Counted from the first letter of the stretch, positions 1 to 64,000 are shown. The stretch: DNA of 64,000 bases from Desulfurococcaceae archaeon (GCA_038824035.1 JAWBBW010000007.1:1-64000), one strand, 5' to 3'. Made by a program: numbers and translations. The notes: generated by a model not told the origin, from the sequence alone.

Positions 1-646
1 TGATGTACTTGGGGTTGAGCACGTTGTTCTTGGCAGCCCAGTTCGAGACCCACTTATCGGAAACGCTTAACCGCGGAGGCTTCTCAAGGGTATAGCAGTA
101 GAAGACCTGCTTACTACCACGCTTCCACGCCAGCGGGTACTTCCAGAACCCGTCTGCTTTTATCCACTTGCCGTCTTCTTGCTCCCTTAGCAGCTTGCAG
201 ACCTCTGAGAGCCTTAAACCACTATAAATCAGTAGCTTGTAAACCCAGCACAGGGCTTCACTACTTTTGCAGGCTTCCTCAACGGCTCTTCTGACCTCGT
301 CATCGCTTGGAACGTAGAGGTCTACCCCGCTCTTCTTGACCTTGATCTCCCTCCAGAGGTCTTCGCGTCCGAGGAACCTGTAGAACTGCTTCCAGGCAAG
401 CCTAGACCACTTGTTGTTCAAATCTAGTGGTTTAGAGAGATAAGAGGTGTACTGCCTGCACGTCTCTGGACTAGTCCCCTTCTCCATGCACCACTTGAGG
501 AAGTTTTGTATCATGATGTTATCCTGGACTCCGCTCTCATGCATGTAGTTAACTCCACGCGTGAACACTTGACTAGGCTTCAATTGAGAATCGGGCTTAG
601 AACCCGATGGCGTAGGCCTGCGTGGGTTCAAATCCCACCCCCCGCA
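1..646 (-). mobile_element. int: SSV-type tyrosine integrase, C-terminal fragment of a split int gene (runs off the left edge)
   Basis: Absent from the ORF track. Manual minus-strand translation is open from the att site: CGGWDLNPRRPTPSGSKP...VYKLLIYSGLRLSEV...WKRGSKQVFY...VLNPKYI, containing the catalytic R and K and the start of the KxxR motif. In-frame ATGs at 544 and 514. Visibly more GC-rich than the flanking host DNA. Confidence 0.9.
591..646 (+). repeat. att site: 3' half of tRNA-Leu(TAG)
   Basis: Sequence TCGGG-CTTAGAA-CCCGA (anticodon arm, TAG), variable arm TGGCGTAGGCCTG, T arm GTGGGTTCAAATCCCAC, acceptor 3' strand CCCCCGCA. No D arm or 5' acceptor strand upstream. Confidence 0.9.
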
Positions 647-816
647 TCCATATCCTTGGCTGACTCGTTTCTTGAATGAATTTTTAAATTATGAAATGAC
701 ATGTCCTGGTAAGCGATATATCTTAATTAGTGTTTGAAATACTTCTGTGTAAACTTGAATGATAAAAACAGTCATGTAAGTGAATTGGAAGAGGATCGCT
801 TGAGAAGGTGTTCTAA

Positions 817-1533
817 ATGATGAAGATCGAAATAGCGGACCTCAACGTACATAGAAACGGTTACAAGATACTTGATAATATCAATATCGTATTTGAAAGC
901 GGGGTTCATGTAATATTGGGGAGAAATGGTGCTGGCAAGACAACGTTTTTGAGAGCAATTGCTGGGTTAGTGCCTTTCCAAGGCGAGATCAAGATAAATG
1001 GAATGAGTATTAGGGGTTTAAAGAGAAAAGAATTATCAAGGCTTATTGGCTATGTATGGCAAAACCCATATTACGGTTTCATAGAATCCAGTGTTAGAGA
1101 TGAAATAGAAGTCATCCTCAGGAACCTTGGCTTGAATGGAGACATGTATATCGTTGAAAAATTGGTGCCACGCCACTTAATGAATCGCGATCCATCCTCA
1201 CTAAGCGGAGGCGAGGCACGCAGAGTATCCATAGCATCCATATTGGTGGCTGATCAACCGATATGGCTATTAGATGAGCCCCTGTCAAATCTAGACAAGA
1301 AAGGCGTAGAAGACCTAATCGACGTGATAAGATATGGGAGAAATCGAGGTAAAGTAATTTTAATAGCTTTACACGAGATCTATCACGCTTACATGATAGG
1401 GCCAGACACATATGTAGTACTAGATTCGGGGAAACTCGTGACGAGTGGCAAATGGGGTGAGATCGATGATCACGTGTTAACAAAGGTCGGTATTGTTTCG
1501 AGAACAGAACTGTGCTCCATTTGTCACATGTAA
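817..1533 (+). CDS. ECF transporter ATPase component
   Basis: Walker A GRNGAGKT, QNP loop, LSGGE signature, LLDEP Walker B; lies next to T and S components. Confidence 0.85.
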   Translation: MMKIEIADLNVHRNGYKILDNINIVFESGVHVILGRNGAGKTTFLRAIAGLVPFQGEIKINGMSIRGLKRKELSRLIGYVWQNPYYGFIESSVRDEIEVILRNLGLNGDMYIVEKLVPRHLMNRDPSSLSGGEARRVSIASILVADQPIWLLDEPLSNLDKKGVEDLIDVIRYGRNRGKVILIALHEIYHAYMIGPDTYVVLDSGKLVTSGKWGEIDDHVLTKVGIVSRTELCSICHM

Positions 1534-1538
1534 TGTAA

Positions 1539-2126
1539 GTGGTGTTTGTATTGATAATAGACGTTATCGAAGAAATCCTCGGATATAGGCTTATTGCACC
1601 GAACTGGGTTAAGTCAAAGCGTTTTATGGCAATCAAGATCGCCCTAATATTCATCTCAGCCATATTACCGTATTTAATTGACCCGCTTTATGTTACCCTA
1701 TGGCTTCTCTTCGTTATCTCATTTACATATATGTTAGGGCTTAGAAAAACTGTTATCTATGCCACTCTATCTGTTCTACTACTGTTCTCTATTTCTCTGT
1801 TACCAATAGCGCTGATTCTGGGTGGTGATGTTGAAAGGGTGATTAGATCGTCCATGACAGCCTATGCAACAATGTTATTGACAATATTCCTTATCGCATC
1901 CACACCACCGTCTACGTTTAAAGAACACTCACTGGTTTACTTGTTCTTGATCATCATTACAAGTGTATTCAGAGAAGTGGTAGACATCTCGGTAATCATG
2001 AAAAGCAAGGGGCTTTCAGGACTTAAGTACTATGCAAGTGTAATCACCACCTCATTCGTCATGACATTTGAAAGAATAGAACAATTGACTGATTCACTGA
2101 GGGTGCGCGGCATAGAGATCATTTAA
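1539..2126 (+). CDS. ECF transporter transmembrane T component
   Basis: Several TM segments and a C-terminal SLRVRG motif resembling the EcfT XRX motifs. Confidence 0.65.
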   Translation: MVFVLIIDVIEEILGYRLIAPNWVKSKRFMAIKIALIFISAILPYLIDPLYVTLWLLFVISFTYMLGLRKTVIYATLSVLLLFSISLLPIALILGGDVERVIRSSMTAYATMLLTIFLIASTPPSTFKEHSLVYLFLIIITSVFREVVDISVIMKSKGLSGLKYYASVITTSFVMTFERIEQLTDSLRVRGIEII

Positions 2127-2188
2127 GCGGCATGTAATTTAAAAGACCTCGGTCATTATTAAGAGTTTATCTGAAAAATGCGATCCAG

Positions 2189-2719
2189 GTGATACATATA
2201 ACGAACACTGAAAGTAACTATATACGCAAGGATCTTATCAGTGGAGTGGTGATCGCGGCTACATATGCTGCATTGGTCTGGGTCTTACAACCGATAAGTT
2301 TTGGGCCGATACAGGTTAGGGTAGCTGACATGCTATCACCATTGCCATATGTGATGGGTTTCGAAAGCGTGATCGGACTTACATTGGGCACTTTTATCGC
2401 AAATACGTTATCCCCCTATGGATTAATGGACATGGTAATAGGGACCTCTTGCACTTTCACATATGCATTGATCAACTATCTATTCGGCAAGTTAGTGGGC
2501 TATAGGAGGGCTGTTCTACCAATAATAGCGATCATGGACTCTGCCATAGTGGGCATTTTCATTGGAATCCTGCTGTTAAGTGTGGTTTTTGGAGAGGGAG
2601 ATCCATTATTCCTATTCACCATAGTATTCGTTGGGAACTTAGCCGCGACCATGCCAGGTGCACTGATCATAGTGCCGGTCATTAGGAAATTCTATGTCAA
2701 GTTCAAGGGCCTTACATAG
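2189..2719 (+). CDS. QueT-family ECF substrate-binding (S) component
   Basis: ISFGPIQVRVADML and GLTLGTFIAN-x-SPYG-x-DM-x-G motifs typical of QueT; hydrophobic throughout. Confidence 0.8.
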   Translation: MIHITNTESNYIRKDLISGVVIAATYAALVWVLQPISFGPIQVRVADMLSPLPYVMGFESVIGLTLGTFIANTLSPYGLMDMVIGTSCTFTYALINYLFGKLVGYRRAVLPIIAIMDSAIVGIFIGILLLSVVFGEGDPLFLFTIVFVGNLAATMPGALIIVPVIRKFYVKFKGLT

Positions 2720-3677
2720 ATAAAGATTCAACCGCTTTTTTGATATTACTGAGCTTCAAGATACTAATCTTGTAGGGATCCTTGCCAACGTTACTCGTGA
2801 TTGTTAGACCTCTAAAACCGCAATCTGCTGATACCAGGTCTATTCTCCAATCAACCAGGTTGCCTATTTCCAAGATCAATGATCTAATCTCGTCGATGGA
2901 TTCTACGCGGAGACTTTTACTACTAGCTACTCCTGGTGCCAATATCTTGTCGCCTGTCTCGAAAATATCTCTATTTATTATCGAGAGATTGTCCCTTGTA
3001 TCGTAGAACTCGAGGTTTATGAAATCCAGTTCCTCAGAAGATGAGATCACGGCGAGATATAGCCTAGAGACTCTACCACAAGTGTGAATACCATGTTCCC
3101 CGATCACTCCTTGAAACACCGTATCTATGGTATTCACTATATCCTCTTCTGTGTAGTTTAGCAATATTTTCCGAGCCCCTATAAGCACCGATAACAATGG
3201 CTCATCTATTACTAATATGTTATACCCTAGTCTAGTCATGTGTATAAGGGTGTTCCTAACATAGTTCACAACATGTTCAAATAATCTCTTGTTTGATAGA
3301 ATAGTAGATTTTAAATCTCCTATTGAAGGCTTCAAGTATATATTGCTCGATAAGGTGAAAGGCCCTGTTACCGGAGCTCTTAGATATTTGAAATTATTCC
3401 TAGCTAGCCCTGAAAACACCCTTGACTCATATATATCAGCCCACATATCGCTTAGTCTTTCCAATTCTGTTAAATCCTTGACAATGTAAAAACCATCTTT
3501 GTTTTCAATTATATTTTCCCTGATAAGTGGTTGTAGATACATATCTATAAAATTCCTTAACTGAGGATAAGGAGGCGCGTCAATACCTATTTCAATATAG
3601 TCCTTGACAATCCTCTCTACATTGTTAACCGAATAATCAAGTGGGAAACTACCAACATGGCTTGTTCTAATCTTCAC
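2712..3677 (-). CDS. Catalytic-domain-only (core) MetE-like methionine synthase, probable methylcobamide:homocysteine methyltransferase
   Basis: HVGSFP N-terminus, VTGPFTL, IDEP, and zinc ligands H-x-C (IHTCG), E (NLEFY) and C (ADCGF). Only 321 aa, with no folate-binding N-terminal barrel. Confidence 0.8.
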   Translation of the reverse strand: MKIRTSHVGSFPLDYSVNNVERIVKDYIEIGIDAPPYPQLRNFIDMYLQPLIRENIIENKDGFYIVKDLTELERLSDMWADIYESRVFSGLARNNFKYLRAPVTGPFTLSSNIYLKPSIGDLKSTILSNKRLFEHVVNYVRNTLIHMTRLGYNILVIDEPLLSVLIGARKILLNYTEEDIVNTIDTVFQGVIGEHGIHTCGRVSRLYLAVISSSEELDFINLEFYDTRDNLSIINRDIFETGDKILAPGVASSKSLRVESIDEIRSLILEIGNLVDWRIDLVSADCGFRGLTITSNVGKDPYKISILKLSNIKKAVESLSM

Positions 3678-3768
3678 GATATATCACCATTCCAAGTAAA
3701 TCACTGTGTTTTTATTTCTAAGGCAATAATTTTTAGTTAAGTTTCAACCCTTTCATAGTTTCATAGAG

Positions 3769-4443
3769 GTGGATAAAAATCCAATGAACGAGGATATTTT
3801 GAATGAAATAGAAAGATGCATGGTGAACTTGGATCGGGAATGTGTTATTGAAAAAATAAAAGAGGCTCTTTCACATGGTATTAAGGCATCCGAGGTAGTC
3901 ATGGGGCCTCTTTCTAAGGCAATGGAAGAAATTGGAAAACTATACGAGAACGGCGATTACTTTGTAGCAGAGTTATTGGAGGCCGCATCCATTTTCAAAA
4001 ACGTAATGGAATTTCTAAAGGACAAACTAGAGGCAGATGTATCGGTCAGTAAAAGTGGTAAAAGAGCTAAAATAGTCATAGGTACCGTGAAAGGGGATAT
4101 ACACGACATCGGTAAGACGCTTGTCTCCATAATGCTTCAAGCATCTGGTCACGAGGTGATAGATTTGGGCATAGATGTACCAGCTGAGAAGTTCATAGAT
4201 GCGTATTACAAGTATAAGCCCCAAATAATAGCCATGAGCGCGTTATTGACGACAACAGCGATGTATATGAAAACTGTCATAGATAAATTTGTCGAAGCAG
4301 GTTTAAGGAAAAAGGTAAAGATAATAATAGGAGGTGCTGCTACAAGCGAGGATTTCGCAAAAGAGATCGGGGCAGACGGTTGGGCTCCTAACGCTATCAA
4401 GGCCGTCGAGTTAGTAAACAAGCTCATAGAGGAATTAGAATAA
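3769..4443 (+). CDS. Stand-alone corrinoid (B12-binding) methyl-carrier protein, MtbC/MttC-like
   Basis: Four-helix cap plus GDIHDIGK (DxHxxG), SALLTTT and GGA cobalamin-binding motifs. Confidence 0.92.
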   Translation: MDKNPMNEDILNEIERCMVNLDRECVIEKIKEALSHGIKASEVVMGPLSKAMEEIGKLYENGDYFVAELLEAASIFKNVMEFLKDKLEADVSVSKSGKRAKIVIGTVKGDIHDIGKTLVSIMLQASGHEVIDLGIDVPAEKFIDAYYKYKPQIIAMSALLTTTAMYMKTVIDKFVEAGLRKKVKIIIGGAATSEDFAKEIGADGWAPNAIKAVELVNKLIEELE

Positions 4444-4453
4444 GTGTTCAAAA

Positions 4454-6043
4454 ATGTTCAACTTGATCGTGAGAACTGGTTCGAAGAAATACTTGCTTCG
4501 TATAAGAAACAGCGAATCCATTGGCGAAGTCCTCGGCAAAGAGGGGTTATTGGCACTACCTTGTGGTGGTAAGGGATTATGTGGCTTATGCAGGATCACC
4601 GTATTAAGAGGAGAAGTCTCGGAACTAAGTGGAAACGAACGAATTATTGGGGTAAAACCACCAGAAAGGCTCGCTTGCCGGGTAAAGCCGTTGGGAGATG
4701 TAGAAGTAGAAATACCCCCAATCATTATGCCAAAAGCTGTTTCACAGAGTAGTTTGAATATCTCTGTCAAACAATGGGACCCGCTGAACCTCAGATTACG
4801 GGATCTCTATGCAAGGTCTGTAGTAATAGATCACGGCATCTTAGCGGAGTTAATAAGTAAATACAGTGCAAATCATGGTTCCGATAAGGTCTTATTAATC
4901 GACCTTGGAACCACTAAGATAGCATACCAGGTCATGGACATCAAGTGGAATATACTGGAAGAGGATATTATTCCAACGCCTCTTCATGAATATGGATCCG
5001 ACATCATATCCAGGTTAACAAAGATCATTGAAAATCCGTATATTAAAATTGAAATGAGAAGGAGACTTATGGAGGTCTTAGAAAACCTGTCTGGTATCAG
5101 CAATTCAAAGCTTGCATTAATATGTGGAAACACGTTCATGGAGTACTTATTCCTAGATCTACCGTTGGAGAGTTTATCTCGTCATCCCTTTAAACCCCCT
5201 CTTAAAGGTCCATTTCTAACTCATGTAAGGGATATCATGGTAATAGCCCCTCCAATACTAAATGGCTTTGTAGGCGGAGATGCATATGCAGACCTGGTCG
5301 CAACTATCGAGATCGGCTTAAAACCACCATACTTGATAATTGATATTGGGACCAATACCGAGGTACTCCTAGTTACGGATACATACATATTGGTGACGAG
5401 TGCGCCAGCGGGTCCGGCGATAGAGGGCAAAGTGGGAAGAGCGTCATATATTGGTAGAGGCGGTGTTACAAAGGTCAGGATAATTAACACGATAAACGAG
5501 AAGCCCGTTTTCAGCCTCAATTATATCGAGAACCCACGGTATTTCCTAGGTAGCGGTCTACTTAGCTTAATCGCTGAATTAAAAAGACATGGCTTCATAC
5601 GTAGAGATGGTGTATTCCTAAAGGGGTATGAAGTGTTTAATGGTGTTAAGACATTTGTCGTGGATACGGAAAACGATCTCTATTTTACCCAAGTCGATAT
5701 GCGTAGACTACAAGAAGCATTAGCGGCCATAAAGGTAGCTTGGAAAATATTACTTGAAGAGGCGGGAATAAATAAGGACTTGTTAGAAAATGTAGTTGTA
5801 ACAGGAAATATGGCCATACACGTCGAGATCGATGATTTAGTTGAAACAGGGCTGATACCGTTCGTCGATAAAAGCCGCATTCTATTAGCAGGAAACCTCG
5901 TTTTATCGGGTCTCAGAGTGATGTTCTTGGACAACAAGTACATACTAAGATACGAAGACGTGATAGGTAGAGTTAAACATGTATATTTACCCATGGTTCC
6001 AAACTACATGAAGAAATGGGTTGAGAACCTGGCTTTGCCTTGA
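4454..6043 (+). CDS. ATP-dependent reductive activator of corrinoid proteins (RACo/DUF4445-type, 2Fe-2S plus ASKHA)
   Basis: N-terminal CGGKGLCGLC...RLAC ferredoxin motif; ASKHA motifs DLGTT, YGSDIISR, GFVGGDA, DIGTNTE, SAPAGPAIEG. Confidence 0.88.
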   Translation: MFNLIVRTGSKKYLLRIRNSESIGEVLGKEGLLALPCGGKGLCGLCRITVLRGEVSELSGNERIIGVKPPERLACRVKPLGDVEVEIPPIIMPKAVSQSSLNISVKQWDPLNLRLRDLYARSVVIDHGILAELISKYSANHGSDKVLLIDLGTTKIAYQVMDIKWNILEEDIIPTPLHEYGSDIISRLTKIIENPYIKIEMRRRLMEVLENLSGISNSKLALICGNTFMEYLFLDLPLESLSRHPFKPPLKGPFLTHVRDIMVIAPPILNGFVGGDAYADLVATIEIGLKPPYLIIDIGTNTEVLLVTDTYILVTSAPAGPAIEGKVGRASYIGRGGVTKVRIINTINEKPVFSLNYIENPRYFLGSGLLSLIAELKRHGFIRRDGVFLKGYEVFNGVKTFVVDTENDLYFTQVDMRRLQEALAAIKVAWKILLEEAGINKDLLENVVVTGNMAIHVEIDDLVETGLIPFVDKSRILLAGNLVLSGLRVMFLDNKYILRYEDVIGRVKHVYLPMVPNYMKKWVENLALP

Positions 6044-6051
6044 TTAATCCA

Positions 6052-6981
6052 TCATGGCTGGGTAAACAGTTTTTGAACTTTCCTCATCAACTTCCTCAGA
6101 GGATGACGTGGGGATGTGTTAGCCCCCTTTCTTCTTAATTCATATCCAATATAGCCATCTATCATTGCAACCACAGGCGCCACATATTTCACCCTGCTCA
6201 ACGGCCCTATCATTATATAGTCAGCCCCCTTTAACCTCAGATAAGCCGCAGTGCCTCCATGAATCCCATACATCTCGTCCAGTGTAACAGTTTTCTTCGA
6301 TATATTGCCAAGCGCGTTCGCGGGTGCACAACCAGCTATAAATCCATAATGTGCCTTAATTTCATGGATCATCTCAGCACATAGAACCACGCTACCTGGA
6401 TCTATCACGACGGCATCCACGAAGAATATGGAGACATCGGCCTGCATTGCCATTGGTAACAACTTCTCAGTTAGAATACGAATCCTGTTTTCTGGCTTAA
6501 TAGATTCGTATGGATTCTTGGGATCAAAGGCCACGAGAACTGCCTTGTTTAATTTGTTTTCGCGAATAGCGCTGATCTCCTCGAACGGGCTATCAACGTA
6601 AATGCCATTCGCAATTGAGAGATCCCTTAATCCAAGTTGTGACGCGACTACATAGCCCTTAATTCTAATTACCGGGTCAGGTGAATCTATGAAAATCGGG
6701 ATCTTGAAATCACCTATGAAACTGAGTATATCTTCTACCGCGTCTATACTGGGTAATACCACGTCTATACCTAGCACGAGGTCGTATTCACTGACCATTG
6801 AAACGGCCTCTTCGAGCATCAGCCTGAGCCCCTTTTTATCAAAATCACCTTTATTGCTCAAGAGCAGTTTATCCCCATGATAGAAAATCGTTGGAACAAG
6901 CCATGTAGGGGATTCACCCAATAAGCCACCTATTTCATATCCACCAATATTCCATTTATGAGGTTTAACAGAGCTAGCCAT
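6052..6981 (-). CDS. MtrH-like methyl-pterin:corrinoid methyltransferase
   Basis: IGG-x-GE-x-PT-x-TIFY-x-G N-terminus, PIFIDS, GCAPAN and GADY-x-GP motifs characteristic of the MtrH family. Confidence 0.82.
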   Translation of the reverse strand: MASSVKPHKWNIGGYEIGGLLGESPTWLVPTIFYHGDKLLLSNKGDFDKKGLRLMLEEAVSMVSEYDLVLGIDVVLPSIDAVEDILSFIGDFKIPIFIDSPDPVIRIKGYVVASQLGLRDLSIANGIYVDSPFEEISAIRENKLNKAVLVAFDPKNPYESIKPENRIRILTEKLLPMAMQADVSIFFVDAVVIDPGSVVLCAEMIHEIKAHYGFIAGCAPANALGNISKKTVTLDEMYGIHGGTAAYLRLKGADYIMIGPLSRVKYVAPVVAMIDGYIGYELRRKGANTSPRHPLRKLMRKVQKLFTQP

Positions 6982-7054
6982 GTATAAACACCATTTGCCT
7001 AGTTTAACCGTGATTTAAATAACTCCCTGGTTGCTAATAAACAGTGCATAGAAA

Positions 7055-7780
7055 ATGGGAAAGGTGTGTGTATTGGAATATATATTAGAACTACCACCTG
7101 TAAGCAGGAAATTCATCGACAAGATCGCGCCTTTGGCGAAAAACGTTTTCAACGCTGTATTCATACCCAGTGGGCCAGCTGGGATCCCGTTACTAGATGC
7201 GTGTGCTACGAGTATATATATTTCGACAGTCTATGGTTTAAAATCTATTTTCAGTATCAGGCTTAAGGATGTTAATTTAAACCATGTTATAGAGAAAGTT
7301 AAGACAGCTATGGAGTTCGGTATTAATGGAGTTCTTCTCACAAAAGGTGATCCACCGCGATATGGGTCCAGCTATGATGATCTTTCCAGCGAATATGTTC
7401 TCAAATATCTTAGAGAAATAAATGTTGACATGAAGCTGGGGCTAATAATTAGCCTTAGATATCCACTAGGCTCTATACTCAAAAGGATCTCCGAGAAACC
7501 AGATTTCGTATTCATAATTCACCATGTAGACAATGACCTTGACAAACTCATGGAGCTTAGAAAACATATAGCTGGCGAAATAAAGATCTATGATTTCATA
7601 TTATTGGGAGTAGATAAGAATATCGAGTTATTCAAGGAATTGGGGCAAAAATACGTTGAACCGATGAAATTGGGAGATCATATAGAAAAACTCAATAATA
7701 TTGTCGATGGAGTTATTATTTCATCTCCACTCGAAGTTAAAAAAGCAATTGAAATAGTCAGCAAACTTGTGGAGAAATAA
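7055..7780 (+). CDS. Methylenetetrahydrofolate reductase-like (MetF-like) flavoprotein
   Basis: ELPP near the N-terminus, IPSGPAG, R-x-KD-x-N and GINGVLLTKGDPP (the L-x-GD-P motif of MTHFR); short, 241 aa. Confidence 0.7.
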   Translation: MGKVCVLEYILELPPVSRKFIDKIAPLAKNVFNAVFIPSGPAGIPLLDACATSIYISTVYGLKSIFSIRLKDVNLNHVIEKVKTAMEFGINGVLLTKGDPPRYGSSYDDLSSEYVLKYLREINVDMKLGLIISLRYPLGSILKRISEKPDFVFIIHHVDNDLDKLMELRKHIAGEIKIYDFILLGVDKNIELFKELGQKYVEPMKLGDHIEKLNNIVDGVIISSPLEVKKAIEIVSKLVEK

Positions 7781-7787
7781 TCTCCTG

Positions 7788-8840
7788 TTATCTATCACCT
7801 ATATAGTGTCCCTTAATAGGTATTAGCTCACCACAGTATTTACACTTATACCTCTTATCTTCTGAATACTCTAGATTAAATTTCAAAACACGGTAATTAC
7901 TTCTATATATGATTATTCTTTTACAGTTTGGACATCGAGTAGACTCTAGCTCGGGGTCCCATATATTACCTACATATACAAATTTCAAACCCTCTTTGAC
8001 AGCGTAATTTCTTATCTTAATCAATTTGTCGACCGGCGTGGGCGGCTTATTCCACCTGTGAGCCGGATAATATCTGTTCACATGTAATGGTACATCTACC
8101 CCTAGATATTTCAAGTGATTATTTATAATCCATTCCACGCATTCATCGAAATCATTAGTATCTGTGACTACAAGGTAGATCATCTCGACATGAGCACCCA
8201 TATCCAATGCCATCTTCGCATTCCTGAAAACCACGTTATGGTCTATTGCTGGTAGAACGCTTTTCATACTTGGACAACCCTTTATATCAGCTGAAAAACC
8301 ATCAACACCGGATTCGATCAATGCCTTTAAGGAATTCTTCGTGAAATACATATTGGTCACGATCATGGAATATAATCCATGTTTAATGGCGATCTCTGTT
8401 ACATCTATAATGTATTCTGTCTGTGTCGCTGGTTCATTAAAGCTGGCGGATAACCCATCATCTCCGTTCATGACGGCCATTTTAACTAATTCGCTGGGCG
8501 GGATATAGGGTTCTGTGCTTTTCGGTCTATTGAAGCTAATACTATGATTTTGACACCAAGGACAGTAGAAGTTACACCCATAGTTACTATATGTAAGAGC
8601 CGTGCTATTGGGCCAATAGTGGAAAAGAGGCTTGATCTCAATTGGCCTGCTCTCAACACTGCTTAATCTACCATACCCAATGTTATAGACGATGTTATCC
8701 ATGTTGACATAGTTGCCACATATGCCAGGATGTCCCTTTCTCAACACACATCTTCTCTCACACACATCGCAAACAACCCCTTTTTCCGTGTTTTCCACAA
8801 AACGGGCTTTAACCAATGGGGGTTGATACAAAATCGACAC
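7788..8840 (-). CDS. AmmeMemoRadiSam-type radical SAM enzyme (PFL-activating enzyme-related)
   Basis: CDVCERRC N-terminal motif, PIEIKPLFHY, GCNFYCPWCQN, C-terminal CxxC...CxxC. Confidence 0.85.
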   Translation of the reverse strand: MSILYQPPLVKARFVENTEKGVVCDVCERRCVLRKGHPGICGNYVNMDNIVYNIGYGRLSSVESRPIEIKPLFHYWPNSTALTYSNYGCNFYCPWCQNHSISFNRPKSTEPYIPPSELVKMAVMNGDDGLSASFNEPATQTEYIIDVTEIAIKHGLYSMIVTNMYFTKNSLKALIESGVDGFSADIKGCPSMKSVLPAIDHNVVFRNAKMALDMGAHVEMIYLVVTDTNDFDECVEWIINNHLKYLGVDVPLHVNRYYPAHRWNKPPTPVDKLIKIRNYAVKEGLKFVYVGNIWDPELESTRCPNCKRIIIYRSNYRVLKFNLEYSEDKRYKCKYCGELIPIKGHYIGDR

Positions 8841-8853
8841 CTTGAATTACAAG

Positions 8854-8968
8854 CGCCGGGGGCGGGATTCGAACCCGCGCACCCCTTTCGGGGCAGTGGG
8901 TCTCTTGCCAAGTTCTACGCTGGAAATGGTCTCGAGCCCACCCCCTTAGGCCGCTCGGGCACCCCGGC
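8854..8968 (-). tRNA. tRNA-Ser(CGA) with 29-nt intron at 37/38 (intron 8902-8930)
   Basis: Cloverleaf GCCGGGG...GTGGG-CTCGAG^A-CCCAC, long variable arm, GGTTCGAATCC T arm, discriminator G; bulge-helix-bulge geometry around the intron. Confidence 0.93.
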
Positions 8969-9067
8969 ATCTAGGTGATATTTCTGATTTCTCCTTAATA
9001 GTTTTAAAATATGGTGAATTCGCCATTTAGATTTTCCATAATATAATATAAAAATAGCTTGCTGAAA

Positions 9068-9133
9068 AGCCCTCGAAGCCAGGGGACTCTTCATCTCTCC
9101 GAAGGTAGTCCCCCGACGGGACTTCATCGGGCT
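9068..9133 (-). ncRNA. Candidate box C/D guide sRNA
   Basis: GC-rich island with terminal stem AGCCC/GGGCT, C ATGAAGT, D' CGGA, C' ATGAAGA, D TCGA; AT-rich TATA-like element upstream and T-run downstream. Confidence 0.6.
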
Positions 9134-9186
9134 ATTACACTATGTATTCTTAGTCCTTAATTAATTTGAAGATCAAGAGGCATATA

Positions 9187-9903
9187 TTATGGCTTCACCG
9201 TGAAATACACTCTTTTCTTATTTTTACCTTTATTTTCCGCCTTTAGGAACACTATTTCACCGATTTCGCCTGTTTTCCTGACATGTGGACCTCCATCAGC
9301 TTGGATATCCACGTTAGGGATCTCAACTATTCTCAACACGTCTATCTCTGGTGGCATTCTGCTGGCCAGTTTCACTATGCCGGGTATTTTCAATGCATCT
9401 TCTCTGCTTAACCAATATATTTTCACCTCCAAATCTCTCTTCACTATCTCATTGGCCTTTTCAATGGCATTTATGAATATCTCCTTATCGAATTTCTCCA
9501 GGTTATAATCATCATATGCTTGATCTGGGCTTATATTTCCACCTGTTATCAGGGCTCCATAATTGCTATACATCACGCCGGACAGTATATGAGCTGCCGT
9601 ATGTAATCTCATTAATTTATATCGTCTCTCCCAGTCTAGGATAAGTTTAACCACAAGGTTCTCAGATAACCCATTCGTGCTTGAAACCCTATGTGCTACA
9701 TCACCTGTCTCCTTATCATAGAAGACCTCTGCCACCTCCACTGATTTTCCATTGAAAATTAAATATCCCTTATCATGATCTACTCCGCCACTTCTTGGGT
9801 GGAAAATGGTTTTATCCAGGAAGACCGTGTCGTTTTTCACATATCTAATACGGGCCTCTATTTCTCTCAAATAAGAATCTCTTTGATACACGAGCTCTGT
9901 CAT
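9187..9903 (-). CDS. alaX: Alanyl-tRNA editing protein AlaX-M
   Basis: TELVYQRDSY, HP-x-SGG-x-D, MRLHTAAH, QADGGPHV, and KGK-x-KR motifs. Confidence 0.93.
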   Translation of the reverse strand: MTELVYQRDSYLREIEARIRYVKNDTVFLDKTIFHPRSGGVDHDKGYLIFNGKSVEVAEVFYDKETGDVAHRVSSTNGLSENLVVKLILDWERRYKLMRLHTAAHILSGVMYSNYGALITGGNISPDQAYDDYNLEKFDKEIFINAIEKANEIVKRDLEVKIYWLSREDALKIPGIVKLASRMPPEIDVLRIVEIPNVDIQADGGPHVRKTGEIGEIVFLKAENKGKNKKRVYFTVKP

Positions 9904-9952
9904 TCAAGCCACCAGTTGATATTTCCCCAGAAACCATAATCCACCCTTGAGA

Positions 9953-10039
9953 TAGCCGGGCGGGGATTCGAACCCCGGTCACGGGGTTTCCCCCTTGTAG
10001 GCCAAAGCCCCGCATCCTTGGCCGCTAGACGACCCGGCT
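9953..10039 (-). tRNA. tRNA-Gln(TTG) with 14-nt intron at 37/38 (intron 9988-10001)
   Basis: AGCCGGG acceptor (A1-U72 typical of archaeal Gln), CGGGG-CTTTGG^A-CCCCG anticodon arm, GGTTCGAATCC T arm. Confidence 0.93.
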
Positions 10040-10144
10040 ATCAATAAGTATTAAAGATATACAGGGGTTTAAATTCTATTCCAAGTACAGGGTGATGATC
10101 AATTTGCTTTATAAGGCATTTTTCATGAAAGCTTTTTAAACGTT

Positions 10145-10160
10145 GCGAAAAATATATAAG
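10145..10160 (+). promoter_or_regulatory. BRE/TATA element upstream of tfb
   Basis: GCGAAAAATATATAAG: purine-rich BRE followed by a TATA box upstream of the TFB ORF. Confidence 0.5.
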
Positions 10161-10207
10161 GGGGTATACGAAAAAGTGTAAAGACTTATTTATTAGGGTG
10201 TTGTTCT

Positions 10208-11167
10208 GTGCTTATTCAAAACAACAACCCCGAGAATCCTTCCACGGAGATCTCTACAACATCCACAATTACGAAGAGATCTCAGTGTCCACAAGACAAG
10301 ATCGTGTTTGATACATCTAAGGCGGAATATATTTGCCTCGAAACAGGTGAAGTCATAGAGGACAAGGTAATCGATGATCGAGCCGAGTGGAGAGCATTCA
10401 CACCTGAGGAAAGGGAGAAAAGGGCGAGGACAGGTGGACCTGTCACAGCTACCGTTCACGACATGGGCTTTGCGACGACCATAGACTATGTGGATAGAGA
10501 TGCTGCTGGTAGAAAACTCGTGGGGAAGAAATATCAATTGACAAAGCTGAGGAAATGGCAAGCTAGGACAAGGATCTTGACAAGCGTGGAGAGGAATCTC
10601 GCGCAAGCTATGAATGAGCTTGACAGAATATCCGATTTGCTAAATTTGCCATCATATATCAGGGAAGAAGCGGCCAGAATATATCGAGAAGCCGTTGATA
10701 AAGGACTCGTAAGAGGTAGAAGTATTGAAAGCATCATAGCCGCCGCCATATACTTAGCGTGTAGAATTAGGAAAATACCGAGATCTCTAGACGAGATTGC
10801 CGATTGTACCAGAGTAGGTAGGAAAGAGGTCGCCAGGTGTTACAGGTTATTACTCAGAGAGCTTGGAATAAGAGTGACAACCGTGGATCCATCCGACTTT
10901 GTTCCGAGAATAGCCCATGCACTTGGATTATCTGGAAATGTCGTGAAAACAGCAATTGAGCTATTAAATAAGGCAAGGGAAACCGGTGTTACCGGAGGCA
11001 AAGACCCGGCCGGGCTTGCAGCGGCCGCTATTTACATAGCATGTGAAACACTTGGAGAAAAGAGAACTCAGAAAGAAATAGCAAGTGTCGTGGGCGTAAC
11101 TGAGGTTACCGTGAGAAACAGGTATAAGGAGTTAGCAAAAGTCCTAGGTATAGAAACCGAGGAGTAG
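10208..11167 (+). CDS. tfb: Transcription initiation factor IIB (TFB1-type)
   Basis: EWRAF...RTG, LRKWQ-x-R, ERNL and two cyclin repeats ([35 protein letters not shown]). Confidence 0.97.
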
Positions 11168-11224
11168 CTCTACCGATTCGTGTTAAAAGGACCATGAAAA
11201 ACGAGTTTTTTTAACTTTTTTCTT

Positions 11225-11536
11225 CTAGTCGGTTATTATTATGTTCTCCGGGTTTACCCCGATCTCCTCTATCAATATTTGCCTAACTCTCTGCCTATGA
11301 TCTCCCTGTAATTCTATTCTACCTTCATCCTCTCTATATGTGCCCCCAGTAGCTAGTTTTATCTTTAATATCTTAGCCAATTGCTTTAAGAGTTCTTTAT
11401 CATTAGGCAATCCATTTATCACTGTAACGGCTTTTCCGAATTTTCTGATATCAAGCCTTATCTTTATCAATGGTTGTTCCACTATTAGTTTTTCACATTG
11501 CTCCGGTGCAAGACCTCCACATTCAAGGCTTGCCAT
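11225..11536 (-). CDS. Translation initiation factor aIF1 (SUI1)
   Basis: RKFGKAVTVI...KLATGGT...IELQGDHR. Confidence 0.95.
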   Translation of the reverse strand: MASLECGGLAPEQCEKLIVEQPLIKIRLDIRKFGKAVTVINGLPNDKELLKQLAKILKIKLATGGTYREDEGRIELQGDHRQRVRQILIEEIGVNPENIIITD

Positions 11537-11642
11537 GATTTAATACATCACCATGTACTATAACCTGTACAAGTCTTATTTTAAGATTTAAGGTTTAAAA
11601 ACCTGTAATTAATAGAAACCGGTTTAGTGAAGTGTGATTAAT

Positions 11643-11792
11643 ATGGTCAAGTATAAATGTGGTAGATGTGGACACATATTTGATCATGAAGAGATGCTCA
11701 GGATTTTTGGTAGACAAGTTAAGTGCCCTAAATGTACTTATGAAATAGTGTATAAGACAGCCAAGGTATATAGAATAGTGAAAGCAATTTAA
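11643..11792 (+). CDS. rpoP: RNA polymerase subunit P (Rpo12)
   Basis: Absent from the ORF track. Manual translation MVKYKCGRCGHIF...VKCPKCTYEIVYK...IVKAI, a 49-aa zinc ribbon. Confidence 0.9.
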   Translation: MVKYKCGRCGHIFDHEEMLRIFGRQVKCPKCTYEIVYKTAKVYRIVKAI

Positions 11793-11799
11793 TCCAAGC

Positions 11800-12666
11800 C
11801 TATTCGTAAAAATATTTCAAGTAAAGCCCTGTTATTTCTAGAATCACCTTAGCCGCTAAAAGACTAGTTATATCGTTTACATCGACCAATGGGTTTACCT
11901 CGACCACGTCGATCGCTGTGATATCATCGCAGTTCTCGATCATCTTAGCCAATATATCTAAGAACTGCCATGGCCCTAGCCCGAATGGCTCCGGGTTAGA
12001 AACACCGGGTGCATAAGAGGGGTCGAACACATCCATATCTATGCTTAGGTATACTTTTCCAAGTTTACTCAAATTAATTCTACCACGCATAACATCGACC
12101 ACGTTGAATACATCAGCTCTATCCTTGGCAAACTCCAATTCCTCTTCACTATAAGCCCTAGACCCCAGATGTATGACTCTAAATCCTTCCTCGATCAATT
12201 TTCTGAGAAATGTCGCGTGGTTTACACGTGAATCCATGTATTCGCTTCTCATGTCGAGATGTGCGTCGAAGACTATAATCGTATCTACTTTATCGGAAAA
12301 TGCCTTGGTCAATGGATATGTAATTAAATGTTCTCCTCCTAAGAACACGTTGAGACCACGCAATACACTCTCCGAGATAGCCCTCGCTAAATAGTTTATT
12401 CTATGAAGCGATCCATCGATATCGCCAGGCGGCAACATGATATTACCAAGATCGTTGAATCCCGATCTCTCCAGGCTCAATCCAGTGGTTAGACTGAATA
12501 GCTCTAAATTACATGCTGCATCTCTTATACGATCCGGCGCAAAACGTGAACCAGGCCTATAAGTGCTCGTAACATCAAGTGGAACCCCAAGTACGTTCAC
12601 CGGCGATTTCTCATCGTGTAGACATGCGAATGGCGTTGTCTTTAACAATAAGTTTCGCCACGACAT
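11800..12666 (-). CDS. speB: Agmatinase
   Basis: RPGSRFAP, GGEHLIT, DAHLD, SIDMDVFDP-x-APG motifs. Confidence 0.93.
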   Translation of the reverse strand: MSWRNLLLKTTPFACLHDEKSPVNVLGVPLDVTSTYRPGSRFAPDRIRDAACNLELFSLTTGLSLERSGFNDLGNIMLPPGDIDGSLHRINYLARAISESVLRGLNVFLGGEHLITYPLTKAFSDKVDTIIVFDAHLDMRSEYMDSRVNHATFLRKLIEEGFRVIHLGSRAYSEEELEFAKDRADVFNVVDVMRGRINLSKLGKVYLSIDMDVFDPSYAPGVSNPEPFGLGPWQFLDILAKMIENCDDITAIDVVEVNPLVDVNDITSLLAAKVILEITGLYLKYFYE

Positions 12667-12681
12667 ATATAACTCCTTTTT

Positions 12682-12707
12682 AACGATTTTATTAAACGAT
12701 TTTATTA
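12682..12707. repeat. 13-bp tandem direct repeat in the speB/glyS divergent intergenic region
   Basis: AACGATTTTATTA occurs twice head to tail. Confidence 0.8.
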
Positions 12708-12756
12708 AATCCAGTTAAATCATTATTTAAAAATCACGGTACGAAGAGGTGTAGCA

Positions 12757-14490
12757 ATGACATCTAGGAATGATATATATGATAAGCTAATTGAGCTGGC
12801 TAAGAAAAGGGGCATATTTTGGAATTCTTTCGAGATATATGGCGGGGTTGCCGGGTTCTACGATCTAGGCCCTATAGGTGTCTTGATCAAGAGAAACATC
12901 ATAGATATGTGGTTGCGGAGCTTTGTTTATTCAAACGAATTAGTAGTCGAAATAGAGACGCCTATGATAAATCCAAGAATAGTTTTTGAAGCGAGTGGGC
13001 ATGAAGAACACTTCACAGATCCCGTGCTCGAGTGTTCAAAATGTGGCAGGATCTATAGGGCAGATCATCTGATCAAGGAGGTCGCGGGAATAAATGTGGA
13101 AGGCTTTGCAATAAATGAGTTAAAGGAAATCATCACTAAGAACAATATCAAATGCCCTGAATGCGGAGGCGAATTCAATGATCCATTCAGTGCTCTGTTG
13201 TTATTTAGAACTGAGATAGGCCCCTATAAAGGCGAAGTGGCCTATTTAAGACCTGAACACGCCCAAGGCATGTTCATTAATTTCGCAAATATATTAAGAA
13301 TAACGAGGAATAAATTGCCAATAGGCATAGCACAAGTAGGTAAAGTTGCCAGGAACGAGATCTCCCCGAGACAGGGATTACTCAGACTAAGGGAATTCAC
13401 CATAATGGAATTCGAGTTCTTCTTTGACCCAAGCGATAACAACACGATTTTTGATTACATAGATGATGTTAAAGATGAGAAACTTAGGATCATCACGGTA
13501 GAACTTAGAGAAAAAGGAATAGAAGAACCATTAGAGCTGACAGTACAAGAGCTTATAGATAAAAACATTGTAAAAACCCCATGGCTAGCTTATTGGATGG
13601 GGGTGGGCAATGTGTTCTTGAAGGGGCTTGGCATTCCTGATGAACGTATAAGGTTTGTGGAAAAACTACCACATGAGAGAGCGCATTATTCAGCCCAAAC
13701 ATTTGACCAAGAAGTATATACGCTCAAATATGGATGGATAGAGGTGGCTGGCTATGCATATAGGACTACATATGATTTAGAAAGACATATGAAACATAGC
13801 AACACCGATCTCACGTATTTCAGAAAATATGATGTCCCGGTAGAAAAAACAGTTGAAAGGGCTTATCCAAACCCAGCTATGATAAGAGAGATCTATCGTG
13901 AGAAATTCAATGCAGTGATGGACAAGCTAAGTAGGATCACACCTGAAGAGGTATATGAACAATTGATGAGAAAGGGCTATGTGGAAATAGAGGACATCGT
14001 GATACCGTCTAATTGCTTCTATGTCAAAAGCGAGAAAGTGAAAATATACGGAGAGAAGATAATTCCACATGTAGTTGAGCCTTCCTTTGGCCTTGAACGT
14101 CTTCTCTACGTTGTCATAGAGAATGCCTATACAGAAAGAGATGACAAAGTGGTATTAAAATTGCCCAAATCCATAGCACCTTATCATGTTGCGGTATTTC
14201 CACTTGTAACTGGAAATAAACCTGAGCATCGAAAAATGGTCCTAATCGCCAATGAGATTTACAAGGAACTAGTGTCCAAAGGCTTTAGAACTATATACGA
14301 TGAAAGCGGCAGTATTGGACGTAGATATGCGAGATCGGATGAAATAGGCATACCATATGCTATTACCGTTGATTACCAGACATTAGAGGATAACACCGTT
14401 ACCGTGAGAGATAGAGATACAACCCTTCAAGAGAGAATCAGTAGATTCGAGTTAATTAATTATCTAAGGGCAAAATTTAATTATATCTAA
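12757..14490 (+). CDS. glyS: Glycine--tRNA ligase (alpha2 type)
   Basis: YLRPE, RNEISPRQGLLRLREF, VEPSFG, SIGRRYAR-x-DEIG. Confidence 0.97.
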   Translation: MTSRNDIYDKLIELAKKRGIFWNSFEIYGGVAGFYDLGPIGVLIKRNIIDMWLRSFVYSNELVVEIETPMINPRIVFEASGHEEHFTDPVLECSKCGRIYRADHLIKEVAGINVEGFAINELKEIITKNNIKCPECGGEFNDPFSALLLFRTEIGPYKGEVAYLRPEHAQGMFINFANILRITRNKLPIGIAQVGKVARNEISPRQGLLRLREFTIMEFEFFFDPSDNNTIFDYIDDVKDEKLRIITVELREKGIEEPLELTVQELIDKNIVKTPWLAYWMGVGNVFLKGLGIPDERIRFVEKLPHERAHYSAQTFDQEVYTLKYGWIEVAGYAYRTTYDLERHMKHSNTDLTYFRKYDVPVEKTVERAYPNPAMIREIYREKFNAVMDKLSRITPEEVYEQLMRKGYVEIEDIVIPSNCFYVKSEKVKIYGEKIIPHVVEPSFGLERLLYVVIENAYTERDDKVVLKLPKSIAPYHVAVFPLVTGNKPEHRKMVLIANEIYKELVSKGFRTIYDESGSIGRRYARSDEIGIPYAITVDYQTLEDNTVTVRDRDTTLQERISRFELINYLRAKFNYI

Positions 14491-14519
14491 AGCAGTTTTA
14501 TCAATGGGGTGTAAGCTCT

Positions 14520-14900
14520 TTGAGCGATCAACCGCGAAATGTCGATAAAGAAGGGCCCCAGAAAAAAGTGGACATATCTAAATTAGTATCAATAATACCT
14601 CCTGCATCAGAGGTCCTTGGGAGAAAGGAACAAAAAACAATGGAGAAAAGAGTTAGATTACGGTTTGACAAGAGCATTGACACGTTAATTGCCAAGGTAC
14701 CATCATCATTAGCTAAAATGCTGGGTATTCACGATAACGAAGACGTAGAAGTAATAATTGCTGGTAAAAAGAAATTCACCTTGAAAGCACAGTTATTTGA
14801 TTCCACAGATGTGAATACCGTGCACGTGAATCCAGCTGAATTCGAGAAACAAGGCGTGGCCGATAATAGCATAGCCACGATAAGAAAAGCCAGGAGATAA
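14520..14900 (+). CDS. Conserved hypothetical protein, probable stand-alone double-psi beta-barrel
   Basis: Internal two-fold repeat resembling the CDC48 N-domain; Shine-Dalgarno GGGGTG upstream. Confidence 0.6.
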   Translation: MSDQPRNVDKEGPQKKVDISKLVSIIPPASEVLGRKEQKTMEKRVRLRFDKSIDTLIAKVPSSLAKMLGIHDNEDVEVIIAGKKKFTLKAQLFDSTDVNTVHVNPAEFEKQGVADNSIATIRKARR

Positions 14901-14902
14901 AA

Positions 14903-15292
14903 ATGGATCTTCAATCCTTATTACCGGAATTAAAGAACCTTGTAGATAGTTACGAAGAGCTTCTCGATAAAGGTAAAATAATTCTCTTATCTAGGGAATT
15001 CAGCATTATAGACCAGTTCATATCATTCTTGAGGGAAACTGTAATAAATACCTATAAATTATTGCCATTGGTTAAATCTAAGATACTCGAACAACAGGGC
15101 AGTACGGATAAGCTATACAAATACATATCAACATATTATAGAATGATAACATTAATTGACATACCTTACTTGATTTCAATACTTAAACAAATAGCTGATA
15201 AATTAGAGAAGGAAAATGAAAGAAGAGACTATGAGCAATTGGTTAGAATAATCGATGACATAGAAAAGTTCATGGACACTCTAAGATCCTAA
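14903..15292 (+). CDS. Hypothetical helical protein
   Basis: Operonic with the previous ORF; AGGAG Shine-Dalgarno. Confidence 0.65.
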   Translation: MDLQSLLPELKNLVDSYEELLDKGKIILLSREFSIIDQFISFLRETVINTYKLLPLVKSKILEQQGSTDKLYKYISTYYRMITLIDIPYLISILKQIADKLEKENERRDYEQLVRIIDDIEKFMDTLRS

Positions 15293-16862
15293 CCAACACA
15301 CCCTCCACGTATCTACTGTAAATATTGGTTATTCTTACTAATGCTCGGCAACCACTCGGATTTTTCGTGAATCTTCCGCGGACAAAGACGACTGGGCCAT
15401 GATATACTGGGTATCCATAGATAGCTCCCCTATCACCTTTTAATAAAAAAACCTCTATATCCTTGCCAACAAGGTCTCTCTTTGTAATCATGTTGTAATT
15501 ATTCACAAGCTTTTTTAACGCCATTATTTCATCCTTGTATCGATCCATTGGAGGTATCTTTTCAAACGCCGTGGCTGGCAGTGACATGTATTTATAGAGA
15601 GTTATTTTCTCCACCCCAATATTTGCTAGTTCCTGGATAGCTTTCTTTGTCTTCACATATGTGTCCCTGTCGGCGAAAGGTAGGCTATGCATCAAATATA
15701 CATATGGTCTGAGCCCGTTTTGTATTAATAGCTTACAAGCATCTAGCACATGTCTAAGCATTATAGGCTTACCCAATACATATGTATTGAAGTCGTCGCA
15801 TCCTGTTTCAAGACCTATGTGTACAGTAGTCCACTTAAGGTATTTACCTAGTAATTTAGCAACCTCGTCGTTCACCAAACATGCCTTAAGATTTTCAATC
15901 ATCACTACAACTCTTTTATTACACACCTCTTGAAGCGAGCAAACAGCGTTCAGCAATTCCTCTAATGCGTCTAAGTTCGCCGGAGGATCACATGGATCAG
16001 TAACTGGATCAATAACAATGTCCCTTCCATAATCCAGGAAATCCGGGGCGCTGAGAACTATTCTTCTAGCTCCGTGTGATATCAGGCCTTCTATTTCCTT
16101 TACGATGCTCTTTACAGACCTGCTCCGGGGAGGGCCGAAAACACCTGGAACACTGCAAAATCCACATCCAGGTGGTATTTCAGCTGGACATTTGAGTCTC
16201 TCAGTCATGTCCCGGCTATAACATTTACCACACGATATACAGTTTAAACCACCTTGACCTCTGATCATTGGTCTCCTGAAATTGCTACATCCCCTAACTA
16301 CTTCGACATATATTCTATAAATCCATGGACATTGATACGAGTGATCTATCTTTACCCATGGTTTAATACTTGACAAGATCTCTCTTGGCGTATTGATGTT
16401 TTTAGATGTCAATATAATTTTATCCCCACTTTTATAAGCTAGAGCAGGTATATCGTCATAAGTGTCGTCGTGATCTCTCATTCTCCTCAATAAAATGCTT
16501 AAAGGTATTTCAGCCTCGCCCAAGACCACTATGTCTATTCCAGGGATATGCATCAATAACCATTGATATTCAAAGCCAATGGGTCCTCCGAGGATTATTT
16601 TCCCGGTAAATCCTTTTTTCCTTATCTCACTGACCAGTCTCTCTACAGCTAATTTATCAGTGCTCATAGCTGATATCAATATTAGGTCAAAATTCTTCGT
16701 CATGGATATGTTTTTCACGACGTATTCGTATGGGTATAGTGCTGTCTCGAAATACTCGTTTACAATGCCCGCTACAATTCTCGGTCCACTACCTATAACA
16801 TCCATTGTCGCATATCTTTTACCAGTGCACCGGGCCAGCGCATCTATTACAAGAACTTTCAT
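15270..16862 (-). CDS. B12-binding radical SAM protein with C-terminal TRAM-like domain
   Basis: Likely start at ATG 16862 (MKVLVIDAL). Contains IILGGP and GEAE B12-domain motifs, an interrupted RGC...GCGFC SAM motif, GLETG, and a C-terminal beta domain. Confidence 0.8.
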   Translation of the reverse strand: MKVLVIDALARCTGKRYATMDVIGSGPRIVAGIVNEYFETALYPYEYVVKNISMTKNFDLILISAMSTDKLAVERLVSEIRKKGFTGKIILGGPIGFEYQWLLMHIPGIDIVVLGEAEIPLSILLRRMRDHDDTYDDIPALAYKSGDKIILTSKNINTPREILSSIKPWVKIDHSYQCPWIYRIYVEVVRGCSNFRRPMIRGQGGLNCISCGKCYSRDMTERLKCPAEIPPGCGFCSVPGVFGPPRSRSVKSIVKEIEGLISHGARRIVLSAPDFLDYGRDIVIDPVTDPCDPPANLDALEELLNAVCSLQEVCNKRVVVMIENLKACLVNDEVAKLLGKYLKWTTVHIGLETGCDDFNTYVLGKPIMLRHVLDACKLLIQNGLRPYVYLMHSLPFADRDTYVKTKKAIQELANIGVEKITLYKYMSLPATAFEKIPPMDRYKDEIMALKKLVNNYNMITKRDLVGKDIEVFLLKGDRGAIYGYPVYHGPVVFVRGRFTKNPSGCRALVRITNIYSRYVEGVLVRILECP

Positions 16863-16969
16863 GAATAATCGCTCCCCGGCATAATCTACCTTACTTGTAG
16901 AATCCAACACTATTCTTAAATACCTCTTAAGACATATGCCTATGACAGAATTAAGAGCGAGGGATATCA

Positions 16970-17638
16970 ATGAGCGAGCAACCAGAGAGTACGTCACTCG
17001 TTGAACTAACTGTCACAGAGCACATGGTCAATATATGTAGAGTTATTAAAGACGAGTTAGTAAATTTGATCACATTACTCAGATTGCAGGGATCACAAGA
17101 CGATTATAAAAAACTATATGAAAAAATAAGGGAGATAAAGAATCGCGGGGAGGAAATGAAGATCTTGTTAATGGAGTACTTAGTTAAAAGTAGCGAGATA
17201 ATGATGTACTCGAGAAGTTACATAGAGATCGTGAGGTCGTTGGAAAGGATAATTCAACACATCGATGGCGTTGCATATAGATATCTCCTCATAGTTGAGA
17301 GTAGAATCATAATAGGGCAAGACACAATAGATAAGCTCCTAAACATGATAGATATGATTATGAAACAATTAGATGCAGTGGAGAGCTCCATTGATAAGAT
17401 CAGGATATCGCCTAGAAAAGCTTTGGAAACCCTCGATCATGTGATCAAAATCGAGGAAGATGTCGATAACATGTTCAGGAGGAATATATTTGAAATTTAC
17501 AGCAAGTACTCAGGCTATATAACGGCGTTAATGATATTAAAAGATCTCGTTGAATATATCGAAGAGATCAGCGATATAATGAGAATTGTTGGTGAAGAAC
17601 TACGATACCTAGCCCTGGTGAAAACAAGCTCACTTTAA
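16970..17638 (+). CDS. DUF47/PhoU-like phosphate transport regulator
   Basis: Helical repeat protein with IEEDVD and EEISD motifs. Confidence 0.7.
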   Translation: MSEQPESTSLVELTVTEHMVNICRVIKDELVNLITLLRLQGSQDDYKKLYEKIREIKNRGEEMKILLMEYLVKSSEIMMYSRSYIEIVRSLERIIQHIDGVAYRYLLIVESRIIIGQDTIDKLLNMIDMIMKQLDAVESSIDKIRISPRKALETLDHVIKIEEDVDNMFRRNIFEIYSKYSGYITALMILKDLVEYIEEISDIMRIVGEELRYLALVKTSSL

Positions 17639-17688
17639 ACCACGACTTTAGAAACTGTTATGCCCACATCCTATACAATAGGGCCATT

Positions 17689-18192
17689 GTGTTCGATTAT
17701 ATATGTGCTAACAATATTTATTGGAACGGATATTATGGCTCTTTTCTAGGGGAATATAAACCTAGGTCTAAAAATATACAAGCACCATTAGAGTTATCAT
17801 TGATAGAGGCTTTATATCTAAGTAAGAACTATTCCCTTAATGTTATCAAGGGAACTACGATACTCACGATAGATGAATTAGAAGAAATTGGTAGACACTT
17901 TGTCAGAAGGTTCACAGAACTCTATGCCGTGTATGAGGACCTTAGGAAAAGAGGGTTTATAGTTAGAAGAGGTCTTAAGTTCGGTTGCGATTACCTGGTA
18001 TACAGGTATGGTCCCGGAATAGATCACGCGCCCTACGGGGTCCAAGTATATGCAGGCAATGAAGAGTTAGATCCCATAGAGCTGGTTAGAATGGGTCGAT
18101 TACTGCATTCTGTTAGGAAAAGATTGATCATAGCAATATATCTAAAGACGAATTGTATAAAATACTATATACTGAATTGGTGGAAACCATAG
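17689..18192 (+). CDS. endA: tRNA-intron endonuclease, catalytic subunit
   Basis: LELSLIEALYL, VYEDLRKRG, GLKFG-x-DYLVY, IDHAP, HSVRK (Y/H/K triad). True start may lie upstream. Confidence 0.92.
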   Translation: MFDYICANNIYWNGYYGSFLGEYKPRSKNIQAPLELSLIEALYLSKNYSLNVIKGTTILTIDELEEIGRHFVRRFTELYAVYEDLRKRGFIVRRGLKFGCDYLVYRYGPGIDHAPYGVQVYAGNEELDPIELVRMGRLLHSVRKRLIIAIYLKTNCIKYYILNWWKP

Positions 18193-18288
18193 GTTTATTG
18201 AAACTTATAAACCAGTTTACGAATTCATATATATGAGGTCGTCGACTGGTGTGAAACCGCGCTGTTCTAAGAACAAGGTGTAATAGAT

Positions 18289-18708
18289 ATGAGTAAAAGA
18301 TATGAACACGGGCATGATAAAAGAAGTGAAAGTCATAGGCTAACACGATATGTCGAGGGCCGCGGTGATCCTGGGCAGATCTATGCAAAGGAACATAGGC
18401 TAATGCCGCAACCAATCGGCGACATCTGTAACCCTCTATGCCCCCTATTTAGCTGTGGTAGAAACGCTTTATTTGTATTAAATAAGCATGTGAGAGGTAG
18501 AATGATCAGGGTAGCCCAGTGTAGATTAACAGGTGGTGATTGCATAGCTGGTAATTGCCAATACGCAGTATGTAAACTAAACTCATTATTACCAGATGGC
18601 AAATGCGCCAAGGCCCTTGAGAAAAGGGTTAAGCCCACGTCTGATGAAGAGTTGTTTAGACAAATGAAGAATTTCGAAGAATATGACATATATGATTTTA
18701 CTCGGTAA
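18289..18708 (+). CDS. Cys-rich conserved hypothetical protein
   Basis: Eight cysteines (CNPLCPLFSC...C...C...C...C...C); AAGGTG Shine-Dalgarno. Confidence 0.7.
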   Translation: MSKRYEHGHDKRSESHRLTRYVEGRGDPGQIYAKEHRLMPQPIGDICNPLCPLFSCGRNALFVLNKHVRGRMIRVAQCRLTGGDCIAGNCQYAVCKLNSLLPDGKCAKALEKRVKPTSDEELFRQMKNFEEYDIYDFTR

Positions 18709-19285
18709 TAGACCAGCGCCTATAGACATTGTTCTCTATGCCTAATACATCCAAGATTTTTCCGATCATGAAATCTATTATTTCATCTATATTTTTCGGC
18801 TTATTATAGAAACCCGGAGAAGCTGGCATTATAATTGCCCCATTCACTGCTAATATATATAAATTATATAGATCGATTGCAGATAAGGGAGTCTCTCTGA
18901 GAACTATGAGTAATTTGTTCTTAGTTCTCAAGATATTGCATGCAACTCTTGTCACCAGGTTATCCTGTACACCATGTGCTATCTTATTCACGGTGTTCAG
19001 CGAAGCTGGTACTATTACCATGTCTGATGAAAATGTGTTACTACTGCTTGCCAATGGTGATAATATATCGTCTGATCTAAACACGCCACCTAAGCCATTT
19101 ACATTAAATAGAAATGACTCGAGATCCACGTTTTCTTCGATCCTGGCGATCTTACGAGCATTCTCACTGTATATGACGTATATCCTTGCATATTTCTTCT
19201 TCAAAAGATCAATGCGTTGGATAAGCCTTAATCCATATACTATGCCACTAGCACCAGTTAATCCAATGATAAGCGATAAAGCCAT
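18698..19285 (-). CDS. ubiX: Flavin prenyltransferase UbiX
   Basis: GLTGASG-x-YG, RETPL, PASPGFY; ATG at 19285. Confidence 0.92.
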   Translation of the reverse strand: MALSLIIGLTGASGIVYGLRLIQRIDLLKKKYARIYVIYSENARKIARIEENVDLESFLFNVNGLGGVFRSDDILSPLASSSNTFSSDMVIVPASLNTVNKIAHGVQDNLVTRVACNILRTKNKLLIVLRETPLSAIDLYNLYILAVNGAIIMPASPGFYNKPKNIDEIIDFMIGKILDVLGIENNVYRRWSITE

Positions 19286-19287
19286 TT

Positions 19288-19346
19288 GTATCAAGCCTGC
19301 GCGGGCTCATCACAGATCAGGCCTTTCGAGCCCTATCATCAATTAC
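19288..19346 (-). ncRNA. Box C/D guide sRNA (tRNA-targeting candidate)
   Basis: C TTGATGA, guide TAGGGCTCGAAAGGC, D' CTGA, C' GTGATGA, guide GCCCGCGCAGGC, D TTGA, terminal GTA/TAC. Confidence 0.85.
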
Positions 19347-19417
19347 ATTATTATTTAGAGTTATATTGGTTTAAAATACTTTTGAAAAAATAGTAAAAGA
19401 AAAGACGGTTGTAAAGA

Positions 19418-19714
19418 ATGGCCCTGTACAAGTCTGTAGGAATAAATAACAGGGTTCTAAACAATTTTGTCAAGGAACTACGAGATCGTGGTATATGGGC
19501 GGAAAGACATTCATACAGCATTAGGCTCATGTATAAAGAAACCATTGTCGCGAGCTTACATTTATACCCCGGATTTAACAAAGCTATTTTAAAACTATAT
19601 GGCGGAGACATCATAGATGAATACGTTGAAAACAATGTAAAAATTGCGATGCTAAAATTCCTGCCAACTTTCCACCTAGATATTGTTAAGTTAGAGTTTA
19701 AGCCTCTAGCCTAA
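19418..19714 (+). CDS. Hypothetical protein
   Basis: Fills the gap between ubiX and sua5; TATA-like TTTAAA upstream; normal composition. Confidence 0.6.
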   Translation: MALYKSVGINNRVLNNFVKELRDRGIWAERHSYSIRLMYKETIVASLHLYPGFNKAILKLYGGDIIDEYVENNVKIAMLKFLPTFHLDIVKLEFKPLA

Positions 19715-20762
19715 TCGATGACGCTTTTCTCAACCTGTTCATTATTGTTAATCCCAGGCCTCTTTCTTCGAAACCCTCTACAATGGCAATTGAACATTTG
19801 TTTTCATCCAATTCCCTGAGGACTTTGAACAAATTATGAGCTACTTCGAACAAATTACGCCGTGAACCTATGTTGAACACTTTGAAACCATCGATGTGAG
19901 CATACCTCTCATATGTCTCTGAAGACGCAACAATACATACTTGTTCACCTGCTTTGGAAAAAGCCTTTGAAATATCCTTGACCATCTCTACTAATCTATC
20001 GATACCATCGCTCCTGGGCTCGATCAATACAACTTTCGCCTCCGGGGCATAATGCCTATATTTCATGCCTGGCGAGAACGCTATCTCGGCGTATCCAAGA
20101 CCCCTTGCATATTCAGGGATAAATATTTTCTCTCCGAGTATTTCTTCAATAATTTCGATAGGATAAGCACCTGGTCTTAGCAGGACTGGCGGTTCTATGA
20201 GAACATTTACAACAGTTGATTCAACACCATACAGAGTTTCGCCAGCATCTATTATCGCATCTATTTTGTCGCCTAAATCCCTTAATACGTGTTCAGCCGA
20301 TGTTGGGCTAGGTCTACCAGATAAATTAGCGCTGGGAGCGGCTATCGGCATACCTGTTTCATGTATTAACCCGAGTGCCACTGGATGACCAGGCATTCTC
20401 ACCGCAACTGTATCTAGACCTCCGGTGACAATTTTGGGCACTTTGGGATTGCGTGGCAATATTAGCGTTAACGGGCCTGGCCACAATCTCTTGATCAATC
20501 TTAATGCCTTGTCCGGTATATCCCTTGCCACTTCATAGACCATGTCGATGCTATCTACGTGAATTATTAAGGGGTTATCAGGAGGCCTGTTCTTCGTCTT
20601 GAACACTTTAAGCACAGCGTCTTCATGAAAAACGATCGCCCCTAGCCCATACACGGTCTCTGTTGGAAATGCCACAATTCCATGGTTTTTCAATATTTCT
20701 GCCGCTTTCTTGAGAACAAGTGGATCAGGTTTAGATGGATCTGTTCTTAAAATTATGACCAT
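19698..20762 (-). CDS. sua5: Threonylcarbamoyl-AMP synthase Sua5
   Basis: FPTETVYGLG, KNRPPDNPLIIH, APSANLSGRPSPT, PGMKYRHYAP. Confidence 0.96.
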   Translation of the reverse strand: MVIILRTDPSKPDPLVLKKAAEILKNHGIVAFPTETVYGLGAIVFHEDAVLKVFKTKNRPPDNPLIIHVDSIDMVYEVARDIPDKALRLIKRLWPGPLTLILPRNPKVPKIVTGGLDTVAVRMPGHPVALGLIHETGMPIAAPSANLSGRPSPTSAEHVLRDLGDKIDAIIDAGETLYGVESTVVNVLIEPPVLLRPGAYPIEIIEEILGEKIFIPEYARGLGYAEIAFSPGMKYRHYAPEAKVVLIEPRSDGIDRLVEMVKDISKAFSKAGEQVCIVASSETYERYAHIDGFKVFNIGSRRNLFEVAHNLFKVLRELDENKCSIAIVEGFEERGLGLTIMNRLRKASSIRLEA

Positions 20763-20779
20763 GTAATCACCGCGGAATA

Positions 20780-23248
20780 TTACAATAACCTCTCTATCGT
20801 TGTTGAATAATCCAGGTCAGAGATACCTGGTGAATATTTTTCATGATCCATTCCAGTTAAGTATTTAAAATAAATACACGCTATCTCATGTCCCTCTTCC
20901 TGTAGATCCTTGATATTCCTCCCCGTGATTTCAGCCACTTCTTCCCATGTAAGCCCTTGCAAACTCTTTGCCACTAATAATAACTCCTGTAATTTAGAAA
21001 GCTTTGGCCTTTTATCCGGTTCGATGAGCCAATGCAATCTTGCTATCCTGAACATTATATCAGCAGCTGCCTCGAAAGTCATAGGGCCTACACAATATGT
21101 CCATAACCTATCTATGGAAACAGGAGTAAAAACATCAATGGGCTTAATGTTATATAAATATGGTTCTGAATCTAACAGCAATAACGTAACACGGGGTTCT
21201 AGGTCTTGGTAATTAATAGGTATGCTGTTCAATAACTTCGATTTGAATTCGTACTTAGCCTTATTTACAATCTTCATCGCCTTCTCACTAATAGGCTTTA
21301 TAACGAGAACTGTGTACTCGCCGCTCACAGGGTTTTTATCTGGACTTATATGTATCACGCTGAACCCGTTTTTCAGCCAAAACCTCAACAACTCCTCTGT
21401 CACGCCAAAACCTGAACCTAGCCAATCCAATTTCCTCCTGCTCACTTCCTCGAAGACCTTTTGGAGGGCCCAACTACCGATACCTTTCCCTTGTACAGAT
21501 GGGTGTGTGGCGATCCTAACTATCCTCCACCCAACAGTGTCTGCGAAATCCACATATCTCGAATGTTTAAGGAACCTATCTGGTATTATGTTACCCGGTA
21601 TTTTAGAGCCCTTTAAAAGCTCTTTTGCAATCTCTTTGTCGATAGGTCCTTCCTGGGCTATTTGAATAGCACACACTATTTTACCGCTGGCTGTTTTGAC
21701 CGCCCTTATGAAATGATGGGGGGCATCAGCTATCATGCCTAGGTCGTCGGGCTCATTTCTATAATGAGCTAAGACATATATTCCAAATAACTGCCTTAAT
21801 TCCTCTTCATTTTCAAATAAGTACATGGGATCATATTCAACGTAGATCAATCTCTTGTTCTCGATATCCTCTAGATCCCTTTCATCTAACTCGGCTGGTT
21901 CAGCATCTAATAGAAAGGTCTTGAATTGCCATTCTTCTATTGGGTCGTTGTAATTATACCTAATTGGCTCGTTCATTTCATATTCATATAAAATGATCCT
22001 TTCATCGTTTCTCAGCTTTTTCAAAAACCTAACTGAAAACCCTCTACCAGCACCTTCATAACCATGAATTGTTGATGAGTAGATAATGCGATCGTGTTTA
22101 TCCAAGATCTTGTATAGCAAGGGAACGGGTATACCTGCCGCCTCATCCACAACCACTATATCTCCTCTTAGTTTTGGAATAACCAGAGGTTCCCAATACT
22201 CGATGCTAAACCCCTCCCCATGTAGTTCGACAACATGTCCTTCCCTCTTGATGATGTTGTATTTGTACCCGAGTTTATCGAGGACCTTGCTGGCAAGCAT
22301 CATGAGTGATTGCACATTGCTTGGCGATGGAGATGTGACTAAAACCCTTGGCCTAGGCTTGACCCTTTTCAACAAATGTATTAGCCCAACTATCCCTATG
22401 CCAATAGCACAGCTCTTACCGCGTCCACGATCAGCCGTTAAAACGAACACTTTCTTATGGTTCTTGGTTGGCTTCTCATAAAACTCCTCCATGATTTTCA
22501 AGACATTGATTTGATCCATTGTCAACGCATGTTCATACACTTCGAGAGAGAAGACCCTTTTCTTCGGGATCTCTATTTTCCTTTCATGGATTTTGAGTTC
22601 TCTTCTCAATTCGAGTTTTTTAATAACCTTATCATTATCAGCATCATATATTGCTATGCCATCATGGCTCAATAATTTTTTCTTAACCCATGTTATGAAT
22701 ATATGTCTAGGTTCTGGAAATTGTGGTACAGTGAGATTTTCCTTAAATATAGTCTTGAACTTGTCCCAATTATCCCATGGAGGTATAAGGAGCACTATCA
22801 ACCCTCCGCCTTCCACTATCCCTATCAACCTACCAAGATCATTGGGTTTCAGGTCATGGGTGAGATCCATTACGAGGAATTGAACAGTTATTCCCAGATA
22901 TTTCTCGCTTTTTTCATAGACAGCGTACTCGAATTCAACCTTATACTTAGACCTCGCGATCATGTCTTCGAACATGTCTTTCATTGCAATGGCATCTTGG
23001 AATTCATCGTGATATATATATAAGCCATTCAATTCTTTTCCGTGATCAATCGAATTCCATTTTCCGGAGTAGTAGGATATGGCTTTAGATGCTAATAGGG
23101 CTAATTTAAAAGGATCTGAACCAGATATTACAAACATCGATCTTATCCTGTAAGAGATTAGCTTATCTGATAACTTGCCTAACTCCCTGAGCAATCTGGT
23201 AAATGAAGATGGGATGACACGTTCTTTTGTTCTATCGTTCTTATTCAA
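20780..23248 (-). CDS. tmcA: tRNA/rRNA cytidine N4-acetyltransferase (TmcA/Nat10)
   Basis: ADRGRGKS, DEAAGIP, STIHGYEGAGRGF, AHYRNEPDDL, RIATHP-x-QGKGIGS. Confidence 0.95.
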   Translation of the reverse strand: MNKNDRTKERVIPSSFTRLLRELGKLSDKLISYRIRSMFVISGSDPFKLALLASKAISYYSGKWNSIDHGKELNGLYIYHDEFQDAIAMKDMFEDMIARSKYKVEFEYAVYEKSEKYLGITVQFLVMDLTHDLKPNDLGRLIGIVEGGGLIVLLIPPWDNWDKFKTIFKENLTVPQFPEPRHIFITWVKKKLLSHDGIAIYDADNDKVIKKLELRRELKIHERKIEIPKKRVFSLEVYEHALTMDQINVLKIMEEFYEKPTKNHKKVFVLTADRGRGKSCAIGIGIVGLIHLLKRVKPRPRVLVTSPSPSNVQSLMMLASKVLDKLGYKYNIIKREGHVVELHGEGFSIEYWEPLVIPKLRGDIVVVDEAAGIPVPLLYKILDKHDRIIYSSTIHGYEGAGRGFSVRFLKKLRNDERIILYEYEMNEPIRYNYNDPIEEWQFKTFLLDAEPAELDERDLEDIENKRLIYVEYDPMYLFENEEELRQLFGIYVLAHYRNEPDDLGMIADAPHHFIRAVKTASGKIVCAIQIAQEGPIDKEIAKELLKGSKIPGNIIPDRFLKHSRYVDFADTVGWRIVRIATHPSVQGKGIGSWALQKVFEEVSRRKLDWLGSGFGVTEELLRFWLKNGFSVIHISPDKNPVSGEYTVLVIKPISEKAMKIVNKAKYEFKSKLLNSIPINYQDLEPRVTLLLLDSEPYLYNIKPIDVFTPVSIDRLWTYCVGPMTFEAAADIMFRIARLHWLIEPDKRPKLSKLQELLLVAKSLQGLTWEEVAEITGRNIKDLQEEGHEIACIYFKYLTGMDHEKYSPGISDLDYSTTIERLL

Positions 23249-23276
23249 GAAAAGACACCGAATCTATAGGATCATG

Positions 23277-25517
23277 CTAGCCGTAAGGCAATGAGATCTT
23301 TCTGAAACCACCGCTTGTACTTATTCTCTTAAGCTCTCTTGCAAGTCTCTCATACATCTCTATATCACTTCTGCTTAAACTAGGTGGTATTTTCTCCAAT
23401 GCCTTTAAGAAATGCTTCATACTGACTCTGGCCACATTTAGTCTATTAGAAGTAGCATATAATTCTCGTAGAGCTATCATCGCCGCTTCTTTACAAACAG
23501 CTGCTATATCAGCGCCTGTATAACCCTCTGTTTTTCTACCAAGTTCCTCTATATCCACATCTTCAGCTAATGGCATTTTCCTTGTATGAACCCGGAAGAT
23601 CTCTATCCTGGCCCTTAGATCTGGTGGAGGAACATATATCAGCCTATCAAATCTACCCGGTCTAAGCAACGCTGGATCAAGTAGATCTGGCCTATTAGTG
23701 GCACCGATGATCACCACTCTTCTCAACGGCTGTATCCCATCAAGCTCTGTCAACAATTGATTAACTATTCTGTCTATAACGCCGCTTGGATCAGAACCCC
23801 TAATACCCGCTATCGAGTCTATTTCGTCGAAAAAGACGACGGCTGGTGCAACCATGCGAGCGCGCCTAAAGATCTGTCTAATCGCTTTTTCTGATTCGCC
23901 AACCCATTTACTCAATACCTCTGGTCCACGTACGGCGATGAAATTAGCACCACTCTCTGTTGCAACAGCCTTGGCTAATAGTGTTTTACCAGTGCCAGGT
24001 GGGCCGAATAACAATATCCCCTTCGGCGGCTCCATACCCATTTTTTCAAATACTTCTGGATATTTCATAGGCCACTCAATGCTTTCTCTAAGTTCTTGTT
24101 TAACATCCTCTAGGCCACCTATATCGCTCCATCTCACCTCTGGGATCTCCACGAATACTTCACGAATAAGACTTGGTTGCACTGTCTTCATTGCCGCGAG
24201 GAAATCGTTCATCGTGACTTTTAGTTTCTCCAATTTCTCGGCCGGTATTGCCTGGTTCAGATCTATGTTTTCCTCCTGCATAAATCTCCTCAATGCACTC
24301 ATCGCTGCTTCCTTAACTAACGCTGCCAAATCTGCCCCTGTATAGCCATGGGTCATATCGGCTATTTTCTCCAAATCAACATCTTCAGCCAATGGCATGT
24401 TACGTGTATGAACAGCCAAGATCTCTCTCCTAGCCCTCTTATCCGGCGGAGGTATTTCTATTTCCCTGTCAAACCTACCAGGCCTTCTAAGCGCTGGATC
24501 TAGTGCCTCCGGCCTATTAGTAGCACCAATGACTATTACCCTTCCCCTTTCTTTTAATCCATCCATCAATGCCAACAACTGAGCCACAACGCGTTTCTCC
24601 ACTTCACCTGTGACCTCTTCCCTTTTCGGTGCGATACTATCGATCTCGTCTATGAATATTATCGCCGGCGCGTTTGCCTGGGCCTCTTCGAATATTTTCC
24701 GCAATCTCTCTTCGGATTCCCCATAAAACTTGCTCATTATTTCGGGCCCATTTATGGATATGAAATAAGCTCCGATCTCGTTTGCCAGCGCCTTAGCTAA
24801 TAGTGTTTTACCAGTGCCAGGCGGACCATACAGTAGTATGCCTTTTGGCGGCTCTATTCCGAGTTTTTCGAAAAGCTCTGGATGTTTCATCGGTAACTCA
24901 ACTATTTCTCTGATCTTCTGTTTCACTTCCTCTAAATCTCCTATATCCTCCCACGTTATCCTTGGAACGCCCTCGCTGATCACCTCTGGTCTTACAGGTT
25001 CAGGCCTAACCTCTATACTTGTTCTCTCCGTAACATAGACCACGGCTGATGGCTGTACATTAGTAACAGCAAACCTGAAAACCATGCCGAATATGGGTAT
25101 CTCGATGACATCTCCACGCTTAACCGGGTTTCCTTCTAGGTATTTCCTAGCGTAATACGAGAAATCGGCATCAACTGGGGGCAATCTGCCGATGGGCGCT
25201 AGAACAACCTTGATCGCAGGATCCACCTTTATAGGCCTAACTGTTACATAATCCCCCGGTGAAACCCCTAGGTTTTTCCTAGCTGTTCCATCTATTCTAA
25301 TCAAACCAGCACCTTCGTCTTCTGGGTATGCTTGCCATACCTTTAATACTTCTCTACCCTTTGGACCCACAACCTCTATGAAATCCCCCACTGTCACATT
25401 CAACTTCATCATGGTTTCTTTGTCGATTCTAGCTATTTTACGACCCACATCCCTGTACCTGGCCTCTGCGACTTTTAATTTTATTGTCCTGCTATTTGTA
25501 TGATGTATTGACAACAC
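23277..25517 (-). CDS. cdc48: CDC48/VCP-family AAA ATPase
   Basis: N-domain plus two AAA modules (GPPGTGKT twice, DEID, RPGRFD). Confidence 0.97.
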
Positions 25518-25664
25518 TCACACCCGTTAAATTTAGAAAACAATTTATAGACTTATAAGCATCATATGTGTTATGATTACAATAAATGAGTTATCCATAT
25601 TTCCACTATATAATCTTTATTAAGTCACATTATCTATGAAAGTGACCATACAAGGTGAGTATAC

Positions 25665-26399
25665 ATGACTGAACGAGTTAAGACAAATATCCCCGGTTTC
25701 GATGAAATAGTGAATGGCGGGATACCGAAAAGAAACGTGGTCTTATTGAGTGGTGGACCGGGCACGGGTAAAAGCATATTTTCAATGCAATATATATGGA
25801 ATGGCCTACAACTAGGTGAGCCTGGGATATACGTGGTCTTAGAAGAACATCCCGTCCAAGTTAGGGTGAATATGAGGAATTTCGGCTGGGATATAAGGAC
25901 ATATGAACAGGATGGCAAATTCGCCATAATAGATGCATTCACGGGGGGTGTGGGCGAAGCTGCTAAGAGAGAGAAATATGTGGTTAAAGACCCAGATAGC
26001 GTCGATGAGCTAATAGATGTGTTGAGGACTGCTATTAGGGATATTAATGCTCAGAGGGTTGTAGTAGACAGTGTTTCAACGTTATATCTAACAAAACCAT
26101 TTATGGCTAGAAACACTGTTCTACAGTTGAAGAAAGTGTTATCGGGAATGGGTACCACCAGTCTATTAGTATCTCAGGTATCTGTCACGGAAAAAGGATT
26201 TGGAGGTCCTGGCGTAGAACACGCCGCTGATGGCATAGTAAGGCTGGATCTGGATGAAATTAATGGCGAACTAGTGAGAAGTATAATTGTGTGGAAAATG
26301 CGAGGCACTAGTCACAGCATGAGAAGGCATGTATTCGATATAACAGACAAGGGCATTGTAATATACCCGGATAAGGTGTTGAAAACCAAAGGGCTTTAA
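25665..26399 (+). CDS. Single-domain KaiC/RAD55-family ATPase
   Basis: [27 protein letters not shown]-x-DG, KMRGT. Confidence 0.9.
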
Positions 26400-26420
26400 T
26401 ATCAATATAAATATTCGGCA

Positions 26421-26990
26421 TTATGACTCGGTTTGATCAGTTATGTTGCGGTGATTACAGTGCTTTAATATTTCCCTGTCTTCCACAATGTCTTCTAGTC
26501 CAAGCCCCTCTCGCATTGTCTCACATATTTCCCAGGGGAACACTATCCATTCATTTGTAATCTTGTAGTAATAATCTGGCATGAAAGTGGACCATGGCTT
26601 TACAAAAATAGCGGCCGTTTTAACACATCGTGGCCGATGCATGGACACAGCCTCGACTGCGACCTGCATTGTTCTACCCGAATCCACGACATCATCTATT
26701 ATTAAAACATTCTTAGCAACCAGCGGCGGAAATGCCGAAAACGTTATCAATGGTTTCTCATCTCTAACTCCCACGGCCTTATAAAACTTAACCTCTATAT
26801 AACCCAGTTCCTTTAATCCAAGTAGATCCACCATAATCCTCGCTGGTATTAACCCTCCTTTGCAAATCGTGATTAACACTTCTGGTTTATAACTAGTCAT
26901 AACTTTATTTGAAATCTCTAATATCGCCCTGTGTATTTCTCTCCACGACGCGTATCTTAATTTAACATCCCCGCGAATGCTCATATCCAA
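26421..26990 (-). CDS. Type I (purine) phosphoribosyltransferase
   Basis: [24 protein letters not shown] motif, WIVFPWE. Confidence 0.88.
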
Positions 26991-27058
26991 GACCTAATAA
27001 TCCCCTCGTTAATAAGGTTTCAATGTTTACGATAATAAATGTGAGGGAATTAGGAGAA

Positions 27059-28657
27059 ATGACGAAGTACATATTCGTTACAGGTGGAGTTCTCTCAGGC
27101 CTTGGCAAGGGGATTACAGCCGCGTCCATAGGCTTATTGCTGAAAAACGCCGGTTACAGGGTCACTGCTATAAAGATTGACCCATATTTAAATGTCGATG
27201 CTGGCACTATGAACCCATATGCTCATGGAGAGGTCTTCGTAACAGATGATGGTGGCGAAACAGATCTAGACATAGGCCACTATGAAAGGTTCTTGGGGAT
27301 AAATCTATCACGTAAGAACAATATCACATCGGGTCAAATATATTTCAGCGTAATAAGTAAGGAACGGAAAGGCGAATATCTCGGTCAATGCGTACAGATA
27401 ATCCCCCATGTCACTAATGAGGTCAAACAACGCATAAGGGAGATTGCGAGGGATTATTCAGCTGATATAGTGATAGTTGAAATAGGTGGCACAGTAGGGG
27501 ATATCGAGGGATTACCATTTCTTGAGGCGGCAAGACAATTCAGATTTGAGGAAGGGGTTGAAAACACACTATATGTGCATGTAGCCTTAGCACCTGTATT
27601 ACCGAATGGAGAGCTCAAGACAAAACCCATTCAACATAGCATCCAGGAACTTCGGAGAATAGGTATTCAGCCGGATATGGTGATCGTTAGGTCTTCCAAA
27701 GTGCTCGACAGCGATGCCAAGTACAAAATAGCATTATATGGAAACATACCCATAGAGGCTGTTTTCAGTAATCCAGATGTGGACATTGTATATAAAGTCC
27801 CCCTATTGCTCCATAGTCAAAAATTAACCAAATATATATTGAACAAGCTCAATCTAGAATATAGAGAGCCTGATCTATCTGGATGGATAGAGCTAATAAA
27901 GAATTATGAAGAGGCATTGAAAACTGTTAAAATAGCAATGGTAGGTAAATATACGAAGGTCAAGGACAGTTATCTGAGCATAACAGAGGCGATCAAACAC
28001 TCCGCAGCGTGGAACAGGGTGAAACCGGTATTTGTATGGATAGAAGCCACCGATATTGAGGAAAATGAAAGTGTATTAAACAAACTAGAGGAAGTTGATG
28101 GCGCTGTAATACTCCCAGGATTCGGTAAGAGAGGGACAGAAGGGAAAATCAAGGCCATAAAATTCCTACGCGAAAATAACAAAGCGATCCTAGGCATATG
28201 TTTTGGGATGCAGTTAATGGTGATTGAAATAGCTAGAAATGTCGCAGGTCTTTATAATGCCAATAGCTCGGAGCTAGATCCAAATACATCTCACCCGATC
28301 ATAGATCTTCTGCCAGAACAAAAGAATGTAGAGATGTATGGAGGAACGCTCAGAGTGGGTGCCAGGAAGATATTTATAAAGCCAGGTACTCTCGCGTGGA
28401 AAGTGTATGGAAAGAACGAGGTTTTAGAAAGACATAGACATCGATACGGATTTAATGACAAATACAGGGAGATCATGGAGAGAGCGGGCATGGTGTTCAG
28501 TGGTTTGAGCGAGGAGGGTTATGTAGAGGTCATCGAGCTTAAAGATTATAAAAGGTTTTACCTAGGACTACAAGCACACCCCGAATTCAGCAGTAAGCCA
28601 CTAGAACCAAGCCCTGTCTTTATGAGCTTTATCAAGGATGTGTTGGAAGGTATATAA
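27059..28657 (+). CDS. pyrG: CTP synthase
   Basis: [28 protein letters not shown]; ATG 27059 follows AGGAG. Confidence 0.97.
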
Positions 28658-28757
28658 TAAAATTCGATTCCATAATATTGTTTCCACCTTATTTTACAAC
28701 ATAGAGTGGAAATGATTATATTACCCTCAACAGAATTAATATAGTAGTGATCTAGCG

Positions 28758-29453
28758 GTGATGGCCTTGATCAATGATAGTTTCGAAGAGATTTACATTG
28801 ATTTATCCAATATACCCTTCAAGCCCCTTGGTAAAAAGGAAATTCAACAACTTGAAATGGCGTTAATTATAGGCACTCTCTATAGGCCTGAAATAATAGA
28901 GCTCATCAGAGATCCCATAGAGAGATCTACATGGGTCGATAGCCTAGCCGTAGCTGCAGCCGCTCTCGCAAGATCTAAGGCTGGTTTAAGTATTCCACAG
29001 ATCGCTGAAGAGCTCGGAAGATCAGAGGCCACAATCAGGGGTCACTTAAACCAAAAAACCAAAGCCGGTAAACTAGTTGCAGAGACATATGAAAAACTGA
29101 AGAAAGGTGAGTTAAAGCTATTTTTCCCATTTATAAAGGCGCCTCAAGTATCTGTTGACGAGAGATTAAGAGCACTTGAAATAGAGATCTCTAAATTAAG
29201 GGAAATAAACAGGGATCTTGAGGAAAAACTTAAACAGATGAACGCCATTAATGAAAACTTAGTAAAGGAGCTGAGTGAGAGAGATAATAGGATCAAAGAG
29301 CTCGAGAGTAAAGTTGATGAGCTATTAAAGGAGAAAAGCGAGTTAGAGAGAAAATATAATGACGTTGCCAAGACATTGGAGAAAATTAAAACCGGTTTGA
29401 TAGAGATATTAAGGATATTAGAACAAGTGATATCCACGAACGTGGCGACTTAG
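28758..29453 (+). CDS. KaiC-associated HTH regulator with coiled-coil tail
   Basis: TWVDSLAVAA-x-LAR-x-KAG...IAEELGR-x-E-x-TIR-x-HL...TKAG, followed by a long heptad region. Confidence 0.78.
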   Translation: MMALINDSFEEIYIDLSNIPFKPLGKKEIQQLEMALIIGTLYRPEIIELIRDPIERSTWVDSLAVAAAALARSKAGLSIPQIAEELGRSEATIRGHLNQKTKAGKLVAETYEKLKKGELKLFFPFIKAPQVSVDERLRALEIEISKLREINRDLEEKLKQMNAINENLVKELSERDNRIKELESKVDELLKEKSELERKYNDVAKTLEKIKTGLIEILRILEQVISTNVAT

Positions 29454-29462
29454 ACTGTGATT

Positions 29463-30179
29463 TCATTTAAATAGTTTTTTGTAGTTATTCATGACAATTT
29501 CCACTACCACATCCTTGCTCATGCCATGGATCTCTGAGAGCAATTCAATAGTCTTTTCTATCAACTCGGGCCTCATGTACATGCCCCTGTAATTATAAGG
29601 CGCATCGCTCTCTGTCAACAGATACTTCAGATCAACATTCACTATGATGTCTCTATGCTTGTTTTGAATAATCCAGGCCGGGTTAGCACCTATGAAATAC
29701 CCGGCTTGCACGATGTCTTTTAGTAAATCCTTGGAACCAGTATACCAGTGGAAATAAGCCTTTTTGATATCAGATGAGTAAATTACCTTATACACATCGT
29801 GCCATGCCCCTGCAGCGTGGAGATTCAACACCAAGTCATATTCTTTTGCATATCTTACAAATAACTGAAAAGCACTTAACTGCTTGTCAATAGTATCTGG
29901 CCTGAATATCTTGTCTAATCCGACTTCACCAATACATTTAACATTGGTGTTCTCCACAATGTTTTTAACCAGTAGTTCTACATCTCTCAGTGTATATTCA
30001 TGTATATTCCATGGATGTATGCCTATGCATGGGTTGACATTACCATGTTTTATTCCCAACTCTATTGTCAATACACTAGACTCAGGATTATCTGATACAC
30101 ATATCAAGGTGTACTTGTCCACGTAATCGGCAATACTATCCCTCATTTCTGCGCAATGAATATGCATGTCCACTAGCAT
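29463..30179 (-). CDS. tatD: TatD-family hydrolase/DNase
   Basis: DMHIH, GIHPW, IGEVGLD, FHWY, ESDAPY. Confidence 0.92.
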   Translation of the reverse strand: MLVDMHIHCAEMRDSIADYVDKYTLICVSDNPESSVLTIELGIKHGNVNPCIGIHPWNIHEYTLRDVELLVKNIVENTNVKCIGEVGLDKIFRPDTIDKQLSAFQLFVRYAKEYDLVLNLHAAGAWHDVYKVIYSSDIKKAYFHWYTGSKDLLKDIVQAGYFIGANPAWIIQNKHRDIIVNVDLKYLLTESDAPYNYRGMYMRPELIEKTIELLSEIHGMSKDVVVEIVMNNYKKLFK

Positions 30180-30227
30180 AAACCGCCCCTAATTATCCTG
30201 TTTCATAAAAACACCCATCTCTTATTT

Positions 30228-30788
30228 TTAATAATATACATCTCTTAAGCAGAAATCAAGCAAATCGACTGATTCCTCTAAGCAGTTGATCAGCTGTGGC
30301 ATTTGTTTTTGCCTTAGATACTCCATGAGCCTTTTCCTATTCTCTGATTCATCGTTCACGATAACATTTGGCAACTTATTCAAAACCCCATGTCGTTTTA
30401 CAATAAAAACTACATACTTATCCCTGCTGAGAAGCTTAGCGAGCAATTTGCCGTATTTATCCAATTCACATAATGTCTCACTAGCGTTCTTTTCATTATT
30501 TTCAACTATACCTATAAATCCGTCATGGCAATGGCTGAAATTTATGTTTTCCTTCACGACACATATTGTGTTTTCTTGCCATGAGTGCCATAATGTGTAT
30601 TTATATGTACCCCACACAAAAACTTGGAAAAATGATCCATTGCAGATCACACTTGAATTGATGCCATGTATGAATAGGATTGCACGTTTTTCTCTAGTAT
30701 CTAAGTAGAATACACTGTTTTCAAATCGCCAATCAATATCCTCACATATCACGTGGTCAAGGATAACGCATTGAATTGCATTCATCAC
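30228..30788 (-). CDS. Hypothetical protein
   Basis: 186-aa ORF filling the gap, co-oriented with tatD. Confidence 0.6.
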   Translation of the reverse strand: MMNAIQCVILDHVICEDIDWRFENSVFYLDTREKRAILFIHGINSSVICNGSFFQVFVWGTYKYTLWHSWQENTICVVKENINFSHCHDGFIGIVENNEKNASETLCELDKYGKLLAKLLSRDKYVVFIVKRHGVLNKLPNVIVNDESENRKRLMEYLRQKQMPQLINCLEESVDLLDFCLRDVYY

Positions 30789-30821
30789 GATATTAACCCC
30801 TTTTGATATTTTACCTCAATG

Positions 30822-30880
30822 CCAGATGATGATTTTGCCGAAGGCCGTTTAAAAATGTGGAATCTCCCGAAAACTGATGG
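30822..30880 (+). ncRNA. Candidate box C/D guide sRNA (23S rRNA-targeting)
   Basis: C ATGATGA (30826-30832), D CTGA (30874-30877), terminal CCA/TGG, degenerate D'/C'. Confidence 0.7.
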
Positions 30881-30889
30881 GATTTTGAT

Positions 30890-31558
30890 ATGCGCATAGA
30901 AATGATCATACTTGATTACGATTTAACCATTGTGAATAACTATGTTGATTTCTACGAGACATATTGCAATGCCTTAAGATACTATGGGGTAGATCCGCCA
31001 TCATTCGATGAATTCGTCAAAATGATCGAGAACAATACGCTCTCATCGAAAATTCCACGAAATATAGATGAACAAGAATTTTGGAAATATTTCAGAAAGA
31101 TCTATATATCGAGACATAGTTGGCTACGTAGAGGTTTCATAGAATTCGCACTCTTGCTTAGAAATATGGGTGCAAAGTTCATAGTAATATCTGGTAGGGA
31201 AACCAGCCCCGAATATATTTGGCTAGACCTTAGAAGACTTGGAATAGATCATCTAATAGATGATGTCATCACGATGAGTATGTTGCAGGAAATAAATGGA
31301 CATGAGGATTTTCCTTTCGATAAGTCATCGTTAATAGAATACGCGATGCAAAAACATGGAATTATCATGAATAACATTATATGTATTGGCGATTACATCA
31401 CGGATTATTATAGTTGTGTTAAAAAGGGATTAATATTCATAGGTATAAATGACATCGAAAAGAGAAATCAAGTGCTTAGGGAAAGCGGCGTAAAAATAAT
31501 CTCTCGCGATTTCATGGAATTACTACCAATAATTCTAGATCTCGTTAGGGAACAATGA
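30890..31558 (+). CDS. HAD-superfamily hydrolase
   Basis: DYDLT motif I, SGR motif II, K, IGDYITD motif IV. Confidence 0.88.
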   Translation: MRIEMIILDYDLTIVNNYVDFYETYCNALRYYGVDPPSFDEFVKMIENNTLSSKIPRNIDEQEFWKYFRKIYISRHSWLRRGFIEFALLLRNMGAKFIVISGRETSPEYIWLDLRRLGIDHLIDDVITMSMLQEINGHEDFPFDKSSLIEYAMQKHGIIMNNIICIGDYITDYYSCVKKGLIFIGINDIEKRNQVLRESGVKIISRDFMELLPIILDLVREQ

Positions 31559-31601
31559 TTATGAGACACTGGTCATTCATGATCTAATAAAATGGAGTCA
31601 G

Positions 31602-31901
31602 CTATATAGTACTTATATATCGGCCATCACTATTTACATACACCTCTCCACGCTCGATCAACATATTAATGGCTTTTCGGATTTTGTCCTCACTGGCTAT
31701 ACCCGATAAGATCAGGTGTATTTCCTTTAAATTCATTGGTCTATAGATCAATAACTCCTTGATTATAACCACGAGTTGATCCTCATTCGGTGCTGTCATT
31801 AATACTATATCGTTATCCTCGTGAAGTATTTTTAATCTAACTATTCTACTTAATTTATTGATCTCATCTTGTGTTAACGCAACATTTCTCATGTGAAACA
31901 C
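31602..31901 (-). CDS. Small winged-helix protein
   Basis: RPMNLKEIH...SEDKIRKAI-x-L-x-G-x-V wHTH pattern. Confidence 0.7.
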   Translation of the reverse strand: MFHMRNVALTQDEINKLSRIVRLKILHEDNDIVLMTAPNEDQLVVIIKELLIYRPMNLKEIHLILSGIASEDKIRKAINMLIERGEVYVNSDGRYISTI

Positions 31902-31987
31902 CTTCTTTTAAACCCTATGTAAGCCAGTCACTTTATCTAATAATATTATGAGCCCATTTAAACATTTAATGAACCAGAGGGATTTCA

Positions 31988-33280
31988 ATGGACATCAATG
32001 TTATATTGTATTATAATGATAAGACGAAATACAGTATAAACCCGTTGATAGCCTCACTGGATAATATTCCAGGTGTTAAGATTATATTAGTCGACTCCAT
32101 TAATACCATGGTAAGTGTCGTGAACAAGTTAAGGGAAAGGGGCAAATGCATAGTTGGATTTAGCCTAATGACCACCATGTTAACAGATGATGGCTTTCTC
32201 CGAGATCTCATATCTCTGAACAATATCCTTAGCGAGAAAAACTGCATAACTATAGCGGGTGGCCCACATGCATCTGGAGATCCTATTGGTACCTTAGTTT
32301 CATTGAAGTTTAAATATGTATTTATAGGGGAGGCCGAGAAATCCATCAAGGACTTTGTACATGCTATTCTGAACAACGATGATATATACAAGGTCAAGGG
32401 GCTAATGTTCATAGATGGGAAAGAGCTTGTTTTCACAGGAAGACAGGAAATTATTGATCTAAACGAGTACGATCCCTTTCCATATTGGCGCGGTATATTT
32501 AGTCCAATCGAAATAACAAGAGGATGTCCATATGGATGTTTCTATTGCCAGGTCTCATACATGCACGGTAAATTCTATAGACACAGAGATGTTGAAAGAG
32601 TAGTATTCTATGTGGATAAAGCGGTCAAACATGGCAAATTAGATATAAGGTTCATATCACCCAACGGCTTAGCTTATGGATCAAAAAGCCCATTTGAAAA
32701 ACCAAGGCATGAATTACTAGAAAACCTCTTGTGTCGTGTCCGTGAAACCCTGGGTACACGTGGCCGTATATTCTATGGTACTTTTCCCAGCGAATTCAGG
32801 CCTGAATACGTAGATGAGGAGTTTATGAAAATATTGGCCAAGTATGTGCACAATAGAAGTATAATAATTGGCGCACAATCTGGAAGTGAAAAAGTGTTGA
32901 AATTTATCCATAGATCTCATGGTATTGAAGAAGTATTAAACGCTGTGGACATAGCTATAACCCATGGGTTTACACCAGAGGTTGATATAATAGTGGGGTT
33001 CCCGGGCGAAGATTTGGATGATCTCGAGATGACGCTAGAACTGTGTAGAAAAGTGATCTCTAAAAATGGCGTGATTCATCTACATTATTACATACCATTA
33101 CCAGGCACACCTTTTGGGCTAAGACCACCAACAAGAATACCGATCCAAATGAGAAGGGAATTAAGCAAGATCGTGGGTCGTGGAAAAGGTTATGGGTCTT
33201 GGTTGAAGCAGGAACACATTTCTTGGAAGATCGTGGAACTACATAGAGAGGGGATAATAATGCCTATGAAAAGGTCTTGA
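31988..33280 (+). CDS. B12-binding radical SAM protein (TIGR04013-like)
   Basis: AGGPHASG, GEAE, RGCPYGCFYCQ, GTFPSEFRP, GAQSGS. Confidence 0.88.
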   Translation: MDINVILYYNDKTKYSINPLIASLDNIPGVKIILVDSINTMVSVVNKLRERGKCIVGFSLMTTMLTDDGFLRDLISLNNILSEKNCITIAGGPHASGDPIGTLVSLKFKYVFIGEAEKSIKDFVHAILNNDDIYKVKGLMFIDGKELVFTGRQEIIDLNEYDPFPYWRGIFSPIEITRGCPYGCFYCQVSYMHGKFYRHRDVERVVFYVDKAVKHGKLDIRFISPNGLAYGSKSPFEKPRHELLENLLCRVRETLGTRGRIFYGTFPSEFRPEYVDEEFMKILAKYVHNRSIIIGAQSGSEKVLKFIHRSHGIEEVLNAVDIAITHGFTPEVDIIVGFPGEDLDDLEMTLELCRKVISKNGVIHLHYYIPLPGTPFGLRPPTRIPIQMRRELSKIVGRGKGYGSWLKQEHISWKIVELHREGIIMPMKRS

Positions 33281-33327
33281 GCGCCCGGTTTCTTCACCTT
33301 GTCAGTAAACAGTGTTATATCATCCCT
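33273..33327 (-). ncRNA. Weak candidate box C/D sRNA
   Basis: C-like GATGATA, D' CTGA, C' GTGAAGA, degenerate D AAGA; 11-12-nt guides. Confidence 0.45.
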
Positions 33328-33378
33328 ACTTTTTCTTGTTTACTCGATTGCCTTTATTAACGTTAAGACCAGGTGTCT

Positions 33379-33804
33379 TCATCTAGATGTCCCTATAACC
33401 CCATTCCTCAAATAATGCGTAAGTAACTGACAATTAACCGGATCATGGAAACCGCCCTCATAACATCTATATATGAATTGGCATGATATGCATGGAACGG
33501 ATATGATTTTTGACAAGGATTCTGAGATCGACAACGGATCTTCGCCATTTTCCTCTAGAATTTTTAATACCGTGCCCTTATCAGCCTTTATCACATAGGT
33601 TTTTCTGCCATTGCGTGTGACTGGTTCTCTTGATACAATTTTCATCCTCTCGAGCTTGATCAGGAGTTTTGAGACGATCTTTGGATCAAGATTTAACTCT
33701 TTCGACAATTCGTTTTGATAAATGACCTTAGAATCCACATTTCTATAGATATATTTGAGCAATAAGATCTCGCTTCTTGATAGCGATAAAGACAATGTTT
33801 TCAC
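33379..33804 (-). CDS. tfeB: Transcription factor E beta subunit (RPC34-like wHTH plus Fe-S domain)
   Basis: wHTH (YQNEL) and C-terminal PCISC-x5-C...PVNC-x-L motif; downstream of gar1-tfb2. Confidence 0.85.
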   Translation of the reverse strand: MKTLSLSLSRSEILLLKYIYRNVDSKVIYQNELSKELNLDPKIVSKLLIKLERMKIVSREPVTRNGRKTYVIKADKGTVLKILEENGEDPLSISESLSKIISVPCISCQFIYRCYEGGFHDPVNCQLLTHYLRNGVIGTSR

Positions 33805-33929
33805 CGTGTTTTAGTCATCTAGTGTTTCCATGTTAGTTCTAGAACATATTTTGTGTAAAGAGAGTAATATACTTTGTACACAAGTGTTCACATGAAAAGA
33901 AATATCACCTGCAGTTATAATAAATATAT

Positions 33930-34832
33930 TCACATCAAGACATCTACTACCACTGCTTGTATTAACGCGTTATAAGCATTTCTTATAGCTACATCGCTTA
34001 ATCCTACTGCTTCGCCTACGTCTAATTGCCTTCTCCTATTATTAGTCAATATACTCGCCAAATAAACCGCGGCCGCCGCTAGACTAGCTGGGCTCTTACC
34101 TGTCGTATGCACGCTGTTCTCAGAGCTTATGATCAATGTATTCGCTATTGACTGGACTTCTGGAGGTAGATTCAATTTCCACGATATGAAATTTACATAA
34201 TATCTTGGATCATAGCTACTTGGGGTAAGTCTTGATTCCTCACATAATTCCCTAATCTTCTTTATACCTTCCCAAAGATCTTTTTCCGTAATTCCAGTTT
34301 CGTTCACAAATACCTTAACCGGCCTAGGTTGACCATTTTTCTTATAAGCAAGATAAAGCGCAGCTATTATTATTTTCTTAATGGTGTTTTCCTTGAAATT
34401 CGCATTCTTGATCACTTTCTGTATTATTGCACCAGCTGTTTCCTTGACCGCTATTGGTGGATTTAATCTCTTAGTTAACTCATTCAATTCCCTAAGGGCC
34501 TTGGCAACTTTTCTATCCTCTTTCTCTATACGAATATCCATGTGCCTTATAGCCCATGAACGACCGTGTTTCAAGTGGGTTTTAATGCTCCCCGATATTT
34601 CTGTGCTTCCCACGCCGTGATCGTGTACTCTGTTGGTAAAGGCCCCGCTATATCGAGGTGCTTCCCCGTTTTTAATAAAGCCCTCTGTTCCCTGGTATAT
34701 AGGATGATCATCTAGTACTGTACCACATCGTATACATACATATGCTAATAGTTTATCGTCATATACTACATCGCAATATCCACAATTAGAACATCTCATA
34801 GCCTCCGCACTACTTGACATGTCTTCCACCAC
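33930..34832 (-). CDS. tfb2: Second TFB paralogue (TFB2-type)
   Basis: CSNCG...CIRCG zinc ribbon and cyclin repeats (GKSPASLAAAAVY). Confidence 0.88.
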   Translation of the reverse strand: MVEDMSSSAEAMRCSNCGYCDVVYDDKLLAYVCIRCGTVLDDHPIYQGTEGFIKNGEAPRYSGAFTNRVHDHGVGSTEISGSIKTHLKHGRSWAIRHMDIRIEKEDRKVAKALRELNELTKRLNPPIAVKETAGAIIQKVIKNANFKENTIKKIIIAALYLAYKKNGQPRPVKVFVNETGITEKDLWEGIKKIRELCEESRLTPSSYDPRYYVNFISWKLNLPPEVQSIANTLIISSENSVHTTGKSPASLAAAAVYLASILTNNRRRQLDVGEAVGLSDVAIRNAYNALIQAVVVDVLM

Positions 34833-35082
34833 TTCTTTTTTTCTCCAGGAAATATAGATGCTGGCCAGACGTTATTGATCCGGCCATTACGCTTTTCTCT
34901 AACTTGACAACGATCCTCGGATCATCCACTCGTCCTATAATATCCATTACTTTTCCTATTCTCCTCTTTTTTTCATCGAAAACAATAGCTCTAAACGTCT
35001 TCAAAACATTTCTAGGCAGTATAGGCTTTACAACTAAGTATCCATCTTTAACAACAGTCTCCACCACTCCGAGTTCCTTCAC
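34810..35082 (-). CDS. gar1: H/ACA RNP protein Gar1
   Basis: VFD...IGKVMDIIGRVDDP motif. Confidence 0.85.
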   Translation of the reverse strand: MKELGVVETVVKDGYLVVKPILPRNVLKTFRAIVFDEKKRRIGKVMDIIGRVDDPRIVVKLEKSVMAGSITSGQHLYFLEKKRSGGRHVK

Positions 35083-35251
35083 TTAAAAACACCTCTGAAA
35101 TGTATTACGCATAATATAGAACATTTAGATCGTGGTTTTAGGCTGTAATGCCTATTAGTCAAACCATGAATTCAGTCATTGTATTGCTATTCGATTTAAA
35201 TAATTATTTAAATACATTAATAATACTAATAACCACTACCCTGCGTGTTTG

Positions 35252-35304
35252 AGCTCGGGCCAGATCAATATAGCATTCATATCGCTTTGTCCACTAATCA
35301 TTAA
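35252..35304 (-). ncRNA. Weak candidate box C/D sRNA
   Basis: C ATGATTA, D' ATGA, degenerate C', D CCGA, in the srp19-gar1 gap. Confidence 0.4.
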
Positions 35305-35314
35305 TTCGATTAAG

Positions 35315-35623
35315 CTAGATAACCGAGCGTCCTAATTCTCTGCGTGTTTCACTTATTTTCCTCGAGATCATAATTAATGTCTTGATCTTGTTGTATTTTT
35401 TATCAATCACAATGCGTATCTTTTCATCGGGGTTTCTAGGGTATTTCTTCTGCTCTATCTCTGGATTGAGAGATAAGCTTTTACATGCTTGTGTTATTTC
35501 ATCAATAGATGGGTTGGGCACAGCGTATTTCAAAGGGATTTTTCTACCTTCTCTTCGACTTCTCTTCGAATCTATGTAAGAGGGGTATACAACTATACGC
35601 TTATTCTTATAATCACGACTCAA
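35315..35623 (-). CDS. srp19: Signal recognition particle protein SRP19
   Basis: YPSYIDSKRSRREGRK-x-P...AVPNP...KKYPR. Confidence 0.93.
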   Translation of the reverse strand: MSRDYKNKRIVVYPSYIDSKRSRREGRKIPLKYAVPNPSIDEITQACKSLSLNPEIEQKKYPRNPDEKIRIVIDKKYNKIKTLIMISRKISETRRELGRSVI

Positions 35624-35653
35624 TTAATCACCAAGTATAAATATTGATTAAAA

Positions 35654-36043
35654 TTAAGCCCTCTGTATCAATACACCGTTTAGAACACCGTGTTGACCAG
35701 GTCTCGAGGTGACTTTCACTAATCCCAATTCTGTTTTAACTATCGAACCTTTTGATATAATCTTAAACCTGGCGTGTTGTGGGTTTTCGGGTGTTTCAAC
35801 TACGTCAAGTATTTTGACCTTTTTAACTATTTTTTCTTGCGGCAATGCCACATTAATGAACAAGGCTTCTCTTAATTTAATCTTGGTGTTACCGCCCATG
35901 ACTCTCTCTATTTTCCTTGAATCACGTTCCCCTAGTTTTGTCAACACAGGTGGAGACCCTGTCTCGTAGCGTCTCTTACCCCTATGAGGTCTTTTTAATC
36001 CACCTGTCGGTTTTCTCAGATCATTGCCCTGATAATATGACAT
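35654..36043 (-). CDS. rps8e: 30S ribosomal protein S8e
   Basis: RKPTGG, GGNTK, VTSRPGQHGVLNGVL. Confidence 0.97.
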   Translation of the reverse strand: MSYYQGNDLRKPTGGLKRPHRGKRRYETGSPPVLTKLGERDSRKIERVMGGNTKIKLREALFINVALPQEKIVKKVKILDVVETPENPQHARFKIISKGSIVKTELGLVKVTSRPGQHGVLNGVLIQRA

Positions 36044-36233
36044 TTGTTATACCCCTTGTTAAGATATTTCAACTAGTTAGTAAAGAGGGGTAGAGGCTTT
36101 TAAATGTTATATACTTCTCTATACCTCTTAGCGGTGTAATCCATAGGCTAATCCAGGACATATCTAAAAATATTTAAATAATCATTTAGATAACTGAAAA
36201 ATAATCTTCATCAATTTCTGTGAATGCCGGTCG

Positions 36234-37058
36234 ATGAAATTGATGAAGATATTCCAAAACAGAGCTGAAAAAATATTGATGAAGATCGCCAAATTGATCC
36301 TTAAGCCAGCTTACGATCTCTATGAAAAATGGCTATGGATACAAATAAGAAATGGGCCTTTCCCCCGCCATATCGGTATAATCCCAGATGGCAACAGGCG
36401 ATGGGCTCGTAAAATGGGTCTTGACCCAACAGAAGGGCATGTACATGGCTATGAAAAGTTCAAAGAGGTATTAAAATGGATATGGGAGTTAAATATAAAG
36501 TACACGACGATATTCGCCATGAGCACCGAGAACTGCCTTTATAGAGATGAAAACGAAAGAAACAACTTATTCAACCTAGCGCGGAAAGGATTCAAGGAAT
36601 TAGCGAATATGAGAGAAATCCATGATCATAAGGTCAGAGTAAATGTGATAGGAAGGCTCGATCTATTGCCAGCTGATATACTTGAACAGGCCAAAAAGCT
36701 CGAAGAGATCACAAAGAATTATAACAACTTTTACTTGAACATAGCCCTATGTTATGGTGGTAGACAAGAAATAATAGATGCTATTAAGAGCATTATAAAC
36801 GACATAATAAACGGCAATCTATCAATAGATGAACTAAATGAAAACACTTTTTCAAAATATTTATACACGGAAAACATGCCAGACCCAGATCTTATAATAC
36901 GTACAAGTGGAGAAGAAAGGATCAGTAATTTTCTTCTATGGCAACTAGCATATAGTGAATTATATTTCTGCGATATATATTGGCCGGATTTTAGAAAAAT
37001 AGATTTCTGGAGAGCCCTGAGGAGTTATCAGAGCAGGGAGAGAAGGTTTGGTCGTTAG
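36234..37058 (+). CDS. uppS: cis-polyprenyl diphosphate synthase
   Basis: HIGIIPDGNRRWA, STEN, YGGRQEI, PDLIIRTSGEERISNFL, RRFG. Confidence 0.96.
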   Translation: MKLMKIFQNRAEKILMKIAKLILKPAYDLYEKWLWIQIRNGPFPRHIGIIPDGNRRWARKMGLDPTEGHVHGYEKFKEVLKWIWELNIKYTTIFAMSTENCLYRDENERNNLFNLARKGFKELANMREIHDHKVRVNVIGRLDLLPADILEQAKKLEEITKNYNNFYLNIALCYGGRQEIIDAIKSIINDIINGNLSIDELNENTFSKYLYTENMPDPDLIIRTSGEERISNFLLWQLAYSELYFCDIYWPDFRKIDFWRALRSYQSRERRFGR

Positions 37059-37963
37059 TCGCTTTCCACAAAATCCTCTATTTCACCATACATAATCTTA
37101 AGCTCATCTATTGACAATCTCTTCTTGTCCTTATTCCTCATCTTCGATAATATCTCCTGTCTCTTGATCTCAACGACCTTCTTTGTCTTAGCCTTCTCCA
37201 TTTTTCTCTGAAGCTCGTTTAACTTGTTTCTTAATTCTTCCAGTTTTGCCGTATACGCACTTATTTCGTCATTATATTTGTTAACAACTTCTTGCTTTTT
37301 CTTCTTCATATCTTTTAGCTCCATATACTCTGAGACCAGCTTTTTCAATTCCTCCTTTATCCTATCGCGTCCCCTTGTTAAATTATCTAATTCATTTCTC
37401 AGTTTATTGATTTTCACATTTAGATCGCGGACTTGCAATGATATACTAGTATATAGTGCTCGTAACTCTAACACATCATTTTTCTCTCTTTGTAACTTTT
37501 CGGCCTTTTCAAGCAATGAGACTAGCGTTTTTATCTTTCTCAATATCTTATTTTCTTCCTCCAATGACAATACACTTGTCTGTATTTTCCATTCAAGTTT
37601 TTCTATCTCATCCTTTATTATAGTTACAGGTGTTTTGGACCCCTTTGACATCTCTTGTATTACGAGTTTTTTCTCAGTTATTAGCTCGCGAAGCGTCTTC
37701 AACTCTTCTAACTTGCCTTTTCTCTCGGATACAAGTGACCTCAGCTCCTCAATTATCTTTTTCCGTTTGTCGTTGAAATCCCTTAGTTTTTGCTTTAATG
37801 TCCTTATCTTTTCGAGTAACTCGTGTTTCCTCTCGGCAATTTCTCTGAGCTCTGTTATTAGTTTTTGACGCTGGGTTTTATACTCCTTAACTTTTTCCCT
37901 CAATAAACCAATTTCTTGAACAACACATTGGATCTCGCTTTCTATTTCTTCGATTTCGTTCAT
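37055..37963 (-). CDS. Archaeal long coiled-coil protein
   Basis: K/E-rich heptads with LEWKIQTSVLSLEEE and KRLS-x-DEL motifs. Confidence 0.8.
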   Translation of the reverse strand: MNEIEEIESEIQCVVQEIGLLREKVKEYKTQRQKLITELREIAERKHELLEKIRTLKQKLRDFNDKRKKIIEELRSLVSERKGKLEELKTLRELITEKKLVIQEMSKGSKTPVTIIKDEIEKLEWKIQTSVLSLEEENKILRKIKTLVSLLEKAEKLQREKNDVLELRALYTSISLQVRDLNVKINKLRNELDNLTRGRDRIKEELKKLVSEYMELKDMKKKKQEVVNKYNDEISAYTAKLEELRNKLNELQRKMEKAKTKKVVEIKRQEILSKMRNKDKKRLSIDELKIMYGEIEDFVESD

Positions 37964-37978
37964 AATCTGTTTATCCCT

Positions 37979-38674
37979 CTATTTTCTAAGGATCACTCTT
38001 ACGTCGACAGCTACTGCTCCACTCGGATAAGCCATTACAGGATTCAGGTCAATTGACTCTATTTCCTCGTTATCAATTATTAACCTCGCTGTTTTAGATA
38101 TTATGTCAGCGAGGCTTTTGATATCTACTGGTGGTTGACCTCTATAACCCTTCAAGATCTCTTTTGACCTTATCTCCTCGATCATTTCAATCGCATCTTC
38201 CACATCAATAGGCGCTACTCTGAAAGAGACATCCTTGAGTACTTCTACGAATATACCTCCAAGTCCAAACATGACGACCGGTCCAAAGATCCCATCTCTA
38301 ACTCCGCCTACTATTACCTCTAAGCCAGGTGGAGCCATGTTATACATCAATATTCCATGAATCCTAGCCCGAGGAGCCTTGATCGCAACTGTTCTTAACA
38401 TATCCTCTGCAGCTTTGAAGACTTCTTCCCTGGTATTTAGGTTAAGCTTTACACCTCCAACATCGCTTTTATGTGAAATATCAGGAGATATTATCTTGAG
38501 GACTATTGGATAGCCTACTTTATCAGCTAATTCGCTTGCTTCTCTCGGCGTTTTAACCACGACAGCGTTTGGTGTTGGTATTCCATAGTATCTGGCGAGC
38601 TCGAATGCCTCGTGTTCCAATAACTTTGATCTATTTTCAGCAAGGGCTTGCTTGATGATTTCCCTTGGACTCAT
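37979..38674 (-). CDS. ADP-forming acetyl-CoA synthetase beta subunit (ATP-grasp)
   Basis: ATG 38674; GYPIVLKIISPDISHKSDVGGV, FGPVVMFGLGGIFVE, DLNP. Confidence 0.93.
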   Translation of the reverse strand: MSPREIIKQALAENRSKLLEHEAFELARYYGIPTPNAVVVKTPREASELADKVGYPIVLKIISPDISHKSDVGGVKLNLNTREEVFKAAEDMLRTVAIKAPRARIHGILMYNMAPPGLEVIVGGVRDGIFGPVVMFGLGGIFVEVLKDVSFRVAPIDVEDAIEMIEEIRSKEILKGYRGQPPVDIKSLADIISKTARLIIDNEEIESIDLNPVMAYPSGAVAVDVRVILRK

Positions 38675-38693
38675 TTTATCAGCCCATTTAGGC

Positions 38694-40082
38694 TTATTTA
38701 TGTGATTTAATATTACTATAGGTATATAACGCTTTAAGAGCCTTCGCAAGTCTCTCTGGTGATTCAAACGTCGTTATGTGGTTTTCTTCAAGTTTCCTCT
38801 TATAATCATATGCGATCTCGCTACCTATGATCAACGAAACTATAGGCTTTTCATACTTTTTCTTTGCCTCGATCAAGTAATCTATCAACGTCCCCCTAAG
38901 GCCAGGGATCTGCGGTAATGGGACCACGACGACAGCGTCAACGTCGTTTCTTGGCAACAACACTTCTAATACATTGATATACCTCTCGTCATCAGCATCG
39001 CCCGTGAGATCGATTGGGTTATCAATTATACAATGTCTTGGAAGGGTGTTTTGCAGAGCGGTCCTCAGATCTTCCGGTGTATTGGGCACTTCGAGTCCTA
39101 CGCTAACCAAAGCATCTGTGAGCATAACACCTACGCCTCCAGCATCTGTCACTATGTATACTCTCCTGCCTTTCATCAATGGCTGATCTATCAGGATCCT
39201 TGAATAATCCATCATTTCGTCAAAACTCTCAGCTTCAATAGCGTTTGCTTGTTTGAACGCTGTTTTATATAGAAGATAGTTCCCAGCCATGGCCGCTGTA
39301 TGGCTAGCAGCCGCTTTGCCACCTCGCTCTGTCTTGCCTGCCTTATATATTATTACTGGTTTATGAACTGAAATTTCCTTGATAATCCTTATAAATTCTT
39401 TACCCCTATTGGTCTTAAGCCCTTCTAAGTACATCAGAATCACCTTTGTATTTTCATCTTTGGATAAATATTCGAGAAGCTCGATCTCATCCACGTCCAC
39501 TTTGTTTCCATAACTTATAGCCCTCGAGACACCGATCCCGTGATATGCCATCCAATCGATCAATGCTGTTGCGAAAGCACCACTTTGACTCACGAAAGCT
39601 ATGTAACCTTTAGGCGGTCTTTTCATCTTGGATACGAAAAAAGTATCGACGCCACTCCAATTATCAAATATCCCTATGCAATTGGGCCCAATTATGCGTA
39701 TTGAGTATTTTCTGGATATTTCCAAGATCTCATTCTCGAGTTTTTCGCCCTCAGGGGTTCCCGTTTCCCTAAAGCCCCCGCTTATAATGATCGCCGCTTT
39801 TGTCCCCTTTTCACCAAGGTCTCTGAGAACACTGGGAACCCCTGGTGCTGGTATAGCTATTACCGCTAAGTCAGGGGTTTCGGGGAGTTCTAATACGCTT
39901 TTATAGCATTTTAAGCCAAAGATCTCCTCGTATCCGGGGTTGACTGGATATATATGTCCACTGAATCTATTAATGAAGTTCTCCAATATAACACGACCTA
40001 CTTTACCTTCCTTGGGAGTGGCTCCTATTATTGCTACACTTTTAGGCTCAAAGAATTTCCTTAAAGAATCATTAGATGTCAT
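38694..40082 (-). CDS. ADP-forming acetyl-CoA synthetase alpha subunit
   Basis: PKSVAIIGA, GPNCIG, SQSGA, AASHT (phospho-His), NPIDLTGD. Confidence 0.93.
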   Translation of the reverse strand: MTSNDSLRKFFEPKSVAIIGATPKEGKVGRVILENFINRFSGHIYPVNPGYEEIFGLKCYKSVLELPETPDLAVIAIPAPGVPSVLRDLGEKGTKAAIIISGGFRETGTPEGEKLENEILEISRKYSIRIIGPNCIGIFDNWSGVDTFFVSKMKRPPKGYIAFVSQSGAFATALIDWMAYHGIGVSRAISYGNKVDVDEIELLEYLSKDENTKVILMYLEGLKTNRGKEFIRIIKEISVHKPVIIYKAGKTERGGKAAASHTAAMAGNYLLYKTAFKQANAIEAESFDEMMDYSRILIDQPLMKGRRVYIVTDAGGVGVMLTDALVSVGLEVPNTPEDLRTALQNTLPRHCIIDNPIDLTGDADDERYINVLEVLLPRNDVDAVVVVPLPQIPGLRGTLIDYLIEAKKKYEKPIVSLIIGSEIAYDYKRKLEENHITTFESPERLAKALKALYTYSNIKSHK

Positions 40083-40113
40083 TGCATAAACCCCACTAGG
40101 TTTTTATGACTAT

Positions 40114-40725
40114 ATGTTTTTAAGCTTTGATTTATTTCACATAGCCCTAAGGGTGAGGCCTATAGTCTCGTATCTTGAATTGTTCACGGAGTTTTTAAAA
40201 ATAGGCTTATTCATGTTTGGAGGTGGATATGGAGGTATAGCGCTACTATATAAGGAAATAGTTGAGATAAAAAAATGGATCAGCGAAGAGGAATTCCTGT
40301 ATATATTGGGAATAGCTGAGAGCACGCCTGGCCCCATAGCGATAAACTCTGCCACATGGATCGGCTATATATTGGGGAAATTACCAGGTTCAATAATAGC
40401 CACTGTCGGCGTTGTCTTACCTGCATATATTGTCACGATTCTAATTGTAATGGCTTTAAGACCGTACATGGAGCATTGGGTAGTTAAAGCCCTATTACAG
40501 GGTATTTCGGCCGCTGTCGTGGCACTGATATTATATGCTTTCGTGAAATTAGCAAAATCAATTATATTGACACAGGGAGCATTGCCTATAAACCCTGTGA
40601 CATTGGTGATATTTGTGATATCCTTTGCATTGCTGTACTTTGCCGGGCAACACCCGATATTCGTAATAGTAGTATCGGCCATAATGGGTATATTATTCAA
40701 AATCCTCAGCACACATGTATGGTGA
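40114..40725 (+). CDS. chrA: Short-chain chromate transporter (CHR family)
   Basis: FLKIG-x-FGGG, ESTPGPIA motifs; start uncertain. Confidence 0.85.
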   Translation: MFLSFDLFHIALRVRPIVSYLELFTEFLKIGLFMFGGGYGGIALLYKEIVEIKKWISEEEFLYILGIAESTPGPIAINSATWIGYILGKLPGSIIATVGVVLPAYIVTILIVMALRPYMEHWVVKALLQGISAAVVALILYAFVKLAKSIILTQGALPINPVTLVIFVISFALLYFAGQHPIFVIVVSAIMGILFKILSTHVW

Positions 40726-40778
40726 AAAGTATTTTGCTTTTATTCTACCCTTTAATTAAAAAAATTGGTGTAAAATCG

Positions 40779-42215
40779 TTGGATGAAAGAGTATTGCACT
40801 ATGTATTGGATAGAGGCACGAACCTAGGCGCATCCTATGTTGAAGCCAGATATCAAAGAGACCACGAGTTCGAGGTCATTGTCCGCAATGGTAAATTACT
40901 TGGAGCGAACTCTACTGAGAAAAAGGGCGTTGGAATAAGAGTGATTGCCGATAACGTCCTCAGTTTTTCCTCCTCAAATAGGATAAATATACGGGATTTA
41001 CTCGACACAGTTGAATCAGCTGTTTCAAAGGCTAAAGCTATTTCGAAATTCGTTAAAAGCCCTGTCAGTTTCTCAAATGAAAAACTCGGTAGTATAAGTT
41101 ACAGTGTTACATGTAAGAGACGTGTCGAAGACCTGACCATAGAGGACGTATTGGAACTAGGCAAGAATATATATGAATCGGCTAAAAACGCGTTACGAGA
41201 AGCCAAGCTCCAATTCCTGACATTCACTATTAAAATAAACATACAGGAAAAAATGGTTATCAATACCGATGGCGCTTTCATAAGGTCACGTATTCCACGT
41301 ATTCACGCAATGTATAATATGGTGTTGTCAAGTCCCCACAAGGGCGTTTTACAAAGAGTTAGAGAGTTTGGAGGTACAGGTGGATTAGAGCTAATTAGCC
41401 AGTGGGATATACCACATGAAGCTGGCAAAGAGGCCGCTAACTTGGAAAACGTTCTCCTAAATGGTGTTCAACCCCCCTCCGAGAAGCTCGACATAGTATT
41501 AGGTCCCGAAGTTGTTGGATTAATAATACATGAATCCGCCGGTCACCCCATGGAGGCTGATAGGATATTGGGAAGAGAGGCAGCACAAGCGGGGGAATCT
41601 TTCGTGAAACCATATATGATTGGGAAACAAAAGATCGGCAATGAATTTGCAACAGTCATAGAAGACCCAGGTATTCCCGGTAGCTATGGTTTTTACCTAT
41701 ATGATGATGAAGGTGTGCGAGCAAGGCCTAGGTATTTATATAAATCCGGCATAGTGAATGAACCTCTCCATAATAGACATACAGCCTATTTATTTAACAC
41801 CTCGAGTAACGGGGCATCTAGGTCTATGGATTATGCCTCGGAACCCATTGTGAGGATGAGCAATACCTATCTGCAACCAGGAGAAATGGATTTCGAGGAG
41901 CTAATAGAAGATATCGAATTTGGGATTTACATAAAATCATACATGGAGTGGAATATCGATGACATAAGGTGGAACCAGAGATATGTTGGATTAGAATCAT
42001 ATTTAATCACACACGGGGAGTTATCACAACCAGTTAGAAACCCCGTGATTGAATTCACGACGAAGTGGTTCTATAGCAATATAGTTAGCGTCGATAAGAA
42101 CCTAATGTTTTATCCGGGCACATGTGGAAAAGGTGAACCTTCGCAAGGAGTTCCAGTATGGTTTGGAGGGCCAAACGTTAGATTAACCAAAGCAAGAGTG
42201 GGGATGATGATATGA
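40779..42215 (+). CDS. tldD: TldD metalloprotease
   Basis: HES-x-GH-x-E-x-D, YDDEG, RMSNT, CGKG-x-Q; TTG 40779 follows GGTG. Confidence 0.92.
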   Translation: MDERVLHYVLDRGTNLGASYVEARYQRDHEFEVIVRNGKLLGANSTEKKGVGIRVIADNVLSFSSSNRINIRDLLDTVESAVSKAKAISKFVKSPVSFSNEKLGSISYSVTCKRRVEDLTIEDVLELGKNIYESAKNALREAKLQFLTFTIKINIQEKMVINTDGAFIRSRIPRIHAMYNMVLSSPHKGVLQRVREFGGTGGLELISQWDIPHEAGKEAANLENVLLNGVQPPSEKLDIVLGPEVVGLIIHESAGHPMEADRILGREAAQAGESFVKPYMIGKQKIGNEFATVIEDPGIPGSYGFYLYDDEGVRARPRYLYKSGIVNEPLHNRHTAYLFNTSSNGASRSMDYASEPIVRMSNTYLQPGEMDFEELIEDIEFGIYIKSYMEWNIDDIRWNQRYVGLESYLITHGELSQPVRNPVIEFTTKWFYSNIVSVDKNLMFYPGTCGKGEPSQGVPVWFGGPNVRLTKARVGMMI

Positions 42216-43546
42216 GCTCCGATATATTGGATATCGGACATTTTCTCATAAAGGCGCTCAGCAAGTCGTTTGATGAAATAATTACTAAGTTGATGCATAT
42301 AAATAGGACCATGGTTAAACTGTGGAACAACGAACCTTCGATCATTCAATCTTGGTCCATTTTACGCGTCGAGCTACGATTAACTAGATCAAAGAGAACG
42401 TGGATCCTTAGACATGAAGTCGAGAACCCACTCGATATCGTAAAGCTAGCCGAGAGGTTTCACGTAATCGCTGAAAAAATGGAGGAAACAGAGCTATATG
42501 CACCATTACCGGATCCCGTTAGTTATAAACCAGTGGAAGGGATATATGACGGGAGGATCGAAAATGTGGCCAAAGACCCTAGCAAGATAGCCGAGATGAT
42601 TGTGGATGAAGCCCTGGCACAAGGCGTTGATAGAGTGGCGGGCACTATTACATTAAGCTCTGTGCATAGAGCGTTGATCACGAGTAAAGGTTTCGAAGGC
42701 CTTGAGCGTAAATCAAGCATAGAGGCATATATAAGAGCGTTTAAAGGCGAGTACAGCGGACATTGGGCTTATGCGTCGACAAAAATAGATATGAACAAAT
42801 TAAGAGAAGTCGGTAGAAAGGCCGGTCATTACGCAACAATAATGTGTAACAAGGCAGAGTTCACGCCTGGTAAATACGATATAGTCATATCACCACTCGT
42901 AGTCGGTAATTTATTCAACTACATAGCAAATATGGCCTCGGCATTTAACGTGATGGTCGGTTACTCTATGTTTATTAAGTACAGGCCCGGAGATGTTGTT
43001 GGGTCTGAGGCAATCAGCCTAATCGACAGACCACGAGAGCCTATGCTACCTGGTGCATGTGGATTTGACGATGAAGGCGTAGAGACATATGACAAGCCTT
43101 TGATTGAAAGAGGCGTATTTAAGGGATATCTCCACAACACTGCAACTGCAATTAAAATGAACGAGAAAACAACTGGCAACGCTAATTGGATGGTTCCACG
43201 TGCATGGAACCTCGAGATAACACCAGGATCTATAAAGGAAGATGAACTACCCTCAGAACTTAGGAATGGCGTGATTATAATGAATAATTGGTATACCAGG
43301 TTACAGAACTACATAGAGGGATTGTTTTCAACAGTATCCAAAGATGCTGTTTTCATCGTTAAAAACGGCGAGATAGCTGGACAAGTGGATAGAGTCAGAA
43401 TAGCATGTTCATTCCCACATATATTAAGCAATATTGTGGGGGCTTCAAGGGAATTATATAGCATCTCATGGTGGGAGGTACAAATACCGACTATGGCACC
43501 CTATCTCTTAATAAGAGATGTGCCACTGACCAAGCCCGAGATTTAA
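42212..43546 (+). CDS. pmbA: TldE/PmbA partner subunit
   Basis: FDDEG, TTGNA, no HExxH motif; coupled to tldD. Confidence 0.88.
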   Translation: MSSDILDIGHFLIKALSKSFDEIITKLMHINRTMVKLWNNEPSIIQSWSILRVELRLTRSKRTWILRHEVENPLDIVKLAERFHVIAEKMEETELYAPLPDPVSYKPVEGIYDGRIENVAKDPSKIAEMIVDEALAQGVDRVAGTITLSSVHRALITSKGFEGLERKSSIEAYIRAFKGEYSGHWAYASTKIDMNKLREVGRKAGHYATIMCNKAEFTPGKYDIVISPLVVGNLFNYIANMASAFNVMVGYSMFIKYRPGDVVGSEAISLIDRPREPMLPGACGFDDEGVETYDKPLIERGVFKGYLHNTATAIKMNEKTTGNANWMVPRAWNLEITPGSIKEDELPSELRNGVIIMNNWYTRLQNYIEGLFSTVSKDAVFIVKNGEIAGQVDRVRIACSFPHILSNIVGASRELYSISWWEVQIPTMAPYLLIRDVPLTKPEI

Positions 43547-43616
43547 AAAATTACTAAAAACATCGTGTCTACTTAGCCTAAATAGGCATAGGCATTTTCT
43601 CGAGATCATGCATTAT

Positions 43617-44315
43617 CTAGGTATTTTCCAATACAACAACCTGCATTGGCTGTTTAACTGGTAATTGACTCTCTGGTTGTTTTCCAACCTGTCCTGGAGC
43701 CATCACTGATATAGGCATGGATTCTAACGCCTCTATGCGATCAAGGTGTTTTTTAACAGAATCCTTTTCATTAGATAGTATTTCGAGGCTCTTACGCAAT
43801 AGATCCATGGCGGTCTTATATGGTTTCTCATATATCTCACCGCTAATGTAACTAACCTTTAAAAATGTCATGGCCTTTTCAACTTCCACTATCTGATCTT
43901 CGATGTCGTGTATTCTCTTTCTCAACATTTCCTTGGTGTTCTTAACTTCTTCTTTGACCTTGACCAGGTTTTCATCAAGTTTCTTCTTATATTCTTCATA
44001 GGCATGTGCTGGTATCTCTTTCCTTGCATAGAGTTCATCCAGTGCAGCAAGCCTGGATTTTATTCTCTTCAACCTGTTCTCGACCATTATCGCGTTGTAC
44101 TCCCATTCTGGTATTAGGATTATATTGCCCTCCTCGAATCTAAACCTGTCTATGCTTATTTGCTTGAAGTCATTGTCTCCGAAACTGACCTCGAAACTCA
44201 ACACATTTCCATCCGAATCGCTGTAAAAACCGATCACATATCCCACTCGCCTCCCATAGGGGTCATTCACAGGTTTACCCAGGTATTCCCCTACCTTGTC
44301 AACACTCAAAGACAT
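43617..44315 (-). CDS. cdvA: Cell-division protein CdvA
   Basis: PRC barrel (GK-x-V-x-DPYGR-x-G), PEW, coiled coil, ISGEI-x-E-x-Y, and a C-terminal PMQVVVL tail. Confidence 0.82.
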   Translation of the reverse strand: MSLSVDKVGEYLGKPVNDPYGRRVGYVIGFYSDSDGNVLSFEVSFGDNDFKQISIDRFRFEEGNIILIPEWEYNAIMVENRLKRIKSRLAALDELYARKEIPAHAYEEYKKKLDENLVKVKEEVKNTKEMLRKRIHDIEDQIVEVEKAMTFLKVSYISGEIYEKPYKTAMDLLRKSLEILSNEKDSVKKHLDRIEALESMPISVMAPGQVGKQPESQLPVKQPMQVVVLENT

Positions 44316-44420
44316 TCACTTCACCAACGGGTTAATGGCATTGACATGCTTTAAAAACCCCAGGATTTTTAAAACCGAGTTTAATTAACAGGAAAAACTT
44401 GGTCTAGGCAATTATTCCTT

Positions 44421-44493
44421 TATACCCTGCATTAAAATCTCCGAGGATCGCGATACACGCTTCACCCTTATTGAGGAGCAATAGAGGCAGGGT
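44421..44493 (-). ncRNA. Candidate H/ACA pseudouridylation guide hairpin
   Basis: ACCCTGC/GCAGGGT lower stem, 8+8-nt pocket, upper stem with a GGGTGA...GATCC K-turn, followed by ATA (ANA box). Confidence 0.6.
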
Positions 44494-44500
44494 TAATCAT

Positions 44501-44561
44501 CTATCAGAAGCCTGGCACCTGTCATCGCCAATGGCTACACGCTTTTAACCATCATCATCGA
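44501..44561 (-). ncRNA. Box C/D guide sRNA
   Basis: C ATGATGA (44552-44558), C' GCGATGA, D CTGA (44504-44507); TATA-like TTTAAA about 25 nt upstream. Confidence 0.72.
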
Positions 44562-44610
44562 GTAATCCTAACCCGCCCTCTCCTTTAAATTTTTTCCAAA
44601 AACCATTGAT

Positions 44611-44871
44611 ATGTCGGTGAATGAAATGGGCTTAGAAGCGGCTAGCAAGGTCATAGATGTTTTGCTCAGTGCATTTAAGGGAGTGAGTGGCATTGGAACA
44701 ATTGTATTTATGATAGGGTTCTTCATAGCTCTTATATTGTTACTCGGCATTGCATTGACACTATTGATAAGGGCACTAAAACTATTACCTAGTCTAACAG
44801 TAGGACAGTTCCTGAAATTGATCGCAATAATAGGTATAGGGCTCATGGTACTGGGATTAATACTGCCGTAA
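44611..44871 (+). CDS. Small membrane protein
   Basis: Two hydrophobic segments; GGTGA before ATG. Confidence 0.7.
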   Translation: MSVNEMGLEAASKVIDVLLSAFKGVSGIGTIVFMIGFFIALILLLGIALTLLIRALKLLPSLTVGQFLKLIAIIGIGLMVLGLILP

Positions 44872-44939
44872 TACCTGGATTTTCGATTTTGAATTGGATA
44901 AAAAAATTCAATTTATCTAATTCATCAATTTATTTAAAA

Positions 44940-46256
44940 TCACGGTTTTCGTGGAAAAACCTTGAAACCCAGATATCGTGGTTTTTCCAATTCCTCAAAT
45001 ATTTCGAGCAATCTATTGTATTTACATGTCCTTTCACTTCTCGCCGGTGCACCTGTCTTTATAAGCCCTGTTGAAAGGCCTACAGATATATCAGCTATTG
45101 CCATGTCCTCTGTTTCACCACTTCTATGACTTATTATCGCTCTATAATCATTCTCATGTGCGATCTCAACTACGTCCATGGTCTCTGTTAATGTTCCTAT
45201 CTGGTTCACTTTGACTAATACGGCGTTAGCGGCTTTTTTCTCGATACCTAGTTTTAGTCTCGATGGATTTGTGGTAAATAGATCATCACCCACGATCAAT
45301 ACCCTGGAACCCAGCTCCCTGGTCATTATATGAAATCCCTCGAAGTCCTCTTCGTGTAATGGATCTTCAATACTAACTATTGGATAATTTTCAATTAGCT
45401 TTTCATAAAACGCGATCATATCATCTTTACTTCGTTCTTCACCATCTACTAGGTAAACACCCTTGTCCTCTCTGTAAAGCCTTGAACTAGCCGCATCTAT
45501 GGCCAATGCCACCTGATCTCCTGGTTGATAGCCGGCTTTCCTTATAGCTTCTAGTAACAGCTCAAGGGCATCTATCGTTCTCTCGAGTGGTGGAGCATAA
45601 CCCCCTTCATCACCTACATTGATGGCAATTGAACCATATTTCTCCTTTATAATAGACTTAAGGACATGATATATCTCCACTGATGCTTTTAAAGCATCCG
45701 CAAAATTCTTAAAGCCAGCTGGTACAATCATGAACTCCTGGAAGTCAAGCTTATTACCAGCATGCACTCCTCCATTTATTACATTCAACATGGGCACCGG
45801 CAATATATTAGCGGCCTTTCCTCCAAGGTACATGTATAATGGTAATCCAAGTGTAGAAGCCGTTGCCTTTGCCACCGCTAGGCTTGTCGCTACTATGGCA
45901 TTCCCGCCAATTCTACTTTTATTCGGGGTCCCATCTATCTCTATCATCTTTCTATCTATTTCTCTCTGATTAGCGGCATTCATGCCAATAATAGCCGGTG
46001 CGATTACCTTGTTTACGTTCTCCACAGCCTTTGAAACACCTTTTCCCAGGAAATCTTTGCCTCCATCTCTTAGTTCGACAGCTTCATTTTTACCGGTTGA
46101 AGCACCGCTAGGAGCGTTAGCTATCCCTACTCCATAACCTTCTGTAATGACTTTTACCTGTACTGTGGGGTTTCCTCTACTATCTAAGATCATCCTAGCT
46201 TTAACGTTTTTTATTATCAGAGACTCCCAGTATATATCATGAATCGACATGACCAA
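44940..46256 (-). CDS. eno: Enolase
   Basis: DSRGNPTV, PSGASTG, GDEGG, VKVNQIGT, SHRSGET. Confidence 0.98.
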   Translation of the reverse strand: MVMSIHDIYWESLIIKNVKARMILDSRGNPTVQVKVITEGYGVGIANAPSGASTGKNEAVELRDGGKDFLGKGVSKAVENVNKVIAPAIIGMNAANQREIDRKMIEIDGTPNKSRIGGNAIVATSLAVAKATASTLGLPLYMYLGGKAANILPVPMLNVINGGVHAGNKLDFQEFMIVPAGFKNFADALKASVEIYHVLKSIIKEKYGSIAINVGDEGGYAPPLERTIDALELLLEAIRKAGYQPGDQVALAIDAASSRLYREDKGVYLVDGEERSKDDMIAFYEKLIENYPIVSIEDPLHEEDFEGFHIMTRELGSRVLIVGDDLFTTNPSRLKLGIEKKAANAVLVKVNQIGTLTETMDVVEIAHENDYRAIISHRSGETEDMAIADISVGLSTGLIKTGAPARSERTCKYNRLLEIFEELEKPRYLGFKVFPRKP

Positions 46257-46268
46257 TCCCCAAGAGGT

Positions 46269-46583
46269 TTGAATGCCTTGGAGAAGTTATTATTTATTAT
46301 CCATGTAATTGCCTCATATATTGCGTGGGTTATGATCACTATAACCATGTATGATAAAATTAAAAATAAACTGGTTTATTCATGTTTCCCGGTAATTCTA
46401 TATTCACTTCCATCATTACTTAATCAGGTAAGCGATGTATTCAAGGCATCCGGGCTTATATGCCTATTGTTAGCATTAACATTGAATATATCTAGAAATG
46501 GAGGCAGAGACCTCCTAGAAACCGTTTTTATCCCTTCGCCAGTTATAATTAACCTCGTGTACTACATATTAGCGGCGATTTAG
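46269..46583 (+). CDS. Probable small membrane protein
   Basis: TTG after GAGG, about four hydrophobic stretches, ends 2 nt before the next gene. Confidence 0.4.
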   Translation: MNALEKLLFIIHVIASYIAWVMITITMYDKIKNKLVYSCFPVILYSLPSLLNQVSDVFKASGLICLLLALTLNISRNGGRDLLETVFIPSPVIINLVYYILAAI

Positions 46584-46585
46584 AC

Positions 46586-46888
46586 ATGAGTGGTAAACAA
46601 CCACAAAGATGTTCAAGATGTGGTTCTACAAACACCGAAATAACTAGGACATGGCATCTTACAGCCCCCATACCCGATAGCATGGGAAGGATTACTGTGA
46701 CGGTTATGGGGGCTGTAAGATGCAAGGACTGTGGATATTCATGGAAAGCCGTTATAAGCAAGATCAAAGTAGGGGGTAAAAGCGTGGAGATCGAAGGTAA
46801 AAAAGTGCTCGAAGAGGAGAAAGAAGAGAGAAGAGTAAAAGAAATCGTTCTCGATTTATCAGAGATACTTAGCGAGAAGGATAAGTGA
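46586..46888 (+). CDS. Zinc-ribbon protein with Cren7-like core and charged tail
   Basis: CxxC...TW-x-L-x-AP...V-x-MG-x-RCxxCG-x-WK pattern. Confidence 0.65.
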   Translation: MSGKQPQRCSRCGSTNTEITRTWHLTAPIPDSMGRITVTVMGAVRCKDCGYSWKAVISKIKVGGKSVEIEGKKVLEEEKEERRVKEIVLDLSEILSEKDK

Positions 46889-46894
46889 GCGCCA

Positions 46895-47362
46895 TTGACC
46901 ACTGTAAACAACATCTATTATCACTTGAGATCCTTGTTAAAATACCTGCTCCTCATCTTTATGATATCATTAGTTGCCATCACGTTATATAACATTGTAA
47001 TCAAGGGCGAGACACCATTAGCCGTAGTCAAGGGAAATAGTATGTTACCACTTCTCAGGGAAGGGGATATAGTGATCATTATAAAGGCCAATGCAGAAGA
47101 GATCAAACCAGGTGATATCATTGTTTACAAAGCAGGAGATAAGCTCATTATACACAGGGTTATAGAAATAAGACGTATGAGTGGCGATCTATATTTCGTA
47201 ACTAAGGGCGATAATAATCCAATGAGCGATTTCATATATTTCGATAATCTGATCGGAATACATCATAGCAGAGTTGTGGGTAAAGTATTTTCAATAAATC
47301 AACATGTATTTAAAATACCTTATCTCGGCTATCTCTCACTTATGTTTAGGAACAATTCCTAA
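46895..47362 (+). CDS. Signal peptidase I (Sec11-type)
   Basis: GNSMLP-x-GD, IIHRV, TKGDNN. Confidence 0.92.
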   Translation: MTTVNNIYYHLRSLLKYLLLIFMISLVAITLYNIVIKGETPLAVVKGNSMLPLLREGDIVIIIKANAEEIKPGDIIVYKAGDKLIIHRVIEIRRMSGDLYFVTKGDNNPMSDFIYFDNLIGIHHSRVVGKVFSINQHVFKIPYLGYLSLMFRNNS

Positions 47363-47363
47363 A

Positions 47364-49433
47364 CTAATACAAATTCTCCATCACTATTTCCTTAACCCAC
47401 TTGCCTACAAGCCTTGATCTCTTTATAAAAACCAGGTATTCGTTAAAAGATACGCGCTTTCTCTTTGACCATTCTTCATATATTTTTCTAACGTTTTCCC
47501 GTGCCATGTAATGGTATTTACAAAGTCCATTGGAATAATTGTCTCTCATACATCCTTTAATCACGCATTTATCAACAGGCTCAATGATACCTAATCTGCT
47601 CGCTAATCGAAGACCGATTTTTTCCTTGTTAGCATCGAATCTCTTGATCAAATCATTCAGTACCACTTTGGCCTCGTCTATAACTTCGTGTTTTTTCTTC
47701 ACACCATTCCTGATATCGATCATCAGTTTTTCAAATTTTCTCGTTAAATTCACACTTGTCAAATCAGGGAAAAACTCTTCGAGAATCTCGATAACCCCGT
47801 AACCAAGGTCTGTTACATCTACGCCATTTCTAGACTGTGTTAAATATCCTCTTTCAAATAATTTTTCAATTATTTGAGCCCTCGTGGATTCTGTTCCGAT
47901 CTCAACGTTCTCCATCCATCTTAACATATCTATTTTCTTCAATCTTTGCGGAGGTTTAGTATAAGTTTCTCTAGCTTTCACATCTACCACTAATAATCTT
48001 TCACCTTCTCTGAGAGATGGTAATTCTCTTGACTTGATCGTGTGAAATGGGTAATAACTGAGCCAGCCCTCGTGTTCTATCACCTGACCCGTTGCCAGGA
48101 ACCGTTGATCTCCACTGGGAGTCCTTAAGATCATTTTTACACTGGATATAACCAATGGCGTTGAAAACGCTGCTAAAAATCTCCTCGTTATTAGATCATA
48201 TATAAGCCATTGATCCCTGTTCAATTTTCCTGGAATAACACCAGTGGGGTATATGGCTGGATGTGCTGGATCGTCTTTTTCCCCTTCAACTGGCCTTAAA
48301 ACACCCATGGTCTCTTTTAATAGTTTTTGAACAAGTTTTTCGTAGCTCGGTATTTGCTTCAGTTTCTCGATGATATCCCTATAATTAAGTGTGGATGGTA
48401 GTTTTTGGCTATTTGTACGCGGATAACTTATCAAGGCATCTAGGTATAATTGCTCAGCTATTTCCTGTGTTTTGGAGGGGCTAAAACCATATATCTTTGC
48501 CGCCTCTTCTTGCAGATCCCCCAGGTTAAATGGAGGCGGTGGATTGATCTCACGTCTTGATTTCTCGTATTTCTCTAAGATCAGATATCCTTGTTTCTTC
48601 ACGTTCTCGACTATTTTTAGAGCTATGTCTTTTCTTTCAACTGGATTGCCAACGTATTCTAGCTCCATTCTCTTTCCATTTTTCTCGACAACTACTTTCA
48701 CAACGTACTGAGGTACTGGGATAAAGAGATTTCGCTCAATATATACATCCACAACGTATTTTAACAAAGGCGTTTGAACTCTACCAGCACTCAGTATCAA
48801 CTTGTTTCCGCTATTTACATAGTTATTGACAGCACTCATTAAAGCTCTACTAACGTTTATACCCCATATCCAATCCAATTCATGTCTACACATGCCAGCC
48901 TCGATCATGTTATAATCAAGGCTTGATAGCTTGTCGAAAGAAGTCCTTAATTCTTGAGGTGTTAAACTGGAGAATTTGACCCTGAATGCTCGTCTCTCAT
49001 CGCCATTGAATTTTATTATCATATAGCCTATAACGCTGCCCTCGATATCATAGTCACATGCATTCACATAGTAATCACATAGTTTGCACATTTCCTTTAG
49101 AACGAGTAAATATTTCTTAGTATACGCCTTATCCTCGTTAACAATATAGGCTGGTACCCACTCGTACTCGAAAACCGGATAATTCCTAGCCCTTGTATAT
49201 AATTCATATAAGTGCCCAACAGAGCTGGCCACGATTATTGTTTGCCCCTTACCCTGGATCTCATATAATGTAACTTCATTCACTCTCTTAATAAGAGGTC
49301 TCGGCGAAAGCGCTTCCGCTATTTTTCTAGCCGCTTTCGGCTTCTCGGCTATAACCAGTATCTTACCCTTTAAATCCCATATTCTCGTACCACTTGGAGA
49401 TCGGCTTTCTGAAAAAGCGATTTTCCAATTCAA
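47364..49433 (-). CDS. topA: Type IA DNA topoisomerase
   Basis: AEKP, DYDIEG (Toprim), SAGRVQTP, ISYPRT, AHPAIYPT. Confidence 0.96.
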   Translation of the reverse strand: MNWKIAFSESRSPSGTRIWDLKGKILVIAEKPKAARKIAEALSPRPLIKRVNEVTLYEIQGKGQTIIVASSVGHLYELYTRARNYPVFEYEWVPAYIVNEDKAYTKKYLLVLKEMCKLCDYYVNACDYDIEGSVIGYMIIKFNGDERRAFRVKFSSLTPQELRTSFDKLSSLDYNMIEAGMCRHELDWIWGINVSRALMSAVNNYVNSGNKLILSAGRVQTPLLKYVVDVYIERNLFIPVPQYVVKVVVEKNGKRMELEYVGNPVERKDIALKIVENVKKQGYLILEKYEKSRREINPPPPFNLGDLQEEAAKIYGFSPSKTQEIAEQLYLDALISYPRTNSQKLPSTLNYRDIIEKLKQIPSYEKLVQKLLKETMGVLRPVEGEKDDPAHPAIYPTGVIPGKLNRDQWLIYDLITRRFLAAFSTPLVISSVKMILRTPSGDQRFLATGQVIEHEGWLSYYPFHTIKSRELPSLREGERLLVVDVKARETYTKPPQRLKKIDMLRWMENVEIGTESTRAQIIEKLFERGYLTQSRNGVDVTDLGYGVIEILEEFFPDLTSVNLTRKFEKLMIDIRNGVKKKHEVIDEAKVVLNDLIKRFDANKEKIGLRLASRLGIIEPVDKCVIKGCMRDNYSNGLCKYHYMARENVRKIYEEWSKRKRVSFNEYLVFIKRSRLVGKWVKEIVMENLY

Positions 49434-49448
49434 TGTAAAACCCCGAAT

Positions 49449-50642
49449 TCATAACCACAGAAGTATTGGCACGGGCAAGGTCAATATCAATAATATAGCA
49501 TATAGGAGTAGGCATAACTTACACGATGAATCATCGTATTGATTGGCTGCTCCCGGGTGTTTTCCACCACCTGTCATGAAATATAGAAAGAATGATATCA
49601 TGCTTAAGAAGATATAATATCCCCCTCCATACCCTAACATAGACATTGCAAAGCCTATTGCCAGAAGTAATATCGGCGTAGATATCCCGATCACCTTGTA
49701 CCTGTCCTGGCTAAGAACACTTCTTAAGACATGACCCCCATCTAATTGCCCTATCGGAAGTAGGTTCAAGAATGTGACCAAGTATAACACATAGGTTATA
49801 AATAATAATGGATGTATTAATAGTAATTTACCTTCATTAAGATCAGCTCTAAGTAATAGAAGAAGTTCGAATGCCAGTGTTGTGAATGGTAAGAAACCGG
49901 CTTCGCCTCTTTCGACAAGGGTTTTTGCCATCTCTACTGGAATCGAAGGAGAGATTAGAACGCCTATTATGCCTATAACAGTAGCTATTATGAAACCTGT
50001 CAATGGACCTGAAATGCCTAACCTGGCTAGGTCCTTTCTAGATGGGGGGAGGGTTTTCATAAATATAATAGCTCCCAATGTCCCAATGAACCCTAGTTGA
50101 ATGGGAGGCGCTGGGATGAATATAGGGCCTTCTATTCTAACGCCTGATCTCCTACTTATAAGTATATGGCCATATTCATGCAATCCTAGCGCTATGAGAA
50201 ATAGGAAAGTATAACTTATACTGAAAAACATGATCTCGAGTGGTCCATATTCTAATCCTATTATATTTCCTAACCTTGAAAAACTCTCTAAAAGCCCATA
50301 GCCAGTTAAGAACACCGTTATAGTAGTCATTGCCATTAATATCCATTTCCACTTCGAAACACCGATCTTTTGATCTTTTAATGGAGTGATCCTCAGTATT
50401 GGTTTCTCGTGCTTGAATTGCAGTATGGTTAAACTATGAGTCTCTAAGAAATATCTGTAGAGTTTTTTAAACAACTCGTTGTCCAATTGTTTCTCTAGAA
50501 CAAAATCCACTATATCTATTCCTGCTAATCTATACTCCTTATATTCTATGACCGATATCCCAGCTTTCGAAAATTGTTGAAAGATATCGCCTAATTTCTG
50601 GTGTAATGAGTTTTCCGACTGGTATAAGTTCGTAACCTTCAC
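49449..50642 (-). CDS. Site-2 protease (M50 family)
   Basis: HEYGH, GISGP, NLLPIGQLDGGH; start uncertain because it overlaps rpoK. Confidence 0.9.
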   Translation of the reverse strand: MKVTNLYQSENSLHQKLGDIFQQFSKAGISVIEYKEYRLAGIDIVDFVLEKQLDNELFKKLYRYFLETHSLTILQFKHEKPILRITPLKDQKIGVSKWKWILMAMTTITVFLTGYGLLESFSRLGNIIGLEYGPLEIMFFSISYTFLFLIALGLHEYGHILISRRSGVRIEGPIFIPAPPIQLGFIGTLGAIIFMKTLPPSRKDLARLGISGPLTGFIIATVIGIIGVLISPSIPVEMAKTLVERGEAGFLPFTTLAFELLLLLRADLNEGKLLLIHPLLFITYVLYLVTFLNLLPIGQLDGGHVLRSVLSQDRYKVIGISTPILLLAIGFAMSMLGYGGGYYIFLSMISFFLYFMTGGGKHPGAANQYDDSSCKLCLLLYAILLILTLPVPILLWL

Positions 50643-50865
50643 CTTCTCCTTTTCTTCTCAATATAGACATTGGTAACACATTATTTAATAATTCATAAAT
50701 CGCTATGTAAATCGGGTCTTTTACTTGTATATCATTGATATTGACAAGCGGTGGAGCGCCCATTGCCAATTGCAAGGCCCTAGCTCCGATCACCCTGGCT
50801 ATCTCGTACTTGGTTAATCTCCGGCCTATTACTCTTTTATAAACACTGGCTAGATCAATACTCAT
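50539..50865 (-). CDS. rpoK: RNA polymerase subunit K (Rpo6)
   Basis: LTKYEIARVIGARALQLAMGAP. Confidence 0.96.
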   Translation of the reverse strand: MSIDLASVYKRVIGRRLTKYEIARVIGARALQLAMGAPPLVNINDIQVKDPIYIAIYELLNNVLPMSILRRKGEGEGYELIPVGKLITPEIRRYLSTIFESWDIGHRI

Positions 50866-50997
50866 AGCCTGAACACCAATGGGATAAATATCTTAATAAA
50901 AGCTCTTATAAACCATTATCAATTTAAAAATAGGACATTAATTAAAATGAAGAACATCGATGACATCTATTTGGGGGTTAAAAATCAATTTTTAGAT

Positions 50998-52659
50998 CTA
51001 GAACTCCATCCCCTTGAACTCTGGTTTCTCCTCTTCCTTTTTCTCCTCTTTCTTCTCCTTTTCTTTCTTCATCGGACTAGCGGCAATAATATCATCAATC
51101 TTCAATATCGTTAAGGCCGCCTCTGCCGCCGTCTTGATCATCGCTTCTTTGACAAGCAAGGGCTCTATAACGTTTTCGCTAATCATATCCATCATTACTT
51201 CTCCTTTAACAACATCTATACCTGCTCCATGTTTACCTTCTGTGTGGAGTTGTCTAAGCTTCATCAATACCTCTAATGGATCTTTACCACATGATGTAGC
51301 TAGTATCATGGGTATTTCCTCTAATGCTGCAGCGAACGCCTCTATTGCCAATTGCTCCTTACCACCAATTTTTGATGCAAATTCTCGGAGTTTTACAGCG
51401 ACCTCTATCTCGGCTGCTCCACCTCCAGGGACGATCTTTGGCACTCTCATAACGTTTCTCAGTACGTTTAAAGCATCTTTTAGACTTCTCTCTATCTCGT
51501 CCAATACCATATCACTCGCTCCACGCACTAATATCGTAACTGCCTTGGGATTCTTACATCCCTCTATGAACACCATTTTATCGTTACCAACCTTTCTCTC
51601 TTCTACTACCTTAGCGTATCCCAGGTCTTCTGGCTTTAAATCCCTTACACTGCTGACTATTCTTCCTCCTGTTGCTCTTTCTAGTTTTTCGAGATCGCTT
51701 CTTTTAACTCTCCTAACGGCTAGAATACCTTTCTTAGCTAGGAAATGCTGAGCAACCTCATCAATACCCTTCTGGCAAACAACAACATTAGCACCAACCC
51801 CAGCTATCTTGTCAACCATTTCCTTTAATATCTTGGCCTCCTCGTCTAGGAAAGCCTTTATCATATCTGGACTCGTGATATTGATCTTGGCCGTGATCTC
51901 TGGTTTCTCAACCTCTAATGCGGCATCTAGTAAGGCTATTTTAGCATCTTCAACTCTTCTTGGCATGCCTGGATGTACTACTTCCTTGTCAATCACTATA
52001 CCATACACGAGCTGTGTATCTAGGACATTACCTCCTTTCTTCTTCTCAATTTTAACGTCATCAACTCTAAAATCATAAGTGCCATCTGGCTTCTTCTCAG
52101 CAACTGCTAGTGCAGCATCAATGGCTATGTCAGTCAATTTCTTGGATACAATCTCACCTCCTATATATTTGCTCGCTATAGCCGTGCCCACAACTCTTCG
52201 CAACATATCTCTATCGTTTATATCAACATCTATCGCAGACTCTTTCAATATCTTAATAGCCTCTTTCAATGCCTTTGTATATCCCTCTATGATTATACTT
52301 GGATGTATATTTTGATCCAGTAGTTCCTCTGCCTTATTTAATAAAGCCCCTGCCAACACTACTGCACTTGTTGTTCCATCCCCCACTTCTGCATCCTGAG
52401 CCTTCGCGACCTCGACCAATAGCTTCGCAGCTGGATGTTGAACCTCCATTTCCTTAACAATAGTGGCGCCATCATTTGTTACTGTGACGTCTCCAAAGCT
52501 GTCCACAAGCATTTTGTCTAGTCCACGAGGCCCTAAGCTTGTTTTCAAAGCCTCAGCCAGAGCTCGTGCTGCTGCTATGTTAGCCCTTAACGCCTCTCTT
52601 CCCACAGTTCTTCTAGTGCCTTCTTTCAATATTAACACAGGTATACCATATAACGCCAT
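50998..52659 (-). CDS. ths: Thermosome (group II chaperonin) subunit
   Basis: [13 protein letters not shown]-x-DKM, TNDGAT, GDGTT, GGGAAE. Confidence 0.97.
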
Positions 52660-52832
52660 ATTCACACCTCATGAATTCGTTTTATGATATTAAGACGGGT
52701 TCTATATAAATTTTTTCTACATGTCTGATTAAAAATTTTACAAGAACATAATTGGGGGTTCCATCACTAATTAATAAATATCCTTAATTAGGTAAAAATA
52801 ATCAGATAACGGAACAGCTCGAGGTATCAGAG

Positions 52833-53180
52833 TTGTATGAATTGAGATCGAGAGAAGAATTCATAAGAGCCTTGATAGGCAATGAAGTCGTCTTCATAGA
52901 GTTCTATGAGCCCGGTAATAAAGAGAGTGAGATCTTCAGTGAAGCGGTAAAGAGACTTGAAAAAACAATAGATCCCAGTATTTTGGTTTGTCGTATTAAT
53001 ATAAAGGAACACCCAGAAATAGTTGAATACAATGGGGTTCCATCACTAAGGGTGTATTATAATAGAAACGCTGTTTTCGAACAAATAGGAGGATTAAGCA
53101 CAATCGAGCTTAATTTATCCGTCCTGAGAAGAGGTATTAGAGAGGTATTCAAAATGTATAATATAAAGCTAAGAGTTTAA
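52833..53180 (+). CDS. Thioredoxin-fold protein lacking CxxC
   Basis: VVFIEFYEPG-NKES...INIKEHPE...GVPSL-x-YY-x-R...GG pattern, with the cis-Pro motif retained. Confidence 0.7.
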   Translation: MYELRSREEFIRALIGNEVVFIEFYEPGNKESEIFSEAVKRLEKTIDPSILVCRINIKEHPEIVEYNGVPSLRVYYNRNAVFEQIGGLSTIELNLSVLRRGIREVFKMYNIKLRV

Positions 53181-54040
53181 ACTTCCATATCCCTTGAATT
53201 AATCTCCTCAATTATTGCTGAGACTTCGCTCTTTCCCAAATAAACTGTGTATAGAATAGTGTTCTCGATACGAGCTCTCGAGGAGCGAGGGCTGTAAACG
53301 CCTTTTTCACCGACTAGGATATATCCCAGTTGTAATACATCTCTTAACTCGGCTACACTAGCTATTTTCACATATGTCTTGAACTTCTCTTCGAAACCAA
53401 GTGCACTTTTAATGTACGAATCTGTTACAACGTGGCCACATATTATGCAATGATTATCTGGGGATATTGCCTTGAATCCGCATCTAGGGCATTGCACAAA
53501 TCCTCTGGGGCCATGTTTCTCCCACACATATCTTAGGACCATCATTAGGTCCTCTCTATTGTTAAGTAACACCAATTTATACAATCTGTTAATCTCTGGT
53601 ATGATGGCTTTCCCCCCATTATATATTATGAACTCCAATTGCCTCGGAGTAGGCTTCTCCACGTGCTCAAGTATCTTGGAAACTATGAGTTCATATATCA
53701 TGTCTCTGTTCCTGCGTATTCTCCTTATAACGGTCTCTAAATCAGGCTTACTGCTATAGCCAGATGTAACGGTCTCCAGGACATCCCTTATAATGACTCT
53801 GGCGAGATCCTCGCTTATGTCTACTTCTTCTCCAATTCCAAGATATGTTTTTAAATAACCATACATCTTATCGAGGAGTTCATCTATATTGATTTCTCGT
53901 GTTTTCTTCCTAGTACGTGGTTCACGTTGTTCCCTTTTATGTAATTCTGCTTGTTTTACATGAGGACTGGTTTTATCAACTCCTTTTTTCTTCGAAGAGG
54001 ATTTATCGGCTTTAGCAACAGTTTTAGTTTTCCTTGGAAT
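53177..54040 (-). CDS. Hypothetical protein with zinc ribbon and basic N-terminal extension (possible ATT start)
   Basis: Frame stays open 58 codons upstream of ATG 53866; CPRCG...CIICG ribbon. Confidence 0.7.
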   Translation of the reverse strand: MPRKTKTVAKADKSSSKKKGVDKTSPHVKQAELHKREQREPRTRKKTREINIDELLDKMYGYLKTYLGIGEEVDISEDLARVIIRDVLETVTSGYSSKPDLETVIRRIRRNRDMIYELIVSKILEHVEKPTPRQLEFIIYNGGKAIIPEINRLYKLVLLNNREDLMMVLRYVWEKHGPRGFVQCPRCGFKAISPDNHCIICGHVVTDSYIKSALGFEEKFKTYVKIASVAELRDVLQLGYILVGEKGVYSPRSSRARIENTILYTVYLGKSEVSAIIEEINSRDMEV

Positions 54041-54048
54041 CTCTATCT

Positions 54049-54067
54049 CCCTCTATAAAGTAGAGGG
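54049..54067 (-). promoter_or_regulatory. Perfect 7-bp hairpin covering the Shine-Dalgarno of the downstream gene
   Basis: CCCTCTA-CTTTA-TAGAGGG on the minus strand; GAGGGAG lies 6 nt before ATT. Confidence 0.5.
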
Positions 54068-54083
54068 CAGGCAACGTATATAG

Positions 54084-54407
54084 TTATCCCAGTATTGTGG
54101 CATAACTTTCCACGTCCTCCTTATCCTCTAAGGCTTTTGCTATCAGATAACTTAGTATTAATTTAGCAAAGGATTTTCTCTCGCGTAATCTGATTAAATA
54201 ATTGGCTATATCATCTATGGTTGCATTATTCTTGAAAACTTCTTTCTTGATCTCCTTAGCGATCGTATACAGGATTTTCTCATATGTTACATCATCGTCT
54301 ACTTTACTACTGTAGTATTTACTTATCAATTCATCGACTATATCACCTACAATTTCATCCACGTATTCGACAACTCTGTACCGGTATTGCTTAGCCATTC
54401 TTGGCAC
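54084..54407 (-). CDS. Hypothetical protein
   Basis: 107-aa helical ORF within a co-oriented run. Confidence 0.7.
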   Translation of the reverse strand: MPRMAKQYRYRVVEYVDEIVGDIVDELISKYYSSKVDDDVTYEKILYTIAKEIKKEVFKNNATIDDIANYLIRLRERKSFAKLILSYLIAKALEDKEDVESYATILG

Positions 54408-54451
54408 CTGTTTCCTACATAAATCCTTAGAGGCTTAAAAATGAATTTCTA

Positions 54452-55390
54452 TTAATCAAAACCACCAATAGGCTTTACGAGATGCCTGACTAATTTGTAA
54501 TCACCTGTGTATGAATCCCGGTTATATTCAATCATACCAGCATATGAAAGCCCATATACAAGTGGCGAGGTAAAAACCGTGTAGACTTTATTACCATGAG
54601 AAGTCGATATTCCATTAACTGCCTCATGTCCTCTAATCACATATTTGCCATTTATTAGTCTCAAAGCCTTTTCTGTTACTTTGAGTCCATATAATACACC
54701 AGCACCGCGAGGAGAAGGAGCGTGATCTATGTCTAGATCTATTGGATCGCTCCATAGGATGATCTCCAGTTCTTTCCCTGGCATAGATTCCCTGTCCACG
54801 TAAAACGCATCCCTCCACGTATTTGCATTGATAATAGATAGAGGTGGCCCGCCATGCACGCTTATGAAATGTCCTTCCAAGATACACGCTAAGGTAAGCT
54901 CATTGAAAAATTTTAGAGAGAGTTCATATAGCTCTCTCCAGGCACTCCCGTATCTTGACCTCAATGTATCAGGGTAATCATGAGGATATGGTATTAACCA
55001 CTTAGCTGGCTCGTGATTACCTCTCATAAGCACGACTTGATCCCTTAGTTCATTCTTCAATGTTAACACAAGCGATAGTGTTTCCAGCTGCATATAGCCG
55101 CGATCAATATAGTCTCCGAGAAAAATTACAAAATAGCCTTCATTTAATTTCTCCCACATCATCTTTAATACGCTTAATAACCCGTAGAAATCTCCATGAA
55201 TATCCCCTATGAAGAAATACCCATCGTTTTCACCTAGCTCTATAATCCCTGGCTTATAGTATTTGCTATTGCGAGGTGGTGTTTTTACAATATCCATAGA
55301 TTGCTCTAATAATAACTTGAAATCCGATGCTGTCGTGATCATAGCCTTTGATTCTCTGACCATGTTTTCAAGCTTTTCCAACAAATACAC
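54452..55390 (-). CDS. PPP-family Ser/Thr protein phosphatase
   Basis: GDIHG, GDYIDRG, RGNHE, HGG, LWSDP, RGHE. Confidence 0.93.
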   Translation of the reverse strand: MYLLEKLENMVRESKAMITTASDFKLLLEQSMDIVKTPPRNSKYYKPGIIELGENDGYFFIGDIHGDFYGLLSVLKMMWEKLNEGYFVIFLGDYIDRGYMQLETLSLVLTLKNELRDQVVLMRGNHEPAKWLIPYPHDYPDTLRSRYGSAWRELYELSLKFFNELTLACILEGHFISVHGGPPLSIINANTWRDAFYVDRESMPGKELEIILWSDPIDLDIDHAPSPRGAGVLYGLKVTEKALRLINGKYVIRGHEAVNGISTSHGNKVYTVFTSPLVYGLSYAGMIEYNRDSYTGDYKLVRHLVKPIGGFD

Positions 55391-55398
55391 CTTGATTA

Positions 55399-56328
55399 TT
55401 AGAAATATATAGCTAGAACCGGGTAAAATATATACGAAGAGTCCTCTACATATCTGTGCATATATATAGGATCGTAGAGATATGATAAATTACCCCATCC
55501 ATGAACCAGGGCAATGCACGGAGACCTATTTATTAAATTCACCTGATCTATTCCTATTAGAATACCGCTATGGATTAATTCATTTAATAATTTCTCTAAA
55601 CCACTTATACCTGGGTTTATTGTGAACAATATCACGTATTCCCCACCACCTCTTAAGACCAGGCGTCGATGGAGCAGTTTATGTATATGCCTATAATAAT
55701 GATGATGGAGATTTGATATGCCAAGTCTTTTGCTTAAAATACTTAGCAGATCATTGACCTTCCAATTCCCTAATGTACATGGATTAAACAGCCTGAACAT
55801 GTCTATTAAAATCAATTCATCTATTTCATCTAATTTATCTAAACCAGGTATATTGACCGTTTTATATAGCTCGATCCCCTTTTCCTCAATTCTCTCAAAT
55901 GGTATTAACACATCTAATACCTTACCATAGAATAATATTCTGCATATAGATGTGTTAACGTTCGAATCTATATCATCTGCCTTTAGCTCCTCATTTATAT
56001 AATGAATTTCCACAGGTCTACCGGCGAACGAAAAATACGTGATTATCCGACGTAAACCGCTATGAACACATTTCTCGGGACATTTTTGACGGTATTCAAC
56101 AACTAGGACTGTAGGCGGGGGTCTTAATCTATCGATAAATATTGATAAATACTTAGAAACTATTCCCTTCTCCACTAGCCTATTTAATATCCTGGATATA
56201 TTGGAAACACTATATCCAAGGGCCTCGCTTATCTCCATTAAGTTATGTCCTAGGTTAAACATGGCTATTAGTTTATATATTGTATCACTTATTTCACCTG
56301 CATTATCTTTCATTACGTATTCCCTCAA
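55399..56328 (-). CDS. HTH-domain protein
   Basis: N-terminal LMEISEALGYSVSNISRILNRL-x-EKG wHTH. Confidence 0.7.
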   Translation of the reverse strand: MREYVMKDNAGEISDTIYKLIAMFNLGHNLMEISEALGYSVSNISRILNRLVEKGIVSKYLSIFIDRLRPPPTVLVVEYRQKCPEKCVHSGLRRIITYFSFAGRPVEIHYINEELKADDIDSNVNTSICRILFYGKVLDVLIPFERIEEKGIELYKTVNIPGLDKLDEIDELILIDMFRLFNPCTLGNWKVNDLLSILSKRLGISNLHHHYYRHIHKLLHRRLVLRGGGEYVILFTINPGISGLEKLLNELIHSGILIGIDQVNLINRSPCIALVHGWGNLSYLYDPIYMHRYVEDSSYIFYPVLAIYF

Positions 56329-56650
56329 TTATTTCCAGCACTTTCTTTAAATATTCAATAACCTGTTCTAACATAGCATTGCAAGATATGTACACATGAT
56401 CATCATCTATATCTATTTGACATGATGTTGTTTCCTCGATCTCATCGAGAATTTCTTCGTCGATGCGATCAACTATGATCGCTCTGAGTCTAACGTAATT
56501 ATCAAATATTCTGAGCATTATCCATAAATCTTTGCCAGATTCCTTAATTACAATGGAATCGACAAAGCTATCTCTAAGGCTTCTCTCCCTCACATATTTA
56601 ATTACAGGTGTAAATCCATTACTCCTTATCAAATCCAATATCTTTTCCAC
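56303..56650 (-). CDS. Hypothetical protein
   Basis: 115-aa ORF co-oriented with and overlapping the next gene. Confidence 0.6.
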   Translation of the reverse strand: MEKILDLIRSNGFTPVIKYVRERSLRDSFVDSIVIKESGKDLWIMLRIFDNYVRLRAIIVDRIDEEILDEIEETTSCQIDIDDDHVYISCNAMLEQVIEYLKKVLEIIEGIRNER

Positions 56651-56653
56651 AGC

Positions 56654-56718
56654 GGGTTCAGTGGCTACCGTTTCTCTTCACCACCTATTTTCTGGAGCGG
56701 CCAAGGTTCAACATCCCC
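56654..56718 (-). ncRNA. Box C/D sRNA 3 of the gatE-downstream array (tRNA G18 guide candidate)
   Basis: C ATGTTGA, guide ACCTTGGCCGCTC, D' CAGA, C' GTGGTGA, D CTGA, terminal GGG/CCC. Confidence 0.78.
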
Positions 56719-56719
56719 T

Positions 56720-56773
56720 TAATCAGCACGCTCGTGCTCTATCACTAGATCAATTAAAAACACTCATCACGTA
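56720..56773 (-). ncRNA. Box C/D sRNA 2 of the array
   Basis: C GTGATGA, D' TTGA, C'-like GTGATAGA, D CTGA. Confidence 0.68.
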
Positions 56774-56784
56774 TTACAGTGAAC

Positions 56785-56842
56785 CACTCGGTCAAATGCC
56801 TTTCAATCATCATTCATCGTCGGGAGTATTCCTCATCGATAT
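56785..56842 (-). ncRNA. Box C/D sRNA 1 of the array
   Basis: C-like TCGATGA, D' ATGA, C' ATGATGA, D CCGA; 15-nt guides. Confidence 0.68.
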
Positions 56843-56846
56843 TTAA

Positions 56847-58766
56847 CTATATGCCGAGAAGGTCTTTTAACTTATTTCTAACACGTTCTGCTACAATCCC
56901 CCCATCTATTTTACCTCTTACTGTTTTCATTACTTCGCTCATTACTATTGGAAATGCCTTATCTCTCTTAGCTAGTAGTTTCTCTTTGTTATTGCTTATG
57001 ATATTTGTGATCAATTCGTCTAATTCATCAATGGTTATTCTACCAAAGCCCATTTTCTCTACTAATTGTTTTATACTCATCTCAGGGTTTTTGCAAACAT
57101 ACGTTAACAAGTTTATGACGGCTTCTTTTGCTATAACCCCGTCTGCCAAATATTTAACAACCTCTTCTATTACATCATCTCTTAAATCATCCACAGGCAA
57201 TCCCTCTCTTCTAAGTGATGGTATTGTATTAACCAGTATCGACGCTATGACGGTGTATGGCACTTTACCACCGTATTTCTCGGCCAGTTTTTCATACAGA
57301 TCAAGTCTAATGTCATTGATCAAGAGCTCTGCCAACTCCCTGCTCAAGCCATGTTTTCGCATAAATTTCTCCAATTTAGCTTCCGGATGTTCTGGTAAAT
57401 ACTTGGAAGCCTTTCTAATTAAGTCATCAGTGATCAGCACTGGCGGTATATCTGTCTCGGGATACATCCTGGCTGCACCTGGACGCGGCCTCATATATCT
57501 CGTTGTACCATCTGGGTTGGCAGCCCTTGTTTCCTCTGGTATTCCTATAACAGCGTATCTAGCTCTTTCGAGTGCTGCCAGGAGTGCTGCCTCAGCCTTT
57601 TGCCTAACGTCGGCAACTATGAGTATGGCGTCAGCAGTGGGGTCTCCACCAAGCTCATTATATAACTTGGCTACTTCGTGCTCGGTAATACCATATCCAG
57701 GCAATTCATCTGTGTGAAAAATCCCTCCTACTCCTCCCCAAACCTTGGCATAATCGCTTAATTCCGTGCCAAATCTACGTTGTGGTTGTATTTCTTTGCC
57801 TAGAAGGCCTCTAAAGCCCGGTAAGAGGGCTGCATATACACCGCCATTCTCGATGGAAAGAGCCCTTTTAATTATCTTTGAAGAAGTATTGGAAAATACC
57901 TTGCTAACGTCATATATGTTTGTTTCTATGTTTTCCAACTTAACTCCACGTTCTAACAGGTAGTCTCTGATCTCCAGTAATCTCAATTGCCTCATCACTT
58001 CGTACTCGATCACTTTTGGTATTAAATAAAGATGTTGAATTCCCTTGATCTCGATTTTTGCGCCTCCTCGAATACTTATATTGAGATCTTGCCTAATACT
58101 GCCAAGACCTCGCTTCGTCTTACCTGTCAACTTAGCTAATTGACCTATTCTAAGCGCCACTTTATACGCTAACTCTGGGCTATCTATATCAGGGGCTGTG
58201 GCTATTTCCACCAATGGTATTCCTAATCTATCTATATTGTACTCTATGGATTCTTCTTTTTCCGCAATTTTCCTTGCCGCATCCTCTTCTAGACAAAGTG
58301 TCTGAATACCTATTTTCCTACCCTCCACTGTTATATATCCATTGAATGCTATTAATGATGTTCTCTGAAAACCGCTCACATTACTGCCATCGATCACTAT
58401 TTTTCTCATTACCTGTACTTCATCTACTATTTTCATGTTAAGGGATTTAGCGAGCGCTATGGCAACTAAGAGGGATTCTTCATCTAAGGGGTGAGGCGGC
58501 TCTTCATCCGACTCTACTAGGCATGAATATTCTTCTGGCGATACATATTCATATACTTTCCTCTTTTTCCACTCAAGCATAGCGGCTGGATCTACCTCTC
58601 CTATTTCACTTTTAGCCGGTCTCAGATACCTCGTAAATCTAAATCCAGAACTACTCTCTGAGAGCTTGGTAGAGCAGTGGCAAAAGAGCTTTCTATCCGT
58701 GTCAAGTTGTACATGTATTTCTAAGCCTACTTTTAAACCCACAGACTTGTAATCAATATTACTCAT
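56847..58766 (-). CDS. gatE: Glu-tRNA(Gln) amidotransferase subunit E
   Basis: GLKVGLEIH-x-[12 protein letters not shown]-x-[20 protein letters not shown]; ATG 58766. Confidence 0.97.
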
Positions 58767-60120
58767 ACACCCACCTTGGATAGAGGCTTGTGACGTGTCT
58801 TTCATTAATTTCCCCTACCATGTTTTTCAGAAATAATTCCCTTATCTCATCCACGTTCCTCGTAATAGATCCTAAGATCCATGATAGCTTTACGAATGCT
58901 GTCTCAGAGAGCATATCTGAAGCTGGTATTACACCTACTTCTAATAAATATCTCCCTGTGCTATACACATTCAAGTTGACTCTTCCAAAAATGCATTGGC
59001 TGGTCATAACCACTGGTATTTCGCTTTCAATAGCTCTCTTAATAGAGGGTATCACCTTGTTCGCGATATGTCCTAATCCGGTTCCCTCGATCACTATTCC
59101 ATGAAACCCTTTATCAATTAATGTATCTATGATCTCGCTTTGTATGCCTGGGTAAGCCTTGATCATGGCCACTTTCTCGTCGAATTTCGCTTTTAAAATA
59201 GGCGTCTTTGTCTTATCCCTGTACTCCACGATCTTGCCTATGATCTTTATATTCCTGGTTATTGGATCAACTATCGCTATTGGCTTGTCATTCACAGATT
59301 GAAATGCATCTCTGCGACTTGTATGCATTTTCCTCGTCTTAACTCCTCTGTGAACGTATATATACTTATCACTTATGTCTCCATGCATAGATATGACGGA
59401 TTCGGCAAAAGGTGCTTTGCCCGCAACTACGAAGGCCGAAATCAAATTCAACGCTGCATCACTGCTTGGCCTATCACTACTCCTCTGTGCACCGACAAAA
59501 ACCACTGGAACAGGCTTATTGCTTATGGAGAATGCTAACGCAGCGGCTGTGAACGCCATGGTATCTGTTCCATGCGCTATTACAACCCCGTCGATACCAT
59601 TCATCATGTTTTTATATACTTCTGTGCTTATCTTTTCCCAGTGAGCTGGGGTCATATCCTCGCTGAAAACATTCATTATTTCATATGCATCAAAATACGC
59701 GATCTCGCCTAATTCAGGTATCCATTCAATTATCTCACTTGGCTTAAGCACAGGAGTAACCGCCCCTGTCTCGTAATCTACTTTAGATGCTATTGTTCCA
59801 CCAGTGCCTAGTAATACCACCCGGGGTAATTCGGCACGCTTAATATCCATGGGTAGTGTTGACATATACTCTTTCACGTGTTTTTTCGCGATCAATTCAA
59901 TGCTTGCTATTTCGTCGAACCTTATTCCTATGTTATATCCGTTATCTAGTTTTATCACTACAATCGGCCTATCAGCGTATAGTGCTTGCCTGGGCATTAA
60001 AATTCCCTTGATCACTGTACCGTCGTTTAAGCGAATAATGATCTTATCGCCCGGCTCAATACCCAATGACATGAGTGTGTTAGCGATAACACCTCTGTAA
60101 CCGTGATAATATATTTCCAT
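58759..60120 (-). CDS. gatD: Glu-tRNA(Gln) amidotransferase subunit D
   Basis: [44 protein letters not shown]. Confidence 0.97.
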
Positions 60121-60269
60121 TGAATTACACCGAGTTATTATTTACCTCAAAAGAGGCCATAATATGTTTTCAATAAGTGCTTGAATATAGATTCCTAATC
60201 AAGTTATCCATAAACACTTAGAAAGGACTAATGATCGTTAATCTTGATTTAAAATAACAAACAACGTTT

Positions 60270-60428
60270 CTAAAGAGCCTGCGATTGTGTTTGTTGCACC
60301 ACGAATCTCCTTACATACTCAACTCTATTTCTCATCCTAGGTGGCTTGTTTTTCTTGGGCTTGGGCGGTATTTTAGGTGTTTGACTCCTTACTTTACCTG
60401 CCTTTGTCAATGAACCGTGACTGGGCAT
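60270..60428 (-). CDS. rps30e: 30S ribosomal protein S30e
   Basis: Absent from the ORF track. Manual translation [23 protein letters not shown]...[10 protein letters not shown]. Confidence 0.96.
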
Positions 60429-60514
60429 GTTCTAAACACCTTCATTAATAATAGAATTCAAGGGATATTTAAATACATGTTTAGTCATTCATATCAGTGA
60501 TTCAAGGTGATTTA

Positions 60515-61732
60515 ATGCCCGACAAAGCATACATCGTTGAGACAGTGCTAGGCATCCTTGCACTAGATGAGAACAATAACTTAATATATGTAGCTACGGC
60601 GCCCTTTAACATAGAAGAAAACGTAGAGTACTTGTTAAACATAGAGAAAGGTGAATTAACCCCTCAACACATGGATATTTTCAATAAGCTTAAAGAACTC
60701 GGAATCTCAAATGTAATAGTAGAGACCTTGTCCACCGCTAAAATAGCCTCTTCATACGGATTCACACCAAATATAATGCCGGGAAACACCATCGCAATAA
60801 CTACGAGAACCAGGCTATCCGAATACGCCGTCAGAATAGGTTTTGCGAATACTCAGGATGAATTCTTCGAGAAAATGCATAGCATAATGTTGGAATATAC
60901 TCGTAGAAAACTAAGACGTGAAGCGCAGAAGAGAGATCTATTAGCAGTCCAAGCCATAAGAGCCATAGATGACATAGACAAGACCATAAACCTTTACATA
61001 GCTAGGCTGAGAGAGTGGTATAGTATTCATTTTCCTGAACTCGATGAAATAGTTAAAGATCACGCGTTATACGCCAAACTAGTTTATGAATTAGGGGATA
61101 GATCTAATTATACAGATGAAATGTTAACGAGGCTAGAAGTCCCGGATAGTGTTATTGACAAGATAGTAGAAGCTGCCAAAAACAGTATTGGCGCCGAACT
61201 GAGCGATATGGATATTAACCATATAAAAGTACTCGCAGGAATCATATTGGAACTATATAACTTACGTGACACTTTAGAAGGGTATATAGACTCTGTGATG
61301 AAAGAGGTTGCACCAAATGTGACAGCCCTTGTTGGTCCTAAGTTGGGTGCTAGGTTGTTAAGCCTGGCAGGTGGTTTGGAAAAACTAGCCAAATTACCGG
61401 CCAGCACAATTCAGGTCTTAGGTGCCGAGAAGGCTCTATTCAGGGCGTTGAGAACAGGGGGCAAACCACCTAAACACGGAGTTATATTCCAACATCCAGC
61501 TATACATAAGAGCCCTAAATGGCAAAGAGGTAAAATAGCGAGAGCCCTTGCTGCCAAATTAGCTATAGCTGCTAAGATCGATTATTTCACAGGTAGATTC
61601 ACCGGTGATAAATTAGTAAAAGAATTTGAGGCACGTGTTGATGAGATCAAAAAATTATATCCGAAACCACCACCACGTGTCGAACGAGCTCCACCTAGAG
61701 AGAGGAAAAAGAAAAGAGGGGAAAGAAAATAG
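60515..61732 (+). CDS. nop5: Box C/D RNP protein Nop5
   Basis: REWYSIHFPEL, APN-x-LVG, PASTIQVLGAEKALF, PPKHG. Confidence 0.96.
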   Translation: MPDKAYIVETVLGILALDENNNLIYVATAPFNIEENVEYLLNIEKGELTPQHMDIFNKLKELGISNVIVETLSTAKIASSYGFTPNIMPGNTIAITTRTRLSEYAVRIGFANTQDEFFEKMHSIMLEYTRRKLRREAQKRDLLAVQAIRAIDDIDKTINLYIARLREWYSIHFPELDEIVKDHALYAKLVYELGDRSNYTDEMLTRLEVPDSVIDKIVEAAKNSIGAELSDMDINHIKVLAGIILELYNLRDTLEGYIDSVMKEVAPNVTALVGPKLGARLLSLAGGLEKLAKLPASTIQVLGAEKALFRALRTGGKPPKHGVIFQHPAIHKSPKWQRGKIARALAAKLAIAAKIDYFTGRFTGDKLVKEFEARVDEIKKLYPKPPPRVERAPPRERKKKRGERK

Positions 61733-61741
61733 TGAAAAACG

Positions 61742-62458
61742 GTGAAGGAAATGAGCCAGGTTATCTCGATAAAACCACATGAAAAGTATTATGGAGTCTA
61801 TATAGTTGAATTAGAAGACGGCAGTGTAAGGTTTTCAACCAAGAACCTAACCCCTGGACACAGGGTTTATGGCGAAAGGCTTTTTAAATACGAGAACGTA
61901 GAGTATCGTGAATGGAATGCGTACAGAAGTAAATTAGCTGGAGCGTTAGCTAATGGCTTATCAGACCAGCCAATCAGAGAAGGAGATAGGGTACTTTATC
62001 TAGGCGTTGCATCGGGAACTACAGCTAGCCACATTTCCGATATCGTTGGCCTAAAAGGTAGGATCTACGGCGTAGACGTAGCTCCAAGAGTTATGAGAGA
62101 ATTCATATCTGTGGCTGAGATTAGAAAGAACTTATATCCGATATTGGGGGATGCGCGCAAACCATACGAATACCGACATGTCGTGGAAACTGTGGATGGG
62201 ATATATGCAGATATAGCTCAGCCAGAACAAGCCGCAATAGTTGTGGACAACGCTATGTACTTCCTGAGAGAAGGCGGTTACTTACTACTAGCTATTAAAG
62301 CCAGAAGCATTGATGTTACAAAAGAGCCCAGCGAGATCTATAGAAAAGAGATCAATACTCTTAATGAGAATGGATTCGAGATCATAGATGTGGTGCATTT
62401 AGAGCCATTCGACAAGGATCACGCCATGATCTATGCAAGGCTTAGAGCTCGTAGATAA
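61742..62458 (+). CDS. flpA: Fibrillarin-like 2'-O-methyltransferase
   Basis: VYGE, YREWN-x-RSKL, VLYLG-x-ASGTT-x-SH, KARSID. Confidence 0.97.
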
Positions 62459-62563
62459 TCAGCACGAGTTTAAAATGCCTTTTCACTCAATTTATTAAAT
62501 GCCTTTGCTATTTTTATTAATCCAAATAATAATATAAATAAAAATGTTACAAAAATAGTTTGA

Positions 62564-63487
62564 ATGACGGGGGCCCCAGTGGGCAGTGATATTAGTGAGA
62601 CAGCTGAATATATTGTCAATATCATGAGAAATGCCGGCTACGTAGCGGATACCATATCATATCCTTCTAAGAATAGAAGTATTGACATAGTTGCATATAG
62701 TAATAGTAAAAGGGTTTTCCTAAAAACAATAAACAACGCCGAGGAATTATCCGGTGCAGAGATCAGGGATCTAAAGAAGATAGATGCAATATATACTGCC
62801 AAGGTAGTGATCGTGGCCAATATGGATAATAAAAAGAAACTAGAAGATGACGTGGTTTATTGTAAAAGTGGAATTAATATGGTCACTCCACAGACACTTG
62901 AAAACTATGTACTAAAAGGTGAAAAACCATTTATAGCTAACATTAGGGGTAATTATGTGCTGAAAATAGATCCGAGGAAATTCCAGGAAAAAAGACGGGA
63001 ACTAAACCTTACTCGTGGGGAAATAGCAAGTATACTTGGTTTATCGAGAAAATCTATATATCTATACGAACACGGCGAGATGATGGTCTCCTTGAACAGG
63101 GCACTTAAATTAGCCGAATTACTAGGCGAAGACATGTTCTGCGAGTTCGATATATTTTCGGAAAATGTAGGAGAAGAACACAGATATTCAAGCATCGAGA
63201 GTACCATGGACATTCCAGAGGATAATATTGAGCAATTCCTATGGAACATAGCTAGGAGATTTAACTACATGTTTGTGAAATTATTGAGAACACCCATGGA
63301 TATTGTAATTAAAGGCAACAAGTCCCTTGTGATCGTTAAAGAGGGTCGAAACATGGAGAAAATAGAAAACGCCGAAAAAATCGCCAAAGCTATGTCATCG
63401 AGACTTATATCAATTAGTTCTTTGAAAGACCTCGAGAAAATTAAGAACATTATCATATCAGAACTAAGCGCAGATGATAAAAAATGA
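62564..63487 (+). CDS. Cro/C1-type HTH transcriptional regulator (archaeal COG1395-like)
   Basis: SIDIVA...FLK N-terminal domain and central LTRGEIA-x-LG-x-SRKSIY-x-YE HTH. Confidence 0.82.
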   Translation: MTGAPVGSDISETAEYIVNIMRNAGYVADTISYPSKNRSIDIVAYSNSKRVFLKTINNAEELSGAEIRDLKKIDAIYTAKVVIVANMDNKKKLEDDVVYCKSGINMVTPQTLENYVLKGEKPFIANIRGNYVLKIDPRKFQEKRRELNLTRGEIASILGLSRKSIYLYEHGEMMVSLNRALKLAELLGEDMFCEFDIFSENVGEEHRYSSIESTMDIPEDNIEQFLWNIARRFNYMFVKLLRTPMDIVIKGNKSLVIVKEGRNMEKIENAEKIAKAMSSRLISISSLKDLEKIKNIIISELSADDKK

Positions 63488-64000
63488 TATTCATAATAAC
63501 GGGAAAACCTGGGGTAGGTAAATCAACTCTTTTCAACGATGTCGTAGAAATGCTCATTAAAAACAACTATGTGGTTGGAGGCGTAAAGACACCTGAAGTA
63601 AGGGATAAAGGTATTAGAATAGGATTCAAGATCATAGATATAATGACCGGTGAAGAGGCTTGGCTTGCTAAGAAAGGTATACCAGGCAATGTTAGGATCG
63701 GCTCGTATACTATAATGGTTGATCAAGCGTCTTCGCTAGTTGAGAGAGCATTAAAGAGGGCTATTGAAAGTGCCATGGTAATAGGGGTGGATGAAGTAGG
63801 CCCCATGGAACTTAAGTTACCTGTTTTCAAGCCAATGTTGATCAGAGCTATTGAAAGCGGTAAACCGATAATACTAGTTATCCACTACAATCTGAGCGAT
63901 ATCGATATACTTAAAAGAATTGAGAAGACATTAAAGAGAGTTACACTAACCATCGAGAACAGAGAAGAATTGAGAAAAAGGTTTCCAAAAGAAGTATTAG
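63484..64000 (+). CDS. Nucleoside triphosphatase (THEP1-type), 3'-partial
   Basis: Absent from the ORF track. MIFIITGKPGVGKST, GFKIID, DEVGPMEL; frame open to the window end. Confidence 0.9.
   Translation, partial: MIFIITGKPGVGKSTLFNDVVEMLIKNNYVVGGVKTPEVRDKGIRIGFKIIDIMTGEEAWLAKKGIPGNVRIGSYTIMVDQASSLVERALKRAIESAMVIGVDEVGPMELKLPVFKPMLIRAIESGKPIILVIHYNLSDIDILKRIEKTLKRVTLTIENREELRKRFPKEVL

Follow-up and report, generated by a model that had tools for sequence, protein, structure and literature searches.

Five adjacent genes in the window analysed here, a 64,000-nucleotide stretch of a Desulfurococcaceae archaeon (GCA_038824035.1, JAWBBW010000007.1:1-64000; genome 99.67% complete), probably encode a multi-protein, cobamide-dependent methionine synthase. 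The methyl group would pass from methylene-pterin to methyl-pterin, from there to the cobalt of a corrinoid protein and finally to homocysteine, with ATP-driven reactivation. The data show what the genes encode, how their products fold, which catalytic residues they carry and how the genes are linked and distributed among genomes; we infer every substrate of the scheme, its flux direction, the kind of pterin, the electron donors and the contacts between the proteins. The short MTHFR-fold protein would convert methylene-pterin, which serine hydroxymethyltransferase could supply, to methyl-pterin; the MtrH-family enzyme would transfer the methyl group to the stand-alone corrinoid protein in its Co(I) state; and the MetE-type zinc barrel would move it from methyl-Co(III) to homocysteine, yielding methionine. 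Accidentally formed Co(II) would be re-reduced by the RACo-type protein with ATP and its 2Fe-2S domain. Homocysteine would come at least from S-adenosylhomocysteine hydrolase, and the system would therefore close the SAM cycle.

A preliminary description of the locus had named the five genes and arranged them around two divergent regions. The open reading frames (Table 1) and the domains, folds and residues of their products agree with these identities, and both divergent regions are short and AT-rich, with putative promoters. The RACo and MtrH genes are convergent, with 8 bp between their ends, and each of the five genes is present as a single copy in the genome.

Table 1. Genes and divergent intergenic regions of the locus (positions counted from the first nucleotide of the window).
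Feature	Position	Strand	Length	Remarks
MetE-type 'core' catalytic barrel	2712..3677	-	321 aa	putative methyl-corrinoid:homocysteine methyltransferase
Divergent intergenic region, MetE-like / corrinoid-protein genes	3678..3768		91 bp	AT-rich, TATA-like runs; promoter putative
Stand-alone corrinoid protein	3769..4443	+	224 aa	putative methyl carrier
RACo/RamA-type reductive activase	4454..6043	+	529 aa	N-terminal 2Fe-2S ferredoxin domain and ASKHA ATPase domain
MtrH-family pterin:corrinoid methyltransferase	6052..6981	-	309 aa	predicted by PF02007 and PDB matches
Divergent intergenic region, MtrH-like / MetF-like genes	6982..7054		73 bp	AT-rich, has 'atttaaataa'; promoter putative
Short MTHFR-fold protein	7055..7780	+	241 aa	putative methylene-pterin reductase

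Identity of the five proteins

The MetE-like protein scored 26.2 bits against Meth_synt_2 (PF01717; Pfam cut-off 21), the sole match to this family in the genome. The top Foldseek matches of its AF2 model (pLDDT 93.5) were 3rpd (E 2.4e-12), a methionine synthase with selenomethionine bound, followed by MetE C-terminal barrels. By PF01717 and Foldseek alike, it has the (beta/alpha)8 barrel of the MetE C-terminal type; the folate-binding N-domain (PF08267) is absent from the protein. The zinc ligands are intact, as had been claimed: among 18 family members, H198, C200 and E223 never vary and C286 is retained in at least 90% (D in one member), in correspondence with E. coli H641, C643, E665 and C726. 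Equally invariant in these members are S10, Q39 and D158, which correspond to the homocysteine-binding positions S433, E484 (Q here) and D599 of E. coli; D158 was aligned directly, and the equivalence of S10 and Q39 derives from motif position and the residue list in Price 2021, which names these positions for MetE and gives the Q variant for MesA and MesC. In addition, the H-x-C, E and DCG of the family profile line up with T. maritima MetE.

The protein nevertheless falls far under the cut-offs of all three archaeal NCBIfam methionine synthase models (61.7/258, 50.3/387 and 38.1/406 bits). Assignment to the MesA type or as a split-MetE catalytic subunit was rejected on the scores with NF002119 (only 61.7 versus 258 bits) and NF003317 (38.1 versus 406 bits, where a true split-MetE subunit gets 485). 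Judged by these sequence scores, the MetE-like family is a separate, very divergent family among MetE-type barrels.

This extreme divergence from all curated methionine synthase models would also fit a different substrate: the barrel might act on another thiol or methylated donor. The cluster would then demethylate or methylate some other compound as a conventional MT1-corrinoid-MT2-activase system. URO-D/MtaA-type corrinoid methyltransferases share the fold, 4ay7 (E 3.8e-8) stands lower on the Foldseek list, and some family members give weak PF01208 matches. We consider such a role improbable, given that the best structural match is the selenomethionine-bound synthase, that the genome holds no other methionine synthase and that the family is anticorrelated with split MetE. 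The predicted reaction of the barrel is methyl transfer from methylcobalamin or the methylated corrinoid protein to homocysteine.

The corrinoid protein (Pfam B12-binding, 93 bits; B12-binding_2, 63.5 bits) is of the His-on type, consisting of a B12-binding cap and a Rossmann domain with DxHxxG, SxL and GG motifs. D110, H112 and G115 of the first motif, S157 and L159 of the second, and G188 and G189 of the third are invariant in 24 relatives; the best PDB match is 1y80 (7e-51). The activase has the RACo/RamA domain set of Fe-S, middle and ASKHA ATPase domains (Pfam Fer2, 25 bits; Raco_middle, 59.3 bits; RACo_C_ter, 137 bits), matches PDB 3zyy at 4.5e-31 and has cysteines C37, C43, C46 and C75 as read off the sequence. 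Pfam RACo_linker, present in longer relatives, has no match in it. The activase is predicted to use ATP to reduce the corrinoid protein from its Co(II) state.

For the MtrH-like protein, PF02007 gave 106.9 bits, above the Pfam cut-off, and the curated NCBIfam MtrH models all remained below theirs (160.6/287, 121.6/550 and 89.6/271 bits). Its best PDB match is the methylcorrinoid:tetrahydrofolate methyltransferase 6sj8 (1.1e-32), and methanogen MtrH (8z9u) matched at 3e-23. The 241-residue protein had no Pfam match above cut-off (PF02219, 13.1-13.6 bits versus 24), only a weak match to an NCBIfam MTHFR half model (E 2.3e-5) and a profile alignment with MTHFR over 'PH..D...LRGD.P'; a family member next to split MetE in another genome (locus L082) reaches 24.5 bits on PF02219. 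With its AF2 model (pLDDT 92.7), all Foldseek matches listed from the PDB (ranks 1-44) were MTHFR (best E 1.5e-10, with TMq 0.70-0.75; TMq 0.63-0.75 over all ranks), the FAD-independent mycobacterial enzymes 8qpj and 7wmx matching about as well as the FAD enzymes. The protein is about 50 residues short of the matched bacterial chains (roughly 275-304 residues). Weakly by sequence, clearly by predicted fold, it is MetF-like.

A complex of the MetE-like and corrinoid proteins was predicted with an ipSAE of 0.59, the best of three controls giving 0.00. Among solved complexes, 116 of 157 reach the mark for this score, compared with 2 of 215 mismatched pairs; at or below 0.60 lie only 18 of the 157 solved complexes, yet both passing mismatches. 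At least 87% of the contacts agree between runs, and the partner pLDDT is at least 81. Together these figures weakly suggest that the two proteins touch.

Genome content, linkage and distribution

Rival synthases and methyl donors, for which the preliminary description had called for a check, are absent from this nearly complete genome: the MetH homocysteine domain (S-methyl_trans, PF02574), the MetE N-domain (Meth_synt_1, PF08267), CFeSP (CdhD) and MtrA had no match, the first of these ruling out MetH. Nor did the genome contain the loaders of amine, methanol and methoxy type, MttB, MtaB, MtmB or URO-D methyltransferases, which speaks against the amine- or methoxy-type loader of the corrinoid protein named there as a possible refutation. 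SHMT and AdoHcyase are present. CobS was not found, and cobamide must therefore be imported; the system, which had been called self-contained, is thus not fully so.

Conservation of the neighbourhood was analyzed by tblastn (E<=1e-5) in 80 related loci. Matches were obtained in 42 of them for the corrinoid protein, 38 for RACo, 27 for MtrH and 21 for the MetF-like protein; the flanking rSAM and QueT genes each appeared in 1 of 80, so the five-gene adjacency is not due to chance. All four partners lie within 7 kb of the MetE-like gene in 10 loci. Gene order and orientation differ among the relatives.

The variable arrangement, together with the 31 of 80 loci that have no partner inside 7 kb, could be taken to mean that the five genes are mere neighbours and not one system. 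This is very hard to reconcile with linkage that recurs across many families while true flanks do not, and with the distribution in 151 sampled genomes from the order. Of these, 48 carry the MetE-like family, and all genomes with RACo (45/45) or MtrH (40/40) fall within these 48. The split-MetE marker Meth_synt_1, present in 92 of the 151, was shared by 5 of the 48 carriers of the MetE-like gene versus 87 of the 103 genomes without it. The order-wide profile thus associates RACo and MtrH with the MetE-like gene and sets that gene in opposition to split MetE, with a significance that it overstates because related genomes are not independent. A clear split MetE (two adjacent matches each) accompanies the MetE-like gene in 3 of the 48 genomes; the two are therefore not strictly exclusive. 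In one genus the MetE-like gene is present in 5/5 genomes, RACo in 4/5 and MtrH in 0/5. CdhD occurs in 18 of the 151 genomes, all within the 48.

Among the 129 genomes that encode a consumer of methyl-pterin (MetE N-domain or MtrH), 93 had the short MetF-like family, compared with 3 of the 22 that encode none, a distribution in favour of flux towards methyl-pterin. Its match is missing from 12 of the 40 genomes with both the MetE-like gene and MtrH, so the MetF-like step is not universal. Linkage, genome content and order-wide profile together support the originally proposed route from MetF via MtrH to the core MetE with ATP-driven reactivation.

Direction of methyl transfer

Homology does not fix the direction, because methyl transfers between pterin, cobalt and thiol are reversible in related systems. 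Flux could run mainly backwards, or in both directions: methionine or another methyl thioether would give up its methyl group, which would reach the pterin by way of the corrinoid protein and then MtrH, and oxidation by the MetF-like protein would feed the one-carbon pool. Methionine is plentiful for a peptide fermenter, methanogens have corrinoid-dependent methylthiol methyltransferases, and the closest solved relative of the MtrH-like protein, 6sj8, works from cobalt to pterin. In Ruegeria, a pterin methyltransferase that uses a shared corrinoid protein is described as bidirectional (PNAS 2025). We regard mainly reverse or two-way flux as unlikely. A distribution complementary to split MetE is unexpected for a catabolic role, SHMT already provides one-carbon units, and MetF-like family members adjoin split MetE in other genomes, where flux must go to methyl-pterin. 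Moreover, the MetE-like gene and the corrinoid protein cluster with an MttB-like enzyme in 10 of the 80 loci and with a URO-D-like enzyme in 4; these enzymes are of the donor type and their genomes have no MtrH, so the MetE-like protein must be the acceptor there. With such enzymes replacing MtrH, the MetE-like gene looks like a constant methyl-acceptor module, as in the direction of methionine synthesis.

Relation to known systems and significance

Core MetE enzymes (MesA in methanogens; MesB in Dehalococcoides and others) are methylcobalamin:homocysteine methyltransferases and likewise single zinc barrels without a folate-binding domain, MesA also having Q at the E. coli E484 position, and they are expected to take methyl from a corrinoid protein (Price 2021; Deobald 2020). 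The present family differs in lying far below the NCBIfam cut-offs and in its proposed donor, a neighbouring dedicated small corrinoid protein in place of MtrA or CFeSP. It occurs in Thermoprotei, for which split MetE is the only synthase reported in Price 2021. MesC (Methanosarcinales, Archaeoglobi; predicted to be corrinoid-dependent) is an archaeal core barrel too and likewise carries Q in place of E484. A MesC-type assignment was rejected: H replaces C643 in most MesC (according to the residue comparison in Price 2021) whereas C200 is kept here, NF004712, which matches only Methanosarcina acetivorans, gave 47-50 versus 387 bits, and CdhD is absent from this genome and from 30 of the 48 in which the MetE-like family occurs.

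The split MetE found in thermophilic and halophilic archaea shares the product, the catalytic fold and sometimes a short MetF-like neighbour, but has a Meth_synt_1 partner and is cobamide-free. Compared over 222 residues, a split-MetE catalytic subunit of the same genus shares only 24% identity with the MetE-like protein; it scores 241.7 bits with PF01717 and 485 with NF003317, against 26 and 38 for the MetE-like protein.

The logic of methyl-pterin to cobamide to homocysteine is that of MetH, of the three-part split MetH of Phaeobacter and Desulfovibrio, which has a RamA-like activase, and of MtgBCD (Ruegeria). Here, the homocysteine module is of the MetE type instead of S-methyl_trans, the pterin module is of the MtrH type, and the host is an anaerobic hyperthermophilic archaeon. 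The original statement that three of four MetH modules are replaced by other families is somewhat overstated, because the corrinoid module belongs to the MetH type and MtrH is similar to the MetH methyl-THF domain (as noted in Deobald 2020). The four-component systems of MT1, corrinoid protein, MT2 and activating enzyme (O-demethylases, MtgABC) comprise the same four kinds of protein, 6sj8 being an MT2 and the activase being related to 3zyy; they differ from the present set, in which the pterin enzyme would load the corrinoid, a MetE-type barrel on the thiol side would form methionine and the role would be anabolic, not catabolic demethylation. The methanogen Mtr complex also uses an MtrH-family enzyme for transfer from methyl-pterin to a corrinoid, carried there by MtrA and here by a protein of the MetH/MtaC type; for orphan MtrH outside the methanogens, the Berghuis 2018 preprint calls the role unclear.

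A B12-type methionine synthase of separate proteins with this make-up seems to be an undescribed version. In concept it extends known core-MetE and split-MetH/RamA systems: bacteria already provide examples of B12 methionine synthases with ATP/RamA-type reactivation and of methionine synthases split into modules (Price 2018; PNAS 2025), of a RamA/DUF4445-type protein replacing the SAM-dependent domain in split MetH (Price 2018) and of one corrinoid protein common to different loading enzymes (PNAS 2025). The five-gene set may be the lineage's only route to methionine. More tentatively, the MetE-like family could be a fifth core methionine synthase family, acting as universal acceptor on a dedicated corrinoid protein with interchangeable loaders and, in the window, fully replacing MetH or split MetE when combined with an MtrH-type enzyme, RACo and a short MTHFR, a set that would be the sole synthase of many Desulfurococcales. 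If so, methionine formation and SAM regeneration in these hyperthermophiles would hang on a cobamide that they cannot finish making. In relatives with neither MtrH nor the MetF-like gene nor split MetE, the substrate of the MttB-like or URO-D-like enzyme would directly supply methionine's methyl group, making the route a corrinoid-dependent analogue of betaine-homocysteine methyltransferase.

Products of the five genes

All five open reading frames of the preliminary description were found exactly where it had placed them (table). The titled relatives of genes in the window come from Desulfurococcales, e.g. Thermogladius and Staphylothermus. Two divergent intergenic regions of 91 and 73 bp, both AT-rich, lie within the cluster. 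A sigma-70-type promoter scan, a model that does not apply to archaea, gave 15 sites vs 16.1 expected, and the metatranscriptome reads falling on positions 1-13000 of the window numbered 0, 0 and 4 in three datasets from the same study. Rfam at its gathering threshold detected no riboswitch in the window, two tRNAs being the sole matches; ARAGORN called one of them, as tRNA-Lys(ttt), and the other, at 115 bases long for a tRNA, may contain an intron.

Coordinates of the features in the window and in related loci (L-numbers)
Feature	Sequence	Coordinates	Strand	Remark
ORF running off the window start, Phage_integr_3 (archaeal phage integrase family)	window	2-631	-	75 bits
ECF-type ABC ATPase	window	817-1533		abuts the cluster on the side of the MetE-like gene
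ORF without family	window	1539-2126		195 aa; same flank
QueT-family membrane protein	window	2189-2719		same flank
MetE-like barrel	window	2712-3677	-	321 aa
Corrinoid protein	window	3769-4443	+	224 aa
RACo activase	window	4454-6043	+	529 aa
MtrH-like enzyme	window	6052-6981	-	309 aa
MetF-like protein	window	7055-7780	+	241 aa
AmmeMemoRadiSam-type radical SAM gene	window	7788-8840	-	194.9 bits, below cut-off of 220
tRNA (Rfam)	window	8854-8968	-
tRNA (Rfam), tRNA-Lys(ttt) (ARAGORN)	window	9951-10040	-
Canonical TFIIB gene	window	10208-11167
Radical SAM protein with B12-binding match	window	15270-16997	-
Radical SAM protein with B12-binding match	window	31988-33280	+
Second, more divergent TFIIB paralogue	window	33930-34832	-	one TFIIB repeat, 77.9 bits
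MttB-type cluster	L029	7971-13054
MttB-type cluster	L036	6821-11789
MttB-type cluster	L018	7998-11067
MttB-type cluster	L047	7980-12729
MttB-type cluster	L085	5010-9955
URO-D-type cluster	L021	7986-12827
URO-D-type cluster	L033	8001-12942
F420-0:gamma-glutamyl ligase-domain gene	L047	6923-7864
F420-0:gamma-glutamyl ligase-domain gene	L025	3890-4798
F420-0:gamma-glutamyl ligase-domain gene	L051	5776-6687
MetF-like member beside two split-MetE genes	L082	509-3751

Pfam placed the MetE-like protein in Meth_synt_2 (26.2 bits, cut-off 21). We also considered it as a MesC, MesA or split-MetE protein and rejected each assignment, its scores against the curated NCBIfam methionine synthase models lying far below the cut-offs (61.7 vs 258, 50.3 vs 387 and 38.1 vs 406 bits). 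NF004712 was passed by Methanosarcina acetivorans alone among 14 control genomes, which is the organism of MesC in the relevant passages of Price 2021. On NF003317, the catalytic subunit of a split MetE encoded by another genome of the same genus reached 485 bits and so passed; its identity to the window protein is only 24% over 222 residues. The AF2 model of the MetE-like protein (pLDDT 93.5, pTM 0.92) found as top PDB matches the single-barrel methionine synthase 3rpd with selenomethionine (E 2.4e-12) and MetE C-terminal barrels, with URO-D and MtaA-type barrels ranking lower. In an alignment of 18 members, picked from 120 of 169 hits, the zinc positions H198, C200 and E223 never vary and C286 is replaced in a single member (by D), which bears out the proposal of a core MetE-like enzyme with intact zinc ligands. 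Also invariant are S10, Q39 and D158, the counterparts of S433, E484 and D599, given in that part of Price 2021 as the homocysteine-binding residues of E. coli MetE; the S10 and Q39 equivalences follow from motif position, and the remaining residues were aligned to T. maritima MetE. The glutamine at the middle homocysteine position (E484) is shared with MesA and MesC. NCBI already labels relatives of the protein 'methionine synthase'.

The three neighbouring genes likewise encode the protein types first proposed for them. The stand-alone corrinoid protein matched both B12-binding domains of Pfam, and its DxHxxG, SxL and GG positions are invariant in 24 relatives; its top NCBIfam model is the glycine-betaine corrinoid protein MtgC (198 bits, under the cut-off), and its closest solved relative is 1y80 (7e-51), followed by MttC, MtmC and MetH B12 domains. 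The RACo-type activase comprises Fer2, Raco_middle and RACo_C_ter domains, matches RACo 3zyy at 4.5e-31 and carries four cysteines (C37, C43, C46, C75) in its ferredoxin-like N-terminus. The MtrH-like enzyme matched Pfam MtrH; its similarity to methanogen MtrH (3e-23, 6e-19) is exceeded by that to a solved methylcorrinoid:tetrahydrofolate methyltransferase, 6sj8 (1.1e-32).

For the MetF-like protein, sequence comparison gave faint signals: no Pfam match above cut-off (PF02219 at 13 bits vs a cut-off of 24), a hit at E 2.3e-5 from the NCBIfam model of a bifunctional enzyme, in its MTHFR half, and, for the family profile against PDB sequences, MTHFR at E 0.3-1 and no better. In the aligned stretch, 'PH..D' and 'GD.P' pair with 'PHLT..D' and 'LRGD.P' of MTHFR. 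The AF2 model, computed from an alignment of 20 family members (pLDDT 92.7), retrieved MTHFR as all the chains among the Foldseek matches listed (E down to 1.5e-10, TMq 0.63-0.75), FAD-independent mycobacterial MTHFRs included, and the proposed MetF-like reductase thus has the expected fold.

Methionine synthase families in the genome and across the order

The genome to which the window belongs, as contig 7, measures 1.33 Mb and is 99.67% complete. Each of the five cluster genes is present there in a single copy (tblastn, E<=1e-3). Whole-genome family searches found no S-methyl_trans (the MetH homocysteine domain), Meth_synt_1, MtrA or CdhD, i.e. no CFeSP, as had been anticipated. With the MetH and Meth_synt_1 families absent, this genome has no candidate methionine synthase besides the MetE-like gene. 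URO-D, MttB, MtaB and MtmB were likewise missing from the family searches of the genome, which leaves the MtrH-like gene as the only recognizable candidate for loading the corrinoid protein. One Pterin_bind protein, SHMT and AdoHcyase are present, and sources of both methylene-pterin and homocysteine thus exist. CobS, found in 7 of 26 genomes searched, was absent from the family search of this one, yet besides the corrinoid protein two radical SAM proteins encoded in the window, and no others in the genome, gave B12-binding matches above the cut-off. The organism therefore probably depends on imported cobamide.

We searched 151 genomes of the order for six families and cross-tabulated the results; since related genomes are not independent, the counts describe a pattern and carry no statistical test. 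The MetE-like family occurs in 48 genomes. All 45 genomes with RACo_C_ter fall within these 48, as opposed to 0 of the 103 others, and so do all 40 with MtrH and all 18 with CdhD; the latter belong mostly to one genus, leaving 30 of the 48 without CdhD. Meth_synt_1, the marker of split MetE, has nearly the opposite distribution: of its 92 genomes, 87 are among the 103 lacking the MetE-like family and five among the 48, the marker giving in two of these five one weak hit, which may simply represent the MetE-like gene. Sixteen genomes have neither synthase type. Family by family, the MetE-like protein and Meth_synt_1 stand at 12/18 vs 1/18, 16/18 vs 3/18 and 8/8 vs 0/8, and in two families at 0/18 vs 18/18. 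Twelve genomes, the window's included, combine MetE-like, RACo, MtrH and MetF-like genes without CdhD and Meth_synt_1.

Because the homocysteine and zinc sites are conserved and the distribution is complementary to that of split MetE, the most likely function of the MetE-like protein, as predicted from sequence, is that of a methyl-corrinoid protein:homocysteine methyltransferase. That a barrel so distant from the curated models would act on a substrate other than homocysteine appears, with these sites retained, quite improbable.

The MetF-like family was found in 96 of the 151 genomes. It matched in 93 of the 129 genomes with a consumer of methyl-pterin (Meth_synt_1 or MtrH) vs three of the 22 with neither. 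In a genome of the window's genus (L082) a member that barely reaches the Pfam MTHFR cut-off (24.5 bits) lies directly beside two split-MetE genes, an adjacency that coordinates reveal in several other genomes too. Among the eight MetE-like genomes without MtrH, a single one, which also has split MetE, gave a match; 12 of the 40 with both MetE-like and MtrH genes lack one, which counts against generality. The pattern fits a lineage-wide methylene-pterin reductase serving whichever methionine synthase consumes methyl-pterin. The parts of a 2025 PNAS paper that bear on this subject describe a modular Ruegeria system, where methionine synthesis and glycine betaine demethylation share a single corrinoid protein and a pterin methyltransferase that works in both directions. 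A mainly reverse or bidirectional flux is unlikely for the cluster studied here; the distribution of the MetF-like family and its adjacency to split MetE argue for the reductive direction.

Conservation and variants of the cluster

Scanning one genome per species turned up 96 relatives, and 80 loci were retained. At E<=1e-5 (tblastn), the window's corrinoid protein recurred in 42 of the 80, RACo in 38, MtrH in 27 and the MetF-like protein in 21, whereas none of three flanking genes recurred in more than one. Under stricter rules (E<=1e-8, at least half of the query covered, within 7 kb), all four partners were present in 10 loci, at least one in 49 and none in 31; some of these 31 lie on short contigs, and in others, from Bathyarchaeia and Ignisphaera, the flanks are complete. 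The neighbourhood is thus conserved, as predicted, and a chance adjacency of five genes without a common system, for which the partner-less loci might speak, has become very hard to credit.

The flanking genes were considered as parts of the cluster and dropped. The QueT-like gene, whose end overlaps that of the MetE-like gene by 8 bp, recurs in 1/80 related loci and the 195-aa ORF in 0/80; the ECF-like ATPase was set aside with the rest of this flank (817-2719), which is not conserved with the cluster. On the other side, the radical SAM gene lies 7 bp past the MetF-like gene and recurs in 1/80 loci (L003).

Four arrangements around the MetE-like gene emerged once Pfam domains had been assigned to 66 ORFs at 11 loci and to 28 at another five. 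Besides the window type, an MttB type (10/80 loci) pairs an uninterrupted MttB-superfamily gene (~477 aa) with one for a corrinoid protein; RACo is usually there too, and MtrH is missing from the vicinity. Its MttB-like proteins score below the trimethylamine model cut-off (310-423 bits vs 525), and through this arrangement the methyl group of an amine-type donor would reach homocysteine directly, in a corrinoid-dependent way. In the URO-D type (4/80 loci), corrinoid protein and RACo accompany a URO-D-family gene of 430 aa, whose product in L021 and L033 matched no NCBIfam name. In the fourth arrangement (L025, L051) canonical MtrH, URO-D and corrinoid protein genes stand beside the MetE-like gene. 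An F420-0:gamma-glutamyl ligase-domain gene adjoins the MetE-like/MtrH clusters at three loci, and its product may act on a cofactor tail, that of a pterin or of a deazaflavin. The genome of the window's genus with split MetE (L082) also carries a MetE-like/corrinoid/MttB cluster (L083); both kinds of synthase can therefore coexist.

A quick maximum-likelihood tree (IQ-TREE, SH-aLRT; 79 rows, omitting L083, L085, L086 and rows with <280 query residues) placed the window's MetE-like protein in a 13-row clade (support 91), all of whose members are window-type loci. A separate clade of 23 rows (support 98) unites the MttB, URO-D and Ignisphaera types, the four URO-D-type loci forming one clade (support 99), and a very long branch leads to the split-MetE subunit. 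Cluster labels require 17 changes on this tree vs 36 when shuffled, a number as low being reached in 0/200 shuffles. Across the arrangements the corrinoid protein keeps the MetE-like protein as its partner, and it is the second methyltransferase that varies; in one genus MtrH is found in 0/5 genomes, the MetE-like protein in 5/5 and RACo in 4/5. This would place the MetE-like protein on the methyl-acceptor side.

Proposed route and relation to known systems

In the route that we propose, methylene-pterin made by SHMT would be converted to methyl-pterin by the MetF-like reductase, from which the MtrH-type enzyme would load the corrinoid protein. The MetE-like protein would then transfer the methyl group from the methyl-corrinoid protein to homocysteine, and RACo would restore Co(I). 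Co-folding of the MetE-like and corrinoid proteins gave an ipSAE of 0.59 (best of three controls, 0.00), with runs agreeing in at least 87% of contacts and a partner pLDDT of at least 81. Of 157 solved complexes, 116 attained the mark applied, as did two of 215 mismatches, scores of 0.60 or below being those of only 18 of the 157 and of both mismatches that passed; the model weakly supports a contact between the two proteins. The five genes are as the preliminary description had them; its interpretation as a methionine synthesis route is backed by comparative genomics, and we regard the scheme as a whole, RACo reactivation included, as probable.

Elements of the scheme have precedents. The passages of Price 2021 on these enzymes, where MesA-D and split MetE are defined, give MtrA or CFeSP as the predicted donors and identify in Thermoprotei no form of methionine synthase besides split MetE; nowhere in the main text of that paper do the words Desulfurococc-, Staphylothermus, Thermogladius, Ignisphaera, RamA or MtrH occur. 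In the relevant part of GapMind 2026, the predicted archaeal forms are split MetE and MesC alone. An older suggestion, in a passage of Deobald 2020, has a corrinoid protein or MtrH feeding the methanogen enzyme. A section of Price 2018 presents a three-part split MetH with RamA-like (ferredoxin + DUF4445) reactivation in Phaeobacter and Desulfovibrio, and a passage of the Berghuis 2018 preprint calls the role of MtrH in non-methanogens unclear. Split MetH, RamA-like reactivation and core MetE are already known, and the idea is therefore an extension of earlier ones. Our search of titles, abstracts and passages turned up no published description of a MetE-type enzyme combined with a corrinoid protein of its own and with MtrH, RACo and MetF, in agreement with the original statement that no biochemical description of the arrangement is known. 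What appears new is this family of MetE-type barrels, its possession of its own corrinoid protein, MtrH-type loader and RACo in archaea without Wood-Ljungdahl pathway or methanogenesis, and the interchangeable loaders around the MetE-like gene.

If the proposal is correct, it would fill a gap in amino-acid pathway reconstruction, 43 of the 48 MetE-like genomes lacking the split-MetE marker, and would give orphan MtrH genes of non-methanogenic archaea a concrete role. It would also name a physiological corrinoid partner for a core MetE, which for MesA, MesB and MesC exists only as a prediction. The reaction scheme of MetH would have been built a second time, with a MetE-type thiol module, and methionine/SAM recycling would be cobamide-dependent in hot-spring and vent heterotrophs without CobS.
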